Shown in pieces: positions 1 to 64,000 of a DNA stretch of 64,000 bases. How positions within the stretch are numbered: position 1 is the stretch's first letter; every line of letters starts with the position of its first letter. The position numbers were made by a program, and so were the translations under genes. The notes under the pieces were generated by a model. It ran no database searches. It saw nothing but the letters and a program-made list of their open reading frames with translations, and was not told the DNA's origin. Location of the stretch: the NCBI GenBank assembly GCA_034435455.1, contig DAOTXL010000102.1:15704-79703 (forward strand), written 5' to 3'. This DNA comes from Anaerolineae bacterium. GTDB taxonomy: Bacteria; Chloroflexota; Anaerolineae; JAAYZQ01.

Positions 1-25
1 CGCGACGACAAGGCGGTGTTTCTCG

Positions 26-1945
26 ATGTCCCGTAGCAGGAAGCCGGAAGCAGGGGGCAAGGGGCAGGAAGCAGGGGGCAAGAAGCAGGAGGCAAAGAGG
101 GTGCATCACCTTTTACGTTTTACTTTACGTCTTGACCCCTACCTTATCCTTATCTTCCTCCTCTCCCTGTTCCCCATCGGCCCCCTGCTTCAACCGGGCT
201 ACTTCTGGGAGGCGCACGACGCCCGCCACAGCGTCTATTTTCTGTTCGAGCTCGACCGGGGCATCCAGGATGGCATCCTCTACCCCCGCTGGCAACCCGA
301 CTTTGCCTTTGGGTATGGCTATCCGTTTTTCAACATCTATGGGCCCTTTTCCTCGTACCTGGGGGAGCTTTTCCACCTGCTCGGCTTTGGCTTCACCGAT
401 GCGGTCAAGTTCGTCTTTGGCCTGTCGGTGATCGGTTCCGGGCTGGCGATGTATGGCTTTGTGAAGCAGGTGATGGGCCGGCAGGCAGGGTTGGTGGCGG
501 CGGTGGCCTACATGGTCATTCCCTATCGCCTGGTGGACCTGTACGTGCGGGCTGCCCTGGCCGAATCGGTGGCCCATGCCTTTGTGCCGCTGGTGCTGTG
601 GGGGACCTGGATGGCGCTTCACCAACCCCGGCTGACCAATCTCCTGGGCCTGGCCCTGGCCTATGCCGGGCTGATCCTGACCCACCCGCTTACCGCTCTG
701 CTGCTGACCCTCATCCTGGCCTTTTATGTGGCTGCCCTGGCCCTGATGCGGCTGAATGAGCAACAGCCCTGGCGAGAGCTCTCGCGGGAGTCGCTCTTCT
801 CGCTCCTCGGCCACCTGGGGCACATCCTGGCGCCGGTCGGGTTCGGGCTGGCCCTGGGCCTGGGCCTCAGCGCCCTCTTTTTCCTGCCGGCCATGACCGA
901 AAACCGCTTTGTCCGGGTGGACCAGTGGTACGGCGGGCGCTACGCCTGGGGGGGCGATTTTGTCGAGTTCTTTCAGCTCTTCTCGCCCCGGTGGGGCTTT
1001 GGGGTCAGCGTGCCCGGACCGGATGATCAGGTGAGCTTTCAGTTGGGCGCGGTGCCGGTGGTGTTGAGCCTGCTCGCCGTAGCAGCGGCGATGGCCCGGC
1101 GCCGTCCTCTCGGCCTGAGAGAGGGGGCGGCCCTCCATCCAACCGCTCGCCGCCTGGTCGCCTTTTTTGCCCTGCTGACGGCCATCGCCGTCTTGCTGAT
1201 GCTGAGCGTATCGGCACCGCTCTGGCAGGGGTTGCCCCTGGTGCGCCTGGTCCAGTTTCCGTGGCGGCTGTTGAGCGTGACGGTCGTCTCGATGGCCTTT
1301 CTGTGTGGCGTTGTGGCGTACAACGGCCGGGACACCCCCTGGCCAGTCCCCACCACCCTCCTCCTCGTCGCCCTGCTCATCTTGAGCAGCCGGCCCTACA
1401 TGCAGGTCAGGATGTCGGAGCAGGAGGTATCGCTGGCCGGCCTGATGCGCTTCCAGCAGTCGTCCGATGAGATGACCGGTTCGACAGCCTGGGTGCAGCG
1501 CATCCCCACCTGGTCGCCGATGGCCGACTATTACATCGCCGGGGAACCGATCACCTCCAAGATCAACTATGACGCCCTCTATGCCCAGCCGGGGCGTGTC
1601 CACGCCCGGACACTGGAGCTCCGTGTGGACCGCGAGCTGATCGAATACTCGGCCGAACGGTCGGTATTGCTGATCTTTAACACCTTCTACTATCCCGGCT
1701 GGCGCGCCTATCTGCTCGACCCGGCGACGAATGCCGTGGTCGAAGAGCTGCCCATCGCCCTGCGCGGCGAGTTGGGCCTGATGGCCGTCCGGGTGCCGGC
1801 CGGCACGGGCCGGGTGCTCCTGCGCTTCGAGGACACCCCCATCCGCAAACTGGGGACGGCGCTGAGCCTGACCAGCCTGGCGTGGATCGGCCTGTTGTGG
1901 GCAGGGCGCCTTGTTTTCCGCCCCGGCAGGCGGCGTGAAGCATAG
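26..1945 (+). CDS. polytopic membrane protein, putative GT-C-fold glycosyltransferase-like (paralog 1)
   Basis: 639-aa ORF with many hydrophobic segments. Conserved N-terminal block (LDPYL..HDAxH..FFLxEFD..DGxxYPxW..GYGYP..FHLLG) shared with the adjacent paralog. Function inferred only from architecture. Confidence 0.45.
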   Translation: MSRSRKPEAGGKGQEAGGKKQEAKRVHHLLRFTLRLDPYLILIFLLSLFPIGPLLQPGYFWEAHDARHSVYFLFELDRGIQDGILYPRWQPDFAFGYGYPFFNIYGPFSSYLGELFHLLGFGFTDAVKFVFGLSVIGSGLAMYGFVKQVMGRQAGLVAAVAYMVIPYRLVDLYVRAALAESVAHAFVPLVLWGTWMALHQPRLTNLLGLALAYAGLILTHPLTALLLTLILAFYVAALALMRLNEQQPWRELSRESLFSLLGHLGHILAPVGFGLALGLGLSALFFLPAMTENRFVRVDQWYGGRYAWGGDFVEFFQLFSPRWGFGVSVPGPDDQVSFQLGAVPVVLSLLAVAAAMARRRPLGLREGAALHPTARRLVAFFALLTAIAVLLMLSVSAPLWQGLPLVRLVQFPWRLLSVTVVSMAFLCGVVAYNGRDTPWPVPTTLLLVALLILSSRPYMQVRMSEQEVSLAGLMRFQQSSDEMTGSTAWVQRIPTWSPMADYYIAGEPITSKINYDALYAQPGRVHARTLELRVDRELIEYSAERSVLLIFNTFYYPGWRAYLLDPATNAVVEELPIALRGELGLMAVRVPAGTGRVLLRFEDTPIRKLGTALSLTSLAWIGLLWAGRLVFRPGRRREA

Positions 1946-1954
1946 GAGCGACCG

Positions 1955-3697
1955 ATGTCCTTGCTGCGTACCCTTCGCCATCGGCGGTCGGCGGTCCGCC
2001 TGGACCCGTATGTCGGGCTGGTGATCGCCTTTTCCCTGTTTATCGTGCTGCCGCTGGCCGGGCCGGACTATTTTTTCGATGCCCACGACGCGCCCCACAC
2101 CATCTTTTTCCTGACCGAATTCGACGCGGCATTGCGCGATGGGGTGTGGTATCCCGGCTGGGCTACCGATCAGGCATTGGGGTATGGCTACCCCACCTTT
2201 GTCTTTTACTCGCCCCTGGCCTACTATGTGGCGGAGGGGTTTCACCTGCTGGGGGCCGGCAAGGTAGCCGCCGTCAAATGGACCTGGGCGCTGGCGACGG
2301 TCGCCGCCGGGCTGGCCATGTACGCCTGTGCCCGCCACTTTGTGGGGCGCAAGGGGGGGCTGCTGGCTGCCGTGGTTTACCTGTACACCCCCTACCACCT
2401 GGCCGACCTCTATGTCCGGGCAGACCTGGTCGAATATTGTGCCTGCGTCTGGATGCCGCTGGCCTTGCTGACCTTCCACCGGGCCGTCGAGAAGCCGGGG
2501 GCACGCTCTATTGCGCTGGCCGGGCTGACCTATGGGGCGCTGTGGCTGACTCACAACGTGACCGGTCTGGCCTTCACCCCCCTCCTGGCTGCCTATGTCC
2601 TGTTCTGCGTGCTGGCCGGGCGCATCTCCTGGCGGGACCGGCTGGTGAGAGCGGCCACCGCCCTGGCCGGGGCGCTGCTGGGCCTGGGGGTCGCGGCGGT
2701 GTTGCTCCTGCCCAACCTCCTGGAGCGCACCCTGATCAATCAGCAGCAGTGGACGGCGGCCGGCTACCACTATGCCCGCAACTTTGTCCAGCCTGCCCAC
2801 CTCTTGTCGGCATCGTGGGGCTATGCGCCGGGCCCGCCGGGCACAGAAGGAGGAATGTCGTTCCAACTGGGGGCGGTGCCCCTCATCCTGGCCTCGGTCG
2901 CCGTGGTGAGCGCCTTTCACCGTCCGGCCAGGGAGCGAGGGCTGATCCTCTTTTTTGCCGGAGCGACGGCCCTGTTGATCTTTTGTATGCTGCCCCTTTC
3001 GGCGTTCCTGTGGAAGCTGCTGCCCCTCGCGGCGCTGATCCAGTTTCCCTGGCGGCTGCTGGCTCTGGTCGCCGTCAACCTGGCTCTCCTCTCCGGCCTG
3101 GCCATTTTCGAGGAGCAGGGGTCAGAGGGCCGGGGACCGGTCTTGACCCTGGCGCTGGTGGCCGTGCTGGCCGGCTTTCCCTACACCCTGCCCCAATATA
3201 CCCCTGTGCCGGAGATCGCCGAAGGGCCGCTGTTGACCATCGAATTCGAGATGAAATACACCGATATGCGGGGCATGACCGCCTGGACAAAAGAGATGCC
3301 GCCCGATTCTCCGCTGGTGGCGCAGTACCGCGCCGGTGGGCCGCTGATCACGGCCGAGGCCCTGGCGCCGGGCGCTACGGTGGAGATGATCCGCGCCGGC
3401 GGTGCCTCGGACGAACTGTGGGTGCGCTCGCCCCAGGGGACGGCGCTGCGCTTTTACACCTACTACTTCCCCGGCTGGCGCGTCTATGTGGATGGCCGGC
3501 GCCTGCCCGATGCAGCGCTGCGGCCTGAAACCGCCTACGGGCTGCTGACGGTGGACATCCCACCGGGTGAGCACCACGTCCTGCTGCGCTGGGGCGACAC
3601 GCCGCTGCGCCGGGCCGGCAAGATGATCACCCTGAGTTGCCTGGCGCTGGCCATCGGCCTGATGATCCCCTGGCGGGGAAGAGCCACCGACCGGTAA
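1955..3697 (+). CDS. polytopic membrane protein, putative GT-C-fold glycosyltransferase-like (paralog 2)
   Basis: 580-aa ORF, collinear similarity to the upstream ORF (same N-terminal motifs, same C-terminal FPGWRxY..LLRxxDTPxR block). 10-nt spacing from the upstream gene. Confidence 0.45.
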   Translation: MSLLRTLRHRRSAVRLDPYVGLVIAFSLFIVLPLAGPDYFFDAHDAPHTIFFLTEFDAALRDGVWYPGWATDQALGYGYPTFVFYSPLAYYVAEGFHLLGAGKVAAVKWTWALATVAAGLAMYACARHFVGRKGGLLAAVVYLYTPYHLADLYVRADLVEYCACVWMPLALLTFHRAVEKPGARSIALAGLTYGALWLTHNVTGLAFTPLLAAYVLFCVLAGRISWRDRLVRAATALAGALLGLGVAAVLLLPNLLERTLINQQQWTAAGYHYARNFVQPAHLLSASWGYAPGPPGTEGGMSFQLGAVPLILASVAVVSAFHRPARERGLILFFAGATALLIFCMLPLSAFLWKLLPLAALIQFPWRLLALVAVNLALLSGLAIFEEQGSEGRGPVLTLALVAVLAGFPYTLPQYTPVPEIAEGPLLTIEFEMKYTDMRGMTAWTKEMPPDSPLVAQYRAGGPLITAEALAPGATVEMIRAGGASDELWVRSPQGTALRFYTYYFPGWRVYVDGRRLPDAALRPETAYGLLTVDIPPGEHHVLLRWGDTPLRRAGKMITLSCLALAIGLMIPWRGRATDR

Positions 3698-3737
3698 CAG
3701 TTCCGAATGAGGACTGGACTTGTGCCGTTTTGTCTGC

Positions 3738-3743
3738 TATAAT
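3738..3743 (+). promoter_or_regulatory. possible -10 box (TATAAT) for the 3773 gene
   Basis: TATAAT at 3738-3743. No good -35 at 17-nt spacing (TGGACT at 3715-3720). Confidence 0.25.
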
Positions 3744-3772
3744 TGTTAACGTATCTCAGCGGTGGAGGAGCT

Positions 3773-4600
3773 ATGGGAGAGCTGGAGTTAGACCAGTTAG
3801 CGCGGCTGCTGTACCTGCTTGTCAGCCTCACCCTGCTGGTCTTTATCATCCTGATCGTTTACGTGGTTGTGGCCGGGCGCCGGGCGCGGGCAAAGCAGGC
3901 CCTGCGCCAGCAGGAACAGGCGGACGATCTGGTGATCCGCCCCGCCCTCCAGGTCACCGGTGAGGTTCTATCCCTGGTACGGGAGGTGCAGGGTGGGCCG
4001 TTGCAGGTCGAGGTGGCCGGCACCCGGTATCGGACCCTGGCCGAGGTGACCGACCCTCAGGTGAAACGCCGGGTCCTGGATGCGGCGATAGAGTTTATTC
4101 AGTTCACCGGGGTGTTGGGGGCGGGGACCATGAGGCCGGCCCCGCTGGAAAAGACCCACCGGTGGCGGGAGGATTTACGCCAGGGTAGCCAGGCCGATCT
4201 GGAGCGGGTGCGTGTCGCCGCTTCAGAAGCGGCCCCCCAGCCCCCAGCACCGACCGAGGTCGAGCAACAATTTCTGAGCCTGTTGGTCGAACTGGGCCAG
4301 GCCCCGCCGCCGCCCGAAAAGCCCAGCCTGATCGGCTCTATCCAGCGCCGCCTGCATCCCCCCCCCACCGAACAGGGGCAGGCCCGCAGCTTTATAGACG
4401 ACATTGATGCAATTGTCCAGCGGCGCGTGCAGATGATCCCGGCGCTGGCCGGCCGGGGCCTGCATGTGCGCCCCGGTCCGGGCGGAAAGGTGGTCTTTCA
4501 GTTCGAGGGGGAGCAATACAGCAGCCTGGACGACCTCCCTAATCTGACGGCCCGCCAGTTGGTCCAGGATGCCATCCAGGAGTGGGATGAAACGACGTAA
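3773..4600 (+). CDS. hypothetical membrane-anchored protein
   Basis: ORF 3743-4600. A GGAGGAG RBS precedes ATG at 3773 (MGELELDQ). Single N-terminal hydrophobic helix (LLYLLVSLTLLVFIILIVYVVVA). No recognisable domain. Confidence 0.5.
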   Translation: MGELELDQLARLLYLLVSLTLLVFIILIVYVVVAGRRARAKQALRQQEQADDLVIRPALQVTGEVLSLVREVQGGPLQVEVAGTRYRTLAEVTDPQVKRRVLDAAIEFIQFTGVLGAGTMRPAPLEKTHRWREDLRQGSQADLERVRVAASEAAPQPPAPTEVEQQFLSLLVELGQAPPPPEKPSLIGSIQRRLHPPPTEQGQARSFIDDIDAIVQRRVQMIPALAGRGLHVRPGPGGKVVFQFEGEQYSSLDDLPNLTARQLVQDAIQEWDETT

Positions 4601-4647
4601 GAGCCGGTCTGAAAAGGTGGCCACAAAAGCAGAGATCGCAAAGGAAT

Positions 4648-4701
4648 ACCAGGGAAATAGCTAAGATCCCTGGTGTCCTTCGTGTCCTTGGTGGTTTTCA
4701 G
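4648..4701 (+). terminator. possible hairpin terminator after the 3773-4600 gene
   Basis: Inverted repeat ACCAGGGA..TCCCTGGT (4648-4674) followed 20 nt later by GGTGGTTTTC. The U-tract is not immediately adjacent, so this is weak. Confidence 0.25.
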
Positions 4702-4751
4702 ACAAACTCTAAGGCCCGGTGCGTGTTCCGGGGCGGGCCATCCCCTACGGC

Positions 4752-5375
4752 TCAATAGATGCGCCGGCCAAACCCCTGGGGTGTTGCCGAGTTGTCGTAC
4801 ATCTCTTCGATGGTGAACAGGTATGCCGGCCGCTCCGGCCAACGCTCAGGATGGGGACGGTGATACACGTCGTGCTGGGCGTTCAAGAAGCGATGGTAAA
4901 TGCTGCCTTCGAGGTGTATCTCGGCCTTGCCGCGCAGTTCGTAGCTGATCGCCGGCGGTTGGTAGAAGAGCAGGGTCACCGCCGGGTTGGCGCGCAGGTT
5001 GGTCCAGGAATGATCGCGCGCCAGTTCTAACGTCCCCAGCCGCGTAAAGTCAATGCGCTCCTGGCAGCCCTCGCCGTAGAGCTGCTCCCTCAAGAGCTGC
5101 AGGCCCTCCTGCTCATACCCGTCGCGCCAGCCCCGTGTGATGTGCTCCAGATAGGCGTCCAGGATCGCCTCCAGCCAATCGGCCTTGGGGATAAAGCCCA
5201 CCCCTTTGATCGAGGCGTTCAGGCCGGCCGGTCCGCAGGAGACCACCGCCGGGGTGTGGCGGCTGAAGCCGATAAAGATCTCGTGGGAAGGCACCTTTTC
5301 CCCCTTTGCCTGGCGTTGGATCAGCGCGGCGCGGTCGTGGTAGGCCCATTTGATGAATGCTTCGGGGATAGTCAA
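4752..5375 (-). CDS. hypothetical protein (possibly split-barrel/PNPOx-like)
   Basis: 207-aa ORF. Its stop and start sit 4 nt apart from the MBL hydrolase ORF on the same strand (5376-5378). No catalytic motif recognised. Confidence 0.4.
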   Translation of the reverse strand: MTIPEAFIKWAYHDRAALIQRQAKGEKVPSHEIFIGFSRHTPAVVSCGPAGLNASIKGVGFIPKADWLEAILDAYLEHITRGWRDGYEQEGLQLLREQLYGEGCQERIDFTRLGTLELARDHSWTNLRANPAVTLLFYQPPAISYELRGKAEIHLEGSIYHRFLNAQHDVYHRPHPERWPERPAYLFTIEEMYDNSATPQGFGRRIY

Positions 5376-5378
5376 GCC

Positions 5379-6233
5379 TCACTCCTCCCATTCCACAGGT
5401 TCTACCCGGAAACGGTCGGGCCGCTCGGTGGGATGCAGGTAGCCGGCCACGACCTGGGGATGGTGCTCAAAGATCAGGAGCACATGGTGTTCGACGGCCC
5501 AGTGGGCCAGGTTGCGCTTGGTTTCGAGGCTCACCAGCGGTTCCACGTCGTAGGCCGGCACCCACGACAACCGCTCCATGTGCACCGGCCATGAGGCCAC
5601 ATCCCCCAAAAAGATCGCCGTTCTGCCGCCGCTTTCTACCACCACGCACTGATGAGCGCGGGTGTGGCCCGGCGTGACGATCACCCGCACCTCGTCGGTC
5701 AGGCGGGTGTCGCCGGAAAGGATGCGCAGTTGCCCGGTCTGTCCCAGCGGTTCAAAGTTTTCGGCCAGGTAGGTGACCCGCGTCCGTTCATTGGGGAAGG
5801 TGGCATCGGCCAGCTCCAGGCGCTGGACGCAGTAGGTGGCCCAGGGAAAGGTGGGCACCAGCTCGCCCTTTTCGTCGTAGCGGGTGTTGCCCCCGCAGTG
5901 GTCGGCGTGGAGGTGGGTGTTGATCACCAGGTCCACGTCCAGGGGGCCGATGCCCAGCTTTTCCAGGCTGCGCAGCAGGCGGCGTTCTCCCTCCAGGCTG
6001 ATAAAGCCGCGCTCCTTTTCCGGCAACTTGTCGCCATAACCGGTATCCACCAGAATGCGTTGCCGCTCGGTCTCGATAAGCAGGCAGTGGCTCCCGAAGG
6101 GCAGGCGGTTCCGCTCGTCGGGGGCCATGACCTGCTGCCACAGGACCTTGGGCACCAACCCGAACAGCCCCCCGCCATCCTCCCAATAGGTGCCGTCGGA
6201 GGCCAGGTGCAGGGACAGTTTGCCGAAACGCAT
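5379..6233 (-). CDS. MBL-fold metallo-hydrolase
   Basis: HxHxDH zinc motif (INTHLHADHCGGN) and downstream His/Asp ligands typical of metallo-beta-lactamase fold. Confidence 0.75.
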   Translation of the reverse strand: MRFGKLSLHLASDGTYWEDGGGLFGLVPKVLWQQVMAPDERNRLPFGSHCLLIETERQRILVDTGYGDKLPEKERGFISLEGERRLLRSLEKLGIGPLDVDLVINTHLHADHCGGNTRYDEKGELVPTFPWATYCVQRLELADATFPNERTRVTYLAENFEPLGQTGQLRILSGDTRLTDEVRVIVTPGHTRAHQCVVVESGGRTAIFLGDVASWPVHMERLSWVPAYDVEPLVSLETKRNLAHWAVEHHVLLIFEHHPQVVAGYLHPTERPDRFRVEPVEWEE

Positions 6234-6259
6234 GGGACCCCTCCTGCAACCCCTACCGG

Positions 6260-6802
6260 TTATCCCCCGCGGACGTAGGCCACTCCCCGGTCCAGCGCCC
6301 GCTTGTTCGGCTCGATGATGCGGCTGCGCTCCGGGGGGATGTGCAGGTCCAGGGTGCGCTTGATCCCTGCCAGGGGCAGGATCTCGCGCTTGCCGAGCAT
6401 CGCCCCCAACAGGACGACGTTGGCCATGCGCACATTGCCCAGCTCGGCGGCCAGTTCATTGGCCGGGACGTACACCGCTTCGATGTCGGTGCGCGGTGAC
6501 CGGTTGCGCACCAGCGTCGAGTTGACCACCAGCAGGCCACCCGGCTTGACCAGCGGCTCATACCTGTCCATCGAGGGGGGGTTCATGACGATACACATCG
6601 TCGGGTGGCTGATGATGGGCGAACCGATCTCGTCATCGGAGATGATGACGATGCAGTGCGCCGTGCCCCCGCGCATTTCCGGGCCGTAGGATGGGATCCA
6701 GGTCACGTGCCAGCCCTCATCCATGCCGGTGTAGGTCAAAAGCTGCCCGGCAAAGAGGGCACCCTGCCCTCCAAAGCCGGAGATGATGATCTCTTCGTGC
6801 AT
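6260..6802 (-). CDS. 2-oxoacid:ferredoxin oxidoreductase, gamma subunit
   Basis: IIISGFGGQGALFAGQLL..SYGPEMRGGTAHC motif block of POR/KOR gamma subunits. Start refined to ATG at 6802 (MHEEIII), which has a GGAGG RBS. Confidence 0.8.
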   Translation of the reverse strand: MHEEIIISGFGGQGALFAGQLLTYTGMDEGWHVTWIPSYGPEMRGGTAHCIVIISDDEIGSPIISHPTMCIVMNPPSMDRYEPLVKPGGLLVVNSTLVRNRSPRTDIEAVYVPANELAAELGNVRMANVVLLGAMLGKREILPLAGIKRTLDLHIPPERSRIIEPNKRALDRGVAYVRGG

Positions 6803-6870
6803 GTCAGCCTCCAGTCTCAAGTGTCCAGTGGCAAGTTACGAGTGGCAAGTGGCAAGTTGTCGGTTGATTG

Positions 6871-7638
6871 CTACTTTAACCCTGTCACCTCGTCCTTCAC
6901 CTTATAATCCCCCAGGGGGTAGTAGGGGATCATCCGCTCCTCGACGAACTTGAGCGACTCTTTGGGCGTCATGCCCCAGTTGGTGGGGCAGTTGGACACG
7001 ACCTCGACCAGGGAAAAGCCCAGGCCAGCCATCTGGACCTGGAACGCGGTCTTGATCGCCTTGCGCAGCCGGTTCACCTCAGCGGGCTTGTAGGCCGTGC
7101 GCCGCACGATATAGGCCGCACCATCTAACTGCGACACCAGTTCGCAGACACGCACCGGATAGCCCTGCGTTTTGACATCGCGGCCATAGGGCGACGAGGT
7201 GGTCACCATGCCGGGCAGGGTGGTAGGGGCCATCTGGCCGCCGGTCATGCCGTACACGGCGTTGTTGATAAAGATGGTGGTGATATTCTCCCCCCGCGCC
7301 GCGGCGTGGATCAGTTCGTTGGTGCCGATGGAGGCCAGGTCCCCGTCGCCCTGATAGGTGAACACGATCAGGTCGGGGTTGGTGCGCTTCATGCCGGTGG
7401 CCATGGCCGGGGCCCGCCCGTGGGCAGCTTCGGCAAAGTCGCACTCGAAATAGTTGTAGGCCAGCACCGAACAACCGACCGGGGCGATGCCCACCGTCCG
7501 CTCGCGGATGCCCAGATCGTCCATCACCTCGGCGATGAGGCGATGGACAACGCCGTGGAGGCAGCCGGGGCAATAGTGCGTCACTACATCCGACAGGGAT
7601 TCGGGGCGGCGGAATACCAGTTTGACATCTTCGCTCAT
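6871..7638 (-). CDS. korB: 2-oxoacid:ferredoxin oxidoreductase, beta (TPP-binding) subunit
   Basis: CPGCxHG N-terminus and the GDGD..NNAVYGMTGGQ TPP-binding signature. Confidence 0.85.
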   Translation of the reverse strand: MSEDVKLVFRRPESLSDVVTHYCPGCLHGVVHRLIAEVMDDLGIRERTVGIAPVGCSVLAYNYFECDFAEAAHGRAPAMATGMKRTNPDLIVFTYQGDGDLASIGTNELIHAAARGENITTIFINNAVYGMTGGQMAPTTLPGMVTTSSPYGRDVKTQGYPVRVCELVSQLDGAAYIVRRTAYKPAEVNRLRKAIKTAFQVQMAGLGFSLVEVVSNCPTNWGMTPKESLKFVEERMIPYYPLGDYKVKDEVTGLK

Positions 7639-7667
7639 GGTTTGCTCCTTAACCGGTACAGGTCTTG

Positions 7668-8720
7668 TTACCTGTCACTCGCTGCTTTTTTGATTTCGGC
7701 CAGAATATCCTCCGGCAGGGGCACCACGCCGCCCATTCTGCCAAAGAAGGAGACAGGCACGCGGTCGTGGGTGGCCAGGCGCACATCCTCGATCATCTGC
7801 CCGGCGCTCAGTTCCACCACCAGGAACTTTTTGGCCGTCTGGGCAATCTGATCCAGCCGGTCATAGGGGAAGGGGAACAGGGTGATGGGGCGGAACAGGC
7901 CGGCGGGGATGCCCTCGGCGCGGGCCTGCTTGACCGCCGTCTGGACAATGCGCCCTGCCGTGCCATAGGCTACCACTACGATCTCGGCCCCCTCTAACTG
8001 GTACTCGGCGTAGCGGACCTCGTTGGCCCGGATGTCGGCCAGGATGCGCTGGAGGCGTTGGTTTTCCTGTTCCAGCTTGTGGATGTCCAGGAAAAGGGAG
8101 GTGATGATATTCTTTTTACGCCCTTTGGCCCCGGTCAGGGCCCAGGAGCGTTCTGGACGCTGGGGCGGCTTGAGATCGGGAAACTCGACCGGCTCCATAA
8201 TCTGGCCGATCATGCCGTCGGCGATGACGCCTACCGGCTGGAGATATTTGTCGGCCAGGTCGAAGGCCAGGATAATCAGGTCTACCGTCTCCTGCACGGT
8301 AGCGGGGGCCAGGACGATGAGGTTATAGTCGCCGTGACCGCCCCCTTTGGTGAGCTGGAAATAGTCGCCCTGGCTGGGGGCGATGTTGCCCAAGCCCGGC
8401 CCCCCCCGCATGATATTGACCACGACGCAGGGCACAAACGACAGGGCGATGTAGGAGATGCCCTCCTGCATCAGGCTGAAGCCAGGGCTGGAGGTGGTGG
8501 TCATCACCCGCGCCCCGGTGCAGGCTGCGCCGTAGACCATGTTGATCGCTCCCAGTTCGCTTTCGGCCTGGACAAAGGCCCGCCCCAACTCCGGCATCCG
8601 CCGCGACATATACTCCAGCACCTCGGTCTGGGGGGTGATAGGGTAGCCGAAGTAGGCCTCACACCCGGCGCGGATGGCGGCCTCGGCGATGGCTTCGTTG
8701 CCTTTCATCAAGATTTTCAT
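7668..8720 (-). CDS. korA: 2-oxoacid:ferredoxin oxidoreductase, alpha subunit
   Basis: [43 protein letters not shown] signature. Start moved to the internal ATG at 8720 (MKILMKG). Confidence 0.85.
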
Positions 8721-8902
8721 GACCTTGTCCTTTCTATCGGGATCGTGCAGCGCGTGTCTGTCGTCCAACGCCCATCTCAGGGCATCGGCCGGGTGGGCCC
8801 GGAGGTACACCCCTCGGCTCCGGCCTCGCTTCCCACAGGTTCTTAAAATTATAGATTCCCTCGACCTCCTTGTCAAATCCCCCTGCCGTTTCGGCAGTTG
8901 TC

Positions 8903-10339
8903 CTACCTGGCGCTCTCCGCCACCGCTTCGCCATAGTCCAGCAGGGCCCTGACCCCGTCGGGCGTGGGGGCTTCGGCATAGACGCGCAGCACCGGTTCGG
9001 TGCCCGACGGGCGGATCAACAGCCAGCTATCGTCGGCCAGCCGGTATTTGACCCCGTCCAGCGTATCTACCTGGCGTATCGCTACCCCGCCGATGCCGGG
9101 GGGGGCGCCGTCGGTCAGGCGCGTCACCATTTCCCTTTTGTCCACCGGGTGGCGTAAACGCAGGTCGGTGCGGGCGTAATGGACCGGTCCGGCAGCCCGT
9201 TGGATGTCGGCGACCAGCTCGTGCAGGGGGGCGCCGGCCTCGGCGATGATCTCCAGCAGCAGCAGGCCCATCAGCACCCCATCCCCTTCCGGGATGTGCC
9301 CCTGGATGCTCAACCCCCCGGACTCCTCGCCGCCGATGAGGACGTTGCCCTGGAGCATATAATCGGCGATGTGGTTAAAGCCGACGGGGGTCTCTTTCAG
9401 CGGCAGGCCATATTTTGCCGCCAGGCGGTCCACCATCATCGTCGTGGACACGGTCTTGACCACCATGCCTGTCCAGCCCCGCTTTTCCACCAGGTAGCGC
9501 AGCGCCAGGGCAAAGATATGGTGCGGGTCCACAAAGTTGCCCTGCGCATCTACCGCGCCGATCCGGTCGGCGTCGCCATCGGTGGCCAGGCCCACATCGG
9601 CGTGGTGGGTCTGGATGGCAGCCACCAGCGCATTCAGGTATTTGGCGATCGGTTCGGGGTGGATGCCGCCAAAGCCGGGGTTCATCTCGTTGCGGATCTC
9701 GTGGACATGGCAGCGGGTGCGCGACAGCATCCCGGCGATGCTGCCCCGCCCTGAGCCGTACATGGCATCGGCCACCACCCGCAGCTCGCCGCTGGAGATC
9801 ACGTCCAGGTCCACCAGCCGGCCCAGGTGCTCGTAATAGGCCCAGGCCGGGTTGAAGCGACGAATGAGGCCCTGGTCCACGGCGCGCTGGTAGTCCATGA
9901 TGTTGGGTCCCCGCGCCTGGGCTTCGGCCTCCTCCAGGTAGTGCTCCACCCGGCGCGCCTGCTGCGGCGACGCCGAGCCGCCATAGGCCGATTTGAGCTT
10001 GACGCCGTTGTAGCGCGGCGGGTTGTGGCTGGCGGTGATCATCACGCCGGCGGCGGCCTTTTTTTCCACAACGCTGTACGAGACGGCCGGGGTGGGGGCA
10101 TCGGCCCGGGTCAGCCAGGCGACGATGCCGTTGCCGGCCATTACCCGCGCTACTTCGGTGGCATACCGGTCCGACAGGAAGCGGGTGTCATAGCCCACCA
10201 CCACCTCCGGTTCCCGGCCGTTGCTGCCCTCATTGCGGACGTAATCGGCGATGGCCTGGGCTACCAGCCGCAGGTTGTTGAAGGTAAAGGTGTCGGAAAT
10301 GACCGCCCGCCAGCCATCGGTGCCAAACTTGATGCTCAT
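8903..10339 (-). CDS. phosphomannomutase/phosphoglucomutase family protein
   Basis: Active-site loop [13 protein letters not shown] and GTDGWR N-terminus of the alpha-D-phosphohexomutase family. Confidence 0.8.
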
Positions 10340-10357
10340 TCCTCACTCCTGCCAGAA

Positions 10358-11680
10358 TTACTTGCTGTTGTCAATGGCCTGAGCGGCAGCCTGTTCCGGC
10401 GTGGCCGTTCCGCTCAAGACAGCTTCTACCGCCTGTTGTAGCGCCGTGGCTACCTGGGTGTAGTTGGGGATGGCCGGGCGGCTGCGAGCCATCTCCAGTT
10501 GCTGTTGCAAAAACAGGGTATAATCGTCCGATGGATCCCAAAAGGCCAGGGCTGCCCGGCGGGTGGGCAGATAGTTCGCCGCCAGGTTCCAGGCGCCGTT
10601 GATTTCGGGGGACATGAGCTGTACCAGGAATTCGGCGGCAAGGAGCTGGCGGGCGGGGTCAGACGTGACCAGCGCCAGCGCCCAGCCGCGGCCGATGGGA
10701 GCCGCCGGGCCGTTGATCGCCGGGATGGGCGCTGCGGCCGAACCCTCCAGGCGGCTGCGGTCGGCCAGGTAGAGGTGGGCACTGACCTGGACCAGAGCGG
10801 CCTGCCCGGCCAGGTACTCTCGCCAGCAGTCGGCGGGGGTGTGATAGGTGGTGATGGTGGCCGGCAGAACCCCCCGCGAAAGGCCATCCTGATGGAACTG
10901 GAGGACGGCCGCCAGGCTGTTTTGCTCCAGGAAGGGGCTATCGGTCCCCTGCCCCCGCACCGCCAGATACTGGATCAGAAAGGCATCGTTGACCAGCCCG
11001 GCCTGCCCCCCCGCCGGAAAGAGGTAGAGCCCCTGGCCGCTCAGCACGCCCGGCCAGGAGCGGGGCGGCATGGTCATCTGGCCGGTGTTGTAGACCAGGT
11101 GGTCCAGGTCGGCCTGGAATTGCAGGCCGTACAGCCGCCCGTCAAAGGTGCACGCCTCCCGGGCAAAGGGGTACAGGTCGGCCCCCAGGTCAGAGGGGAT
11201 CAGGTTGTCGAGGGGATGGACCAGCCCGGCCTGGACTGCCGTGCCCAGTTCGTCCACGTCTATGAAGACCAGGTCGGGCAGCAGGTCGGGCACGACCGCG
11301 GCCGTGGTGAGCAAAAAGTCGAGGAGGCCCCCTTTGCCGTACGGTTTTTTGAGCATCACCTCCAGCCGCACGTCCGGGTGGGCCGTCTCAAAGGCGGCCA
11401 CCTGTTGCGCCAGGATCTGGCCGGCGGGGCCGGCCTGTGTCGGCGAAAAGGCCTCGGTCGTCCACAGGGTCAGGGTGATGACCGCCGGCACCGGCAGCGA
11501 GGTGGGCGTCGGGGTGGCCGCAGGGGCGGGCGGCAGGGGGGTATAGGTCGGCGTGCCCGGCGTGGCCATCGGCGGCGGCCAGGGCAGGTCGCAGCCGCTC
11601 AACAGCGCCATCGCCACCAGCAGGAGCAAGGCCCCGGCCAGGGCCGGCCCCATCCCCTGGGAACGGTGCATGGCCCTCAC
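10358..11680 (-). CDS. ABC transporter substrate-binding lipoprotein (probable sugar SBP)
   Basis: Signal peptide with lipobox (LLSGC), then a Pro/Thr-rich linker and an SBP-like fold length (about 440 aa). Its start overlaps the purA stop by 4 nt. Confidence 0.55.
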   Translation of the reverse strand: MRAMHRSQGMGPALAGALLLLVAMALLSGCDLPWPPPMATPGTPTYTPLPPAPAATPTPTSLPVPAVITLTLWTTEAFSPTQAGPAGQILAQQVAAFETAHPDVRLEVMLKKPYGKGGLLDFLLTTAAVVPDLLPDLVFIDVDELGTAVQAGLVHPLDNLIPSDLGADLYPFAREACTFDGRLYGLQFQADLDHLVYNTGQMTMPPRSWPGVLSGQGLYLFPAGGQAGLVNDAFLIQYLAVRGQGTDSPFLEQNSLAAVLQFHQDGLSRGVLPATITTYHTPADCWREYLAGQAALVQVSAHLYLADRSRLEGSAAAPIPAINGPAAPIGRGWALALVTSDPARQLLAAEFLVQLMSPEINGAWNLAANYLPTRRAALAFWDPSDDYTLFLQQQLEMARSRPAIPNYTQVATALQQAVEAVLSGTATPEQAAAQAIDNSK

Positions 11681-12969
11681 CGCCAGATAGTCTGGTCCCG
11701 CCCCGGCCCCACCGAAATGCAGGTGGCGGGGATGCCCAACAGTTCCTCCAGGCGTGCCACATAGTCGCGCGCCGGCCGGGGCAGATCGGCGAAAGCCCGG
11801 ACGTGGGTGATCTCTGTCTGCCAGCCGGGCAGCGTCTCGTAAAGGGGCCGGCAGCGGGCCAGGGCCTCCTGGTCGGAAGGGAAGGTCTCGATCCGCCGGC
11901 CATCCAGCTCATAGGCCACGCAGATGGGCAGGCTCGCAAAGCGTGACAGGATGTCGAGTTTGGTGATGGCCATCTCGGTCAGGCCGTTGACCTGCACGGC
12001 GTAGCGGGCAGCCACGGCATCCAGCCAGCCACAGCGCCGTGGGCGGCCGGTGGTGGTGCCGAATTCATCCCACGGCTGTGCCCCGCTGCCGCGCAGCAGG
12101 TTGGCCGGTTCCCCGGTCAGTTCGGTCGGCATCGGGCCGGCCCCGACGCGCGTCTGGTACGCCTTGACTACCCCTACCACCCGCTCGATATGTTGTGGTC
12201 CGACCCCCAGGCCCAACAGCACGCCACCGATGGTCGGATAGGAACTGGTGACGTAGGGATAGGTGCCCAGGTCTATATCCAGCAACGTGCCCTGGGCCCC
12301 CTCGGCCAGGATGCGCTTGTGGGAATGGAGGGCCTGGGCGATCACCTCCGGCCCGGCGGTGATGTGCGGGGCCAGGCGCCCGGCGTAGGCCAGGTACTCC
12401 TGGACGATCTCCTCGGCCTCCAGCGGCTCCTGGCCGTAGACCCGTTCCAGGATGGCGTTCTTGGCGGCCACCTGTTCGCGGATGCGTTGGGCCAGGGCCG
12501 ACGGGGGGTGGAGCATCTCCTGGACGCGGATGCCGCTGCGGGCGGCCTTGTCGGCATAGGCCGGGCCGATGCCCCGCCGGGTGGTGCCCAACGCCACCCG
12601 GCCCCGCGCCGCCTCGGCTGCGCCATCCAGGGCGAGGTGGTAGGGCAGGATCAGGTGGGCGCGCCCATCGAGCTTGAGCCGCGTGGGGGAAACATCCACG
12701 CCCCGCGCAGCCAGCCCTTCCATCTCGGCCAGCAGTTGCCTGGGGTTCACGACCATCCCTCCGCCCAGCAGGCAGGTGACGCGGGGATAGAGGATGCCCG
12801 ACGGGATCAGGTGCAGGGCGAACCGTTCGGTGCCGACGGTGACGGTATGCCCGGCATTGTCTCCGCCGCCGTAGCGGACCACCAGGTCAGCCTCGGCGGC
12901 CAGCAGGTCGGTGATCTTGCCTTTGCCTTCGTCGCCCCACTGGGCGCCCAGAATCACGGTGATCGGCAT
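11677..12969 (-). CDS. purA: adenylosuccinate synthetase
   Basis: QWGDEGKGKITD P-loop and GIGPAY, TTGRPRRCGW motifs. Confidence 0.9.
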   Translation of the reverse strand: MPITVILGAQWGDEGKGKITDLLAAEADLVVRYGGGDNAGHTVTVGTERFALHLIPSGILYPRVTCLLGGGMVVNPRQLLAEMEGLAARGVDVSPTRLKLDGRAHLILPYHLALDGAAEAARGRVALGTTRRGIGPAYADKAARSGIRVQEMLHPPSALAQRIREQVAAKNAILERVYGQEPLEAEEIVQEYLAYAGRLAPHITAGPEVIAQALHSHKRILAEGAQGTLLDIDLGTYPYVTSSYPTIGGVLLGLGVGPQHIERVVGVVKAYQTRVGAGPMPTELTGEPANLLRGSGAQPWDEFGTTTGRPRRCGWLDAVAARYAVQVNGLTEMAITKLDILSRFASLPICVAYELDGRRIETFPSDQEALARCRPLYETLPGWQTEITHVRAFADLPRPARDYVARLEELLGIPATCISVGPGRDQTIWR

Positions 12970-12984
12970 GAGAAGCGTTCCTTT

Positions 12985-14682
12985 CTACCCGAACAACGGC
13001 ACCAGGTCGAATCGGTTCACATCCACCAGCCCTTTATCGGTCAGTTTGAGGGTAGGGATGACCGGCAAGGCCAGGAAGCTCATGGTCATCAGCGGGTCGG
13101 GCAGGGTGCAGCCCAGGGCATGGGCCGCCCCGGTCAGGGCGGCCACCCGGTCACGGACCTCTTCCAGAGGCCGGTCGGACATCAGCCCGGCGATGGGCAG
13201 CGGGCAGGCGGCCTGCACCTGGCCATCGGCGACGACCACCTGGCCGCCCTCCATCTCGACCACGGCCGCGATGGCAGCCCGCATCTCGGCGTCATCCGCG
13301 CCGATGACCACCAGGTTGTGCGAGTCGTGGGCCACGCTGGAAGCGATGGCCCCGCGCTTCAGCCCCATCCCCTGGACCAACCCCAGGCCCACCTGCCCCG
13401 TGCCCCGATGCCGCTCGATGACGGCGATTTTGAGCAGATCGCGGGCCGGATCGGACGCCACCTGGCCGTCGGCCAGGGTCGGTTCCAGGCGCAGGTCGTC
13501 GGTGACGATCTGGTCGGGGATGACGCCGATCACCCGCGCCGGCCCCTCGCCGGCAGGGATGGTCAGATCGAGAGCCGCTACATCCACGCGCACCGGATTG
13601 CCGGGCGGCGGCACCGGGGCCACGGGCCGCAGATAGGCGCCGTCCCGCGCGGCCATCTTGCCCGCCGCAAAGACCAGGTCCACCCGGACTGCCGACAGGT
13701 CGCTCAGTACCAGCAGGTCGGCGCGAAAGCCGGGGGCCACGGCGCCCACATCCCGCAGGCCGAAATAGCGAGCGGTGTTGATCGTCGCCATCTGGATGGC
13801 CGTCACCGGGTCCATCCCCCCGGCGATGGCCTGGCGCACCAGGTCGTCCACATGGCCTTCGCTCAGCAAGGTGTCGGGGTGGCGGTCATCGGTGCACCAG
13901 TGGCACAGGGGGGCGTTGGCCGGCGTGACCAGGGGCAGCAGGGCATGGAGGTTGCGGGCCGTGGTCCCCTCGCGGATAAAGATGTGCATCCCCCGCCGCA
14001 GCTTTTCGCGGGCTTCGTCCAACGTCGTGCACTCGTGGTCGGAGCGGATGCCGGCAGCGATATAGGCGTTCAGGTCCGGCCCGGTCAGCCCCGGCGCGTG
14101 GCCGTCTATGGGGCGGTCGCCGGCGATGCGGAGCTTTTCCAGCACGGCCGGCAGGCGCAAGAGCACGCCGGGATAGTTCATCATCTCCGCCAGGCCCAAC
14201 ACCCGTTCGTGCTTCAAGAGTTCGGCGATCTCGGCGGCGGTCAATTCGGCACCGGCCGTCTCCAGATGGGTCGCCGGGACGCACGACGGGGCCATGACGT
14301 ACACCCGTAGGGGCAGGTCTGCGCCGGCGTCGAGGATGTAACGGACCCCCTCCACCCCCAGGACGTTGGCGATCTCGTGCGGGTCACAGATGACGCCGGT
14401 GGTGCCGTGCGGTACCACCGCCCGGGCGAACTCGGCCGGCTGGACCATCGAGCTTTCCAGGTGAACGTGAGCGTCCAGAAAGCCGGGGCACACAAACCGG
14501 CCGCCCAGGTCCACGGTGCCGTGGGCCGGATAGGGGCCCAGGCCCACGATGCGCCCTCCCCAGATGGCAATGTCGGCAGGATGGATCTCACCGGACAGGA
14601 CGTTGACCAGTCGGGCGTTCTTGAGCAGCAGGTCGGCCGGTTGTTCGCCCCGGGCGACGGCGATCAGGGGTTCCAGTTCCAT
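12985..14682 (-). CDS. ade: adenine deaminase (amidohydrolase family)
   Basis: 565 aa. N-terminal LKNARLVNV..GRIVGLG..FVCPGFLDAHVHLESSM metal-binding start typical of adenine deaminase. Confidence 0.75.
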   Translation of the reverse strand: MELEPLIAVARGEQPADLLLKNARLVNVLSGEIHPADIAIWGGRIVGLGPYPAHGTVDLGGRFVCPGFLDAHVHLESSMVQPAEFARAVVPHGTTGVICDPHEIANVLGVEGVRYILDAGADLPLRVYVMAPSCVPATHLETAGAELTAAEIAELLKHERVLGLAEMMNYPGVLLRLPAVLEKLRIAGDRPIDGHAPGLTGPDLNAYIAAGIRSDHECTTLDEAREKLRRGMHIFIREGTTARNLHALLPLVTPANAPLCHWCTDDRHPDTLLSEGHVDDLVRQAIAGGMDPVTAIQMATINTARYFGLRDVGAVAPGFRADLLVLSDLSAVRVDLVFAAGKMAARDGAYLRPVAPVPPPGNPVRVDVAALDLTIPAGEGPARVIGVIPDQIVTDDLRLEPTLADGQVASDPARDLLKIAVIERHRGTGQVGLGLVQGMGLKRGAIASSVAHDSHNLVVIGADDAEMRAAIAAVVEMEGGQVVVADGQVQAACPLPIAGLMSDRPLEEVRDRVAALTGAAHALGCTLPDPLMTMSFLALPVIPTLKLTDKGLVDVNRFDLVPLFG

Positions 14683-14740
14683 TTTTATCCTCCCCTTTTG
14701 AAGCGTAAAACGTAAAGCGTAAGGCGTAAGGCGGGGGTGT

Positions 14741-15541
14741 TCAGCGAGCCAGTGAACTGATGCTCACCCGCAGCCCGTAGCCCATCCGCCTCAAAAAGTC
14801 ATGGCAATCCTCGATCGTCAGGCCCGCCGGCCCGCCGGCAGCGGTGGCGCGGTCCACCAGCTCGCGCAGCACCGCCTCGTCGTCAGGGGCGAGATCGCCG
14901 GCGGCCAGGGTGTCTTGGGCCCAGGCGATGAGCTGGGACAGAGGGGCGGCCCGGTTCAGATACTCGCTCAGGTGACGCAGGATGGCGCCCCGCGTCAGCA
15001 CTTTTTTGTACAGCGGCGCTTTGAGCACACCCACGAAGGGCAGGTTGCGGTAGCCCTCGGCAAAGTCCAGGCCATAGCCCACCACAAACTTGTCGGGGAT
15101 CTCGAACCCGACATAGTCCACCTGGATCGGCACCTGGCGGCGCTCCGGCTTGTCCAGCAGGGCGCAGATGCGCAGGCTGGCCGGCTGACGGGCTTTGAGG
15201 GTTTCGACCAGGTAGGACAGGGTCTTGCCGGTGTCCACAATGTCTTCGACGATGAGCACATGCCGGCCGGCGATGTCGGTCTCCAGGTCCATCACCAGCC
15301 GCACGGCCCCGCTCTCGGTGCTGGCCCCGTAGCTGGAGATGCCGATAAAGTCGAGTTGAACCGGGATGGTAATGGCCCGCATCAGGTCAGACAGGAAAAC
15401 GATCGCTCCCCGCAACAGGCCGATGAGCAACAGGTCTTTATCCCGGTAATCCCTGGAAATGCGTTCCCCCAGTTCGGCGACCCGGGCCCGGATCGCCGGT
15501 TCAGGGACCAAAATTTCGGCAATATCGTTCTGTAAATCCAT
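14741..15541 (-). CDS. hpt: hypoxanthine phosphoribosyltransferase with about 85-aa C-terminal extension
   Basis: PRPP-binding VLIVEDIVDTGKT and the HPRT core (about 180 aa). The ORF continues a further 85 codons after the usual C-terminus. Confidence 0.75.
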   Translation of the reverse strand: MDLQNDIAEILVPEPAIRARVAELGERISRDYRDKDLLLIGLLRGAIVFLSDLMRAITIPVQLDFIGISSYGASTESGAVRLVMDLETDIAGRHVLIVEDIVDTGKTLSYLVETLKARQPASLRICALLDKPERRQVPIQVDYVGFEIPDKFVVGYGLDFAEGYRNLPFVGVLKAPLYKKVLTRGAILRHLSEYLNRAAPLSQLIAWAQDTLAAGDLAPDDEAVLRELVDRATAAGGPAGLTIEDCHDFLRRMGYGLRVSISSLAR

Positions 15542-15634
15542 CCCCGCTCCTTTGCGTCAGGCTTGCTCGTCGGTTGAGAGCGGGGACAGTATACGCCAAA
15601 TGGGCCCGATTGTCAATGTCCTGGGGCAGGCATT

Positions 15635-15665
15635 CGGCAGGCCGGCCACTTGACGGCAGGCTGCT
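15635..15665 (+). promoter_or_regulatory. putative sigma70 promoter for the 15708 gene
   Basis: cTTGACGgcaggctgcttttgtatTAAACT in the divergent region between hpt and the hypothetical ORF. Confidence 0.3.
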
Positions 15666-15707
15666 TTTGTATTAAACTGACCGGTGAGACGACAGGAAGC
15701 GAGGTGG

Positions 15708-16130
15708 ATGATGAGAGTGCCCCACATGATGACGTTGGCCCAGATAGACGGGCAGCGCTTTATCACCGCCTGCCGCAGCGGCGTCGTCCATGTGACCTGG
15801 GGGCGGGTTACTCTGCGCTTTTTGGAGGATGAATTCCGCCGCTGGGCCGGCCTCCTGGCCCGCGCCCTGGACCCCCTGCCCCCGGCTTTTCTTCGGGATG
15901 GAGAGCTGAGCATCCGAAACCGGCCGGACGGGGAGGGCGAACTCCGGGTGGGACCGCTGGTCCTGTCCCTTCCGCTCCAGCAGTTGCAGGAACTGGCCCA
16001 GGCCGCCCGTCAGGCGGTCGCCAGCCTCGACGAAATCCGCGCTTCTGGGATGTGGGAGCAACAAGAGGCAGAAGAGGCCCCGCCCGGCTTCCTGGAACTG
16101 TTCCGGCGCATCCCCTTCTCGCGGAACTGA
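15708..16130 (+). CDS. hypothetical protein
   Basis: ORF 15684-16130. Start moved to ATG at 15708 (MMRVPHMM), preceded by a GGAAGCGAGGTGG RBS. No recognisable motif. Confidence 0.4.
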   Translation: MMRVPHMMTLAQIDGQRFITACRSGVVHVTWGRVTLRFLEDEFRRWAGLLARALDPLPPAFLRDGELSIRNRPDGEGELRVGPLVLSLPLQQLQELAQAARQAVASLDEIRASGMWEQQEAEEAPPGFLELFRRIPFSRN

Positions 16131-16132
16131 CC

Positions 16133-17836
16133 TCACATCCTCTCCGGGGCGCTGACCCCGATCAGTTTCAGCGTCCGGGCCAGCACCTGTTTGGCCGCCT
16201 TGACCAGCCGCAGGCGGGCCTTGCTGATCTCGGCGTCGGCCGGGTCGGAGCTGACCACCCGGCAATCGCGGTAAAAGGCATGGAAAACGGCAGCCAGGTC
16301 CTGGGCATAGTGGGGCAGGTGGTGGGGGGCCAGGTTTTCGGCGGCCAGGGCGACCACTTCGGGCAGCTCCAGCATCTTGCGGATGAGCGTCAGCTCGGCG
16401 GGGTGGGTCAACAGCGACAGGTCGGCCCCCGCGTCGGTGTGGCCCTGTTCCTCGGCATAGCGCAGGATGCTGGCGATGCGGGCATGGCCATACTGCACAT
16501 AGTAGACCGGGTTCTCCTCTGACTGCTGACGGGCCAGGTCCAGGTCCAGGTCCATCTGGCTGTCGGCAGCGCGGGCCGCCAGGTGGAAACGGAAGGCATC
16601 CGGCCCGATGTCGTCCAGGACCTCTTGCAGAAGAACCAGGTTGCCGGCCCGTTTCGACAGCCGCATCTGCTCCCCCCGCTCCAGGATGGTGACGAGCTGG
16701 TAGATGAGCAGCGTCAGCCGCTCAGGGTCCAGCCCCAGGGCACGCATCATCGCCTTCATGCGCGGCACATGGCCCTGGTGGTCGGCCCCCCAGACATCAA
16801 TCACCCAATCAAAGCCCCGCCGCACAAACTTGTCGTAATGGTAGGCGATATCGGAGGCAAAGTAGCCGGGCTGTCCGGTGGAGCGGATCAACACCTCATC
16901 CTTGTCCCCCCCCAGGGCCGTAGCATTGAACCACACCGCGCCATCGGCCATGAACAGATGGTCTCCCTGGCGCAAGAGGCTCATGATGGCATCAAACACC
17001 CCCTCGTCGTAGAGCGACCGTTCCGAAAACCAGCGGTCGTAGTGGATGCCCAACCGTTCGCAGTCCCGGCGGATGCTGTCCATCACAAAGCGGTTCAGGC
17101 CGATGTCGCGCATCAGGGCCACCGCCTCCTGGCGGGGTAGCGCCAGATACCGGTCCCCCTCCTCTTCGACCAGTTGGCGTGCCCAATCCACCAGGTAGGC
17201 TCCCTGGTAGCCGCCTTCGGGGATGCCGCCCACATCGTGGCCCAGGATCTCGCCATAGCGCACATACAGGCTCTCGCCGAACTTTTCCATCTGGGAGCCG
17301 GCATCATTGACATAGAACTCGCGCTCCACCTGATAGCCGGCGGCTTCCAGGAGATTGGCCACGCAATCGCCCAGCACCAGGTTGCGGCCAAAGCCGACGT
17401 GCATCGGGCCGGTAGGGTTGGCGCTGCCGAATTCGACCTGCACCCGGCGGCCGTGGCCGATCTCCACACAGCCAAAGGCCTCACCGGCGGCCAGGATCGC
17501 CTCCACCTGCCCGGCCAGCCAGCCCGCGTCCAGGGTTATGTTGATGAACCCCGGCGGCACCACCTCCACCTGCCCGACAAAGGGGGCCCGATCCAGGCGG
17601 CGGACGATGCGCTGGGCCACCTCGACCGGGGTCATCGTCGGCTTTTCCGCTGCTTTCAGTGCGCTGTTGACGGCCGCAATCATCTTGAGCGGCTGGCCGG
17701 TGGCGTAATCGCCATACTCTGCCCGCCGTGGCCGCTCGACGACAACCGGCGGGATGTCGGTCTTGGGCAGGTCCCCCTTTTTTTGCGCTTTGCGTATGGC
17801 GTGGTAGATCAGATCGGCCAGATCATCCCGGACCAT
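16133..17836 (-). CDS. argS: arginine--tRNA ligase
   Basis: Class I HVGH-type motif (PMHVGFGRN) and C-terminal anticodon-binding DALR region. 567 aa. Confidence 0.9.
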   Translation of the reverse strand: MVRDDLADLIYHAIRKAQKKGDLPKTDIPPVVVERPRRAEYGDYATGQPLKMIAAVNSALKAAEKPTMTPVEVAQRIVRRLDRAPFVGQVEVVPPGFINITLDAGWLAGQVEAILAAGEAFGCVEIGHGRRVQVEFGSANPTGPMHVGFGRNLVLGDCVANLLEAAGYQVEREFYVNDAGSQMEKFGESLYVRYGEILGHDVGGIPEGGYQGAYLVDWARQLVEEEGDRYLALPRQEAVALMRDIGLNRFVMDSIRRDCERLGIHYDRWFSERSLYDEGVFDAIMSLLRQGDHLFMADGAVWFNATALGGDKDEVLIRSTGQPGYFASDIAYHYDKFVRRGFDWVIDVWGADHQGHVPRMKAMMRALGLDPERLTLLIYQLVTILERGEQMRLSKRAGNLVLLQEVLDDIGPDAFRFHLAARAADSQMDLDLDLARQQSEENPVYYVQYGHARIASILRYAEEQGHTDAGADLSLLTHPAELTLIRKMLELPEVVALAAENLAPHHLPHYAQDLAAVFHAFYRDCRVVSSDPADAEISKARLRLVKAAKQVLARTLKLIGVSAPERM

Positions 17837-20594
17837 GTTTTTGATACTCCTCCATTTCCAACCAGTTTCGCCCCACCCGGACCTCCACCTTCAACGGGGC
17901 CTTGAGGGGATAGGCGCCCTCCATCGTTTCGATGACCAGGGGGGCGACCCGCTCCACCTCCCCCTGCGGCACCTCCAGCACCAGCTCGTCGTGGACCTGC
18001 AGGATCATCCGGCTGCGCAGGCCCTGCTCTTTGAGCGCCCGCCACAGGCGGTTCATGGCCACTTTTAGAATGTCGGCGGCGGTGCCCTGGATGGGGGCGT
18101 TCACCGCCATGCGGTAGGCCCCCTCGCGGGCGACGGCCGCCGTCTGGGCGGTGGGAGAGAGCTCCGGGAAGTAGCGGCGTCGGCCCAGCAGCGTCTCGAC
18201 GTAGCCCTGTTCGCGGGCCTGCCGGCGGGTGTGGTCAATGTACTCCTTGACCTTGGGGTAGGTCCTGAAATAGGTCTGGATAAAGGCCTCTGCCTCTTCC
18301 TGGGTCAACCCGGTTCGCTCCGCCAGGCCATAGCCGGTCACGCCGTAGCTGATGGCAAAGTTGGTCATCTTGGCCACGCGGCGTTGGGCAGGCGTCACCG
18401 CGTCCAGGGGTACGCCGTAGATGGCCGCCGCCGTGCTGGCATGGATATCCTCCCCACGGGCAAAGGCGGCCAACATGGCCGGGTCGCCGGAGATGTGGGC
18501 CAGGATGCGCAGCTCCACCTGAGAATAGTCGGCGGCCAGCAGCAGGCAGCCCTCCTCGGCCACAAAGGCCCGGCGGATCTCGCGGCCTATGTCGGTGCGG
18601 ATGGGGATATTTTGCAGGTTGGGGTTGCTGCTGCTGACCCGGCCGGTCACGGTACCCACCTGGTTGTAGGAGGTGTGCACCCGGCCCGTGCGGGGGTTGA
18701 CCAGCGCCGGCAAGGCATCCACGTAGGTGCCTTTCAGTTTGGAAAGCTGGCGGTGTTCCAGGATGAGGTCCACTACCGGATGTTTGCCGCGCAGCTTTTC
18801 CAGAACCTCGGCAGCGGTGGAATAGTGGCCCGACGCGCTCCGGCGCATCCCCGGCAGGGTCAGCCCCATCTCGTCGAACAGGGCGACGCTGAGCTGCTGG
18901 GGGGAGTTGATATTGATGGCGTGGCCCACCTGCTTCTCAATCTCCTCCTGGAGTTGGCCCAGCCGCTCCCCCATCTGCCGCCCCATCTCGGCCAGGGCGT
19001 TGACGTCCAGTTTGACCCCCGCCCGCTGCATGTCTACGATCACCGGCACCAGGGGCATCTCGACTTCGGCAAAGAGATCCCCCAGCGCCTTCTCCCGCAG
19101 TTCCGGCAGGAGTTGCTTCGCCAAGCGCAGGGTCATGTCGGCGTCGGCGCAGGCATAGGCAGCGACCTTTTCGACCGGCACCCGGTCTATTGTGATCTGC
19201 TTCCGGCCACTGCCGATCAGCTCTTCGATGGGCGTCATCTCCACGCCCAGGCGTCGCCAGGCCAGGTCCTTCAGCCCCAGGCTGTGGCTGCCGGGGTCCA
19301 GCAGCCACGCCGCGATCATGGTGTCGCAGGTCACGGGCGTCACCTCCAGGCCGACCTGGGCCAGCACCGTCAGATCATAGTTGGCGTTGTGGGCATATTT
19401 CGGCACCCGGGGGTCTTGGAGGAGCGGCCTGAGCTTTTCGATGACGGTTGGGAGGGGGATGGCCGGAGGTTGAAGATCGGGGCCGACGGGCAGGTAGCAG
19501 GCGGTGCCCTCCCGGCCGCTCAGGGCAATGCCGACCAGCCGGGCGGCCATCGGATCGGTGCTGGTGGCTTCTACGTCCACGACCACCGCCGGGCTTTGCC
19601 GCAACCCGGCGACCATCGCTTCCAGCGCCGCCACGTCCTCCACGAGGCGATAGTCGTTTTTGGGGGGCTTGTCCGCTTTGGCTTCCTCGCCGAACAGCGA
19701 GAGTTGCTTCACCCCCTGCTCTTTGGCCGTCGGCAGGCGGTTCAACAGGGTGCGGAACTCCAGTTCGCGGAACAGCGCCATCACCGCCTCGCGGTCCAGT
19801 TCCCGCACCCGACACGCCTCCAGGTCGAGCGCCACCGGGACATCGGCGGTGAGGGTCACCAGGTGTTTGCTGAGAAACGCCATCTCGCGGCCCTGTTCCA
19901 GCGCACTGCGGACCCGCCTGTCTTCGATCTCGTCCAGGTGCCGGTAGATCTCTTCGAGGCTGCCATATTTTTGCAGCAGCGCCGTTGCCCTCTTTTCGCC
20001 GATGCCCCGCACGCCGGGCACATTATCGCTAGAGTCGCCGACCAGTGCCTTATAGTCCGCCAGTTGTTTCGGTGCCAGGCCGTAGCGCCGGCGGATGCCG
20101 GTCTCGTCATAGATCACGGTGTCGCCGAACTGTCGCCCGGGGGTGAGCACCCGCACACCGGGGCGGATGAGCTGAAAGGTGTCGGTGTCGCCGGTGACAA
20201 TGAGGGTTTCCAGCCCTCGGGTTTCGGCCTGATGGCTCAGGGCGGCCAACACATCGTCGGCCTCAAAGCCCTCGGCCGAGTAGGTGGGGATGCGGAAGGC
20301 GCTCAGCAACTCCGCGATCCGTCGAAACTGAAGGCGCAGGCTATCGGGCATTTCGGCGCGATTGGCCTTGTACGCGGCATACTCCTCATGGCGAAAGGTG
20401 CGCCCCCGGTCAAAGGCCACGGCCAGATAGGTGGGCTGCTCGTCGCGCAGGACGTTGAGCAACATCGAAGCGAAACCGAACACGGCATTGGTCAGTTCGC
20501 CGCGCGAGGTGGCCATGTCGGACGGCAGGGCAAAGAAGGCGCGATAGACCAGGGCGTGGCCGTCAATCAGCACCAGTTTGGCAGGAACAGACAT
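17823..20594 (-). CDS. polA: DNA polymerase I
   Basis: 5'-3' exonuclease N-terminus LVLIDGHALVYRAFFAL, 3'-5' exo domain, and polymerase motifs (RRxAKxxNFxxxYG, HDELVxE). Start refined to ATG 20594 (MSVPAKLVLIDG). Confidence 0.9.
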   Translation of the reverse strand: MSVPAKLVLIDGHALVYRAFFALPSDMATSRGELTNAVFGFASMLLNVLRDEQPTYLAVAFDRGRTFRHEEYAAYKANRAEMPDSLRLQFRRIAELLSAFRIPTYSAEGFEADDVLAALSHQAETRGLETLIVTGDTDTFQLIRPGVRVLTPGRQFGDTVIYDETGIRRRYGLAPKQLADYKALVGDSSDNVPGVRGIGEKRATALLQKYGSLEEIYRHLDEIEDRRVRSALEQGREMAFLSKHLVTLTADVPVALDLEACRVRELDREAVMALFRELEFRTLLNRLPTAKEQGVKQLSLFGEEAKADKPPKNDYRLVEDVAALEAMVAGLRQSPAVVVDVEATSTDPMAARLVGIALSGREGTACYLPVGPDLQPPAIPLPTVIEKLRPLLQDPRVPKYAHNANYDLTVLAQVGLEVTPVTCDTMIAAWLLDPGSHSLGLKDLAWRRLGVEMTPIEELIGSGRKQITIDRVPVEKVAAYACADADMTLRLAKQLLPELREKALGDLFAEVEMPLVPVIVDMQRAGVKLDVNALAEMGRQMGERLGQLQEEIEKQVGHAININSPQQLSVALFDEMGLTLPGMRRSASGHYSTAAEVLEKLRGKHPVVDLILEHRQLSKLKGTYVDALPALVNPRTGRVHTSYNQVGTVTGRVSSSNPNLQNIPIRTDIGREIRRAFVAEEGCLLLAADYSQVELRILAHISGDPAMLAAFARGEDIHASTAAAIYGVPLDAVTPAQRRVAKMTNFAISYGVTGYGLAERTGLTQEEAEAFIQTYFRTYPKVKEYIDHTRRQAREQGYVETLLGRRRYFPELSPTAQTAAVAREGAYRMAVNAPIQGTAADILKVAMNRLWRALKEQGLRSRMILQVHDELVLEVPQGEVERVAPLVIETMEGAYPLKAPLKVEVRVGRNWLEMEEYQKHGPG

Positions 20595-20625
20595 TGCACT
20601 TTTCTCCTTTGCTCCGGGCCGGGCC

Positions 20626-21840
20626 CTATTGGGCCCAACCATCGGCCAGGCCCAGCAACAGGCGCCGCAGGAATTCCAGGGCCAGGGTTGTCGTCCAGGT
20701 CCGGGCGCGGTCGTCCTGGCCGCGGAAACGGGTCTGGCGCACATCGGCGCTGCTGGCCGAAACCACCGCCACCCACGGCTGGTCGGTCCCGTTTGGGCCG
20801 TGGCCCACCACTGTCAGGCCGTGCGAGGTCCCCCATGCCCGGCGCACCCCCTGGGCCAGGGCCACCGCCGCGGCCTGGCCGGTTCCTTCTACCTCCGGCA
20901 GGTGCAGGAATCGGGCCAGGTCCGGGCCGTCGGCGGCCACCAGCCCACCGCGGAAGACATCGGGATGGGCGCTCATACGGCGGCTGAGGTCGCCGCCGGT
21001 GAGCGTCTCGGCGACGGCCAGCGTCGCGCCCTGCCCGCGCAGCAGGTCGGCCACGACCGCTTCCAGCGTTGCCTCGCCGGTGGCATAGATGGCCGCGCCC
21101 AGGCGCTGGCGGATACGGGCCTCCAGGTCGGCCAGCAACGCTTCGGCCTCGGCCTGGGTGGGGGCCTTGGCCACGAGGCGCACGTCGGTCTGGCCGGGAT
21201 GGGCCGACAGCCCGACGGTAGGGTTGGCCAAAGTCTCCAGGTCGGCGAGGGCCTGGTCTATGCGGCTTTCGCCCACGGCCACGGTGCGCAGGATGCGGGT
21301 GACGATCACCTCCTGCTGCCCCCCCAGCCGCTTTTGCAGGTAGGGCACCACCGTATGCTCCATCAGATAGCGCATCTCGTGGGGCACCCCCGGCAGGGTA
21401 ATGATGGTCCCTTGCCCCTCTTCGACGATAAAGCCGGGAGCGGTGCCTACCGGGTTCTCGATAGGGAGGCAGCCCTCCGGCAGGCAGGCCTGGCGTCGGT
21501 TGTTGTCGGTCATGCGGGCACCGGCCCGGACAAAAAAGGCTTCGATCTGGGCCAGCAGATGGGGGTGCAGCACCAGGGGCCGTCCGGTGACGCGGGCTAC
21601 CGCCTCGCGGGTCACGTCGTCCACCGTGGGCCCCAGGCCGCCCGTGACCAGGATGAGATCGGCGCGGGCCAGCGCCAGTTCGAGCGCCTGGGCGATGCGC
21701 CCCTCGTTGTCGCCCACGGTGGTGCGGAAGTACAAGTCAATGCCCAGGTCCCGCAACTGGCGGGCCAGGTAGGTCGCGTTGGTGTCGTCAATCTGACCCA
21801 GCAGCAGTTCGGTGCCGGTGGTGATGATCTCGGCCCGCAT
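20626..21840 (-). CDS. cinA: CinA family competence/damage-inducible protein (MoCF-binding plus CinA C-terminal domain)
   Basis: MRAEIITTGTELLLGQIxDTNATYLA..ILVTGGLGPTVDDVT N-terminal molybdopterin-binding fold. Start at the internal ATG 21840. Confidence 0.8.
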   Translation of the reverse strand: MRAEIITTGTELLLGQIDDTNATYLARQLRDLGIDLYFRTTVGDNEGRIAQALELALARADLILVTGGLGPTVDDVTREAVARVTGRPLVLHPHLLAQIEAFFVRAGARMTDNNRRQACLPEGCLPIENPVGTAPGFIVEEGQGTIITLPGVPHEMRYLMEHTVVPYLQKRLGGQQEVIVTRILRTVAVGESRIDQALADLETLANPTVGLSAHPGQTDVRLVAKAPTQAEAEALLADLEARIRQRLGAAIYATGEATLEAVVADLLRGQGATLAVAETLTGGDLSRRMSAHPDVFRGGLVAADGPDLARFLHLPEVEGTGQAAAVALAQGVRRAWGTSHGLTVVGHGPNGTDQPWVAVVSASSADVRQTRFRGQDDRARTWTTTLALEFLRRLLLGLADGWAQ

Positions 21841-21880
21841 AACCCCTCCCTCTGTGCGCACCATTTTGACAGGGTTAGAT

Positions 21881-21949
21881 GGACCTCCTGGACGGCAGGT
21901 CCGACCTCTCCTCTACCCCCTGGCCCCGGAAGGGGGTTGGGGGAGGTCC
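21881..21949. repeat. nested GC-rich palindrome (GGACCTCC...GGAGGTCC enclosing CCCCC-loop-GGGGG)
   Basis: Inverted repeats read directly. Located in the divergent cinA/HAD intergenic region. Confidence 0.6.
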
Positions 21950-22030
21950 GATCTAACAATGTCAACTTTATTTTACCACAGGAAGGAGGAAGGCACCAAG
22001 TAGGGGGAGGGATGTTTCGGGAAGGTTCTC

Positions 22031-22059
22031 TTGCCTGAGAGCCGGTTCTGGCGTATAAT
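22031..22059 (+). promoter_or_regulatory. sigma70 promoter (TTGCCT-17-TATAAT) for the HAD hydrolase gene
   Basis: TTGCCT at 22031-22036, 17-nt spacer, TATAAT at 22054-22059. AGGAGGAGG RBS before ATG 22089. Confidence 0.5.
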
Positions 22060-22088
22060 GGGGCCAGTCTGTTGACAGGAGGAGGTGG

Positions 22089-22748
22089 ATGGGCCGGATT
22101 GCTGCACTGTTTGACATGGACAAGACCCTGCTGGACACCAGCTCCGGTCAGCTTTACGCCCGCTACCTGTACCGCAACGGCCAGATGAAGCGCAGGGAGA
22201 TGGCGCGGGTGTTCTGGTGGGGCCTTCTCAGTCGGTTGGGGGTGCTGGACATGCAGAGCCTGCTCCCCCGGCTGTTGGCCGGCGCGGCCGGCGATGATGA
22301 AGGGGCGATGCGCGCCCTGTGCGACCGCTGGTTTGTGGAAGAGGTGCTGCCCCACCTGAGCGAGCGGGGACAGCAGCGGGTGGCCGAACACCGGGCCCAG
22401 GGGCACGTGGTGGCCATCGTCTCGGCCTCGACCCAATATGTCGTGGGGCCGTTGGCCGCGCATCTGGGGATCCCGGGCCAGTATGTTTGCACCCGCCTGG
22501 TGAGCCGGGATGGACGGTTTACGGGGGAGATCGAGCCGCCGGCCTGTTACGGCCAGGGCAAGGTGGTCTGGGCCGAGCGGTTTGCGGCCGAATATGGCGT
22601 GGACCTGTCGGCCAGCACCTTTTACACCGACAGCATCAGCGATCGGCCGCTTCTGGAGCGGGTGGGCCATCCTGTGGCGGTGAATCCCGATCCCCGGCTG
22701 CGGCGGCTGGCACGAAAGCGGGGCTGGCCGGTGGAGAGGTTCTATTGA
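22089..22748 (+). CDS. HAD-IB family hydrolase (phosphoserine phosphatase-like)
   Basis: DxDxT motif (FDMDKTLL) at the N-terminus. The 219-aa HAD fold has a cap insertion typical of subfamily IB. Confidence 0.65.
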   Translation: MGRIAALFDMDKTLLDTSSGQLYARYLYRNGQMKRREMARVFWWGLLSRLGVLDMQSLLPRLLAGAAGDDEGAMRALCDRWFVEEVLPHLSERGQQRVAEHRAQGHVVAIVSASTQYVVGPLAAHLGIPGQYVCTRLVSRDGRFTGEIEPPACYGQGKVVWAERFAAEYGVDLSASTFYTDSISDRPLLERVGHPVAVNPDPRLRRLARKRGWPVERFY

Positions 22749-23169
22749 GCCAGCCGGAAGCAACGACCAGGGCCACCGCGTAGCCGCGTTCGTGCGACAG
22801 GCTGATGGCCCAGTGGCGCAGGCCCTGCTCCTCGGCCAGGGCCAACGCCCGGCCTGACAGGCGGACCCCCGGCTTGCCCCAGGGGTCGGACAACACCTCC
22901 ACCTCTCGCCAGCCGATGCCGTGGCTGCTGAGGTGGGCCAGCCCCACCCCCAGGGCTTTGGAAACCGCTTCCTTGGCGGCCAGGCGAACGGCCAGCTCCG
23001 GCAACCGGTGGCCATAGCGGGCGATCTCCTCTGGCGTGTAGATGCGCGTCAGAAAGCGGTCGCCGTACCGCTCTACCGCCCGCCGCAGGCGCTCTATCTC
23101 CACCAGGTCCACGCCGACGGCCAATAGGGGCGACGCATGCGTCGCCCCTACGCTAGGCTCCTTCGCCAT
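22636..23169 (-). CDS. acpS: holo-[acyl-carrier-protein] synthase with unusual C-terminal tail
   Basis: [23 protein letters not shown]..WxxVEV phosphopantetheinyl transferase motifs. Start taken at the internal ATG 23169. The ORF runs about 40 codons past the AcpS core and overlaps the convergent HAD gene. Confidence 0.65.
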
Positions 23170-24466
23170 TGTAGCCCCGGCCCATGCCCCGGTATATGAA
23201 CCCCATCTCGGCCATCCGCCTGGGATCGTAGATGTTGCGGCCATCCACCAGCACCGGCTGGCGCATGGATGCCTTGATGCGGGCCATATCGAGCTGCTTG
23301 AACTCGTTCCATTCGGTCACCAGGATCAGACCATCGGCCCCTTCGGCCACCTGGTAGGGATCCTGGCAAAAGACCACATCTTGGAGCAGCCGCCGGGCGT
23401 TCTCCTGGGCCTCCGGGTCATAGGCCTTGACCGTGGCTCCCTCGTGCTGGAGCATGTGGACCAGGCTGATAGAGGGCGCATCGCGCATATCATCGGTGTT
23501 GGGCTTGAAGGCCAGCCCCCACAGGCCGATGGTCTTGCCCCGAAAGCCGCCCAGGATATGGCGCAGCTTCTGGATCAACCGCTTGCGTTGGTCATAGTTG
23601 ACATGGGTCACGGCCCGCAGGATTTCGGGGTTCTCGCCATAGAGTTCGGCCATGTGGATCAGCGCCTTGACATCTTTGGGGAAGCAACTGCCGCCCCAGC
23701 CGATGCCGGCCCCCAAAAAGTGGGGGGAGATGCGGTGATCGGTGCCCATGCCGTGGGCCACCTCCTTGACGTCGGCGCCCAGCGCCTCGCAGATGTTGGC
23801 GATTTCGTTGATGAACGAGATCTTGGTCGCCAGGAAGGCGTTAGAGGCGTACTTGATCATCTCGGCCGTCCGCAGGTCGGTGATGATCCGCTCGCCGCCC
23901 AGCGGGTAATAGAGCTCCGCCACCCGTTCGGCGGCCCGGCGGTTGGTGGAGCCCAGCACGATGCGGTCGGGGTTCATGAAATCATAGACGCCCGACCCTT
24001 CGCGCAGGAATTCGGGGTTGCTGACCACCCAGAAGGGCACATCCTCGCCGCGGATTTCGCGCACAATGTCGGCCACCCAGTCGCCGGTGCCGATCGGCAC
24101 GGTGCTCTTGTTGACAATGATCACCTCTTTGTGGATGCGCCGGGCGATCTCTTCCGCCGTGGCGTTGACGTGGGCCAGGTCGGCCTCGCCCTCGATGCCG
24201 GTGGGCGTGCCCACCGCGATGAACACAAACTCGGCGTCGGCCATCGCCTCATCCCAATCGGTGGTAAAGTGCAGGCGGCCCGCCTCGCTGTTGCGCCGGA
24301 CGATCTCTTCCAGGCCCGGCTCATAGATGGGCAGGATGCCCTTTTTCAGGTTCTCCGACTTTTCCCGGTTGCGGTTGATGCAGATGACCTGGTTGCCCAG
24401 GTCGGCCAGACAGGCACCGGTCACCAAACCCACGTACCCGACGCCTACGACTGTGATGTTCGCCAT
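23153..24466 (-). CDS. ugd: UDP-glucose/GDP-mannose dehydrogenase family (UDP-glucose 6-dehydrogenase), copy 1
   Basis: N-terminal Rossmann [14 protein letters not shown], catalytic Cys region GGSCFPKD, 437 aa. Confidence 0.85.
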
Positions 24467-24505
24467 CTTCTTCTCCTCTTCTCAATTCTAATATCTAATA
24501 CCCGA

Positions 24506-25807
24506 TCAATCTTGTCCCGGCCCGGCAACCGCCAGAGCATAGATATCCGGATCCAAATATTTCCGGGCCATTTCCTGTACATCCTGGGCAGTGACCTGAT
24601 GGACCAGAGAGGCATAGCGTTCCAGATAGTCCAGCCCCAGGCCGTGGCGCTCCATATCCAGCAGGGTCCCGACCAGCCCCTCGTTTGTTTCCAGGCGCAG
24701 GGGCATCGAGCCGGTGAGGAACGACTGGCTGTCGGCCAGTTCGGCAGCGGGGAGCGGTTCGTCGCGCAGGCAGCGCACCTCCCGGCGGATGCTGTCAATA
24801 GCCTGTTCCACGTTGGCCGGGTTGACTCCGGCGATGACCAGCCACGGGCCGGCGCCCAGCCCGGCTTCGAGGCGGCTGTAGACATAGTAGGCCAGCCCCT
24901 GCCGGTCGCGGATGTGGTCGCCCAGGCGGCCCATCATGCCGAAAACGCCCAGGATGGTGTTGGTCAGGTGGGCTTTCATAAAGTCGGGATCGTTGCGGGC
25001 CAGCGCCGGCCAGCCCAGCACGATATCGGCCTGAGCTTTGCCGACCACGGGCACTGCCTGGCGGCGCGGCCCGCTGAGCTGCACCCTCGGCGGGATACTC
25101 CGGTTAGGGGTCGCCTCCGGGGCCTGCCAGTCTCCCAACCTGGAGTGCACCCGGTCCACCACCGCCCCGGCCGAGATGGCTCCCACCACTACGACGATCA
25201 TCCCCGCCGGGGAGTAATGCCGCCGGTAATATCCGACCAGGTCGTCGCGGCCCAGGGTGGCCACGGTCTCTTCGTACCCCTGAACGCTGCGGCCGTAGGG
25301 GTGGTTGGGGTAGAGCAGGGCATCGAAGGTCAGGCGGGCCATGCGGCGTGTATCGTGGGCGCGCCGTTTCAGGTCGGTGAGGATCTGGCCCTGGAGCCGG
25401 GTGGCCTCGTCGGGCGGGAAGGTGGGGTGCTGCAGGCAGTCGGCCAGGATGTCCAGGAGCAGGTCCAGGTCCTCGGCCAGGGCCTTGCCGCCAAAGCCGA
25501 CGGTGTGGACGCCGCTGTGGAAGGCCAACTGGGCCCCCACCGATTCCAGCGCTTTGTTGATCTGCTCAAAGGTGCGCGTCGCGGTGCCGCGCATCAGCAT
25601 CCCGGCGGTGAAATTCGCCAGCCCGGCCTGCTCCGGCGCTTCGTCGAGCGACCCGGCCCACAGGGACCCGCCGATCACCACCGCCGGGCTGCTGTGGTTT
25701 TCGTAGAGGAGCAGGACGATGCCGTTGGGCAGTTCGACGCGGGTGATCGTTTCCGGTGAGGGGATGGATGCGGTCACAAATTGCCTCCTACAGGCCCAGG
25801 GGCACAT
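24506..25807 (-). CDS. M16 family peptidase, non-catalytic partner (HxxEH motif absent)
   Basis: M16B-like length and fold signature. The position of the zinc motif reads ANFTAGMLMRGT instead of HxxEH. Confidence 0.65.
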   Translation of the reverse strand: MCPWACRRQFVTASIPSPETITRVELPNGIVLLLYENHSSPAVVIGGSLWAGSLDEAPEQAGLANFTAGMLMRGTATRTFEQINKALESVGAQLAFHSGVHTVGFGGKALAEDLDLLLDILADCLQHPTFPPDEATRLQGQILTDLKRRAHDTRRMARLTFDALLYPNHPYGRSVQGYEETVATLGRDDLVGYYRRHYSPAGMIVVVVGAISAGAVVDRVHSRLGDWQAPEATPNRSIPPRVQLSGPRRQAVPVVGKAQADIVLGWPALARNDPDFMKAHLTNTILGVFGMMGRLGDHIRDRQGLAYYVYSRLEAGLGAGPWLVIAGVNPANVEQAIDSIRREVRCLRDEPLPAAELADSQSFLTGSMPLRLETNEGLVGTLLDMERHGLGLDYLERYASLVHQVTAQDVQEMARKYLDPDIYALAVAGPGQD

Positions 25808-27086
25808 AGTGGCCCACGGTCCGGTTGCGACGTGTCAGGTAGGTGTTGGCGGCGCGGTGTAGATCCTGAACGGTGACAGAGGCCAGGCGGTCCAGGAACG
25901 ACTCGAACCAGTCGGTGTCGGCCATGACCGACGAAAGACCCAGCCAGAAGCCCTGGTTGGTCACACTTTCGCTGGAATAGGCGAATTGGGCCTTGCTCTG
26001 CTTGAGGGCGGTTTGCAGCTCCTCGGCCGAGATCGGACCGGCCAGGATGCGCTCCATCTCGGCGTTGAGAGCGGCTTCTACCTCCTCCAGGCTGCGCCCG
26101 TCCCGCACGGTGGCCACGATGCTGTAGAGGTAGGGGTCGAGCATGGGCGACAGCGAGCCGGATACACTCGCCGCCAGGCCGGTCTCTACCAGTGCCCTGT
26201 ACAGCCGCGAACTGCGGTTGGGCGGCGGTCCGGAAAACAGGTTCATGCCGCCGGCGCCGGTCAGGATCGTGCTGAGCAGGGTCATGGGGAAAAAGTCGGG
26301 GTGGGCCGCCTGGGGGGCCTTGTAGGCGACCTGGAGATAGGCGGTAGCACCCGGCCCCTCCAGGAGGATGCGGCGCTCCCCGCGTTGAGGTGGCTCCGGG
26401 CGGTTCACCGGCGGCGGGTCGGAGCGGGCCGGGATGGGGCCGAACAGGTCGGCGATGCGGGCCAGCATCTGCGTCGGCTCGAAATCGCCCACGGCCACCG
26501 CAATGGCATTGTTGGGGCCATAGTAGGTCTGATAGTGGTGCCACAGTTCCTCGTGGCCGATCGCCTCCAGATCGCACAGATCGCCGATGGTGTCGTGGTG
26601 GTAGGGATGCACCCGGAAGGCGGCCCCGATCACCTCCTCGTTCAGCAGGAAAACAGGTTCGTTTTCAGCGCCTTGCCGCTCCGAGATGATAACCGTGCGT
26701 TCCAGGGCCACCTCCTCCGGATCAAAGAGGGCATTGACCATCCGGTCGGCCTCGATGCGCAGGGCCAGGTCCACCCGATCGGCAGGCAGCGTCTCAAAGA
26801 AGGCGGTAAAGTCGAGCCAGGTGAAACCGTTCTGCACGCCGCCGTTGCGGGCGATCTGCCGGTCAATTTCACCTTTGGGGAACGCCCGAGAGCCTTTGAA
26901 CAGCATGTGCTCGGCCCAGTGGGCGATGCCGGTGATGCCGGGCACCTCGTTGCGGCTGCCAACCCGGTACCACACCCAAAAGGTAGTCACTGGGGCGTGG
27001 TGGTCCTCTTTGAGCAGCACGGTCAGGCCGTTATCCAGAGTCTGTTTCAGGATCGTCATGGTTTTCTCCAGGGGGCAGGGGAGCAC
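25788..27086 (-). CDS. M16 family zinc peptidase, catalytic subunit
   Basis: Inverted zinc-binding motif HWAEHMLFKGS (HxxEH). Its 3' end overlaps the start of the partner M16 gene by 20 nt. Confidence 0.8.
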   Translation of the reverse strand: MLPCPLEKTMTILKQTLDNGLTVLLKEDHHAPVTTFWVWYRVGSRNEVPGITGIAHWAEHMLFKGSRAFPKGEIDRQIARNGGVQNGFTWLDFTAFFETLPADRVDLALRIEADRMVNALFDPEEVALERTVIISERQGAENEPVFLLNEEVIGAAFRVHPYHHDTIGDLCDLEAIGHEELWHHYQTYYGPNNAIAVAVGDFEPTQMLARIADLFGPIPARSDPPPVNRPEPPQRGERRILLEGPGATAYLQVAYKAPQAAHPDFFPMTLLSTILTGAGGMNLFSGPPPNRSSRLYRALVETGLAASVSGSLSPMLDPYLYSIVATVRDGRSLEEVEAALNAEMERILAGPISAEELQTALKQSKAQFAYSSESVTNQGFWLGLSSVMADTDWFESFLDRLASVTVQDLHRAANTYLTRRNRTVGHYVPLGL

Positions 27087-27099
27087 CCCTGGCCAGGCT

Positions 27100-28398
27100 C
27101 TAATAGCCGCGCCCCATCCCCCGATAGATGAACCCCAGCGCCTTCATCTGCTCCGGGTCGTAGAGGTTGCGGCCATCCACGATGATCGGCCGGCGCATGG
27201 CTGCCTTGAGGCGGGGCAGCGACAGGTGCTTGAATTCGTTCCACTCGGTGACAATGACCAGGGCGTCGGCCCCCTCTGCCACCTGGTAGGCGTCCTGGCA
27301 CAGGGCAACGTCGTGCAGATATCGGTCGGCGTTGACCATCGCCACCGGGTCGTAGGCCCGAATGCGCGCCCCTTCACTTTGCAGCAGGTGGATCAGTTCC
27401 ACCGAGGGCGCTTCGCGCATGTCGTCGGTGTTGGGTTTGAAGGCCAGTCCCAGGACCCCGATCACCGCTTCGTCCAGGGTGCCCAGCAGCTCCCGCAGCT
27501 TGTGGACCACCTGCCGGCGCTGGTCGCGGTTGATCTCCATCACCGCCCGCAGCAGTTGGGGATGACAGCCGTGGACGGCGGCCATGTGGGCCAGGGCCTG
27601 GACATCCTTGGGGAAGCAACTGCCGCCAAAGCCGATGCCCGCATCCAGAAAAGAGGGGCCGATCCGCTTGTCGTACCCCATCCCCACCGCCACTTCCTTC
27701 ACGTCGGCCCCCAGCGCCTCGCAGATGCTGGCGATCTCGTTGATGAACGAGATGCGGGTAGCCAGGAAGGCGTTGGAGGCGTACTTGATCATCTCGGCGG
27801 TGCGCAGGTCGGTGATCATGATAGGGGCCCGGAGCGCCAGGTAAAGCTGGGCCACCTGGGCTGCGGCTTCGGGGTTCAGCGAGCCGAGGACAATGCGGTC
27901 GGGGTACATGAAATCGTTGATGGCCGACCCTTCGCGCAGGAATTCGGGGTTGCTGACGACAGAAAAGTCGATCGGGTATGGCTGGTGGCGGCGGACAATG
28001 TCGGCCACCCAGTCGCCGGTGCCGATGGGCACCGTGCTCTTGTTGACAATGATCAGGGGGTGATCCATGGCCCGGGCGATACTCCGCGCCGCCGCCCGGA
28101 CATATTTCAGGTCTGCCTCACCTCCGCTGCCCTGCGGTGTGCCTACGGCGATAAAGGCAAATTCCGCCTGGGCCAGCCCCTCCGGGTAGGAGGTGGTGAA
28201 ATGCAGGCGCTCTGCCTGGGCGTTGCGCCGGACCATCTCTTCCAGGCCCGGTTCGTAGATCGGCATCACCCCGGCGCGCAGTTTTTCGATCTTGAGCTCG
28301 TCCACGTCCACACAGGTTACTTCGTGGCCCAGGTCGGCAAAGCAGGTACCGGTTACCAGGCCTACATATCCGACCCCGATCACGCAAATCTTTCTCAT
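27100..28398 (-). CDS. ugd: UDP-glucose 6-dehydrogenase, copy 2
   Basis: [22 protein letters not shown]. Collinear with copy 1 over the full length. Confidence 0.85.
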
Positions 28399-28550
28399 GG
28401 GATTCAGCCCTCACTGCCGATTGTTGTCCATTCCGCTACGTGCCTTGTGTGTGGGGGAGCCGATAGGGCGGCGAGCGCCCTTCCCTGGCACACCGGGTTT
28501 ACTATACCACAAAAACAGGGCTTTTTCAAATAGCTGGGGCTTGTTTACCG

Positions 28551-28631
28551 CCCCCTCACCCCGACCCTCTCCCCACGGGGGCGAGGGAGCCTGTCCCCCT
28601 CACCCCGACCCTCTCCCCACGGGGGCGAGGG
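28551..28631. repeat. tandem direct repeat, 2 x 37 nt (CCCCCTCACCCCGACCCTCTCCCCACGGGGGCGAGGG), 44-nt period
   Basis: Two identical copies read directly (28551-28587 and 28595-28631) in the divergent ugd/MBL intergenic region. Shares the GCGAGGGCGATGC motif with the hairpin at 36045. Confidence 0.8.
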
Positions 28632-28702
28632 CGATGCAGCCCAGGGGTGTCGAAGTGACAGGCAGAAATCTGTTTGAAATAACGAAAAATCGCACGCAGC
28701 CC

Positions 28703-28731
28703 TTGACAGCAGCCTGGGTTTGTGGTATGCT
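28703..28731 (+). promoter_or_regulatory. sigma70 promoter (TTGACA-17-TATGCT) for the MBL hydrolase gene
   Basis: TTGACA at 28703-28708, 17-nt spacer, TATGCT at 28726-28731. Confidence 0.45.
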
Positions 28732-28760
28732 TGCCCCATCTGGAAACCTTGGGAGTCGAG

Positions 28761-29597
28761 ATGCTGCGCGAACGAGTAACCGAAGATGTCTATGTGTTTA
28801 TCAGCGCGCTCTATGTCGAAGTAGCCGCTACCGTCGTCATGACCCCTGAGGGGGCGGTGGTCATTGACACCCTGCCCTTTCCCCAAGAGACCCGTCAGGT
28901 ACGAGAGTTTGTCCAGCGGCAGTGTCCGCGCGGTGTCCGCTACGTGGTGCTCACCCATCATCACGCCGACCACGTCTATGGCAGTTACCTGTTCCCCGAA
29001 GCGGAATTGATCGCGCACCGGCAATGCCGCCAGATTCTGGCCAAGGTTGGCGAAGAGAGCCTGAACCAGGCCAAAGCTCAGAACCCGGCCCTGGCTTCGG
29101 TCCGGTTGCGAATCCCCCAACTGGTCTTTGAGACCGAGATGCTGCTGCGGCTGCACGACAAGACGTTGCACCTCATGCACGCGCCGGGGCATTCCCCCGA
29201 CGGGATCATGGTCCACATCCGCGAGGACAAGGTGCTGGTCGCCGGGGACGTGGTCACTCCGGTGCCTTTCGTCGCCCGGGGCAACCCCGATGAACTGATG
29301 CACTCTTTGAAACAGATCAAAACCCTGAGCCTGGAAAATGTGATCCAGGGGCACGGGGGGGTTCTCCTGCGGGGGGAGATTGACGAGACGGTGGACAGCA
29401 GCATCGCCTATCTGCAGACCGTCAAGAAGCGGGTGCGGGCCATCGTGGAAAAGGGGCTGCCCCGCTCAGAGTTGAAAAAGATCGATATCGAGTCATGTGG
29501 CAAGTCGCGCATTCCCCTGGGCGGCCTGGTCCAGCGGCTGCATCAGGCCAATCTCGACTATCTATATGCTCAAGAGCTGGGCGAAGGCAACGGATGA
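28761..29597 (+). CDS. MBL-fold metallo-hydrolase
   Basis: VVLTHHHADHVYGS (HxHxDH) plus downstream His/Asp ligands. Start set to ATG 28761 (MLRERV). Confidence 0.7.
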   Translation: MLRERVTEDVYVFISALYVEVAATVVMTPEGAVVIDTLPFPQETRQVREFVQRQCPRGVRYVVLTHHHADHVYGSYLFPEAELIAHRQCRQILAKVGEESLNQAKAQNPALASVRLRIPQLVFETEMLLRLHDKTLHLMHAPGHSPDGIMVHIREDKVLVAGDVVTPVPFVARGNPDELMHSLKQIKTLSLENVIQGHGGVLLRGEIDETVDSSIAYLQTVKKRVRAIVEKGLPRSELKKIDIESCGKSRIPLGGLVQRLHQANLDYLYAQELGEGNG

Positions 29598-30184
29598 AGA
29601 GGAAAAAAGAGGAGAGGGACCGGGTCGGGGAGATCGCCGTCGCCATCGCCGGGCTGGAGCCGGCGGAGAAGCGGCGGCTGTTTGAGCTCCTGGCCGCCCA
29701 GGGAGACCTGCCGGGCCGGGCGGCTGGCCCGCCGCCGGCTCAACCGGAACTGTTCCCCACCGGCTCCCCGCCCGCCCGCCCGCCCGATTATATCCTGGTC
29801 TTTGATGGCGGCAGCCGGGGCAATCCCGGCTGGGGATATGGCAGCTATGCCATCACCCGCACACAGGATGGCCGCCGCCGCCTGGAGCGCCTGGAGTTGG
29901 GCGACGGCTATACCAGCAACGAGGCCGAATATGACACCCTCATCGCCGCCCTGCAGGACCTGATTCGGCGCATTGAGGAGGCGGGGCGCCGGCCCGAGGA
30001 GTTTGCCGTGGAGGTGCGGGGCGATAGCGCCCTGGTCATCAGCCAGTTGCAGGGCAAATGGAAAGCCAAAGAGCCGCGCATGAAAGAGCGGCGCGACCGT
30101 TGTCTCCGCCTGTTGCAACGCTTCGGGGGCGTGGCGCTCCAGGCCCAACCGCGCGAGGCCAGCGTTCAGATCTTGGGGCACTGA
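29594..30184 (+). CDS. RNase H-like protein (RNase HI fold) with N-terminal extension
   Basis: FDGGSRGNPGWGYG..SNEAEY motif block of the RNase H superfamily. The ATG overlaps the MBL gene's TGA (ATGA), indicating translational coupling. Confidence 0.6.
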   Translation: MKRKKEERDRVGEIAVAIAGLEPAEKRRLFELLAAQGDLPGRAAGPPPAQPELFPTGSPPARPPDYILVFDGGSRGNPGWGYGSYAITRTQDGRRRLERLELGDGYTSNEAEYDTLIAALQDLIRRIEEAGRRPEEFAVEVRGDSALVISQLQGKWKAKEPRMKERRDRCLRLLQRFGGVALQAQPREASVQILGH

Positions 30185-30190
30185 CATGAT

Positions 30191-30219
30191 TTGACAGATT
30201 CACCGATCCATGATAGACT
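30191..30219 (+). promoter_or_regulatory. sigma70 promoter (TTGACA-17-TAGACT) driving the T-box leader
   Basis: TTGACA at 30191-30196, 17-nt spacer, TAGACT at 30214-30219. Confidence 0.5.
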
Positions 30220-30225
30220 GTTCTT

Positions 30226-30546
30226 GCCTCTATAGCCCAAAAGGCTGTGAAGGGAACGAGTAGGCGCGGCGGAACGCCCAGAGAGCCTGGCCACAGGGTG
30301 AAAGCCGGGCGCGGAAAGCCCGCCGAATATCCTCCTGGAGCCGCCAACCGAACATCGGCTGTGGGCCGACCAGTAGGCCTGGCCGGAGTCGCCCACCGTT
30401 AGCCGGGCGCGGGTATCGCCCCGCAGGCAGGTTGCGTCCATAGAGGGCCGTACCCGATAAGGTGAGCGGTAACGCTAAGAAGGGTGGTACCGCGGGAGTC
30501 AGATGTCGGCGCTCTCGTCCCTTGGGCTGAGGGCGCTTTTTCGTCT
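30226..30546 (+). promoter_or_regulatory. T-box riboswitch leader (tRNA-sensing transcription antitermination element)
   Basis: Canonical T-box sequence AGGGTGGTACCGCGG at 30481-30495. F-box CCGTTA at 30396-30401. AG-box AGAGAG at 30280-30285 followed by GGGTGAAAG. GC hairpin plus TTTTT at about 30508-30546. AAGGAGG RBS and GTG start of the downstream ORF. Confidence 0.8.
30508..30546 (+). terminator. intrinsic terminator of the T-box leader
   Basis: GGCGCTCTCGTCCC..GGGCTGAGGGCGC hairpin followed by TTTTTCGTCTTTTCG. Its 5' arm overlaps the 3' part of the T-box antiterminator. Confidence 0.6.
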
Positions 30547-30569
30547 TTTCGTGTCAAGGAGGAAGTGGC

Positions 30570-31550
30570 GTGAAGTATGTTTCCTACTCCAAATTGAGTG
30601 GCCTGCCCCACATCATCGTGGATGGGGCGGCCCAGGCCGATACGGTCTTGACCTTGAGCCACTGGCCGGGCAGTCCTTCACCGCCCGAGTTCCGCGCCGA
30701 CACCAGTACCGAGATCGTGCTGAACTATCTGGCTTCGCCGGGCGCACAAAAGCGGTATGCCCCAAAGGTGCGCACCGTGTCGAACAACCACTTTGACGAG
30801 GATGGCCTCTGTGCGGTATGGGCCATGCTCCATCCCGAACCGGCCTTGAAACGGCGAGAACTGCTCATTGACGTGGCTACCGCCGGGGATTTCAACACCT
30901 ACCGCCGACCCCAGGCGGCCAAGGTGGTGTTCACCATCCGCAGCCACGCCGATCCGGATACCTCTCCTGTAGCCGGCAAACTCCAGGGCGATGACGACGC
31001 CGGCACTGCCCGGTATCGGGCCCTGTTGCCGCTGCTGGAAAGCTTCCTGGAAGATACCGAACACTATGGGCCTTACTGGGATGGCGAGTGGTCGGCCATG
31101 CTCAAAAGCAAGACGGCGATGGTCACCGGTCAGGTCGATCTCCACGAGGTCCCCCATGTGGATCTGGCGGTGGCCCAGGCGCCCGAACTCCTTCACCCGA
31201 TGGTCCTCTACAACAGCACCGAGCGCCTGCGGGTATTGACGGCATTGCCCGGTGGCTTTTACCTGTTGCGCTATCGCGCCGAGACGTGGGTGCAGTTCGC
31301 CAGCCGGCCGGTGATGCCCCGCGTGGACCTGACCCCGCTGCTGCCACGCCTGCAAGAGCTGGAACGGTCAGGGGCCCGCTGGACCTTTGACGGCATAGCC
31401 ACCAGGACCCCGGCCCTCCAGCCGGTAGGGCCTGATGGTCGGCCGGCCCCCAGCAGCCTGAAACTGGAGACCCTCCTCGACGAACTGGTGGCCTTTTATG
31501 AGCGGGAGCAGAACAAGCCGGCGTTGCAGTGGAATCCTTATCCAGGATAA
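30570..31550 (+). CDS. T-box-regulated protein of unknown function (326 aa)
   Basis: GTG start with AAGGAGG RBS 8 nt upstream. High GC3. No motif I can assign. Confidence 0.6.
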   Translation: MKYVSYSKLSGLPHIIVDGAAQADTVLTLSHWPGSPSPPEFRADTSTEIVLNYLASPGAQKRYAPKVRTVSNNHFDEDGLCAVWAMLHPEPALKRRELLIDVATAGDFNTYRRPQAAKVVFTIRSHADPDTSPVAGKLQGDDDAGTARYRALLPLLESFLEDTEHYGPYWDGEWSAMLKSKTAMVTGQVDLHEVPHVDLAVAQAPELLHPMVLYNSTERLRVLTALPGGFYLLRYRAETWVQFASRPVMPRVDLTPLLPRLQELERSGARWTFDGIATRTPALQPVGPDGRPAPSSLKLETLLDELVAFYEREQNKPALQWNPYPG

Positions 31551-31561
31551 AGGACGCGGAA

Positions 31562-32272
31562 ATGGCGGAGAATCTGTATCAGACAGACAGTTACATACAG
31601 GAGTTCGATGCGGTGGTGACGGCGGCAGAAGGGCAGGCGGTGGCCCTGGACCGCACAGCGTTTTACCCTGGCGGTGGCGGCCAACCCCACGATACCGGGG
31701 CCCTGACCTGGGCCGGCGGCTCGGCGCGGGTGGTCAAGGTGCAGAAGCAAGGGGAGGAGGTGTGGCACACCCTGGAGGGCGACCTGCCGCCGGTCGGGAT
31801 GCCGGTCCACGGGGCGCTGGACTGGGAGCGGCGCTATCAACTGATGCGCACCCACACCGCGCTTCACATCCTGTGCGGCATAGTCTGGCGTGACTATGGC
31901 GCCCTCGTTACCGGTGGCAACATGGACCCGCTGCAGGGCCGGATGGATTTTGAGTTCGAGACGCTGCACAAGGAGCTGGTAGCCGAGATCGAAGCCCGCG
32001 TCAACGCCGAGGTCGCCAGGGGCCGTCCGGTGCGCGTGGCACTGTTGCCCCGCGAGCAGGCGTTCCAGATCCCCGACCTGATCCGCACCAAAATCAACCT
32101 GCTGCCGCCGCACATTCAGGAGGTGCGCATTGTAGAGATCGAGGGGCTGGACCTGCAAGCCGACGGCGGTACCCACGTGGCCAACACCTCCGAGGTGGGC
32201 CGGGTGCGGGTGGTGGACTATAAGAGCAAAGGGGCGATCAACAAGCGGATCTATATCGAGTTGGAAGCATAG
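31562..32272 (+). CDS. AlaX-type tRNA editing-domain protein (threonyl/alanyl-tRNA synthetase SAD)
   Basis: LYxxDxYxxEFDAxV start and HTALHIL (HxxxH) zinc motif of the AlaX/ThrRS editing domain. The second motif reads DGGTHV (Asp in place of the usual Cys). Confidence 0.7.
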   Translation: MAENLYQTDSYIQEFDAVVTAAEGQAVALDRTAFYPGGGGQPHDTGALTWAGGSARVVKVQKQGEEVWHTLEGDLPPVGMPVHGALDWERRYQLMRTHTALHILCGIVWRDYGALVTGGNMDPLQGRMDFEFETLHKELVAEIEARVNAEVARGRPVRVALLPREQAFQIPDLIRTKINLLPPHIQEVRIVEIEGLDLQADGGTHVANTSEVGRVRVVDYKSKGAINKRIYIELEA

Positions 32273-32657
32273 GAGAACAGGGACCATGCCTGAGCGGAGT
32301 GCCGATTGGATGGTCCAGGCCGACAAGAGCTGACCGAGAAACAACAGCAGGGCAACCTTTTTGTGCAGCAGGCCCTGCCAGGGGGGATTTTGCTGGGCGC
32401 ACGTCAGGGCTACCGGGAGGCCGATACAACCCTGCCGAGAACAAAACCGGAGGAACCGGTTATCCAGAGAGCAAGGACTCTCTCTGCGCTCTGATTCGCC
32501 ACCCACGTGAGGGGGAGCAGGGCACAAGGGCAGAATCTGTCAAAGAGAGGAGGATCCCGAGGAGATGCGAAACCACGAATTGCCATCTCCATACTCGATT
32601 GCCGGCTCCGAGATCGTCATCCCACAAAAAGATCACACGATTTCGGAGGAGGAGCTA

Positions 32658-35600
32658 TGTTTGAGTCGGTACCCAATCAGGTAGATTTTGTCCAACTGGA
32701 GCATGAGGTGCTCGACTTTTGGAAACAGACCGCTGCCTTCCAAAAGTTGCGCCAAAAAAACCAGGGGAACAAGAAATTCTCCTTTATTGACGGCCCTATC
32801 ACGGCCAACAACCCGATGGGTGTCCATCACGCCTGGGGGCGCACCTACAAGGACCTGTTCTTGCGCTACAAGGCGATGCGGGGCTACGACCAGCGCTGGC
32901 AGAACGGCTTTGACTGCCAGGGGCTGTGGGTCGAGGTCAATGTGGAGCGCGACATGGGCTTCAAGACGAAAAGGGACATCGAGACCTATGGCCTGGCCGA
33001 GTTCGTCAACCTGTGCAAACAGCGCGTCCTCGAATTTTCGGCCGTCCAGACGGAACAATCGATCCGCCTGGGCTACTGGATGGACTGGAACGACCCGGCC
33101 TTTCTCCGCGACCTGAAAGCCAAAATGGCCCACGACCCCCTGCAACGGATCACGGTGAACGGTCCCCACGGCCCGGTGACCGGCACCGTGGAGCAGATCG
33201 TCGGGCGGCTGGGTCTGCCGGAACTGGGCGGCAGCTACTTTACCTTTAGCGACGAGAACAACTATACCATCTGGGCGGCCTTGAAGAAATGCCACGAAAA
33301 CGGCTGGATCTACAAAGGGACCGATGTGATGCCCTGGTGTCCCCGCTGCGGCACCGGCATCAGCCAGCACGAGATCGTCACCGAGGGCTATCAGGAACTG
33401 ACCCACCCCAGCATCTTTGTGCGTTTTCCCCTGCGCCATCGCCCCGGCTACCTTCCCTCTGCTCAGGGCGGGGAGGATCTGTTGGTGTGGACCACCACCC
33501 CCTGGACCCTGACCAGCAACGTCGCCGCGGCGGTCCACCCCGACCTGCCCTACGTCCTGGTGGAGAACCAGGGACACCGCTTCTGGCTGAGCAAGGGGGC
33601 GCTGGATAACGCCCTGCGCGGCCCCTACACCATCCTGGATGAAAAGCCCGGTGCGGCGCTGGAGGGGTGGACCTACGAGGGCCCCTTTGACGAACTGCCG
33701 GCCCAGCAGCAGAGCGGTGCGGCAGCGGCGCATCGCATCATTCTGTGGGACCAGGTGGGCGAGGCGGAGGGCACAGGCATTGTGCACATCGCCCCTGGCT
33801 GCGGCGCCGAGGACCTGGCCCTGGGCAGAGGAGCGGACCTGCCGGCCATCGCGCCGCTGGACGAAAATGGCCTCTTTCTCGACGGATTTGCGTGGCTGAC
33901 CGGCAGGAGCGTTTACGATTCGGCGCAACCGATCTTTGACAACCTGGCGCACAAGGGCCTCCTCTACCGCCTGGAGGACTACACCCACCGCTACCCGGTC
34001 TGCTGGCGCTGCCAGAGTGAACTGGTCTTCCGCCTGGTGGACGAGTGGTTTATCGGCATGGGCGACCTGCTGGACAGGCCCTACGACCAGCTCACGCCGG
34101 AGGAAAAGGCGACACGGCTGCGCTACCTGATCATGGATTCGGTGCAGGAGACGCGCTGGATCCCCGATTTTGGCTTCGAGCGGGAGATGGACTGGCTGCG
34201 CAACATGCACGACTGGATGATCAGCAAAAAGCGCTACTATGGCCTGGCCCTGCCCATCTGGGAGTGCCACCTGTGCGGCTGGTTCGACGTCATCGGCAGC
34301 AAGGAGGAGCTGAAAGCACGGGCTGTCGCCGGTTGGGAGGAGTTCGAGGGCCACACCCCGCACCGGCCCTACGTGGACGCGGTCAAGATCCGCTGCGAAC
34401 GGTGCGGCGCCGAGATCGGCCGCATCCCCGACGTGGGCAACCCCTGGCTCGATGCCGGCATCGTCGCCTACTCCACGTTGCAGTACCGCACCAACCGCGA
34501 CTACTGGCGGCAATGGTTCCCGGCAGATCTCATCACCGAGAGCTTTCCGGGGCAGTTCCGCAACTGGTTCTATTCCATGCTGGCCATGAGCACCATCATG
34601 GAGCGACGGGCCCCCTTCCGCACGGTGCAGACCTACGCCACCCTCCTGGCCGAGGATGGCCGGCCGATGCATAAGAGCTGGGGCAATGCCATCGAGTTCA
34701 ACGACGCAGCCGATACGATGGGCGTGGATGTGATGCGCTGGATGTACTGCGCCCACAAGCCGGAGGTCAACCTCCTCTTCGGCTACCAACTGGCCGACGA
34801 CACCCGCCGCCGCTTCCTGCTGCCGCTGTGGAACGTCTACTCCTTCTTTGTCACCTACGCCAACCTGGATCACTGGCAGCCGGCCGATCCCCAATCGCCA
34901 ATATCCCATCGCCAATTGCCAGAACTCGACCGCTGGATCCTGGCCCGCCTCAACCAGGTCATCGCCGGCGTTACCGAGCGCCTGGACGACTATGACCCCT
35001 ACGGCGCGACGCTGGCAGTAGAGCCGTTCCTGGATGACCTGACCAACTGGTATGTGCGCCGCAGCCGCCGCCGTTTCTGGAAGAGCGAACAGGACGCCGA
35101 CAAAGAGGCCGCCTACGCCACCCTGTACCACGTCTTGCTGACATTGAGCAAACTGTTGGCTCCGTTCGTGCCCTTTGTGACCGAAAAGATGTACCAGAAC
35201 CTGGCCCGCTCCGCCGACCGGAGTGCGGCCGAGAGCGTCCACCTGTGCGACTGGCCGACCGCCGAGGAGAGCCTGGTGGACCGGAAGCTGCTGGACCGCA
35301 TGGCCCTGGCGATGCAGATCGCCGCCCTGGGCCGCTCGGCGCGGAGCACCTCCAACATTAAACTGCGGCAACCGCTCGCCAAAGCGCTGATCTACGCCGG
35401 GGAACGGGCTGCCGATCTGGGGCCGCTGGCCGACCTGGTGGCCGACGAGCTCAACGTCAAGGCGCTCGAGTTCGTGGCGACCGAGGCGGAGCTGGTGCAG
35501 TACGAGATCGGCCTGTTGCCCAACCTGCTGGGTCCCAAACATGGTAAACGGTTCCCGCTGCTGCGCCAGGCCGTCGCTGCCGCCGACGCCACGGCGCTGG

Positions 35601-36040
35601 CCCGCCGCTTCCAGGCCGGCCTGAGCGCCATCCTGGAACTCAACGACGGCGGCCCGGCGGTGGAACTGCTGCCGCAGGAGGTGGAGGTCCGCCTTCACGG
35701 GCGCGAAGGCTATGCCGTGGCCGGGGAAAAGGGCCTGGTGGTGGCGGTAGACGTGACCCTCACACCCGAGCTGGCCCGCGAGGGGCTGGCCCGCGACCTG
35801 GTGCGCCGGGTGCAGACGATGCGCAAGGAGGCCGGCTTTGAGCTCAACGACCGCATCGTCACCTTCTACGACGCCGATGACGAGCTCAAATCGGCCATCG
35901 CCGAGTGGGCCGGTTACGTCCAGGCCGAGACGTTGAGCGTGGAGCTGGTGCCCGGCCCCGTGCCCGCCGATGTCGCCCGCCGGGAGTCGTTCAAACTGGA
36001 GGGGCACCCGGTGACGCTGGGGATCAAAAAGGGGGTGTGA
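32658..36040 (+). CDS. ileS: isoleucine--tRNA ligase
   Basis: PxxNxxxHxGH (PITANNPMGVHHAWGR), KMSKS-region (KSWGNAI-type) and CP1 editing domain. 1127 aa from ATG 32658 (MFESVPN). Confidence 0.9.
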
Positions 36041-36044
36041 CGCC

Positions 36045-36111
36045 GGGAGCGAGGGCGATGCCCCCGCTCCCATCGGATCTTGCGCTCCCCCTTCCCTGCG
36101 AGGGAAGGGGG
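36045..36111. repeat. two GC-rich hairpins immediately after ileS (GGGAGCG-loop-CGCTCCC; CCCCCTTCCC-TGCGA-GGGAAGGGGG)
   Basis: Perfect 7-bp and 10-bp inverted repeats at 36045-36071 and 36087-36111. No U-tract. Related in sequence to the other C/T-rich palindromes in the window. Confidence 0.6.
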
Positions 36112-36227
36112 ACGCCTGGAGAGCAGGTCGGGCTGCGCCGAAAAACCTGCCCTTGGGAAAGGGGATGGGGTGGGCCGATCGTTGCCTGGCTGTAGGGATT
36201 CCATCGGCTCAGCATGCCAGGGGGGAC

Positions 36228-36256
36228 TTGCCCATTTTTGAGCCTTGCGGTAAAAT
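36228..36256 (+). promoter_or_regulatory. sigma70 promoter (TTGCCC-17-TAAAAT)
   Basis: TTGCCC at 36228-36233, 17-nt spacer, TAAAAT at 36251-36256, upstream of the DksA/TraR-like gene. Confidence 0.4.
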
Positions 36257-36297
36257 AGAAAGCCAGGATAGGGGAATAGACCTGTTGTGGAGGAAAG

Positions 36298-36639
36298 ATG
36301 GCAGTGAGAAGACCCGACGTGCTCCGGTCGTTCCTGGAGAGCGAGCGGGCGCGGCTGGAAGCTGTAATCGCCCAAATGGATGCTGAGGGCGGGACCAACC
36401 TGGGCCTTGGCAATCACATGGCCGACGATGCCACCGAGGCCTTTGAGCAGGCCAAAGAACAGGCCCTCCACTGGAATGCGGAGCAGTTGTTGAAACAGGT
36501 CAACGACGCGCTGGAGCGGTTTCAGCAGGGGACCTATGGCCTGTGCATTCAGTGCGGGGATGAGATCGATCCGGCGCGGCTGAAAGCCCTGCCCTATGCG
36601 ACGCTGTGCCTGCGTTGCCAGCAGCGGATCAAACCATAG
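36298..36639 (+). CDS. DksA/TraR family C4-type zinc-finger protein
   Basis: C-terminal CxxCx17CxxC (CIQCGDEI..CLRCQQ) preceded by a coiled-coil region. 113 aa. Confidence 0.7.
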   Translation: MAVRRPDVLRSFLESERARLEAVIAQMDAEGGTNLGLGNHMADDATEAFEQAKEQALHWNAEQLLKQVNDALERFQQGTYGLCIQCGDEIDPARLKALPYATLCLRCQQRIKP

Positions 36640-36654
36640 CGGGCGTAGAGGACC

Positions 36655-37233
36655 TTGCGATCCAACCATCTCCGAAACTGGCTGCTGTTGGTCGGTCTGG
36701 CATGCGTTTTCCTGGCCCTGGACCAGGGCAGCAAGTGGCTGGTCCGGCAAAACCTGGCCGTCGGCGAGGCATGGGCACCCATCCCTGCCCTATCCCGGTT
36801 CTTCACCTTTACCCACGTGCAGAATACCGGCGTGGCCTTTGGCCAATTTCCAGGGCTGGGCTGGTTGTTCATGCTGGTCAACCTGACGGTCCTGGTGGGC
36901 ATTCTGGCCTACTATCCACGCCTTCCGGCCGGGCTATGGTCCCTGCGCCTGGCCGCAGCCCTCATCCTGGCCGGTGACCTGGGCAACGTGATAGACCGGC
37001 TGCGCGCCACCTGGCTCATCGCCCAGAGCACCGGCAACGTGTGGGCGGCACTGCCTCAGGCCTACGTGACCGACTTTGTCGACATCAAGATCTGGCCGGT
37101 CTGGAACGTCGCCGATATGTGTGTGGTCGGCGGGGTGGCGATCCTGGCCTGGACGTTGTGGCGAACCGACCGGATAGCCGAGGGCCAGGGGGTAATGACC
37201 GACGACGGGGGGGCGGGGGTCAGGAGGGAATGA
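36655..37233 (+). CDS. lspA: lipoprotein signal peptidase (signal peptidase II)
   Basis: Four TM segments and conserved NTGVAFG, GDLGNVIDR, WPVWNVAD motifs. Classic ileS-lspA linkage. Confidence 0.8.
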   Translation: MRSNHLRNWLLLVGLACVFLALDQGSKWLVRQNLAVGEAWAPIPALSRFFTFTHVQNTGVAFGQFPGLGWLFMLVNLTVLVGILAYYPRLPAGLWSLRLAAALILAGDLGNVIDRLRATWLIAQSTGNVWAALPQAYVTDFVDIKIWPVWNVADMCVVGGVAILAWTLWRTDRIAEGQGVMTDDGGAGVRRE

Positions 37234-37282
37234 CCACGGGGCCATGTTCGGGGCGAGCAGGCCCCGTTCTTGTTTCCGGGCG

Positions 37283-38215
37283 ATGAACGGACGGCGGGTT
37301 GAGATCGAGGTGGAGGAAGGCGGGCTGCGCCTGGACCGGTTTCTGACAGACCGGCTGGGAGGGCTGTCCCGTTCGGCGGTGCAGCGGCTGATGGCCGAGG
37401 AGCAGGTCACCGTGAACGGCAGGCCGGTCAAGGCCGACTACAGAGTTCGACCGGGCGATGTAGTGGCCGTTGACCTGCCGGCCGAGGAACCACAGAAGCC
37501 GACCGCCGAGGCGATCCCGCTGGCGGTGGTGTATGAGGATGAATGGTTGCTGGTGGTGGACAAACCGGCAGGCATGGTGGTCCACCCGGCGCCCGGACAC
37601 CAGGGCGGGACGCTGGTCAACGCCTTGCTGGCCCGTTACCCCGAACTGGCGACCGACAGCGAGGGGTGGCCGGGCATCGTCCATCGCCTGGACCGGGATA
37701 CCTCCGGCCTTCTTCTGGTGGCCAAAGAGGAAAAAGGGCGCCTGGCCTTGCAACGGCAGTTCAAAATGCGCCGGGTGCGCAAGCTCTACCTGGCGCTGCT
37801 GGACGGTTGCCTGCAACCGCCCCGGGGCCGCATCGAAGCGCCGCTGGGACGAGATCCTCGCCACCGGCAGCGGTTCGCGGTGCTGCCCGATGGCCGCGAG
37901 GCGGTCACCGACTATCGCGTGCTGGAACCGTTCACCCGCCGGGCCGGCCCCTCAGCCGGCGATTATACCCTGGTAGAGGCAGAACCCAAAACCGGGCGCA
38001 CCCACCAGATCCGCGTCCATTTCGCCTCCATCGGCCATCCGGTGGTGGGCGACCGGGTCTATGGCCGGCGGCGGCCAGCTTTGCCCGTGCCCCGGCAGTT
38101 CCTCCACGCCTGGCGGCTGGAGTTTACCCACCCCCTTAGCGGGCAGCGCGTGGAACTGGAAGCGCCGCTGCCCCCCGATCTCGGCGCGGTGCTGGACCTC
38201 TTGCGCGGGGGATAG
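37283..38215 (+). CDS. rluD: RluA-family 23S rRNA pseudouridine synthase (RluD-like) with S4 domain
   Basis: Catalytic HRLDRDTSGLLLVAK motif and N-terminal S4-like RLDRFL. Start at ATG 37283. Confidence 0.8.
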   Translation: MNGRRVEIEVEEGGLRLDRFLTDRLGGLSRSAVQRLMAEEQVTVNGRPVKADYRVRPGDVVAVDLPAEEPQKPTAEAIPLAVVYEDEWLLVVDKPAGMVVHPAPGHQGGTLVNALLARYPELATDSEGWPGIVHRLDRDTSGLLLVAKEEKGRLALQRQFKMRRVRKLYLALLDGCLQPPRGRIEAPLGRDPRHRQRFAVLPDGREAVTDYRVLEPFTRRAGPSAGDYTLVEAEPKTGRTHQIRVHFASIGHPVVGDRVYGRRRPALPVPRQFLHAWRLEFTHPLSGQRVELEAPLPPDLGAVLDLLRGG

Positions 38216-38240
38216 GCCGGGCCGGGCGGGTTGTCCGGCG

Positions 38241-39104
38241 CTATTTGCCTTTCTTCTTCTTGTCCTTCTTCTTTTCTCCCTTCCCCTTCTTCCCCTTCTT
38301 TCCTTCCTTCTCGGCAACCTTTTCGTCGTCCTTTTTTCCCTTTGCCATTTTTTCCTCCTTCTTGCCCTTGGCCACGGGATCGGGGGGGAGGTAGTCGAGT
38401 TCGCGGCTCAACACCTCTACCAGCGTCCGCAAGGTTTTGACCCGGGCATACCACTTGCAGTTGCCCTCGACGATGGTCCACGGCGCGGTGAGGGTGCTCG
38501 TTTTGAGCAGCATGTCGTTGATCGCCTCTTCGTACGCCTCCCATTTGGCGCGGTTGCGCCAGTCCTCGTCGGTCAGCTTCCATGCTTTGTAGGGGGTTTC
38601 CTGGCGTTCCAGGAAGCGGCGCAACTGCTCCTCCCGGCTGATGTGGATCCAGAACTTGACCAGGATGGTGCCAAAGTCCACCAGTTGTCGCTCGAACTCG
38701 TTGATCTCGCGGTAGGCACGCTTCCATTCCTCCTCGGTGCAAAAGCCCTCCAGCCGCTCGACCAATACCCGGCCGTACCAGCTCCGGTCGAAGATGAGGA
38801 TCTGCTTTTCATCGGGCGGCCTGAGCCGACGCCAAAAGCGATACAGGTAGTGGTGGGTTTTATCCTCCCCTTGCGGCGCAGCGATGGGATAGACCTCATA
38901 GCCGCGCGGGTCCAGCCGCTCGGTGACCCGCTTGATGTTGCCCCCCTTACCGCCGGCGTCCCAGCCTTCATAGACGATGACCAGCGGGCGTTTGTGCACA
39001 TACAGTTGATAGGCCAGCGCTCGCAGTTGCAACTGGTAGCGGATTAGATTGTGGACATATTCCTCTTTGGTCAGGCTTTTGCTCAGGTCGACCGTCTCCA
39101 GCAT
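38241..39104 (-). CDS. ppk2: polyphosphate kinase 2 family protein with Lys-rich C-terminal tail
   Basis: Walker A VYEGWDAGGKGG and the PPK2 lid FDRSWYGRVLVER. The final 45 aa are KGKKEEK..KKGKKGKGEKKKDKKKKGK. Confidence 0.8.
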   Translation of the reverse strand: MLETVDLSKSLTKEEYVHNLIRYQLQLRALAYQLYVHKRPLVIVYEGWDAGGKGGNIKRVTERLDPRGYEVYPIAAPQGEDKTHHYLYRFWRRLRPPDEKQILIFDRSWYGRVLVERLEGFCTEEEWKRAYREINEFERQLVDFGTILVKFWIHISREEQLRRFLERQETPYKAWKLTDEDWRNRAKWEAYEEAINDMLLKTSTLTAPWTIVEGNCKWYARVKTLRTLVEVLSRELDYLPPDPVAKGKKEEKMAKGKKDDEKVAEKEGKKGKKGKGEKKKDKKKKGK

Positions 39105-39114
39105 GGCCCCTCCC

Positions 39115-39945
39115 CTACTCTTCGTCTCCCTGCGCTTCCGCTTCGGCGCTCAGTTCCGCATCCAGGGCGCGGCTGTCGGCGCCTTCCTCGTCGGCCATCG
39201 CCTCGTCCGGTGCTTCCGGCGGCAGCTCCAGGCCCCGGTCTTTCAGGGCTTCCTCCAGCCGGCCGATGATGGTCTGAAAGATCTTGATCCGTGCCCAACG
39301 CCGGTCGGTGGCTTCGACAATGGTCCACGGCCCCCATTCGGTGTCGGTCCGTTCCAGCATCTCTTCGATGGCGACCAAATAGGCGTCGTATTGGCGGTGG
39401 TGCTCCCAATCCTCCGGCTGCACGTGCCAGCTCTTGAGGGGGTCCTTCTCCAGCATTTTGAAGCGCCGGGCCTGCTCCTCCCGGCTGATGTGCAGGAAGA
39501 ACTTGAGGATCACATAGCCATCATCGGCCAGGGTCCGCTCGAAATCCACGATGTCCCGGTAGCCCTTGCGCCACTCTTCCTCCGGCGTCAGGCCCTCCAC
39601 CCGCTCGACCAGCACCCGGCCGTACCAACTGCGGTCAAAGATGGCCATTTCGCCATAGTTGGGGATCTTGAGCCAGAAACGCCACAGCCAGGGCAGGTGG
39701 GTTTCAAAGGTGCGCGGTGCCTGGATCGGGTAGAGCTTGAAGCCCCGCGGGTCGAGCCGCGAGGTGAGCAGGTTGATGGAGGTGCCCTTGCCGGCGGCAT
39801 CCCAGCCCTCGAAGACGATGATGGTGGGGATCTGGGCATCCCAACAGGCCTTTTCCAGATCGTACAGCCGCCGTTGCAGGCGAGGCAACAGCCGCTTGTA
39901 CTCCCCTTTCGGCAGTTTATGGGTGAGATCGACCTTTTCGAGCAT
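39115..39945 (-). CDS. ppk2: polyphosphate kinase 2 family protein with acidic C-terminal tail
   Basis: Walker A VFEGWDAAGKGT and FDRSWYGRVLVER. C-terminal DEAMADEEGADS..AEAEAQGDEE. Confidence 0.8.
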   Translation of the reverse strand: MLEKVDLTHKLPKGEYKRLLPRLQRRLYDLEKACWDAQIPTIIVFEGWDAAGKGTSINLLTSRLDPRGFKLYPIQAPRTFETHLPWLWRFWLKIPNYGEMAIFDRSWYGRVLVERVEGLTPEEEWRKGYRDIVDFERTLADDGYVILKFFLHISREEQARRFKMLEKDPLKSWHVQPEDWEHHRQYDAYLVAIEEMLERTDTEWGPWTIVEATDRRWARIKIFQTIIGRLEEALKDRGLELPPEAPDEAMADEEGADSRALDAELSAEAEAQGDEE

Positions 39946-39981
39946 AGGGGATACCCTCCCTTTGAAATAACGGTATTCCTT

Positions 39982-40037
39982 GGGCAGCCGCGAGGGCGGC
40001 CCCTACCCTGGGCAGCCGCGAGGGCGGCCCCTACCCT
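39982..40037. repeat. perfect tandem direct repeat 2 x 28 nt (GGGCAGCCGCGAGGGCGGCCCCTACCCT)
   Basis: Read directly. Lies between the PPK2 and CYTH-CHAD genes. Confidence 0.8.
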
Positions 40038-40074
40038 TTTCATCCCTGGGGGTGTGCCAGGGAACAGGATGACT

Positions 40075-42003
40075 CTATAAAACTGCAATGGCCTGGGCTG
40101 CCAGCCGGCTGAGGGTGGCGCTGTTGAACCGCTGCCAGGCCTGAGGAAAGGCCGCCAGCAGACGCTGGAGGTCCGATTGCCTGACGGCCAGGTAGGCGGC
40201 CACGCCGGGGGCAATTACCGGCGCCGGCCGGTCGGGCGAGGGGATCGCGGCGACCTCACCGCCCCACGTGCCCCACATCAAAAAGTCGCGCAGGATGCGG
40301 CTGGCCACCACGGCATCCTGTAGCTCGCCCAGGTGGTCCTGCAGGGCGACGACCTCTTCGATGAGAGCGGGGGTCTCTGGCCCCAACAGTTCGTTCAAGA
40401 ACTCTAGCGTGTAGCGCAGTTGCTTGCAGGCGATGCGCAGGGCGTGGAGCCTGGTGAGGGGCGGGTTGGGGATGCTCACCCACTCGTCGTAGGCGCGGAC
40501 GGCCGCCAGCCGCTCATAGACCGTCACAGGCGCCACGTGGCGCACGCGGCAGGGGCGGGGTTCCCCGTCGTCCAGGGTGATGGGCCGGCTGCCCAGGCCC
40601 TCGGTCTCCACAAATTCGGTAAAGCGCTCCCGGAAGCGGGCATATTTTCCACCATCCAGGTAGGCGAGCATGGCCCGGCGGGCTGCGTCGCGCTGTTCCT
40701 CCAACACGGCCAGAAATCGGTCCAGGCTGCCCCGTTGCGCTTCGGGCAGGGTATCCAGATAAGCCTGGACTCGGGCACGAAAGACATCCAGGTCGCGCAC
40801 TGCGCCCAGCACCCGGCCGGTGCGCCGCAGCCCTTTCAGCAGTGGGGCGGTGACCTGGGGTTCGTAATAGTCGCCAAAGATGCGAAAGGCAGCCCGCATC
40901 CGCCGCGTGGCGACGCGCATATCGTGCAGCGCCTCGATATCCTGGCCCAGCCGTGTGCCCGGTTCGTGGAAGAGCATCCGCCGCCAGTGGAAGCGCAAGA
41001 CCTTGCGCCCCGCCTCGCTCATCAGGTCATCCGGTTCGAGCCCCGGCTTTTTGAGCAGTTCAACCTGGGGAGCCGGTGAGGGGGGGGGAGCTATCGGCAC
41101 CCCTTCGGTGGCGGCCGGTGGTGGCCGGTGGACCTCCACAGGCCCGGCGGCGGGAGCCAGGTTCAGCGCCTGGGGGGGAAAGATGCCCAGCCGCTGTCGG
41201 CGGAAGGCGCTCAGCCAGTGACGAGCGCGGCGCGACGACAGCCCGGCCCGCTCCAGCATCTCGGCGCGGGGCAGGCCGTCGTCCCAGGCCAGCAGCAGAC
41301 GGGCGCGGCGGGCAAGCGCCTCCCGTTCCCTGCTCAGCCGCTCGACGAGGGCCCGTTCCGCAGGGGTCAGACGCGGCTCTGAGCCGGCCGGGGACAGAGC
41401 CAGGGCCCGCTCGAACTTGGAGCGGGGCTCTGGAACCAGGCCCCACCCCGCTTGCAGGTCGGCCACCAGCCGGTTCAGGTCTGCCTGGCTGCCATCGGCC
41501 AGGAGCTCGGCCTCCAGTTCCAGGAAGCTGGCGATGGGTTGGCGTGTCTCGCCCCCGTACACCTCGACGCGGTCCAGGGCCAGTTCGGCCACGGCGCGGT
41601 CGCCGTCATACACCAGACGACAGTGGCGGGTCTGTTCCAGCTCAAAGAGGGGGAGGAGCGGCTCATCGCCGCACAAACGCAGGGCCAGGTCGCGGGCCCG
41701 GCCGGGCGGCCATTCCTGGGGAGGCAGGGGGCCGTCCAGTTCGACCTGATGCTCGGCCCGGCGATGGATCGCCCCGGCGGCGGTGCCCAGGCCCTTGAGG
41801 GTGGCCAGGGTGCGCCCCTCCTGCCGGCGCAACCGGCAGGCATAGCCGCCGGCCAGGATGGCCCGGTCGGCCGTATCCAGGTAGCGGTCGTGGAGCCGGG
41901 TCAGCGAGGCCCGGCCCAGGGTGAATCCGGCCAGCGCCGTCGCTTCCAGCAGGCGCCGGAACGTCTGCTCATCGGGAACGCCGAATTTGGCCTCGATCTC
42001 CAC
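40075..42003 (-). CDS. CYTH domain plus CHAD domain protein (triphosphate tunnel metalloenzyme fused to CHAD)
   Basis: N-terminal MEIEAKF (ExExK triphosphate-tunnel start). C-terminal CHAD helices with conserved His pattern (ALHDMRVATRRMRAAFRIF). Confidence 0.7.
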   Translation of the reverse strand: MEIEAKFGVPDEQTFRRLLEATALAGFTLGRASLTRLHDRYLDTADRAILAGGYACRLRRQEGRTLATLKGLGTAAGAIHRRAEHQVELDGPLPPQEWPPGRARDLALRLCGDEPLLPLFELEQTRHCRLVYDGDRAVAELALDRVEVYGGETRQPIASFLELEAELLADGSQADLNRLVADLQAGWGLVPEPRSKFERALALSPAGSEPRLTPAERALVERLSREREALARRARLLLAWDDGLPRAEMLERAGLSSRRARHWLSAFRRQRLGIFPPQALNLAPAAGPVEVHRPPPAATEGVPIAPPPSPAPQVELLKKPGLEPDDLMSEAGRKVLRFHWRRMLFHEPGTRLGQDIEALHDMRVATRRMRAAFRIFGDYYEPQVTAPLLKGLRRTGRVLGAVRDLDVFRARVQAYLDTLPEAQRGSLDRFLAVLEEQRDAARRAMLAYLDGGKYARFRERFTEFVETEGLGSRPITLDDGEPRPCRVRHVAPVTVYERLAAVRAYDEWVSIPNPPLTRLHALRIACKQLRYTLEFLNELLGPETPALIEEVVALQDHLGELQDAVVASRILRDFLMWGTWGGEVAAIPSPDRPAPVIAPGVAAYLAVRQSDLQRLLAAFPQAWQRFNSATLSRLAAQAIAVL

Positions 42004-42124
42004 AGGAAGCCGCCTTCCTCCCCCTCCGACCCGGTGGCCGGTTGCCCTGGTGGGTCAGGTGGAACTATATCACATCTTGCGATTTTGCGCAAACCACCGC
42101 CCCTTGGGCCTTTCAACCGGCACC

Positions 42125-43912
42125 TTACAGGTTATCAACCCGCGACCGCAGTTGCCCCAACGTGGCGTTGATCGTGCCCAACTCCCCCTCGATCCGGGCC
42201 AGTTTTTGCTGTTCGGCGCGGACAAAGCGGGTGTAGGGTTCGATCGCCTCGCGGAGCCGTTGCAGGCTGTGGGCCAGTTCCCGCTCGAATTCCGCGCTCA
42301 TGGCGGCTATCAACTGATGGCGCAGGTTCTCCAGTTTTTCGTTCAGGTCGTTCTTGGCCCGCCGCCGCCTGGCGGGGATGATGAGGAGGCCCACCACAGC
42401 CAGGGCCCCGGCCGACAGGAGGCCGGTAAAGTCGAGCAGCGCCCCGTGGAGGATGGCCACCAGCAGGGCCCCCAACCCCACCGCCCCTACCTGGCTCAGG
42501 GCCAGCCCCGCCACCGCGTCGCGCACACTCAGGGCCAGTTGGCGGGCCTCGGCCTCGCGGTCGTAGCTCAGCACCACCTCTTTGGCCGCCCGCCCCACCG
42601 AATCGAGCAGCGCCTGGCGGTTGTACTCGAACGTGCCGCCCACCTGGCCGATGATCCGCTCCTCTCCCCGCGGTGCCGGCGAATCGGCCCGCTCGTGCAT
42701 CCTGGCCCGATGGCGCTCCAGGTACTCCAGCGTCGCCTGCCATTGGCGCAGGTCTCTGTCTACCAGCCAATCGATCAGGGTGTGGACCTGGCGTTCGATC
42801 TCATAGGGGGTGTCGGCCACCACCTGCCGCTCGAACTCGCCGCGGATGCGTTGGGTGTTGATCAGGTCCAAGACGCGGGCCAGGCGCAACGTCTCGTCCA
42901 GGTAGGCCATGCCCCGGTTGTTCATAGCCAGCAGCACCTTCTCGATATCGGCCAGGCGGTAGCGAAAGTCGCGCTGCATGTCGGCGCGATAGATCTCGAG
43001 CTGGCCCTCGATGTTTTCGATGGCCTTGAGGTCTTGGGCCAGGAGCGCCAGACGGTGGCGGGCCAGTTCCAGGTAGCCGGCTGCCAGCCGCTCGCCCACG
43101 CCCAGGGGGTTCTGCAGCTTGAGCTGCACCCGGCTCTTTTGATCCAGCGTTTTGAGGATATACACTTCGACCGCCTCGAAGCGGCTGGCTGCCCACAGCT
43201 TTTCCCGCTCGGCGCGGCTTTCGGCCTGCTTGGCCCGCAATGCCAGCCGGGCCGACACCGGAAAGACCTCGGGGGCAAAGCCCAGCAGGGCCAGGGCATT
43301 CTGCCGGATATAGTCCACCACCTGGGCGATCTCGGCCTCCTCCAGCAGGTCGATCTTGTTGAGCAGGATGACCACCTTTTTGCCCCACTCGCGGATGCGC
43401 TCCATGAAGGCCCGTTCGCTCTCGGTGAAGGGCCGGTCGGTGGACGTGACAAAGACCACCAGGTCGCTGCGCGGCACAAATTCCGAGGTCAACTGCTCGT
43501 GGCGGCGGATAATGGCGTTGGTGCCGGGGGTATCCACCAGGTTGATCTCGCGCAGGAACTCGGCCGGATGGGTGACCGCCAGTACCCCTTCTTCTACCAC
43601 CTCCTGGTCAGGGGTATCGCCATGGCGCAGGATATAGATCTGAGCGGTGGTGGGCGTCACCCCCTCAGGCAGGAAGCGCTCACCCAGCAGGGCGTTGATA
43701 AAGGCCGACTTGCCGCTGTTGAACTCGCCGACGATGACCAGCAGGAACAGCTCATCGAGCTGGCGCAGCGACTTTTGCAGCGTCTTCTGGTCCTCCGGCG
43801 TGACCTCAAAGCCGGCCAGGGCCAGTTGCAGGCGCTCCAGGGCCTCTTTTTCATCGGTGAGCAGTTGGGCTTGTTTGCGGTTCAGAACAGTTCGGAGCAC
43901 GGTTACCCTCAC
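42125..43912 (-). CDS. bacterial dynamin-like GTPase
   Basis: G1 GEFNSGKSAFINALLG, G3 DTPG, and TKxD of the dynamin family. Long helical stalk. Hydrophobic paddle near the C-terminus (LGALLVAILHGALLDFTGLLSAGALAVVGLLI). Confidence 0.7.
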   Translation of the reverse strand: MRVTVLRTVLNRKQAQLLTDEKEALERLQLALAGFEVTPEDQKTLQKSLRQLDELFLLVIVGEFNSGKSAFINALLGERFLPEGVTPTTAQIYILRHGDTPDQEVVEEGVLAVTHPAEFLREINLVDTPGTNAIIRRHEQLTSEFVPRSDLVVFVTSTDRPFTESERAFMERIREWGKKVVILLNKIDLLEEAEIAQVVDYIRQNALALLGFAPEVFPVSARLALRAKQAESRAEREKLWAASRFEAVEVYILKTLDQKSRVQLKLQNPLGVGERLAAGYLELARHRLALLAQDLKAIENIEGQLEIYRADMQRDFRYRLADIEKVLLAMNNRGMAYLDETLRLARVLDLINTQRIRGEFERQVVADTPYEIERQVHTLIDWLVDRDLRQWQATLEYLERHRARMHERADSPAPRGEERIIGQVGGTFEYNRQALLDSVGRAAKEVVLSYDREAEARQLALSVRDAVAGLALSQVGAVGLGALLVAILHGALLDFTGLLSAGALAVVGLLIIPARRRRAKNDLNEKLENLRHQLIAAMSAEFERELAHSLQRLREAIEPYTRFVRAEQQKLARIEGELGTINATLGQLRSRVDNL

Positions 43913-43927
43913 AAAAGATCTTCCTGC

Positions 43928-44869
43928 TTACCTCCACAGCCACAGCAGCCGCGGTCGCCGCTCGTCCAGGCGCAGGCCGGCCTCCTGGGCCAGGCGCACC
44001 GCCTCGGCGTACTCCTGGGTGGTGATGGGCCGGTTCAGTGGCGGCAGCCCGTGGGCCCGGTAGCAGGGCCGGTATTGGGCCATCACGTTGATATACGTGT
44101 TGGGCGAGACCTGGTCGCGCAAGAAGCGGACGATCTCGGCCGTGCCGGCCAGGCCTTCGGGCAGGACCAGGTGGCGGACCAGCAACCCCCGCCGGGCCAC
44201 GCCCCGCTCGTCCATCGTCAGGTCGCCCACCTGGCGGTGCATCTCTTTGACAGCGGCCTGGTTGGCCGCCGGATAGTGGCCGATCCCGGAATAGCGCCGG
44301 GCCACCGCGGCATCGGCATATTTCATGTCGGGCATGTAGATGTCCACCACGCCGTCCAACAGGGCCAGCGTCTGGAGCGAATCGTAGCCGCCGCTGTTAT
44401 AGACCAGCGGCAACCGCAGCCCCGCCTCGGCGGCGATGAGCAACCCGGCCAGGATCTGCGGCACTACGTGGCTGGGCGACACCAGGTTGATGTTGTGGCA
44501 GCCCTGGCTTTGCAGGCTGAGCATCATGCGGGCCAGCTCCTCCGGTTCGACCTCGCGCCCCTGGCCCAACTGGCTGATGTCATAGTTCTGACAGTATTGG
44601 CAGCGCAGGTTACACCAGGTGAAAAAGATCGTCCCCGACCCCCCGCTGCCCACCAGCGGGTCCTCTTCGCCAAAGTGGGGGCCATAGCTGGAGACCCAGG
44701 CCCGCTCCCCTGTGTGGCAGCCTGCCTTATCGGGGTCCAGACGGCGATTGATGCCACACGTGCGGGCGCAGAGATCGCACGCTTCCAGCCGGGCGTACGC
44801 CTCTGCCACACGGCGCTTTAGCTCGCCGGAGCGGAGGAGAGCCAGGTAAGCAGGCTCAAACCGTTCCAT
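43928..44869 (-). CDS. radical SAM protein (PflX/COG1313-like activating-enzyme type)
   Basis: CNLRCQYCQN CxxxCxxC cluster motif. Start refined to ATG 44869 (MERFEPAY) so that it does not overlap the exonuclease gene. Confidence 0.65.
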   Translation of the reverse strand: MERFEPAYLALLRSGELKRRVAEAYARLEACDLCARTCGINRRLDPDKAGCHTGERAWVSSYGPHFGEEDPLVGSGGSGTIFFTWCNLRCQYCQNYDISQLGQGREVEPEELARMMLSLQSQGCHNINLVSPSHVVPQILAGLLIAAEAGLRLPLVYNSGGYDSLQTLALLDGVVDIYMPDMKYADAAVARRYSGIGHYPAANQAAVKEMHRQVGDLTMDERGVARRGLLVRHLVLPEGLAGTAEIVRFLRDQVSPNTYINVMAQYRPCYRAHGLPPLNRPITTQEYAEAVRLAQEAGLRLDERRPRLLWLWR

Positions 44870-44913
44870 CGCCTTCACGGGGTCCCTCAGGGTCAAGCAG
44901 CCTGGACCCTGCT

Positions 44914-45444
44914 TCACCAACTCACCGCCACCATCCTGACCTGCCAGTTTCGGTCCCGGTACTTGACATGTTTGTGCTGTCGCCCATACTCGTACAACTG
45001 CCGCGTCACTTCCACATCCTGCTGGCAATAGTCCAGGATTTCCTGGATGCGGCCCTCTTTGTACCAGCGCACCGCCTGCAGGCCATCGGCTGACTTGCCG
45101 ATGCCCAACGTGGCGCTCGCCAGGTCGCCCAGGCTGACCCGAAAGCCCAACCGCCGGTAGAGGTGCTCCAGCATGTCCACCGTGGGGAGGTGGTCCAACC
45201 GTTCCTCGGTATAGGCGTGCAGCACCTCATAGTCGAAGCGCAGCACGTTAAAGCCCACCACCAGGTCAGCGGCTTTCAGTTCGGCGATCAGGCCGGCGAC
45301 GGTCCCTTCGGTGTAATGGTGGAAGGCCCCGTCGGCGGTGGAATAGGTCACGGCGGCGGCCAGGCCCAGCTTGCGGATGTTGTGCCGCCCTCCCACCTCG
45401 TCGAAGGTATGTTGGGTTTCGACGTCAAAAAAGACCGTGTTCAT
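44914..45444 (-). CDS. DEDD-family 3'-5' exonuclease
   Basis: Exo I FFDVET, Exo II FNVLRFD, Exo III YCQQDVEVTRQLY-type motifs. 176 aa. Confidence 0.65.
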   Translation of the reverse strand: MNTVFFDVETQHTFDEVGGRHNIRKLGLAAAVTYSTADGAFHHYTEGTVAGLIAELKAADLVVGFNVLRFDYEVLHAYTEERLDHLPTVDMLEHLYRRLGFRVSLGDLASATLGIGKSADGLQAVRWYKEGRIQEILDYCQQDVEVTRQLYEYGRQHKHVKYRDRNWQVRMVAVSW

Positions 45445-45493
45445 CCAACAACTCCAATCTATCCCGACAATGTCACATTGGCGGAGCGGATGA

Positions 45494-45559
45494 GGGACTT
45501 CCCCTCTCCCCTACCCCCTGGCCCCCTTCCCCTCTCCGCCGCGGGAGAGGGGAAGGGGG
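45494..45559. repeat. C/T-rich palindromic element (perfect 16-bp stem CCCCCTTCCCCTCTCC-GCCGCG-GGAGAGGGGAAGGGGG) preceded by a related half-repeat
   Basis: Read directly. Lies in the exonuclease/murE intergenic region. Confidence 0.75.
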
Positions 45560-45751
45560 TTGGGGGATGGGGTGAGGTCAAAGCGAACAACATCCAAGAC
45601 AGATCTGTTCCTGGATTGCTTCTCGCAAGCCCGTTCCGGTTGACCTCATCTCCAGACAGTCGGTGCAAAGTTAACATCTACGGTTTCCAGATATGCCTTA
45701 TTTTATCACGAACCGCCCCCCGGCGCAAGCGAGAGTGCACCTCACAAGCTT

Positions 45752-45780
45752 TTGACGGCTGCCCTCCTTTGGGGTATACT
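45752..45780 (+). promoter_or_regulatory. sigma70 promoter (TTGACG-17-TATACT) for murE
   Basis: TTGACG at 45752-45757, 17-nt spacer, TATACT at 45775-45780. GGAGAAGG RBS before ATG 45807. Confidence 0.5.
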
Positions 45781-45806
45781 GTATGCCGGGCAAACAGGAG
45801 AAGGAA

Positions 45807-47333
45807 ATGGCGCTTCCACTGGCCGGTCTGGTTGACGCTCTACCGCGCGCCGACGTTCGCGGCGACACAGACATTACCATCACCGCTCTCACCTCCGACT
45901 CGCGGCAGGTGAAGCCCGGCAGCCTGTTCGTTGCTTATCGCGGCGTGGCGGCGGATGGCCACGATTTTATCCCCCAGGCCGTGGCCAACGGCGCGGTGGC
46001 CCTTGTGGCCGAGAGGGAGGTGCCGGGCCTGGCGGTGCCGCTCGTTGTCGTGCCCAACGGGCGAGAAGCGCTGGCCTATCTGGCCGCGGCGTGGCACGGC
46101 TTCCCGGCGCGCCGGCTGACCGTCATCGGCGTGACCGGCACCGACGGCAAGACGACCACCTGCAACCTGCTGCACAGCATCCTGACCGCTGCCGGCCGCC
46201 GGGCGGGGCTGATCACCACCGTCAATGCCCTCATCGGCGACCGGGCGTTCGACACCGGCCTGCACACCACCACCCCCGACGCTCCCGATGTGCAACGCTA
46301 CCTGGCAGAGATGGTAAAAGCGGGCATGGAACTGGCCGTGGTAGAGGCCACCTCCCACGGCCTGGAGCAGCATCGCGTTGCTGCCTGCGATTTCGATGTG
46401 GCGGTTGTGACCAACGTCACCCACGAGCACCTGGACATCCACGGCAGCCTGGAGGCCTACCGTCAGGCCAAGGCCACCCTCTTTCGCCACCTGATGGCCG
46501 GTTATCGCAAGCCGGGCATCCCCAAGGTGGCGGTTCTCAATGCCGATGACGATTCCTACCGCTATCTGCGCCCGATCCCTGCCGACCGGCATCTGACCTA
46601 CAGCATCGGCGGCAATGCCGATGTGGTGGCGACCGACCTCTGGCGCTCGCCTTCCGGCAGCCGCTTCGTGGTTCGATCACCCGGCGGCGAGATAGAGCTG
46701 CACACGGCGCTGGTGGGGGACTATAACGTATCCAACATCCTGGCCGCCATGACCGCTGCCCTGGCCCTGGGCGTGCCGACGACGGCCATCCGGCAGGGGG
46801 TATGGGCGGTCCAGGGCGTCGTCGGGCGCATGGAACGGGTGGACGAAGGCCAGGACTTTACCGCCATCGTGGACTTTGCCCATACCCCCAACGCCCTGCA
46901 ACGGGCGTTGGAAACGGCCCGCACCCTGACCCAGGGGCGTGTCATCGCCGTATTCGGCTGCGCCGGCGAGCGGGATGTAGCCAAGCGGGCCTGGATGGGC
47001 GGAATCGGTGCCCGGCTGGCCGACGTGACGGTCCTGACCGCCGAGGACCCCCGCCGTGAGTCGCTGGCGGCCATCCTGGACGAGATGGCGCGGGGCGCGG
47101 CGGGGGCCGGTGCCGTCGAGGGGGAATCGTACTTTTGCGTGCCCGACCGGGCCGAGGCGATCCGGTTCGCGGTGGACCTGGCCCGCCCCGGCGACCTGGT
47201 CATCTGTTGCGGCAAGGGGCACGAGCAATCCATGTGCTACGGCACCGTCGAGACGCCCTGGAGCGAGCATCAGGCGCTGCGGGAGGCGTTACGGCGGCGC
47301 ATTGCCAGGACGATGAAGCGGAGTGAACCATGA
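45807..47333 (+). CDS. murE: UDP-N-acetylmuramoyl-L-alanyl-D-glutamate--2,6-diaminopimelate ligase
   Basis: Mur ligase P-loop VIGVTGTDGKTTT. The DNPR-like motif region distinguishes MurE. 509 aa. Confidence 0.85.
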   Translation: MALPLAGLVDALPRADVRGDTDITITALTSDSRQVKPGSLFVAYRGVAADGHDFIPQAVANGAVALVAEREVPGLAVPLVVVPNGREALAYLAAAWHGFPARRLTVIGVTGTDGKTTTCNLLHSILTAAGRRAGLITTVNALIGDRAFDTGLHTTTPDAPDVQRYLAEMVKAGMELAVVEATSHGLEQHRVAACDFDVAVVTNVTHEHLDIHGSLEAYRQAKATLFRHLMAGYRKPGIPKVAVLNADDDSYRYLRPIPADRHLTYSIGGNADVVATDLWRSPSGSRFVVRSPGGEIELHTALVGDYNVSNILAAMTAALALGVPTTAIRQGVWAVQGVVGRMERVDEGQDFTAIVDFAHTPNALQRALETARTLTQGRVIAVFGCAGERDVAKRAWMGGIGARLADVTVLTAEDPRRESLAAILDEMARGAAGAGAVEGESYFCVPDRAEAIRFAVDLARPGDLVICCGKGHEQSMCYGTVETPWSEHQALREALRRRIARTMKRSEP

Positions 47334-48880
47334 ACCTGTTGTCTGTCTTGTTGGCCCTGTCGCCGGTCCTGATCATCCTGCTCCTGTTGACCCTGCGCCG
47401 CACGGCTGCCGACACGGCAGGCGTCATCGGCTGGGTTGCTGCCGTGCTCGTGGCCTGGCTCTACTTCAAGACGCCACCGGGTGTCATCCTGTCGGCCAGC
47501 CTGGCCGGGGTGGTGGCCTCGCTGCCCATCGCCCTGGTGGTGGCAACCTCGATCTTGCAGGTCACGATCCTGATCGAGACGGGGGCCATCGCCCGCATCG
47601 TGGCCCTCGTCAAGAGCGTGGCCGTGGGCGATCAGGGGGTACAGATCATGCTCCTCAACGTTGGCTGCGGGACGCTGCTGACGGCATTGGGCGCGGTGCC
47701 GGTCTCGATCCTGCCGCCGATCCTGATCGCCCTGGGCTATACCCCCTTTGCGGCCATCGCCCTGCCGGCCATCGGCTACGATGCCCTGTGCACCTACGCC
47801 CTGCTGGGTATCCCGGTGGTTGTCTTTGCCGGCTTTGTCAACCTGCCGGTGGGGGAGGCGGGGGAATATTTTGCCCGGTTCATGCCGGTCATCAGTTCGG
47901 GCATCGCCCTGGGGATGCTGTGGTTGGTGGGGCGAGGGGCCATGCTGCGCCGGGGGTTCCTGCCCGCCCTCCTCGCCGGGCTGACGGCCGGGCTGGTGTG
48001 CATCGGCATGACCGCCGCCAACCTGGTCACCCTCACCGGCATCGCCGCAGGGCTGGCCGTCATCGCCGTGATGCTGGTCTACCTCAGGCTCCGGGGCAGG
48101 CCGTTGCGGGACTGCACGGTCTTGAGCCAGGCCGACCGGGCTGCCGAGCGCCAGCTGCCGCTGTGGGCAGCCCTCTCGCCCTGGATCCTGCTGACCCTCT
48201 GTGCCCTGCTGGTCAACGCCCCCTTTTCCCCCTTTTTCGACCTGACCTTCCGGCGATGGGCCATGCCGGTCGAGATCATCCCCGGCGCCCCGGAAAAGGT
48301 GCGCCCCCTGTGGCAGGCCTATTTCTGGATCCTGGTCAGCACGTTGCTAACCCTGCCCCTGCTCAGGCCGACGCGGGCCCAGATCGTCACCGCATGGCGC
48401 AAGTGGCTGAAGCGAGCGCCGCGGCCGGTGCTGGCCGCTGCCGTCTTTTTCGCCATCGCCTATGTCCTCAACCATTCGGGCAAGGGAGCCGACTGGCGCC
48501 TGGCCGACCCCTCGCGCAACATGATCTATGTGCTGGCCACAGCCGCCGCGGCGACCTTGGGCAAACTCTATCCCTTCGTCGCCCCCTTCCTGGGGCTGTT
48601 GGGCGGCTTTATCAGCGGCTCCGAGACCTCGTCTATCGCCATGTTGACCGCCCTGCACCGCCAGACGGCGGAGCAGATCGGCGCGGACGGGTTGCTCATC
48701 GCTGCTGCCAGCGGCATCGGCGGCGGACTGGCCAGCGTCATCTCGCCGGCCAAGCTGCAAAACGCCTCGGCGGCCATTGACCGCATCGGCGAGGAGGCCC
48801 AGGTTCTGCCCAAGACCTTCGTCATCGCCCTGATCATCACCGCGGTGGGCGCAGGGATGGCGCTGCTGTGGGCTTTTTGA
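47330..48880 (+). CDS. LctP-family (L-lactate/glycolate) permease-like transporter
   Basis: 516 aa with about 12-14 TM segments and a Gly/Ala-rich LctP-like central block. ATGA overlap with murE. Family call from overall resemblance only. Confidence 0.5.
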   Translation: MNLLSVLLALSPVLIILLLLTLRRTAADTAGVIGWVAAVLVAWLYFKTPPGVILSASLAGVVASLPIALVVATSILQVTILIETGAIARIVALVKSVAVGDQGVQIMLLNVGCGTLLTALGAVPVSILPPILIALGYTPFAAIALPAIGYDALCTYALLGIPVVVFAGFVNLPVGEAGEYFARFMPVISSGIALGMLWLVGRGAMLRRGFLPALLAGLTAGLVCIGMTAANLVTLTGIAAGLAVIAVMLVYLRLRGRPLRDCTVLSQADRAAERQLPLWAALSPWILLTLCALLVNAPFSPFFDLTFRRWAMPVEIIPGAPEKVRPLWQAYFWILVSTLLTLPLLRPTRAQIVTAWRKWLKRAPRPVLAAAVFFAIAYVLNHSGKGADWRLADPSRNMIYVLATAAAATLGKLYPFVAPFLGLLGGFISGSETSSIAMLTALHRQTAEQIGADGLLIAAASGIGGGLASVISPAKLQNASAAIDRIGEEAQVLPKTFVIALIITAVGAGMALLWAF

Positions 48881-48887
48881 CCGAACC

Positions 48888-49103
48888 GTGAACGAGACCG
48901 GGGAGAGGATCATGGTCCAAGTCATCTATCGCGACAAGACCTGGGAGGTCAGGCCGGGCAGCACCGTGCGCCACCTCATCGAGAAGGTTGGGCTGAATCC
49001 CGAATCGGTCCTGGCGGTGCGCAACGGTGTGTTGATCAACGAGGCAACCCTGACCGAAGAGGGGGACGTCATCAAACTGGTAGCGGTCGTGTCCGGGGGA
49101 TGA
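48888..49103 (+). CDS. ttuB: ThiS/MoaD-type ubiquitin-like sulfur-carrier protein (TtuB-like), C-terminal Gly-Gly
   Basis: 71 aa, ends ...VVSGG. Beta-grasp-sized. Sits 8 nt after the permease gene. Confidence 0.65.
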   Translation: MNETGERIMVQVIYRDKTWEVRPGSTVRHLIEKVGLNPESVLAVRNGVLINEATLTEEGDVIKLVAVVSGG

Positions 49104-49165
49104 GGGCTGCACGACAGGCCCCCCCATCCATCCGCTGCAAAGCAGATCAACGAGAGGAGGAATCT

Positions 49166-49573
49166 ATGACCATAGAATGGAACGATGAATTGCGGCTGGG
49201 GGTCCCTGAAATGGACGACCAGCACCAAAAACTGATCGCCCTCCTGAACCAGTTTTACGCCGCAGTAGAACGGGGAGAGCGCGAAGAGGGGATCATGGCC
49301 CTCCTGGAAGGAGTGGACCGTTACACCGTTTACCACTTTTCCGCCGAGGAGCAGTTTATGGAGCAGATCGGCTATCCCGACCTGGAGCCCCACCGGAAAA
49401 TCCACCTCGCCTTCCGACAGGAGTATCTGGCCACGGTGGAGCGGCACAAAGGGGGAGACCGGAAGGCGATCCGGGATCTGGTTGCTTCTCTCCTCTCCTG
49501 GCTGTACACCCACATCAACAAGACAGACCGACGGTATGCAACCTTTTTTCAGAAGCAGGCCGGGGGAGGTTGA
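49166..49573 (+). CDS. hemerythrin-like (bacteriohemerythrin) protein
   Basis: HxxxE and HxxxxD/H iron-ligand spacing (DDQHQKL, HFSAEEQFM, HRKIHLAFRQEY, HINKTD). Start at ATG 49166 (MTIEWND). Confidence 0.7.
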   Translation: MTIEWNDELRLGVPEMDDQHQKLIALLNQFYAAVERGEREEGIMALLEGVDRYTVYHFSAEEQFMEQIGYPDLEPHRKIHLAFRQEYLATVERHKGGDRKAIRDLVASLLSWLYTHINKTDRRYATFFQKQAGGG

Positions 49574-49667
49574 TCCCTGGTAGCAGGAGCCGAACTGTCC
49601 CCCCCGGTCCCTTCCTCACTCCGGCGCGGCGCGGGGGCAACGGAACAGGGGTCCAAGGCAAGGTGAC

Positions 49668-50585
49668 ATGAAGTGTAGCAAATGCGGTGGCCTGGCCGTC
49701 ATCAACCTGCGCCAACACCGGCTGCGGCTGTGCTCCGACCATTTTGTCGAATGGTCCATCGCTATGGTCCAACGCACCATCGAAACCTACCGTATGTTCA
49801 CCCCGGCCGAGCGGGTGCTTGTCGCCGTCTCCGGTGGGAAGGATAGCCTGACCTTGTGGGATATCCTGTTGCGGCTGGGCTACCAGGCGGAGGGGTTGTA
49901 CATCGGCCTGGGGATTGACGAGGGGATCGGGTACTCGGCCCGATCGCTGGAGATGTGCCGCAAATTTGTCGCCGACCACCACCCGGCAGCCCTGCTCCAC
50001 GTGGTGGAGATGGAGGGCGAGTACGGGCGGGCCCTCCCCGACCTGGCCCGCCACACACAGCGTGGCCGGGGCAAACCATGCGCCGTGTGCGGCCTGGTCA
50101 AACGCCATGTGATGAACCGTGTCGCCCGCGACGGCCACTTTGCCGCCATCGCCACCGGCCACAACCTGGATGACGAGGCTGCCGTGCTGATGCAAAACAC
50201 CCTGCATTGGCAGGCCGGCTACCTGGCCCGCCAGGCGCCGGTGTTGGTCGAGCGGGAGGGCCTGGCGCGCAAGGTCAAGCCGCTGTGCCGCCTCTATGAG
50301 CGGGAGGCAGCCGCCTATGCCCTGGTGCAGGGCATTGACTATATCTACGACGAGTGTCCCTTTGCCAGGGGCTCGACCACCAACTTTTACAAGGAACTGC
50401 TCAACCAACTGGAGCTCAAATCGCCAGGGGCCAAGCAGCAGTTCTACCTGCAATTCCTGCGGGCGCGCGACGCCGGTCAGGTGACCTTTAGCGAGGCCGC
50501 CGGGGAGGAGCTGCACCCCTGCGCCCGTTGTGGCCAGCCGACTACGGCCGGCGACCTGTGCGCCTTCTGCCGGTTGTGGGAGTAG
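49668..50585 (+). CDS. ttuA: TtuA-type tRNA 2-thiolation PP-loop ATPase with N- and C-terminal zinc ribbons
   Basis: PP-loop VAVSGGKDS, ATGHNLDDEA, N-terminal CxxC..C..H and C-terminal CARCG..CAFCRLWE, matching the TtuA architecture. Confidence 0.8.
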   Translation: MKCSKCGGLAVINLRQHRLRLCSDHFVEWSIAMVQRTIETYRMFTPAERVLVAVSGGKDSLTLWDILLRLGYQAEGLYIGLGIDEGIGYSARSLEMCRKFVADHHPAALLHVVEMEGEYGRALPDLARHTQRGRGKPCAVCGLVKRHVMNRVARDGHFAAIATGHNLDDEAAVLMQNTLHWQAGYLARQAPVLVEREGLARKVKPLCRLYEREAAAYALVQGIDYIYDECPFARGSTTNFYKELLNQLELKSPGAKQQFYLQFLRARDAGQVTFSEAAGEELHPCARCGQPTTAGDLCAFCRLWE

Positions 50586-50659
50586 GCCCCTCCCCCTCCC
50601 TCCGCCCCCCCCCTGAACGGTTCAGGTGCCAGGCACTTTTTTGATCGTCGAAACCAAGC

Positions 50660-53542
50660 CTAGAGGGCCGAGGCTTCCGGAGTCTGGTTTTGTAGCGCCA
50701 GCCAGCGCCTGGCCACCTCCGGCAGCCTGGCCAGCGGGGCGCGCACCGTGGTACACTCCGGCAGGGAGTTGAGGAACATCGGCCCGTACGATTTGGTCAA
50801 GACGCGCCTGTCCAGGACGACGACCACCCCCCGGTCGGTCTTGGCGCGGATCAGCCGGCCAAAGCCCTGGCGGAAGCGCAAGATCGCCTCTGGGATGGCA
50901 TACCGGGCAAAGGGGTTGTCATAGGTCTCGGAGCGGGCGGCAAAGATCGGGTCGTCGGGCACGGAGAAGGGCAGGCGGACCAGCACCAGCACGCTCAGCG
51001 CCGGCCCGACCACGTCTACCCCCTCCCAAAAGCTGCGCGTGCCCAGCAGCACCGCCCGGGGGGTGGTGCGGAAATTTTCCAGCAGTTGCACCCGCGAGGT
51101 GCCTGCCCCCTGCTCGTAGAGCACGATCCCGGCCTCGGCCAGGGGGCGGGCAATGGCCTGCGAGGTGGCCCGCAGTTGGGAATAGGAGGTGAACAGCACC
51201 AGCGCCCGGCCTTCGGTGGCGCGGCACAGGGCCAACAGCACCTCCTCCACCGTCTTCTGATAGTAGGGCTGGTTGGGCTCCGGGATGTCGGTGGGCAGGT
51301 AGAGGAGGGTCGAGTTCTTGTAGTCGAACGGGGAACCGACTGCCAGTTCGTCCGCTTCCCAGGCGTTCAGCCGCTCGCGGAGAAAGTCGAAGCGGTTGTC
51401 GGTGGTCAGCGTGGCCGAGGTGAGGATGACCGACTCTTTGGCATGGAACAGGTGCCGTTCCACCAGTTTGCCCACGTGCAGCGGCGCAGCGTGGAGGGTC
51501 ACCCGCCCGTCCTGGGCCGAAATGCTGGCCCAATAGATAGCCTCGTGGGACGGTTCGGCGATGCAGGCATTGATCTGTGCCCGTAGCTCGCCCAGGCGGG
51601 CGAGATACCCGCCACAATCCTGGATCAACCCCTCCAGGTCCGGGATGTCGTAGCGGTCCAGTTCCCCCAGGCCGCCGATCAACTGCTCCAGGTCGCCGAG
51701 GATCCGGTAGAGCTGGGCCGCCAGATTATCCCAGCTCATCTCCACCCGGCTCCAGGCCGGCTGGACCCGCTGGCCGCTGGTCAGGCGAACCCGCCGGTCG
51801 TACTCACCCTGCCCGGGGCTGTGTTCCTGCAAAAAGTCGCCCAGGATGTTGAAAAAACTGTAGGCGTTGGTCAATGCCGCTTCCACCTGGCGCTGCAGCT
51901 CGCGGACGTGGCTCTCCAGCACAGCCCACTCTTCGGCGGGGACCCTGCCCCGGCAGTGGGAGAGGAGATCGCTCAGGAAACCGCCGTAGCGGCGGGCCCC
52001 CATCGGCCGGACCAGCTCGTTGAGCACCCGTTCCACGGCGGCCTGGTCGGCCTCGAAGCTCAATTGGCGGGTGACGCTGTCCTCCAGGTGGTGGGCCTCG
52101 TCTACGATAAGGTAGCGGTAATCGGGCAGGACCCGGTTCTCGGTGGCCACGTCCGAAAGGAGCAGGGCATGGTTGACGATGACCAGGTGCGCCCGTTCGG
52201 CGGCACGCCGGGCACGGTAAAAGAAGCAGCGGCCCCGCTCCCGGAAGCGGCAGCGTTCCAGGGTACAGGTATCGCTCTCGGCCGAGATCTTGTTCCACAG
52301 CACCTGCTCGACCGGATCGGGCATGAACAGCTCATCCCGCTCGCCGGTTTGGGTGCTGGGCAACCAGACCAGTACCTTGGCCAACATGCGCATCTCCTCC
52401 ACCGAGCTGACGCCCGCCTGGCGCAGGCCGGCCAGCCGCCGCTGGCAGAGATAGTTGTTCCGCCCTTTGAGCACCGCCACCCGAAACTCGAAGGGCAGGA
52501 GCTTTTGCAGGTCGGGGGTGTCTTTGCGAAAGAGCTGGTCCTGCAGGTTGATGGTATTGGTCGAAACGACGACCCGCTCGCCGTTGAGGTGGGCAAAGGT
52601 GACGGCAGGCAACAGGTAGGCCAGGCTCTTGCCGGTACCGGTACCGGCCTCGACCAGCAGGTGTTGTTGTTTGTTGAAAGCGTTGGCCACAGCCCGGAGC
52701 ATCTCCACCTGCTGGGGACGATGCTCAAAGCCGGGAAAGTGGCGGGCAAAGGGGCCGCCTTCCTCCAGCATGGCGGCCAGTTCGTCCACGTTCAGGGCCC
52801 TGGGCCGGGCGGCGCGGACCAGTTCCTCCTCTTCCGAGTCTGTGGCAAAGAGCGGCCCCAACGCCTCCTCCCTCGAATCGAACCGGGCGGCCAGTTGCTG
52901 GCCGATGGCCCCCCGGAAGGCGGTCCGCGTCTGTTCCCGCTCCAGGTCACGGAACACCTCCCGCAGCGGCCAGTCCACCGTCCTGGCCAGGCGGTTGATC
53001 TCCTGGAGGATGGCCGGCGGCAGGTGGGAGGCCTGTTCCAGCAGCGCCACAAACAGGTCCTTGGCGGCCAGCGCATCCTCCAGGGCGCGATGGGTGCTGA
53101 GGGTGGGCAACTCGAACTCCTGGCACAGCCTGGACAGGCTATAACGGGCGGCGTGGGGCGCCAGGATGCTGGCCAGCTCGAAGGTGTCCACCACCGGGTT
53201 GTCCAAGGACAGGTCATGGCTCCGCAGGAAATCCAGGTCAAAGTGCACGCTATGGCCCACCAGCGGGTGGCTGCCCACGAAGCGGCGCAGTTCGTGGGCC
53301 ACCTGCCTGAAGCGGGGAGCGCGGTTCACCTCGTCGTGGCCGATGCCGGTCAACTGCTGGATGGGAAAGGGGATGGGCCGGCCGGGGTTGACCACGGTGG
53401 ACCAGGTGTCGAGCACCTGGGCCTGGAGAGAGCCCTCGTCGGTAGAGAGGCGAAAGCGGACGGCGCCAACTTCCAGGATGGCATCGCGCCGGGGGTCAAG
53501 GCCCGTGGTCTCGATGTCCAGGGCCACGCAGGTTCGATTCAT
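50660..53542 (-). CDS. dinG: DinG-family ATP-dependent helicase with N-terminal DnaQ-like 3'-5' exonuclease domain
   Basis: Exo motif VALDIETTGLD at the N-terminus. Helicase motif I GTGKS and DEAH box LIVDEAHHLED. 960 aa. Confidence 0.8.
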   Translation of the reverse strand: MNRTCVALDIETTGLDPRRDAILEVGAVRFRLSTDEGSLQAQVLDTWSTVVNPGRPIPFPIQQLTGIGHDEVNRAPRFRQVAHELRRFVGSHPLVGHSVHFDLDFLRSHDLSLDNPVVDTFELASILAPHAARYSLSRLCQEFELPTLSTHRALEDALAAKDLFVALLEQASHLPPAILQEINRLARTVDWPLREVFRDLEREQTRTAFRGAIGQQLAARFDSREEALGPLFATDSEEEELVRAARPRALNVDELAAMLEEGGPFARHFPGFEHRPQQVEMLRAVANAFNKQQHLLVEAGTGTGKSLAYLLPAVTFAHLNGERVVVSTNTINLQDQLFRKDTPDLQKLLPFEFRVAVLKGRNNYLCQRRLAGLRQAGVSSVEEMRMLAKVLVWLPSTQTGERDELFMPDPVEQVLWNKISAESDTCTLERCRFRERGRCFFYRARRAAERAHLVIVNHALLLSDVATENRVLPDYRYLIVDEAHHLEDSVTRQLSFEADQAAVERVLNELVRPMGARRYGGFLSDLLSHCRGRVPAEEWAVLESHVRELQRQVEAALTNAYSFFNILGDFLQEHSPGQGEYDRRVRLTSGQRVQPAWSRVEMSWDNLAAQLYRILGDLEQLIGGLGELDRYDIPDLEGLIQDCGGYLARLGELRAQINACIAEPSHEAIYWASISAQDGRVTLHAAPLHVGKLVERHLFHAKESVILTSATLTTDNRFDFLRERLNAWEADELAVGSPFDYKNSTLLYLPTDIPEPNQPYYQKTVEEVLLALCRATEGRALVLFTSYSQLRATSQAIARPLAEAGIVLYEQGAGTSRVQLLENFRTTPRAVLLGTRSFWEGVDVVGPALSVLVLVRLPFSVPDDPIFAARSETYDNPFARYAIPEAILRFRQGFGRLIRAKTDRGVVVVLDRRVLTKSYGPMFLNSLPECTTVRAPLARLPEVARRWLALQNQTPEASAL

Positions 53543-53637
53543 GGGGAATCCCTTCTAGGGGAGATGCAGAGGCGCAGCACGCTGTCCTCTCCTCCCGGTG
53601 GGGTGATTATACCCCAGGTCTGGACAGGAGGCAAATG

Positions 53638-54489
53638 TCAACCGGGTGCCAGCCACCGATCCAGCAGCAGTTCCTGTTTCTTGCACTCGATCTTTTCTGA
53701 ACTCTGCTCATTGCCCAGGATGGCGCCGGCCAGTACCGGCAGATACCGGCCGAGGAGCCGGAAAGGTCGGAGCAGGTAGCAGGCATGCAGGCTGAGGTGG
53801 ATCAGCAGGTCTTCTGGGGCCAGGAACTTGACCGGTCGCCCGGCCACCTGCCCGGCTGTTGCCCGCTGCCACAGGGCTTCCACCGGGATGGGAAAGCCGT
53901 CGTTGGGCGGCATCAGGTCCCAGTGCACCTCCACCTGGACCCTGCGCCCCGGCAGGTGATAGGGGACCAGGTGGTGGATCCGCTCCGGCCGATACCAATC
54001 GCGGGGGGCATAGCCCTCGTCGGGCCGGTAGCCCAGATGCAGCAGGATCTCCTCGGCCTGCTCCACGTCCGCCGGCCGGACCAGGAAGTCCAGATCGCCG
54101 CACAACCGCAAGGCCGGATCGGGAAAGATGCTCTCCCGCAGGGCCAGCCCTTTGAGCGGCATCGCCTCGATGCCGGCAGCGCGCCACGCATCCAGCAAGC
54201 GGCCCCCTTCGATCTGTTGCAGGGTGGTCAGCAAGATGCCCAGCCGATTGGCCTCCTCCAGCATCCGCCAGGCCCCGGCCGGCACCTTCACCCCCAGGTC
54301 AGGCTTTTGCAGATGGTGGTAGACCAGGGTGGGGAGGCCATGCCGGATGGCGCGGGTCACCACCCTGTCCCAGTCCAGGTCCCGGCCGGCCAGATGGTGG
54401 ATGGTCTGCTCCTGGGCCGGTTCCAGGGCGACCCGGGCGCACAGCAATAACAGCCGGTCTTCGGCGGAAACGGAGATCAGGGGGTTCAT
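53638..54489 (-). CDS. 'uncharacterised nucleotidyltransferase' family protein (PqqD-associated type)
   Basis: About 280 aa with a GDLDFLV nucleotidyltransferase-like Gx(D)xD core. The fold class regularly accompanies PqqD-like proteins, recalled from memory rather than searched. Start chosen at ATG 54489 (MNPLISV); the alternative upstream start is 54627. Confidence 0.5.
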   Translation of the reverse strand: MNPLISVSAEDRLLLLCARVALEPAQEQTIHHLAGRDLDWDRVVTRAIRHGLPTLVYHHLQKPDLGVKVPAGAWRMLEEANRLGILLTTLQQIEGGRLLDAWRAAGIEAMPLKGLALRESIFPDPALRLCGDLDFLVRPADVEQAEEILLHLGYRPDEGYAPRDWYRPERIHHLVPYHLPGRRVQVEVHWDLMPPNDGFPIPVEALWQRATAGQVAGRPVKFLAPEDLLIHLSLHACYLLRPFRLLGRYLPVLAGAILGNEQSSEKIECKKQELLLDRWLAPG

Positions 54490-54825
54490 CGGCGCAAGAC
54501 CCAGGCTGCCAGTGCAGGGAGCCAGGCCACGGCCCGGCGCAGCAGGCGACGGCGGCGCAGGGGGAAACAGAGGGCCAGGGCCCAGCCGAAGGCCCGGGCA
54601 ACCGGGGATTGCAGGTCGAAATGGCAACCAGGGCCATCCACGGCCACCACCCGGCCGATCACAGCACCGACCGGGAACGGCGGGTCGGCCTCGAGGCGGT
54701 TGTCGCCACCCAGCGGGGGGCAGTGGGGCGCAGCAACAGGGTGAGGTCGCCGCGTTGCTCCACCCACACGCCGACCGGCAGCCGTGGCCGATGGTCCAGA
54801 GTGTCCATAGCCAGGGCGGCCCGGA

Positions 54826-54990
54826 CTAGCACAAAACGACCGAGTGGTTAAAGGAGCAAGCCTGGGCCGGGCCCAGTTCCTCCAGGATCTGGTCGCCGCG
54901 ATAGGTGATGACCCGGGGTGGCTCGTACGGGGGCAGGGCTTCCTCGCTTTTCCGGACCGCCGTCGGTTCCTGCTTTTCGATCTGGTTCAC
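54826..54990 (-). CDS. candidate small ORF (54 aa) between the PqqD-like and nucleotidyltransferase genes: possible precursor peptide
   Basis: GTG start 7 nt after GGAGGAGGG. Translation VNQIEKQEPTAVRKSEEALPPYEPPRVITYRGDQILEELGPAQACSFNHSVVLC. High GC3. Starts 45 nt after the PqqD stop. Not in the supplied ORF track, which has a 60-aa cutoff. A plus-strand shadow ORF occupies the same DNA. Confidence 0.3.
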   Translation of the reverse strand: MNQIEKQEPTAVRKSEEALPPYEPPRVITYRGDQILEELGPAQACSFNHSVVLC

Positions 54991-55035
54991 CGCACCCTCC
55001 TCCTGTCAATCCACGCGGCCATGGTTGCAGGATAA

Positions 55036-55314
55036 CTATGGCCTTGTTATCAAACCTTCTGCTTCAAAAAGCTCCAGGACGGCCTGGATGTCACCGGCAA
55101 CATCCTGTTCCGGTGCTGGGGCAAAGCGGGCACAGAGCACAGCTTCGATCTCGGTCGGGGTATGCTGCCCATCACCCAGCTCCCACACCAGCCGGGCGGT
55201 GGGGTTCAGGATGTGGATCGAGTCCCGGACGGGGTCATAGAGGAGTGTCTCGCGCCCTGCAGATTTACACACGATATCGGGTCGTTGACGCAATGTTCCC
55301 CGACTCTGGTCCAT
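55036..55314 (-). CDS. PqqD-family protein (RiPP recognition element-like peptide chaperone)
   Basis: About 93 aa with LYDPVRDSIHILNPTARLVWEL..TPTEIEAVL..AGDIQAVLELFEAEGLI, the PqqD/RRE winged-helix pattern. Start at ATG 55314. Confidence 0.65.
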   Translation of the reverse strand: MDQSRGTLRQRPDIVCKSAGRETLLYDPVRDSIHILNPTARLVWELGDGQHTPTEIEAVLCARFAPAPEQDVAGDIQAVLELFEAEGLITRP

Positions 55315-55474
55315 TGGCAGAGACCCACGCCCCGGCCCTGGCATCCGCCAGCCCTGGGCCCCTTTCCCTTCAGGATGCTTCCATTATATCAGAACCCGGT
55401 GCGGAAGTCAAGGGGCAAGAAGGTCTGATTTGGGTGGGTAACAAACCTGCCCTGCCTGCCGCCGGGCCTTGCCC

Positions 55475-55503
55475 TTGACGGCCTGAGGTGGGAATGGTAT
55501 ACT
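55475..55503 (+). promoter_or_regulatory. sigma70 promoter (TTGACG-17-TATACT) for the DUF2270-like gene
   Basis: TTGACG at 55475-55480, 17-nt spacer, TATACT at 55498-55503. Confidence 0.5.
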
Positions 55504-55547
55504 GGCCCCGGAAGCAGGGACAAACATCCTGAGCGAGGAGGGGCAAG

Positions 55548-56639
55548 GTGACGGAACAGACAAATCCGACAGGCAGGAACCCCGACGCAGAGCCGGTGTG
55601 GACCTACCGGGGCTATCGTCTGCGGCCCAGCGAGTTCACCACCGCCATGGTCCACTTTTTCCGGGCGGAGGTGCAACGGGCCAACGTCTGGCGGCAGCGG
55701 CTGGATACCACCACCAACTGGGCGGTGCTGACCACCGGCGCGGCAATCTCTTTTGCCTTCAGCCGGGCTATCGCCGAGGACCACCGGGTGATCATCCTGA
55801 ACGTCCTGTTGGTGACGCTCTTTTTGTATATCGAGGCCCGCCGCGACCGCTATTACGAGCTGTGGAGCTACCGCGTGCGGCTGATGGAGACCGATTTCTT
55901 TGCCACCATGCTGGTGCCGCCCTTCCATCCGGCGGCCGATTGGGCCGAAAGCCTGGCCGAGAACCTGCTCCACCCCCAGTTTCCGATCTCGTTGTGGGAG
56001 GCGTTGGGCCGGCGGTATCGGCGAAATTATCTGTGGATCTATGCCGTGCTGGGGCTGGCCTGGCTGTCCAAGATATGGTTGCACCCTATCCAGGCATCCT
56101 CCTGGTCCCAGTTCATCTCCAGAGCAGCCATCGGCCCCATCCCGGGCGGAGCAGTGCTGGCGGCTGGCCTCCTGTTCAACGGCCTGCTGCTGCTCGTCGG
56201 GCTGCTGACGGTGGGGCTGCAACAGGCCACCGGCGAGGTGCTGCCCCGCTACGGCGCCTTCCAACTGCCCGCCCTGGCAGAGCGCGCACCGGCCCCCGGC
56301 CCTCGCCTGGCCTCCTGGCGAGCCTGGTTCCGCCCCAGCCGACAGCGGCAACGGCTGCTGGCCTTCATCATCACCGACCGGGCCCAGGCCGTGGCCGACC
56401 GCATCCTGCGCGACATGAGCCGGGGGGTGACCGCCCTGTCGGCCGTCGGCATGTACACCCGGCAGCCGCGCACCATGCTGATGTGTGCCCTGACCGTGAC
56501 CGAGGTGGCACAGCTCAAGGCCGTGGTTAGCGCCGAGGACCCCCAGGCGTTCGTCACCCTGTCGCCGGCCCAGGAGGTGTTGGGCAAGGGCTTTGCGCCG
56601 TTGCGCGAGGAGGCCGAACCATCGTCGGAAACGGAGTAA
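55548..56639 (+). CDS. membrane protein (DUF2270-like) fused to a small C-terminal DUF2179-like domain
   Basis: Hydrophobic core about 200 aa, then a soluble C-terminal about 80 aa (LMCALTVTEVAQLKAVVSAEDPQAFVTLSPAQEVLG). Family names from memory. Confidence 0.45.
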   Translation: MTEQTNPTGRNPDAEPVWTYRGYRLRPSEFTTAMVHFFRAEVQRANVWRQRLDTTTNWAVLTTGAAISFAFSRAIAEDHRVIILNVLLVTLFLYIEARRDRYYELWSYRVRLMETDFFATMLVPPFHPAADWAESLAENLLHPQFPISLWEALGRRYRRNYLWIYAVLGLAWLSKIWLHPIQASSWSQFISRAAIGPIPGGAVLAAGLLFNGLLLLVGLLTVGLQQATGEVLPRYGAFQLPALAERAPAPGPRLASWRAWFRPSRQRQRLLAFIITDRAQAVADRILRDMSRGVTALSAVGMYTRQPRTMLMCALTVTEVAQLKAVVSAEDPQAFVTLSPAQEVLGKGFAPLREEAEPSSETE

Positions 56640-56649
56640 AAGCCCCCTG

Positions 56650-57684
56650 TCAGCCCCACACCCCGGGGATGGCGCGGCCGCAGTCGGGGCAGCGGCCCTG
56701 TCCCAGCCGCCAGCGGGTCACCTGCAGCCCCCACCGCCCGATGAGCAGCGTCCCACAGTCGGGACAGGCTGTGTTCTCCAGAGGGTGGCCCGGCACGTTG
56801 CCCAGATACACGAACTCCAGGCCGGCCTCCTGTCCAATCTGCCAGGCCCGTTCCAGGGTGCGCAGCGGTGTCGGCGGGGCAGTGAAGCGATAGGCCGGGT
56901 AATAGCCGCTGAGGTGCCAGGGCACCTCTCTCCCCAGTTCGGCGGCGATGCGGCCGGCGATGGAGCGCAGAACCTGGTCCGCATCGTTCACGCCCGGAAT
57001 GACCAGGGTGGTGATCTCCAGCCAGACCCCTGCCTGCCGCGCCAGGTAGCAGTTACGCCACACTTTTTCCACGTCCACCCCGCAATATCGCCGCACGGCC
57101 TGGGCATCGCCTTTTATGTCCACATTCATGGCATCCAACCCGGCTTCGACCAGCAGGGCCAGCGCCTGGGGAGTCATGTAGCCGTTCGTCACATAGGTGT
57201 TGTACAGGCCCTGCCGGCGGGCCAGGCGGAACACCTCCAGTGACCATTCCAGGGAGAGGGTGGGTTCGTTGAAGCTGATGGAGGTCCCCCGGCAGTCCCG
57301 CTCCACGGCTTCTTGCACAAACTCTTCAGGCGCGAAAAAGCGGGTCGGGCGGGGTCGGGCCTTGGAGATCTCCCAGTTTTGGCACCAGGGGCAGGCCAGG
57401 TTGCACGACCAGGCCCCGCCGGTCAGGGCCACCGAACCGGGATAAAAGTGGTAGAGCGGCTTTTTTTCGATCGGGTTGACCGAGAGGGACGAGACCGCGC
57501 CGTAGAGGAGGGTCACCAGTTCGCCATTCCGGTGGCCTCGGGTCCGACACCAGCCCAGCCCGCCAGGGGCGATCTCGCAGCGGCGCTCGCAGGTCAGGCA
57601 GCGGAGCCGCTCCCCGGCCGGCTCCACCAGCAACGCGGGCCGGGTGAACCGCTGCAGGGAGGTCGGCCAGTGCCCCTCCTCCAT
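56650..57684 (-). CDS. radical SAM enzyme, AmmeMemoRadiSam-system/PFL-activase-like type
   Basis: N-terminal CLTCERRCEIAPGGLGWC and radical SAM CNLACPWCQN. C-terminal CPDCG..CPDCG zinc ribbon. Start uncertain (57684 or 57747). Confidence 0.6.
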   Translation of the reverse strand: MEEGHWPTSLQRFTRPALLVEPAGERLRCLTCERRCEIAPGGLGWCRTRGHRNGELVTLLYGAVSSLSVNPIEKKPLYHFYPGSVALTGGAWSCNLACPWCQNWEISKARPRPTRFFAPEEFVQEAVERDCRGTSISFNEPTLSLEWSLEVFRLARRQGLYNTYVTNGYMTPQALALLVEAGLDAMNVDIKGDAQAVRRYCGVDVEKVWRNCYLARQAGVWLEITTLVIPGVNDADQVLRSIAGRIAAELGREVPWHLSGYYPAYRFTAPPTPLRTLERAWQIGQEAGLEFVYLGNVPGHPLENTACPDCGTLLIGRWGLQVTRWRLGQGRCPDCGRAIPGVWG

Positions 57685-57695
57685 CGCTCCCGCCC

Positions 57696-59774
57696 CTACC
57701 CCCCGGCCGTGGCCTGCCAGGCCGAGAGCAGTTCGGCCACGCTCCACGCCTGAGCGACGCAGCCATGCGGGGTAAAAGGCGGATCGCCGTCGAAAATCTC
57801 GCTGATGCTACCCACGCCATGGCTGACCACCTGGCGCAACAGCGGTTCCAGATAGGAGCGCGCCTGGGCCGGGTTGCGATAGACGCGCAGGTGCGCCCGG
57901 ACAAAGGGGCCGATGAGCCAGCCCCAGACTGTGCCCTGGTGATAAGCGGCATCGCGCTGCCGGCGGTCGCCGCCATAGTGGCCGATGTAGGCCGGATGGT
58001 CGGGGGCCAGGCTGCGCAGGCCGTGCGAAGTGAGCAGATGTCGGGCGCAGAGGTCCACCACCGCCCGCTGCTGATCGGCGGTCAACGGGCTGTGGGGCAG
58101 CGATACGGCTAACAACTGGTTGGGGCGCAGCGCCGGATCGTTGCCCTCCGGTCCGTCGAGGAGGTCGTAGCAACAGCCCTTTGCCGGGTTCCAGAAACGG
58201 GCGAACCCGGCAGCGACCCGGTCGGCCAGGGCATCGTACCGTTCGGCCGGCTCGCCCAGGATGCGGGCGAAATCGGCCAGGATGCGCAACGCATTGTACC
58301 ACAGGGCATTGATCTCCACCGGCTTGCCGATGCGCGGCGTAACCACCCAATCGTCCACCCTGGCATCCATCCAGGTGAGTTGCAGGCCCGGCTCGCCGGC
58401 ATAGAGCAGGCCGTCGGCGGGGTCGGCATGGATCTGGTAGCGGGTGCCGCGCAGGTGCCAGGCAACGATCTCCTCCAGGGTGGGGAACAGGCGGCGCAAC
58501 AGAGCCTCGTCGCCCGTGGCCGCGTAGCAGGCGCGGATGGCTTCCAGATACCACAGGGTGGCATCGGCCGTGTTGTATTCGGGCGCTTCGCCCCCATCGG
58601 GGAAGCGGTTGGGCAGCAGGCCCTGATGAACGTGGTGGGCAAAGGTGTCGAGGATGCGCCAGGCAATCTGGTAGCGGCCGGTAACCAAGGTCAGGCCGGG
58701 CAGGCTGATCATCGTGTCGCGGCCCCAGTCGGCAAACCAGGGGTAGCCGGCGATGACCGAGTAGCCCTGTTGTCCGTCGGGCAGTGGGCGGCGGACGATG
58801 AACTGATCGGCAGCCAGCACCAGGTGTTCGATGGCCCGGGGAGCAGCCCGCAGGACAGGCATACGGCCGGCCTCCGCCAGTACCTGCTCTTCGTAGGCCT
58901 GCCGCCCGGCATAGGCGGCCACGCCGTCCAGGTTCGGCGAGGGGTCAACGCTGGCCACCAGGCAGAGCGACTCGCCGGGTTGCAGGGTCCGCTGCAAGGT
59001 AGCGCCGCATAAGAGGTCCTCCGTGGCGATCTGCCCCCGGCGTGCCTCGGCGCTCAGGTAGAGCCCCTCGCACCACTCGTAGGCGGGGATCATCCCGGCA
59101 TCGCGGCTCAGCAGGTAAAACGGCACCGCCCCTGCCGACGCGGTCAGGCGCAGGCCGTGGGCCACCGGCTCGATCTGGAGGGTCCAGTCGCCGGCCCGGG
59201 TGCTGCCGTGATGGTCCCGGTAGTTGACCAGCGCCCGGATGTCCAGGCGCAGTGGGCCACCGGCCCGACGCAGGTCATAGCGAATGTAGGTGGTGTTGGC
59301 CCCTGGCTGCATCCAGATGCGCTTTTCCAGCAAGGCATCGGCGCAGGCAAAGGTCCATACCGGCGTGGTGCCCTCCAGGCGAAAGCGTTCCAGATAGCGG
59401 AAGCCGGTCGGCTCCACCCCGCCTCCGCGCCAGCGGTTGGCAAACAGAGGATAGCTATGGCCGTCGCAGGTAGCCGTCTCGTCCAGTTTGGCCAGCAGGA
59501 GGGTGCGTCCCACCGGCGGTCGGAGGGCAGCGATCAGCAGGCCGTGGTAGCGGCGCGTCAACAACCCGGCGACCGTGCCTGAGGCATAGCCCCCCAGGCC
59601 GTTTGTCACCAGCCATTCGCGCCGTTCGGCGATGGAGAGGTCGCCACACACCTCACGTCCAAAATCGAGGAACTCCCCTCCGCCCTTGCGCTCCATAGCC
59701 AAGCCCCCCGACACCCCGTCGTGGGGAAAAGCCTGCCCGAAAAATCGGTAGGACAGGCTCTGAGAGCATAACAC
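57696..59774 (-). CDS. amylo-alpha-1,6-glucosidase (glycogen debranching enzyme-type) family protein
   Basis: 692 aa. GDE N-terminal beta-sandwich and C-terminal (alpha/alpha)6 region (AGYPWFADWGRDTMISLPGL). Confidence 0.7.
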   Translation of the reverse strand: MLCSQSLSYRFFGQAFPHDGVSGGLAMERKGGGEFLDFGREVCGDLSIAERREWLVTNGLGGYASGTVAGLLTRRYHGLLIAALRPPVGRTLLLAKLDETATCDGHSYPLFANRWRGGGVEPTGFRYLERFRLEGTTPVWTFACADALLEKRIWMQPGANTTYIRYDLRRAGGPLRLDIRALVNYRDHHGSTRAGDWTLQIEPVAHGLRLTASAGAVPFYLLSRDAGMIPAYEWCEGLYLSAEARRGQIATEDLLCGATLQRTLQPGESLCLVASVDPSPNLDGVAAYAGRQAYEEQVLAEAGRMPVLRAAPRAIEHLVLAADQFIVRRPLPDGQQGYSVIAGYPWFADWGRDTMISLPGLTLVTGRYQIAWRILDTFAHHVHQGLLPNRFPDGGEAPEYNTADATLWYLEAIRACYAATGDEALLRRLFPTLEEIVAWHLRGTRYQIHADPADGLLYAGEPGLQLTWMDARVDDWVVTPRIGKPVEINALWYNALRILADFARILGEPAERYDALADRVAAGFARFWNPAKGCCYDLLDGPEGNDPALRPNQLLAVSLPHSPLTADQQRAVVDLCARHLLTSHGLRSLAPDHPAYIGHYGGDRRQRDAAYHQGTVWGWLIGPFVRAHLRVYRNPAQARSYLEPLLRQVVSHGVGSISEIFDGDPPFTPHGCVAQAWSVAELLSAWQATAGG

Positions 59775-59901
59775 ACCTTCCCTGTTTCGTCAAAACCGGT
59801 CCCCCCTCACCCGCGGGCTGAAACAGCCCCAGGACAGCCGGGAACCCCTGACGGGGCCAGGCACCTCCAAGCGATCAGTCCGGATAGTTACGTCAAGCCG
59901 A

Positions 59902-61095
59902 TCAGTCCGGTTGCTCTTCGAGCGTCACCGGGAGGGTCAACTCGCGGTTGCCCCGGTAGAGGGTCAGGGTTACCGTGTCGCCGATAGCCGTCCTGGTTTC
60001 CAGGTAGACGGTCAGGGTTTGCAGGTCGGCGACCGGCTGGCCATCAATGGCAGTGATGATGTCCCCACCCACCGGAAGCTGATAGGGGCCTACCCGCACC
60101 ATCCGGCTCCCGCCCTGGACCCCGGCCCGATCGGCCGGGCTGCCGGACACCACGTCGAGGACCAGCAGGCCCGCATCCACCGGAACGGTGATGCCGGCTT
60201 CGCGCAGGATCCGCGTCGTGGAAGCCGACAGGGGCAGCAGTTCCACGCCCATCCAGGGGTGCGGGTAGCGGCCTTGCTCGATCAGCCGGGGCACGACCCG
60301 TCTGACGGTGTTGGCCGATACGGCAAAGCCGATGCCGGCCGATGCCCCGCTGGGGCTGATGATCTGCGAGTTGACGCCGATGACGTGGCCGTGCAGGTCC
60401 AACATCGGCCCACCCGAGTTGCCGGGGTTGATGGCTGCATCGGTCTGGATCGCCTCACCGATGAAGCGGTTGTCCTCCGGGCTTTCGATCACCCGGCCCA
60501 GGGCGCTGACCACGCCGGTGGTCAGGGTATGTTGCAGGCCAAAGGGGTTGCCGATGGCAACCACGAACTGGCCCACCTGCACCTTGTCGGAATCGCCCAG
60601 GACCAGCGGCGGCGGCAGGTTGTCGCCGGCGTCAATGCGCAACACGGCCAGGTCGTTGGTCGGATCCGACCCCACCACCTCGGCGGGATAGGTCTGGCCG
60701 TTGGCCAGGGTGACCAGCACCTCGTCGGCGCTTTCGATCACGTGATAGTTGGTCACAATGTCGCCCTGCGTGTCGTACACAAACCCGGAACCGGTCCCCT
60801 CCTGGGGCACGGCCCCCATGAAGCGGCTGTAGACATAGCTGCGGTTGGTGACGTTCACCACCGAGGGGCTGGCCCTGTTGTAGACGGCGATGATCTGCGC
60901 CTCCAGCTCATTGGCGGCTTGCTGCTCGTCGAAAGCAGGAGCATCTGGATCGGGCACAGCCGTGGCAGCCGGGCTGACCATTGCCGCTGCCGGACCAACC
61001 GTCACCGTGTCTCGTAGCCCACAACCGATCCCCGCCAACAAGAGCAGACAGATAGCGGCAATCCACACCCTATGCAATTTCAACACTCTTCTCAT
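59902..61095 (-). CDS. htrA: HtrA/DegP-family trypsin-like serine protease with PDZ domain
   Basis: Catalytic triad context TNYHVI (His), D, GNSGGPMLD (Ser). C-terminal PDZ. Signal/TM anchor at the N-terminus. Start ATG 61095 with AGGAGGTG RBS. Confidence 0.8.
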   Translation of the reverse strand: MRRVLKLHRVWIAAICLLLLAGIGCGLRDTVTVGPAAAMVSPAATAVPDPDAPAFDEQQAANELEAQIIAVYNRASPSVVNVTNRSYVYSRFMGAVPQEGTGSGFVYDTQGDIVTNYHVIESADEVLVTLANGQTYPAEVVGSDPTNDLAVLRIDAGDNLPPPLVLGDSDKVQVGQFVVAIGNPFGLQHTLTTGVVSALGRVIESPEDNRFIGEAIQTDAAINPGNSGGPMLDLHGHVIGVNSQIISPSGASAGIGFAVSANTVRRVVPRLIEQGRYPHPWMGVELLPLSASTTRILREAGITVPVDAGLLVLDVVSGSPADRAGVQGGSRMVRVGPYQLPVGGDIITAIDGQPVADLQTLTVYLETRTAIGDTVTLTLYRGNRELTLPVTLEEQPD

Positions 61096-61132
61096 CGTGA
61101 TCACCTCCTGAAACTTTGGCGGCACGGACCGT

Positions 61133-62572
61133 TCACTGCGTCCAGGAGATGGCCCGCTCGCCGGCAAAGGTGTACTCTAATGTCAAGCCTTTCAACTCTG
61201 TGTCGAACAGGGGGCCGGGGTTGCTACCGTCTGCCCCCATGACCCATATCTCCCACCGGCCGGTCTGATTGGTGAGAAAGGCGATGTACCGTCCGTCTGG
61301 TGACCACGCCGGGGAGACGCTGCTGCCCGCCGTGCCGTCGGGCAACGCCGGCGTGTCGGTCAGCCGCCTGGCGTTGCCACCGTCCGCATCCACGACCCAG
61401 ACCTCCCAATGGTCGTGCTGACGCCGGATAAAGGCCACTTTCTTCCCATCGGGCGACCAGGCTGGCGTTGTGTCGGTCCAGTCAGAGGTGAGCTTGTAGG
61501 CCTGCTTGCCATCCGCACTCTGGACCTGGAGCCCATACAGCCCGTTGAACACGACCTGATCCCCCGTCGGCGACCAATCGGGCGTCTGGCTGATTTCCGC
61601 GTTGGGCAGCGGTTCCCAGAAAGTGCCATCGCAGGGGTTGACGACACCCAGCCGCCATGCCTCGGCCCTGGTTTCCGAAGGGCCACCAGGGCTGCCCCCT
61701 GACGGTGGGCGCTTTTGAATGCCGGGGCCGGGTGGACCCCCTCCTCTCGGCAGTGTGCCGTGCTGCCGGGTGAAGACGATCTGGGTTCCGTCGGACGACC
61801 AGGAAGGATGTCGTGCCTCGGTCCAGTCAAAAACGCGCCGCTCCCCCGCTCCATCAGCATTGACCACCCATACGCCGCGTGGTTCCTCCCACCGCACGAA
61901 GGCGATCTGGCTGCCATCGGGCGACCACACCGGATCGATGCCGGTGGTGATGCGCTGCAGGCCGGTGCCGTCGGCGTTGATGGCGTAGAACGGCCCGCCG
62001 TAGGTCGTCTGGAAGAGGATCTTGCCGGTGAGTTTCGCAGCTATAGTCGCCTTGGGCTGCGACCGGACCACGGGAGTGGGCGTGGGCGTAGAGGTTGTTT
62101 TGGTCAGCAATGCCCCGCTGCCGCTCACCTGGAGCCGGTAGTAGCTCGTCCCCGTCTGATTGGCTGTGCGTTCGACAACGACAGAATAGTCGCCCGCCTC
62201 GGGAAAGCTGCCGCGCCACACCAGGGTACCCGGGGCATAGGGATCGCTCGAGGCCCGACCGACCGGCTCAACGCGCCATCCGTCGGCAAGACGCTGCATC
62301 TGGTCCGGTGTCCACACAGCCAGGGTCGCGCTGCCCTCCGGCGTGGCCTGGAGCCGCAGCTCGATCGGCGAGCGGTCGCCGGCATAATGCAGGGTGTACC
62401 AGATGCTTGCTCCAGCACTGAGCGCCTCCCATTCGCCATCCTGCGTCGCTGTCGAGTCGGACGCCGAGGCGCCGGTCAGGCCCAAGACCGGGCCGAACGC
62501 GACCACGGTGATCAGGACCAGGAAAATGCCCGGCATACGATCCTGCTTATGTCTCATCCTGGTTACCTCCAA
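61133..62572 (-). CDS. secreted PD40 (TolB-like) beta-propeller repeat protein
   Basis: Signal peptide, then at least 5 WSPDG-type PD40 repeats (WSPDGSQIAF, WSSDGTQIVF, WSPTGDQVVF, WSPDGKKVAF, WSPDGRYIAF). Confidence 0.65.
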   Translation of the reverse strand: MEVTRMRHKQDRMPGIFLVLITVVAFGPVLGLTGASASDSTATQDGEWEALSAGASIWYTLHYAGDRSPIELRLQATPEGSATLAVWTPDQMQRLADGWRVEPVGRASSDPYAPGTLVWRGSFPEAGDYSVVVERTANQTGTSYYRLQVSGSGALLTKTTSTPTPTPVVRSQPKATIAAKLTGKILFQTTYGGPFYAINADGTGLQRITTGIDPVWSPDGSQIAFVRWEEPRGVWVVNADGAGERRVFDWTEARHPSWSSDGTQIVFTRQHGTLPRGGGPPGPGIQKRPPSGGSPGGPSETRAEAWRLGVVNPCDGTFWEPLPNAEISQTPDWSPTGDQVVFNGLYGLQVQSADGKQAYKLTSDWTDTTPAWSPDGKKVAFIRRQHDHWEVWVVDADGGNARRLTDTPALPDGTAGSSVSPAWSPDGRYIAFLTNQTGRWEIWVMGADGSNPGPLFDTELKGLTLEYTFAGERAISWTQ

Positions 62573-62582
62573 ATTTGCCCCC

Positions 62583-63332
62583 CTAGTGTGCCGCCCGCTG
62601 CGTCAGCAGATCCACCAACGGCTTGACCAGAAAGGTGAAGGGCTCCGAGCTTCCGCCGCCCTGTCGAAAGCCACCGACCGGCATGCCGCCGGCCTCGGCG
62701 GTGGCGCGCAGGGAGGCGCGCTGTTCCTCGGTGAGATTGCCAAGACCTGGCCCACCCTGCCCGCCGCTAAAGCCACCGGCTTCAGCGGTGGCGCGGAAGG
62801 CCTGCCGCTGGGCGTCGGTCATGTTTCCGGGCGCGCCTGAGCCTTGTCCGCCCTGGGGGCTGCCACCGGCCTGGTCCGTGCCCATCGCTCCAGATGGCGG
62901 TCCCATCACCAGGCCACTGACCCGGGCATAGTCCGTGACGTCCTGGACGGTAAGTTGCATAGCGGCAATGGCCTGAAGCTGATCGGCTTTCATGGCTTTT
63001 TCGATCTGTTTCAGGACGGCGCTGACCTCGGCGTCGGTCCGGGCCGCGCCGTTCTGGATGGCCTGCCACAGGGGCAGGAGTGCCCTGGCCTGCTCCGGCG
63101 TCACGGCGTTCGGCGTCCCCTCCAGTTTGAGTATGCCGAGGGCCAGTTGGGTGCTGGCCGGCAGGGCGTTCGGATAGGTCGTCACCAACACCGCGCTGGT
63201 GTAGGTCTGCGGCGTCGCCGTCGCTTCGCCAGCCTGCCCGGCGGTAAAGACCGAGCGAACTTCCTGGACGCTGCATCCGGCCAAGGCGCCGGCCAACAGG
63301 ATCAAAACCACCGCTATCTTGTGCCGCTTCAT
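62583..63332 (-). CDS. hypothetical lipoprotein with Gly/Gln-rich internal repeats
   Basis: Start ATG 63332 gives MKRHKIAVVLILLAGALAGC (lipobox). Two internal repeats (Q/E)QRxxxRATAEAGG(F/M)(S/P)(G/V)G. Confidence 0.5.
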   Translation of the reverse strand: MKRHKIAVVLILLAGALAGCSVQEVRSVFTAGQAGEATATPQTYTSAVLVTTYPNALPASTQLALGILKLEGTPNAVTPEQARALLPLWQAIQNGAARTDAEVSAVLKQIEKAMKADQLQAIAAMQLTVQDVTDYARVSGLVMGPPSGAMGTDQAGGSPQGGQGSGAPGNMTDAQRQAFRATAEAGGFSGGQGGPGLGNLTEEQRASLRATAEAGGMPVGGFRQGGGSSEPFTFLVKPLVDLLTQRAAH

Positions 63333-63439
63333 GTTCGATTCTCCCCCTCTGATTCTGATTTCCCTGCCTCGAAAATCGCCTGTGGGGCAACTGCTTGCCG
63401 GTGGTGAGCCGGGGATCATGGTAACCACCTCCTCCCTCT

Positions 63440-64000
63440 CTACTCCCGCCTGAGGGCTTCGATGGGATCCAACTGGGCGGCCCGGCTGGCCGGGTAGTAG
63501 CCGAAAAAGATGCCCACTACCGCCGCTGCGGCAAAGGCCAGCGGGATCGAGGCCGGCACCAGAGCGGTAGTCAGCGTGCCCAGGGCATTAAAGAGATAGG
63601 ATCCTGCCACGCCGAACCCCACCCCGGCCAGCCCCCCCATCAGGCTCAGCACCAGCGCCTCCAACAGGAATTGCCGCCGCACGTCGCGCGGACGAGCGCC
63701 CAGTGCCTGGCGCAGGCCGATCTCTCGCGTCCGTTCGGCGATGCTGACCAGCATGATGTTCATAATGCCGATGCCGCCCACGACGAGGGACACCGCCGCC
63801 ACCCAGGCCAGCAGGTTGCGAAAGGTGGCCGTGGTCGAGGCCTGGGCATTGATGATGCTATCCTGGGTGACCAGGCTAAAGCCGGGGGCTGCTTCGTTGG
63901 TGCCGTGGCGCTCCATCAGCAGGTTGCTCACCTGCGACATCACACTCTGCATCTGCTCCCGGCTTTTGGCCGAGACATAGAGGGTCCTCACCTCATTGCC
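63440..64000 (-). CDS. ABC transporter permease, FtsX/MacB-type (3' part; gene continues beyond window)
   Basis: C-terminal FtsX-like TM bundle IGIMNIMLVSIAERTREIGL..ALGA. The ORF is open at the window edge. Confidence 0.6.
   Translation of the reverse strand, partial: GNEVRTLYVSAKSREQMQSVMSQVSNLLMERHGTNEAAPGFSLVTQDSIINAQASTTATFRNLLAWVAAVSLVVGGIGIMNIMLVSIAERTREIGLRQALGARPRDVRRQFLLEALVLSLMGGLAGVGFGVAGSYLFNALGTLTTALVPASIPLAFAAAAVVGIFFGYYPASRAAQLDPIEALRRE

Follow-up and report, generated by a model that had tools for sequence, protein, structure and literature searches.

A bacteriohemerythrin gene lodged between ttuB and ttuA in one species of Anaerolineae

We analyzed a 64-kb stretch of DNA (the window) from an uncultured Anaerolineae (Chloroflexota) bacterium in which ttuB and ttuA are separated by a hemerythrin gene. 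The explanation that we judge probable is that the locus is a standard ttuB-ttuA module, serving 2-thiolation of tRNA U54/T54, into which a passenger hemerythrin gene has been relocated or acquired. Comparison with related loci indicates that the gene arrived as a ~554-bp block, very recently and in a single species. The three-gene arrangement is real and probably has no special meaning, because the hemerythrin was inserted recently in a single species and is found elsewhere in every relative examined. The original prediction had named the three products as a TtuB-type carrier, a hemerythrin and TtuA, and these identities proved correct, with matches to Pfam ThiS, NCBIfam NF033749 and PDB 5gha, respectively. 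It had also suggested that the hemerythrin protects or gates the sulfur relay. That functional coupling gained no comparative support: the block occurs in a single species, it is absent from a collinear sister lineage, and the closest relatives of the hemerythrin reside at another locus.

Identity of the three proteins

All three genes were confirmed on the + strand at 48888-50585. The last of them, ttuA (49668..50585), encodes a 305-aa protein that matches Thermus thermophilus TtuA (PDB 5gha/5b4e) end to end (E ~3e-82), with 49% identity over the full length. In the Thermus enzyme, Ser55, Asp59 and Asp161 are the ATP-binding/catalytic residues, C130, C133 and C222 ligate the [4Fe-4S] cluster, and K137 desulfurizes TtuB-COSH (PMC9821441, PMC7138817). 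The PP-loop S55GGKDS60 and D169 of the protein studied here align with Thermus S55, D59 and D161, while C138, C141, C230 and K145 occupy the columns of C130, C133, C222 and K137, at which the alignment is invariant. Both zinc fingers (C3/C6/C22/H25 and C285/C288/C298/C301) are kept, and the TtuA-specific N-terminal LIM domain (Pfam TtuA_LIM_N, PF22082) scores 41.5 bits (cut-off 27). Judged by these residues and matches, the protein is a member of the TtuA family, a predicted PP-loop, [4Fe-4S]-dependent tRNA 2-thiouridine synthetase whose target is presumably U54.

The small protein encoded by ttuB (48912..49103, + strand) is a 63-aa ThiS/TtuB-type sulfur carrier. It is recognized by Pfam ThiS (36.4 bits, cut-off 22.5) and matches TtuB, SAMP2 and PF1061 in the PDB over its whole length, the match to TtuB 5ztb_E having an E value of 1.9e-6. 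Its C terminus reads VAVVSGG, followed directly by the stop codon, and the terminal GG aligns with the GG of TtuB, SAMP2 and PF1061. A single-sequence AlphaFold model (pLDDT 72, pTM 0.51) has the order strand-strand-helix-strand-strand-strand, and its top Foldseek matches in the PDB are TtuB 5ztb and 5gha (TM 0.69-0.75), with ThiS and ubiquitin next. The model thus predicts the beta-grasp fold that the size of the protein had suggested, with TtuB closest in structure. Alignment with the Thermus proteins, proposed earlier as a check on both names, bears them out for carrier and enzyme alike.

By analogy with Thermus, TtuC, an E1-like enzyme encoded elsewhere, would adenylate and thiocarboxylate the 63-aa TtuB. 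The resulting TtuB-COSH would dock at the free iron of the [4Fe-4S] cluster held by TtuA C138, C141 and C230; the PP-loop (S55, D59 and D169) would adenylate C2 of U54; and K145 would promote release of the sulfur, which would replace the adenylate. TtuC and TtuD are both absent from the 64-kb window, and a scan of 48 open reading frames in it detected none of the domains ThiF/MoeB, JAMM, rhodanese and cysteine desulfurase, in agreement with the prediction that neither an E1 nor a JAMM gene would be present.

The gene between carrier and enzyme (49166..49573, + strand) encodes a 135-aa protein that is filled by a hemerythrin domain and has no other domain. It scores 120.5 bits with the NCBIfam bacteriohemerythrin model NF033749 (cut-off 84) and can be aligned from end to end with DcrH-Hr (2avk; E 1.2e-17). 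All seven di-iron ligands (H20, H57, E61, H76, H80, H116 and D121) are present, in columns that are invariant across 18 hemerythrin homologues. We also considered an RIC/YtfE-type di-iron Fe-S repair protein, which would combine ScdA with a hemerythrin-like domain in ~220 aa; no ScdA or RIC family match was obtained, and this candidate was rejected because the ScdA domain is missing. On its ligands and length, the protein is a canonical stand-alone di-iron bacteriohemerythrin that putatively binds oxygen.

Between the two strains in which the gene occurs, five synonymous and four non-synonymous changes give a pN/pS of ~0.24, and the gene is intact with all ligands in both. Since it is intact, has kept its ligands and has a pN/pS of this order, the hemerythrin appears to be maintained and probably expressed, and not debris. 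Its composition (GC 57%, GC3 0.71, against a GC3 of 0.81-0.89 in neighboring genes) might suggest a foreign origin; however, the homologues likewise lie 4-6 points below their own loci, and for that reason composition is a weak sign of foreign ancestry and was set aside.

The locus and its inserted block

The gene order on the + strand is murE, an LctP-family permease gene, ttuB, the bacteriohemerythrin gene and ttuA. The UDP-MurNAc-tripeptide synthetase gene murE (45783..47333; gene callers place the start at 45807, giving 508 aa) matches TIGR01085 with 495.5 bits and contains Pfam Mur_ligase domains. The permease gene (47330..48880) matches Pfam Lactate_perm with 189 bits and TIGR00795 with 172 bits, the latter below the cut-off of 341. 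For ttuB, the longest open reading frame begins at GTG 48888 (71 aa); the likely start is the ATG at 48912, preceded by GGAGAGGA, and the TtuB homologues of the relatives are 63 aa long in all cases. The longest hemerythrin frame begins at 49100 (157 aa), and the likely start is the ATG at 49166, preceded by GAGAGGAGGA. The same two starts were chosen independently by gene callers on public contigs of identical sequence, so that the lengths of 71 and 157 aa given originally, which came from the longest frames, are better replaced by 63 and 135 aa. The junctions need amending in part. The start of lctP does overlap the stop of murE (ATGA), an overlap that we read in the sequence; the 8 nt given for lctP-ttuB are in fact 31 nt, and ttuB and the hemerythrin gene do not overlap by ATGA but are 62 nt apart. 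The gap between the hemerythrin and ttuA is 94 nt.

The only sigma-70-like promoter match detected in a scan of 45300-50900 (TTGACG-17-TATACT, 45752..45780, + strand, a consensus match only) lies 5' of murE. The sole convincing terminator-like site of the murE-ttuA region lies 3' of ttuA, where a hairpin (50624-50638) is followed by a T-run (50624..50648 overall, + strand). With the sole promoter-like site before murE and the sole terminator-like site after ttuA, the pattern fits co-transcription from murE to ttuA without proving it. Neither terminator-like nor promoter-like sites were found around the hemerythrin gene; since it lies between ttuB and ttuA with no such site nearby, it is probably transcribed with both and would be co-expressed with the oxygen-labile TtuA. 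The 94-nt spacer before ttuA contains no terminator or promoter match, and a structured RNA there was rejected, its predicted fold being no stabler than that of shuffled sequences (z = +1.4). Scanning the complete window for Rfam families and tRNAs gave no matches. Subunits of a 2-oxoacid:ferredoxin oxidoreductase are encoded 40 kb from the locus.

How usual is this arrangement? We surveyed 80 GTDB species-level loci centered on TtuA proteins 49-66% identical to ours, drawn from more than 599 pattern matches. A TtuB match was present in 73 of them, and in 68 of these ttuA follows it at a distance of at most ~110 nt; the remaining five TtuB-positive loci comprise two with larger gaps (L011 and L070) and three with negative computed gaps, which are artefacts. 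None of the 80 has a hemerythrin within 6 kb of ttuA (phmmer E<=1e-3; family HMM E<=1), so the prediction was right that a hemerythrin in this position is foreign to described or typical ttu loci. The coupling to murE and lctP, regarded at first as a further unusual trait of the operon, turned out to be confined to a small clade, with neither gene near ttuA in any of the 80 loci. It likewise appears to be a clade-specific gene order.

The nearest relatives place the insertion more closely. In a sister lineage (L091) whose TtuA is 91% identical, the order is exo-murE-lctP-ttuB-ttuA, with 7 nt between the last two genes and no hemerythrin; its exo, murE, lctP, ttuB and ttuA products are 85-92% identical to those of the window. 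In relatives with TtuA identities of 90%, 87% and 85%, ttuA immediately follows ttuB; the 87% relative has murE-ttuB-ttuA, lacking lctP, and in the 90% relative a histidine kinase gene lies upstream. Contigs were read for five of the nearest TtuA relatives (79-91% identical), and none of them has a hemerythrin in its ttuBA unit.

When the window is aligned with the sister lineage, the difference is one clean block of ~554 bp (49106..49659, + strand, the edges being uncertain by a few nucleotides) that contains the hemerythrin gene together with a ribosome-binding site of its own. The ttuB-hemerythrin-ttuA order was found on six contigs that are 100% identical across the 1.7-kb region and in one further strain with ~97% identical DNA, so that the insertion is confined to one species represented by two strains. 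No repeats or target-site duplications were found flanking the block, and its spacers are not repeated elsewhere in the 64-kb window. The flanks of the block show no similarity to those of other hemerythrin loci; what is shared with these is restricted to the coding region and ~10 nt. Other, unrelated insertions were found at the same junction, a ~360-nt repeat element in one locus (L087) and a gene for a 194-aa membrane protein in another (L011), and we conclude that the ttuB/ttuA junction tolerates insertions.

The related hemerythrins point to a different conserved home. The nearest ones outside the species are only 66-74% identical, and wherever the upstream flank is readable, their genes follow those of a 4HBT thioesterase and a histidine phosphatase, with one exception (L097/L098), in which the gene follows a response-regulator/histidine-kinase gene. 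The downstream gene, wherever readable, is GH1 or FGGY. TtuA or TtuB was found within 3.5 kb in none of 80 hemerythrin-centered metagenome loci, and the 4HBT-histidine phosphatase locus is itself absent from the 64-kb window. By this synteny, the inserted gene may derive from, or at least resembles, the gene of a 4HBT-histidine phosphatase-hemerythrin-GH1/FGGY locus.

Weighing the alternatives

Two alternatives concern the identities of carrier and enzyme. The PP-loop protein might be another member of the TtuA/Ncs6/TtcA group, such as an s2U34 enzyme resembling NcsA or an s2C32 enzyme resembling TtcA, that uses the adjacent carrier. Target specificity is not readable from sequence, many Anaerolineae are not thermophiles, whereas s2T54 has been described mainly in thermophiles (PMC6225789), and the score with the NCBIfam equivalog NF049949 (262.4 bits) falls short of its cut-off of 450. 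That model, named tRNAsynTtuAPyrococ, is of the Pyrococcus type, and the bacterial Thermus enzyme matches better; the shortfall lowers confidence in exact equivalence and leaves family membership unaffected. The scores themselves, at 262 bits for TtuA against 117 for NcsA, 73 for TtcA and 37 for TilS in NCBIfam, and 280 and 248 for TtuA against 83 for NcsA (6scy) and 22 for TilS in the PDB, speak against such a reassignment and set the protein apart from the NcsA/Ncs6 and MnmA clades and, as originally predicted, from those of TtcA and TilS. So do the end-to-end identity to the characterized Thermus enzyme, which extends over both zinc fingers and the LIM domain, and the adjoining TtuB-like carrier, an arrangement that we take to be that of Thermus as well. 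We therefore hold a target other than U54 to be very unlikely. For the small protein to be a ThiS or MoaD carrier of thiamin or molybdopterin synthesis would be more surprising still, to the point of being hardly credible. The best NCBIfam names are indeed ThiS models, both below cut-off, and Pfam assigns only the general ThiS family; however, no thiamin or Moco genes lie nearby, the homologue recurs beside ttuA throughout most of the survey, and TtuB, in its complex with TtuA, is among the top matches by sequence as well as by fold.

The alternative of most biological interest is that the hemerythrin is a functional ttu accessory, which would bind, scavenge or sense oxygen and thereby shield or gate the [4Fe-4S] cluster of TtuA when the cell is transiently exposed to oxygen. 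The cluster is oxygen-sensitive (PMC6225789, PMC9821441), and Campylobacter jejuni HerA/HerB are reported to protect the activity of the [4Fe-4S] enzymes Por and Oor in oxygen-exposed cells (PMC4257069). The hemerythrin has all its di-iron ligands, its gene is intact in two strains, and it sits inside an apparent transcription unit, between two genes that are nearly always contiguous. Recurrence of the three genes in independent lineages was nevertheless not seen in any of the 80 TtuA loci, the five nearest TtuA relatives or the 80 hemerythrin loci; similar hemerythrins have their different, conserved locus; and thousands of TtuA homologues of the same class do without one. A cytoplasmic oxygen binder would not be specific to TtuA, a 2-oxoacid:ferredoxin oxidoreductase also being encoded 40 kb away, and unrelated sequences have entered the same junction elsewhere. 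In the collection of papers searched, none mentions TtuA and hemerythrin together. We consider an accessory role unlikely. Recent adaptive recruitment would be compatible with the missing conservation, and we regard it as quite unlikely that the gene was recently drawn into the ttuBA unit as a factor dedicated to guarding or gating the TtuA cluster against oxygen. The comparative data do not support the hemerythrin as a member of the sulfur relay, and the passenger reading, under which the insertion would be neutral, is preferred.

These observations present ttuB-ttuA as a tightly coupled gene pair, widespread in Anaerolineae and other phyla, whose junction occasionally takes up unrelated insertions, the hemerythrin here and a repeat element or a membrane protein gene elsewhere. 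They also caution against reading function from the gene order of a single genome. If the guard role were true, the hemerythrin would be the first accessory factor to protect an Fe-S-dependent tRNA-thiolation enzyme from oxygen, and its very recent recruitment would offer an evolutionary snapshot of how an accessory factor is enlisted.

Comparison with known systems

The closest characterized counterpart is TtuA-TtuB of Thermus thermophilus (5gha, 5b4e and 5ztb), in which s2T54 thiolation is the work of a PP-loop enzyme with a [4Fe-4S] cluster and of a thiocarboxylate carrier that resembles ubiquitin. Common to both enzymes are the PP-loop, the three Fe-S cysteines, the equivalents of K137 and D161 and both zinc fingers, and in Thermus, too, a TtuB-like carrier gene presumably adjoins ttuA. 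What distinguishes the present system, known from its sequence, is the hemerythrin gene that this one species has between ttuB and ttuA. Typical ttuB-ttuA loci of Anaerolineae and Chloroflexota have the same gene pair in the same order and orientation, with a gap of ~0-110 nt and without the hemerythrin; downstream, close relatives have a gene for a 240- to 250-aa protein and a GAF/HisKA_3 kinase gene, whereas DinG is encoded here.

For the hemerythrin itself, DcrH-Hr of Desulfovibrio vulgaris and the bacteriohemerythrin of Methylococcus have the same H-H-E-H-H-H-D ligand set and a length of ~135 aa; DcrH-Hr is a chemoreceptor domain, whereas the protein described here stands alone. HerA/HerB of C. 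jejuni are likewise single-domain hemerythrins in a host with oxygen-labile Fe-S enzymes, and provide the only precedent known to us for a hemerythrin acting as the guard proposed here; protection was seen there in cells exposed to oxygen (PMC4257069).

Gene layout and transcription of the locus

Five co-directional genes occupy the forward strand between 45.7 and 50.6 kb of the window: murE (45783-47333; TIGR01085, 495 bits), a permease gene of the LctP family (lctP, 47330-48880), a gene for a small ThiS-family protein (ttuB), a bacteriohemerythrin gene, and ttuA, which encodes a PP-loop protein. The permease, named at the family level, scores 189 bits against Pfam Lactate_perm and falls below the TIGR00795 cut-off. 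A DinG-type helicase gene (50660-53542, reverse strand) converges on the ttuA side. The original prediction had used the longest ORFs as gene coordinates, but later starts are favored both by ribosome-binding sites and by independent gene calls. In our reading of the sequence, good ribosome-binding sites precede ATG 48912 of ttuB (GGAGAGGA) and ATG 49166 of the hemerythrin gene (GAGAGGAGGA), and calls made on identical public contigs give a carrier of 63 aa, a hemerythrin of 135 aa, and a TtuA of 305 aa. The spacers are therefore 31 nt (lctP-ttuB), 62 nt (ttuB-hemerythrin), and 94 nt (hemerythrin-ttuA). Of the ATGA and 8-nt junctions originally described, the ATGA overlap of murE and lctP is real and is the sole overlap among these genes, while the revised lctP-ttuB and ttuB-hemerythrin spacings replace the closer ones.

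Within 45300-50900, the single promoter-like match lies ahead of murE, and just one terminator-like hairpin followed by a T-run is convincing, located 3' of ttuA; transcription of all five genes as one unit is plausible. The predicted fold of the 94-nt spacer is no more stable than that of shuffled sequence.

A 195-aa antisense ORF (48926-49513, reverse strand; GC3 0.73) spans ttuB and the hemerythrin gene and was preferred to the true forward-strand genes when genes were picked simply by GC3. This ORF is in all likelihood spurious, an example of how heuristics based on ORF length can go astray when GC content is high. Elsewhere, a 905-aa ORF (23042-25759, forward strand) has no Pfam match and a GC1 (0.83) above its GC3 (0.68), atypical of all neighboring genes; it may encode a low-complexity protein or be no real gene in that frame.

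Distribution and source of the hemerythrin insertion

We surveyed 80 loci from GTDB species representatives (Anaerolineae, Thermoflexia, Actinomycetota, Syntrophobacteraceae, and other groups) whose TtuA is 49 to 66% identical to that of the window. A TtuB homologue was present in 73, and in 68 of these the distance from the end of ttuB to the start of ttuA was about 110 nt or less, the two genes often overlapping; the other five comprised larger gaps in L011 and L070 and three negative computed gaps that are artifacts. No hemerythrin was found within 6 kb of ttuA in any of the 80 (phmmer; HMM of 29 family members, E<=1), which bears out the original remark that a hemerythrin between carrier and enzyme does not belong to the described ttu loci. 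MurE and LctP were likewise absent nearby in all 80. Their linkage to ttuB and ttuA is shared by a metagenomic relative whose TtuA is 91% identical. This 91% relative has the order exo-murE-lctP-ttuB-ttuA, with a 7-nt ttuB-ttuA gap and proteins 85 to 92% identical to their window counterparts. In alignment with the window, a single block of about 554 bp (49106-49659) is cleanly absent from this relative; it comprises the hemerythrin gene plus the adjoining spacers. In the 90%, 87%, and 85% relatives, ttuB also lies directly upstream of ttuA, preceded by a histidine kinase gene or by murE without lctP. The ttuB-hemerythrin-ttuA arrangement is thus not conserved, and as a three-gene system it does not recur in the lineages surveyed.

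Across ttuB-hemerythrin-ttuA, the window is matched at 100% identity by six public contigs, which come from several samples, and a second strain (GCA_037439345.1; about 97% DNA identity) has the same murE-lctP-ttuB-hemerythrin-ttuA/DinG order. The insertion is therefore characteristic of one species and postdates the divergence of that species from the 91% lineage. When the two strains are compared, the hemerythrin gene shows five synonymous and four nonsynonymous differences (pN/pS 0.24), similar to murE (0.28) and lctP (0.19), with ttuA lower (0.03). Although the counts are small, the gene appears to be maintained.

The roughly 97% strain (L182) also carries, at 2275-2839, genes for a PemK toxin and its 80-aa partner. 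They separate the genes for a dynamin-like GTPase and a radical SAM protein, which adjoin in the window (43912-43928), so this toxin-antitoxin insertion is strain specific. In the window (38241-42003, reverse strand), two tandem PPK2 polyphosphate kinase genes adjoin a CYTH-CHAD gene in a polyphosphate-metabolism cluster.

Other unrelated DNA has entered the ttuB-ttuA junction elsewhere. In one contig of the 87% relative (L087), a MITE-like element with a palindromic repeat, about 360 nt long (5640-6000), is inserted exactly between the two genes and flanked by duplicated CATGAAATG; another contig, L088, encodes the identical TtuA and lacks the element. In an Anaerolineae MAG (L011, JBAWAP010000281), a predicted membrane protein of 194 aa is encoded there (525-1109). 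The window itself has a G/C-rich palindromic repeat, CCCTACCCCCTGGCCCCCTTCCCCTCTCC ... GGAGAGGGGAAGGGGGTTGGGGGATGGGG, upstream of murE (hairpin 45509-45572 in intergenic 45445-45780) that is related to a copy inside the L087 element (85% over 48 nt). The 3' flank of ttuA is rearranged in the window's species as well: synteny with L087-L093 breaks directly after ttuA (50586-53542), where the window and L182 have the convergent DnaQ-DinG helicase and the 85-91% relatives instead have an unannotated gene of 238 to 253 aa and a GAF/HisKA_3 histidine kinase gene.

Conspecific copies excluded, the nearest hemerythrins are only 66 to 74% identical. Wherever flanks can be read in the loci of this class that we examined (five by protein look-up and 12 from a metagenome scan), the hemerythrin gene follows genes for a 4HBT thioesterase and a histidine phosphatase (His_Phos_1) and precedes one for GH1 or an FGGY kinase. 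This neighborhood is conserved in the hemerythrin loci L094-L113, the sole exception being L097/L098, with a response-regulator/histidine-kinase gene upstream instead. None of these home-locus genes occurs in the window. MAG PO_4 (GCA_036172315.1) encodes its hemerythrin (71%) and TtuA (62%) on separate contigs (JASFBC010000137 and JASFBC010000298), and none of 80 hemerythrin-centered metagenome loci (31 to 72% identity, 361 kb in total) has TtuA or TtuB within 3.5 kb. The hemerythrin gene is somewhat GC-poorer than its neighbors (GC3 0.71 versus 0.81 to 0.89), but low GC is typical of the family, so this is only weak evidence for transfer.

Identity and role of the hemerythrin

The 135-aa protein scores 120.5 bits against the bacteriohemerythrin model (cut-off 84), and its alignment with DcrH-Hr (E 1e-17) extends from end to end. 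Ligands H20, H57, E61, H76, H80, H116, and D121 are all present and invariant in 18 homologues, marking the predicted product as a standard bacteriohemerythrin; identity as a RIC/YtfE repair protein was rejected.

The locus is best read as an ordinary ttuBA module joined by a stand-alone bacteriohemerythrin that was recently relocated or acquired and probably now shares its transcript. The original prediction went further, proposing that the hemerythrin may protect the sulfur relay from oxygen or gate it. Such a role is chemically plausible, the TtuA cluster being oxygen labile, and has an analogy in the Campylobacter jejuni hemerythrins that protect [4Fe-4S] enzymes. However, it finds no comparative support in the loci surveyed and no precedent for TtuA in the literature searched, and it is not obvious that any protection would be confined to TtuA; we consider it improbable. 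The locus is a species-specific gene-order variant of the known ttuBA kind.

The window also encodes, 40 kb from the hemerythrin, three 2-oxoacid:ferredoxin oxidoreductase subunits (6260-8876, reverse strand; POR_N/PFOR_II, TPP_enzyme_C, and POR gamma), oxygen-labile Fe-S enzymes of the kind protected by C. jejuni hemerythrins.

Comparison with the Thermus system

Domain searches agree with the original prediction that the window contains no E1 or JAMM gene, and they detected no rhodanese or desulfurase gene there either. Both tests proposed for the core proteins, namely, whether the PP-loop protein belongs with TtcA or TilS and whether the small protein lacks a beta-grasp fold, favor the original observation. 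Along its entire length, the 305-aa protein can be aligned to the TtuA proteins of Thermus thermophilus (5gha/5b4e; 49% identity, E about 3e-82) and Pyrococcus horikoshii (E 1e-72), its matches to NcsA (6scy; E 2e-22) and TilS being far weaker. NCBIfam scores rank identically (TtuA 262, NcsA 117, and TtcA 73 bits), although 262 bits misses the Pyrococcus-type TtuA equivalog cut-off of 450. The residues essential in Thermus TtuA (S55, D59, C130, C133, K137, D161, and C222; PMC9821441, PMC7138817) correspond to S55, D59, C138, C141, K145, D169, and C230, and both zinc fingers are intact in the alignment. The 63-aa carrier ends in GG, matches Pfam ThiS, and retrieves TtuB, SAMP2, and PF1061 in a PDB sequence search; its single-sequence predicted model (pLDDT 72) has beta-grasp topology, with TtuB chains (5ztb and 5gha) as best PDB fold matches (TM 0.69 to 0.75). 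By analogy with Thermus, specificity for position 54 and dependence on TtuC would be predicted. In sequence and structure, the TtuA and TtuB of the window agree with the Thermus system on every point open to in silico testing.

Follow-up and report, generated by a model that had tools for sequence, protein, structure and literature searches.

The window, that is, the whole 64-kb stretch of DNA analysed here, carries on its minus strand a gene for a PqqD-family protein, a 54-codon open reading frame and a gene for a nucleotidyltransferase. All three lie where the original prediction had placed them, when they were read as a possible minimal peptide-modification module. The features of the locus, including several that lie between or within these genes, are collected in Table 1.

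Table 1. Features of the locus, listed in the direction of transcription
Feature	Position	Strand	Evidence
Promoter-like site, TTGACT-17 nt-TATAAT with extended TG	55383-55411	minus	Consensus scan, 11/12 matches, pattern only
PqqD-family RRE gene (discrete, appears intact)	55036-55314	minus	Pfam PqqD profile match
Precursor-peptide gene, 54 aa	54826-54990	minus	93 homologous small proteins and alignments
5' remnant (34 codons) of RRE-radical SAM/SPASM maturase gene	54707-54808	minus	N-terminal alignment to relatives
Junction of ~7.4-kb deletion, 7-nt microhomology GCTGGGT	54708-54714	minus	Alignments to L034 and L088
3' remnant (75 codons and stop) of S24/signal-peptidase-I-like leader peptidase gene	54486-54713	minus	Homology to L005/L034/L088
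NTP_transf_5 nucleotidyltransferase gene, internally deleted	53638-54489	minus	Pfam NTP_transf_5 (PF14907)
Junction of 429-nt deletion within nucleotidyltransferase gene	53782-53792	minus	Double alignment to L088

The PqqD open reading frame in full spans 55036 to 55344, with an internal ATG at 55314 and an alternative ATG at 55344, and the promoter-like site lies upstream of it. Its product matched the Pfam PqqD profile (PF05402) over model positions 1 to 67 of 67 (E = 5.6e-11; 43 bits, cutoff 23.4) and retains every residue that is invariant or nearly so among 21 members of the family. An exact-sequence look-up found neither the 92-aa protein nor the 102-aa form on record. A PDB search with the single sequence gave a best E value of 0.96; the lasso RRE matches came from a profile of the protein and its relatives, which detected the lasso B1 RREs TfuB1 (1.1e-6) and TbiB1 (1.3e-6) as well as PDB entry 9x8z, named "PqqD family protein." These profile matches place the protein among the discrete RREs of the lasso/LPP type (LPP, linear polyphosphorylated peptide).

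The 54-aa open reading frame starts 45 nt past the PqqD stop at a GTG codon, 4 nt after AGGAGGAGGG. Searched exhaustively with phmmer, 1.84 billion representatives yielded 93 small-protein relatives at E ≤ 1e-3, 10 of them at E ≤ 1e-10. In relatives the peptide gene is syntenic with PqqD: it often follows PqqD directly, with an RRE-radical SAM/SPASM gene as its next neighbour downstream, and in many loci it adjoins one or both of these genes. The leader PxYEPPxVxTYxGxxILEELGPAQAC(S/T) is common to the family; the tail behind it varies and usually includes Cys. Within the leader, Y22-x-x-P25-x-V27 is nearly invariant in an alignment of 51 sequences and is predicted to be a motif of the RRE-binding type ([Y/W]xxPx[L/V/I]); LGPAQAC is also conserved. 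The putative core is C45-SFNHSVVLC54, with the leader/core boundary placed where we infer it to be. The dN/dS of the gene relative to its L034 orthologue was 0.13. On this conservation the reading frame is a genuine conserved RiPP-precursor-like peptide, far beyond chance expectation, and it defines a widespread precursor family for which searches of Pfam and NCBIfam found no matching model.

The 336 nt that separate the peptide and nucleotidyltransferase genes hold what the original prediction missed. This spacer is not empty and contains the N terminus of a radical SAM protein and the C terminus of an S24 peptidase in different reading frames. The radical SAM remnant, MDTLDHRPRLPVGVWVEQRGDLTLLLRPTAPRWV, aligns with the radical SAM N termini of four relatives (L010, L034, L018, and L022) and continues out of frame until a stop at 54659. 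The S24 remnant has 81% amino acid identity to residues 88 to 162 of the 162-aa S24 protein of L005/L034 and 97.6% DNA identity to L088, and it has no in-frame native start. The full S24 protein of L088 and L034 has the motifs GSSMGP (Ser), IHRL (His), and GGDN, of which the window retains only GGDN onward; with the catalytic Ser and His deleted, the remnant is by all appearances a catalytically dead fragment. When the sequences on either side were compared, GCTGGGT proved common to the radical SAM side and the S24 side: the homology to L034 radical SAM DNA ends at 54708, the L088 S24 alignment begins at 54714, and L034 DNA aligns with the window on both flanks of a 7,404-bp gap. Across the junction, codon 34 of the radical SAM gene is joined to codon 88 of the S24 gene in a different frame.

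The nucleotidyltransferase gene has also lost sequence. Its product scored well above threshold against Pfam NTP_transf_5 (8.1e-45, 153.8 bits), so that profile searches confirmed the predicted homology of this protein as well as that of PqqD, but the match covers model positions 3 to 191 of 249 only and leaves positions 192 to 249 unmatched, compared with positions 2 to 248 in L034. The protein is 283 aa long versus 426 to 435 aa in the aligned relatives L005, L034, and L088 (homologues range from 371 to 489 aa), with 143 codons absent in frame and the DLD metal-binding motif retained. The 429-nt deletion is flanked by the 10-nt imperfect direct repeats CCTGCATGCC and CCTGTATGCC, and window positions 53792 to 53782 align to both 8229 to 8239 and 8658 to 8668 of L088. 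A PDB search with the full protein gave nothing useful. We also considered dN/dS relative to L034 as a decay test and set it aside as not decisive: the values of 0.33 for the S24 remnant and 0.24 for the nucleotidyltransferase are still below 1, as expected for a recent deletion, and are not proof of decay.

Two relatives retain what the window has lost. In L034 the gene order is complete (PqqD, peptide, radical SAM/SPASM, LTD, HprK, C25, S24, NTP_transf_5, and DinG), with Pfam support for each gene. L088 (GCA_037439345.1), a conspecific strain with 97% DNA identity to window positions 43915 to 54714, encodes the radical SAM protein (cut by the contig end), the LTD protein, the HprK-like kinase, C25, S24 (161 aa), the nucleotidyltransferase (426 aa), and DinG, and the genes downstream of DinG are those of the window. 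In both, the radical SAM/SPASM, LTD, HprK-like kinase, C25, and full S24 genes occupy precisely the interval between the peptide and nucleotidyltransferase genes. The radical SAM genes of relatives are full, with PqqD, Radical_SAM, and SPASM domains, and sit beside the Cys-containing precursor. The HprK-like kinase was found in L034, L088, L010, and L006, and the parent clusters occur in MAGs of Chloroflexota, Aminicenantes, and Thermodesulfobacteriota. Their large secreted proteins have in common an unannotated C-terminal domain of ~110 aa, for which a Pfam search found nothing. A tblastn search of the whole window found no homologues of the radical SAM/SPASM, HprK-like, C25, or C-terminal-domain proteins elsewhere in its 64 kb, and the original prediction was correct that no cyclase, protease, kinase, or radical SAM/SPASM gene is contiguous with the locus. 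The radical SAM gene at 56650 to 57747, considered as a partner, belongs to the AmmeMemoRadiSam family (TIGR04337, 279 bits, cutoff 220) and is unrelated to the locus. In the literature covered, no description of the parent cluster type was found.

These observations indicate that the locus is very probably what recent deletions have left of a multi-enzyme RiPP-type gene cluster of ~10 kb, a natural knock-out and not a self-sufficient module. The ancestral order, which L088 and L034 still show, was PqqD RRE, precursor, RRE-radical SAM/SPASM, secreted LTD protein, HprK-like kinase, C25 (PorU-like), S24, and NTP_transf_5, followed by a housekeeping DinG-like helicase. Illegitimate recombination at the 7-nt microhomology then removed ~7.4 kb, from radical SAM codon 34 to S24 codon 87, and a second slip, between the 10-nt direct repeats, removed the 143 nucleotidyltransferase codons, so that in the window strain only the RRE and precursor genes and the promoter-like site are still intact. 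The apparent minimal RiPP module would thereby have an ordinary explanation, recent cluster decay by two microhomology-mediated deletions.

It seems very improbable that the three remaining genes suffice by themselves, with the RRE delivering the 54-aa peptide to a nucleotidyltransferase that nucleotidylates it. The genes are co-directional and close together, and the N-terminal catalytic half of the enzyme, DLD motif included, is still there, but the codons that the enzyme has lost are present in all full-length homologues and include Pfam positions 192 to 249, and its start overlaps the stop of the now untranslatable S24 remnant, so that translational coupling has probably been lost. Characterised enzymes of this class modify a phosphate that an HprK-like kinase has put in place (PMC6993621), and here the kinase has been deleted. 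An architecture of PqqD, peptide, and nucleotidyltransferase only was present in no relative examined, except the same deletion strain, and the intact conspecific allele already largely refutes the idea: the partners of the proposed minimal module were deleted here and are still present in L088 and L034. A crippled but active nucleotidyltransferase is conceivable because the deletion is in frame and the DLD motif is kept. The proposed "chaperoned and nucleotidylated peptide" system is not supported; a "cryptic or partial RiPP-like system" was the correct half of that interpretation.

A role in trans is unlikely, though less readily dismissed. Under this explanation the orphan RRE and precursor are functional, and their radical SAM/SPASM enzyme, kinase, peptidases, and nucleotidyltransferase come from another, complete cluster at a different place in the genome. 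Both open reading frames and the promoter-like site are intact, and the peptide family commonly has additional copies scattered at a distance from enzyme genes: a genome scan for peptide copies, using a 12-sequence alignment as the query, found copies on four contigs of one Chloroflexia MAG (L015, L016, L017, and L024) with a radical SAM gene at only one locus, and 19 of the 61 copies with enough downstream sequence had no adjacent radical SAM gene. However, no second cluster lies within the 64-kb window, in the conspecific strain the enzymes are encoded at this same locus, which implies that the peptide copy here belonged to the cluster as its precursor, and a deletion as recent as the 97% strain identity indicates is sufficient alone to explain the intact reading frames. 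The sequence evidently comes from a metagenome-assembled genome, and the deletions could in principle be mis-joins in the assembly or a binning artefact. This is hardly credible, since identical scars are present in five assemblies from different pipelines and archives (Logan SRR10095342 and SRR10095340, NCBI GCA_964559445.1, ENA ERZ27296001, and JGI Ga0209018) that differ by 0 to 2 SNPs over up to 14.8 kb.

The working of the intact system can be proposed by analogy, chiefly with the LPP system. The RRE would bind the YxxPxV motif of the leader, the radical SAM/SPASM enzyme would cross-link the Cys-containing core, and the HprK-like kinase would phosphorylate the conserved Ser/Thr beside C45. 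The nucleotidyltransferase would decorate this phosphate, much as PsmN, with its catalytic DxD, adds a hexose to phospho-Ser (PMC6993621), and the S24 peptidase would cut off the leader with the help of the RRE, possibly after AQA. These are probably the roles of the enzymes in the intact system. In the window strain the local genes would be unable to perform any of these steps, and we infer that at most unmodified peptide and RRE are made. Some residual function of the locus is conceivable because neither the PqqD gene nor the peptide gene is damaged: both keep all of their conserved residues, and a near-consensus promoter-like site precedes them.

More speculatively, and with a small chance of being right as a whole, the parent clusters may constitute an undescribed RiPP class defined by a discrete RRE, a YxxPxV-leader peptide, an RRE-radical SAM/SPASM enzyme, an HprK-like kinase, a PorU-like C25 peptidase, a signal-peptidase-I-like peptidase, and sometimes NTP_transf_5, whose product would be a radical-SAM-cross-linked, phospho-decorated peptide acting with large secreted proteins. 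If so, the peptide might even be joined to those proteins by the C25 "sortase-like" peptidase, and the window strain would be a natural knock-out, retaining only RRE and precursor, comparable to its 97%-identical intact sister strain. The two strains form a natural isogenic-like pair for probing the function of the product.

Several known systems have features in common with the parent cluster. The best NCBIfam match of the window PqqD was ScmD, of the SynChlorMet cassette (Haft), the best match of the relatives' kinase was HprK_rel_A, of the HPr-rel-A system, and ScmE and ScmF were among the top radical SAM matches (NCBIfam TIGR04248-04251 and TIGR04352-04353). Membership in either system was rejected, as the scores of the window PqqD and of the relatives' radical SAM and kinase proteins are far below the curated cutoffs (bits/cutoff: ScmD, 28.8/100; ScmF, 122/400; HprK_rel_A, 53 to 56/200; for comparison, StsB, 127/625, and PapB, 85/340). 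The relatives' RRE-fused radical SAM/SPASM gene directly downstream of a Cys-containing precursor resembles the arrangement of the radical SAM/SPASM thioether RiPPs (sactipeptides and ranthipeptides). With the lasso peptides paeninodin and pseudomycoidin the cluster has in common tailoring by an HprK-like kinase and a PsmN-type nucleotidyltransferase and a discrete PqqD-like B1 RRE that recognises a [Y/W]xxP leader motif (PMC8498205, PMC6993621). It is not a lasso peptide cluster, because the gene calls and Pfam hits for the window and for the intact relatives (L034, L088, L006, and L010) included neither a macrolactam synthetase (C) nor a B2 transglutaminase-like cysteine protease.

Of the known systems, the LPP clusters of Bacillota (Popov et al. 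2026, Nat Commun; PMC13381572) come closest to the parent cluster. In the LPP toolkit an RRE (LppB) is accompanied by a signal-peptidase-I-like leader peptidase (LppS), which depends on LppB, by an HprK-like kinase (LppK), which phosphorylates Ser3 in the core, and by an NTP transferase (PMC13381572). The RRE profile matches both 9x8z and the lasso B1 proteins, the best NCBIfam match of the relatives' S24 protein is archaeal signal peptidase I, and a Ser/His/Asp leader peptidase of this kind is present in the intact relatives, although not in the window, from the whole of which the HprK-like kinase gene is likewise absent. As the original prediction held, the nucleotidyltransferase class recurs in HprK/lasso-type loci (PMC13381572, PMC6993621); the window copy, short of 143 codons, may be of the LppN/PsmN type, these two being placed in PF14907 by their published description as an "uncharacterised NTP transferase." The precursors have only YxxPxV[ILV] in common, followed by TYxGxxILEELGPAQAC here and by LxHQxIxFETxxS in the LPP consensus YxxPxVLxHQxIxFETxxS, in which [Y/W]xxPx[L/V/I] is the RRE-binding leader motif (PMC13381572). 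No MsbA-like exporter was seen in the parent cluster, which adds an RRE-fused radical SAM/SPASM enzyme, a C25 peptidase, and a large secreted protein. LPPs have been described as restricted to Bacillota (PMC13381572), whereas the hosts of the parent cluster lie outside that phylum; the intact relatives join the LPP toolkit with radical SAM/SPASM and C25 enzymes in Chloroflexota, Aminicenantes, and Thermodesulfobacteriota, beyond its stated range.

The locus, made up of genes for a PqqD-type RRE protein, a 54-aa peptide and an NTP_transf_5 nucleotidyltransferase, is a recent deletion remnant of a RiPP-type cluster and effectively a natural knock-out. The three elements are present on the minus strand within 53638-55344, as in the original prediction, and the GTG start of the peptide ORF, the AGGAGGAGGG upstream of it and the 45-nt gap to PqqD are as claimed there. 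Profile searches matched the two larger proteins to the proposed families, the nucleotidyltransferase only in part (see table). The radical SAM gene 56650-57747 was rejected as a partner of the locus, as it encodes an AmmeMemoRadiSam enzyme. Nearby, 55548-56639 encodes a divergently transcribed membrane protein in which DUF2270 is fused to a C-terminal DUF2179 domain. Genes at 48888-50585 and 50660-53542 encode a sulfur carrier resembling ThiS, a hemerythrin and a TtuA-like ATP-pyrophosphatase, possibly a tRNA thiolation set, and beside them a DinG-type helicase of 960 aa whose N terminus carries an RNase_T exonuclease domain.

Features of the window locus and of the intact cluster in the relative L034 (FWPU01002179.1), with the DNA alignments between them
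Sequence	Feature	Position	Strand	Details
Window	Promoter-like site TTGACT-17-TATAAT	55411-55383		Upstream of PqqD; near-consensus, 11/12 matches
Window	PqqD ORF	55036-55344, internal ATG 55314	minus	Pfam PqqD, whole model, 5.6e-11, 43 bits vs 23.4-bit cutoff
Window	54-aa ORF	54826-54990	minus	GTG start 4 nt past AGGAGGAGGG; 45 nt past PqqD stop
Window	rSAM/SPASM 5' fragment	from ATG 54808	minus	34 codons (MDTLDHRPRLPVGVWVEQRGDLTLLLRPTAPRWV); aligns to RRE part of L010, L034, L018 and L022 proteins
Window	S24 3' fragment	54713 to stop 54486	minus	75 codons, frame other than that of rSAM fragment; 81% identity to residues 88-162 of the 162-aa S24 peptidase of L005/L034
Window	Nucleotidyltransferase, 283 aa	53638-54489	minus	NTP_transf_5, 8.1e-45, only model positions 3-191/249
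Window	AmmeMemoRadiSam radical SAM gene	56650-57747		TIGR04337, 279 bits vs 220-bit cutoff
L034	PqqD	9279-9575		
L034	Peptide	9630-9797		
L034	RRE-rSAM	9803-11203		
L034	S24	17058-17546		
L034	NTP_transf_5, 435 aa			Pfam positions 2-248/249
L034	DNA alignment	9329-9915		Window 55282-54708
L034	DNA alignment	17320-18252		Window 54712-53786
L034	DNA alignment	18689-18826		Window 53778-53641
L034	DNA alignment	18983-19794		Window 53576-52765

The 54-aa ORF is genuine and conserved. Phmmer, run exhaustively against 1.84 billion representative proteins, returned 93 small homologs of 40-80 aa at E<=1e-3, of which 10 reached E<=1e-10, and no model in Pfam or NCBIfam covers the peptide. The alignment consists of a hydrophilic, variable N terminus, a strongly conserved block, PxYEPPxVxTYxGxxILEELGPAQAC(S/T), and a tail of variable sequence, in most cases with a second Cys (e.g. 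SFNHSVVLC, SPDPCPYP and SPFSGSVVAC). This layout, with a predicted conserved leader and variable core, is that of a RiPP precursor. The spacing of Y22-x-x-P25-x-V27 matches [Y/W]xxPx[L/V/I], the motif recognized by discrete lasso and LPP (linear polyphosphorylated peptide) RREs (PMC13381572). At the locus L029 (1054-1197; also L030-L032), a 47-aa ORF directly 3' of a 59-aa precursor is a truncated second leader copy (…WEPRRVVTYRGAEILEALGQD*), a degenerate tandem precursor with W for Y in its YxxP motif.

Scans of genome and metagenome collections placed 73 copies of the peptide gene at 68 loci, hosted by Chloroflexota, Aminicenantes and Thermodesulfobacteriota MAGs and found in many metagenomes. 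The loci were annotated by tblastn with reference proteins, which detects distant members poorly, so that the figures that follow are minima. Of the 65 copies with enough upstream flank, at least 16 have PqqD no more than 300 nt upstream, and of the 61 with enough downstream flank, at least 19 have a radical SAM/SPASM gene fused to an RRE no more than 500 nt downstream; another 19 copies are followed instead by a large secreted protein of a group that shares a C-terminal domain. The recurrent full order is PqqD, peptide, RRE-rSAM/SPASM, large FG-GAP/G8/LTD protein, HprK-like kinase and C25 peptidase, extended in some loci by an S24 peptidase and NTP_transf_5. Many satellite copies without an rSAM gene (L016 4465-12689, L017, L024, L027 935-3446, L038, L050 and L068) adjoin large secreted FG-GAP, G8 or LTD proteins sharing a conserved C-terminal domain of ~110 aa, which has no Pfam match. 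The C25 peptidase of the core clusters is PorU-like (NF033707, 5.6e-71, below cutoff), and there are hints of a sorting or attachment link between the peptide, this peptidase and the large C-terminal-domain proteins.

The 336-nt "spacer" between the peptide and nucleotidyltransferase genes contains two gene fragments. One, MDTLDHRPRLPVGVWVEQRGDLTLLLRPTAPRWV, corresponds to the N-terminal part of the rSAM/SPASM proteins of relatives. The other derives from an S24 peptidase whose full form carries GSSMGP, IHRL and GGDN motifs and has archaeal signal peptidase I as its best NCBIfam match; the Ser and His are gone because only the GGDN part remains. In L034, the full order is PqqD, peptide, RRE-rSAM, LTD, HprK-like kinase, C25, S24, NTP_transf_5 and DinG, and 7,404 bp of this sequence have no counterpart in the window. 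A sister strain contig, L088 (GCA_037439345.1), was found via a 426-aa protein that clusters at 90% with the window's nucleotidyltransferase. It has 97% DNA identity to window 43915-54714 and encodes rSAM (incomplete at the contig end), LTD, HprK-like kinase, C25, S24 (161 aa), nucleotidyltransferase (426 aa) and DinG, followed, as in the window, by TtuA, hemerythrin, ThiS, lactate permease and Mur ligase genes. Between its LTD and kinase genes, a 49-aa ORF was called (2932-3081) that matches no family and does not resemble the precursor. The first junction is a 7-nt microhomology, GCTGGGT (54714-54708), common to the rSAM (...CCCCGCTGGGTT...) and S24 (...TTGCTGGGTGGCGAC...) sequences. The second, between CCTGCATGCC and CCTGTATGCC inside the nucleotidyltransferase gene, is an in-frame loss of 429 nt, or 143 codons.

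An assembly artifact can for practical purposes be ruled out, because five assemblies from four archives share the deleted structure with 0-2 SNPs. The original prediction had suggested that the three genes might be a minimal peptide-modification module, with nucleotidylation of the peptide as one option; its observations stand and its interpretation is partly supported, but a minimal nucleotidylation module is very improbable, as the nucleotidyltransferase is truncated, the kinase is missing and this architecture occurs in none of the relatives examined except the deletion strain itself. It is somewhat less unlikely, though still doubtful, that the peptide is an orphan precursor served in trans by enzymes encoded elsewhere in the genome. 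Dispersed copies are common in the peptide family; however, the conspecific strain identifies the window copy as the precursor belonging to the cluster itself, and the deletion happened recently. Measured against L034, dN/dS (peptide, 0.13; PqqD, 0.23; nucleotidyltransferase, 0.24; S24 remnant, 0.33; DinG, 0.16) does not separate these models from a deletion remnant, since the divergence mostly arose before the deletion. That divergence is uneven: the PqqD-peptide segment (54826-55314) has a dS of 1.1-1.6 and 69% DNA identity to L034, whereas the S24-nucleotidyltransferase-DinG segment (including 53638-54713) is far less diverged (dS, 0.37-0.9; 80-85% identity), suggesting that the cluster has a mosaic history or has recombined internally. 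In several lineages it seems unstable, with IS transposases flanking or interrupting relatives' copies. In the relative L005, an IS element breaks the C25 gene, so decay of the cluster is not confined to one lineage; this DDE_Tnp_1 element (265-1081) cuts the gene off. A DDE_5 element (7915-9285) lies just upstream of PqqD in L034.

By analogy with LPPs (PMC13381572) and pseudomycoidin (PMC6993621), the RRE of the intact system would bind the YxxPxV leader and the rSAM/SPASM enzyme would cross-link the Cys-containing core. The HprK-like kinase would phosphorylate the conserved Ser/Thr46 beside the cleavage region, much as the LPP kinase LppK targets Ser3 of its core (PMC13381572). The phosphate could be decorated by NTP_transf_5; PsmN adds a hexose through a DxD motif (PMC6993621), and the window nucleotidyltransferase retains DLD. 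The signal-peptidase-I-like peptidase, helped by the RRE, would remove the leader, at a guess after A42-Q43-A44 (an AxA-type site), leaving CSFNHSVVLC. The window keeps an apparently intact RRE and precursor, but nowhere along it is there a gene for the maturase, the kinase or the C25 peptidase. The leader peptidase that remains is predicted to be catalytically dead and is out of frame, and the nucleotidyltransferase is truncated; translational coupling of the latter is probably lost, since its ATG overlaps the TGA that ends the S24 frame, which can no longer be read. We infer that maturation from local genes is impossible in this strain.

A lasso cluster was rejected, the C and B2 genes being absent from the window and the intact relatives, as was membership in SynChlorMet or HPr-rel-A, for which all curated scores were far below cutoff. 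The closest known system to the parent cluster is the LPP family, described in 2026 for Bacillota, with an RRE, a signal-peptidase-I-like leader peptidase, an HprK-like kinase, an NTP transferase and a precursor with a YxxPxV leader (PMC13381572). The parent cluster adds an rSAM/SPASM maturase, a C25 peptidase and a large secreted protein, and differs in its distal leader motif and in its host phyla; no MsbA-like exporter was seen with it. No description of the combined architecture was found in the literature searched, an absence that does not prove novelty. The parent cluster is a distinct variant within the LPP/rSAM-RiPP kind, and this family, together with the pair of deletion and intact strains, deserves more attention than the window locus itself.
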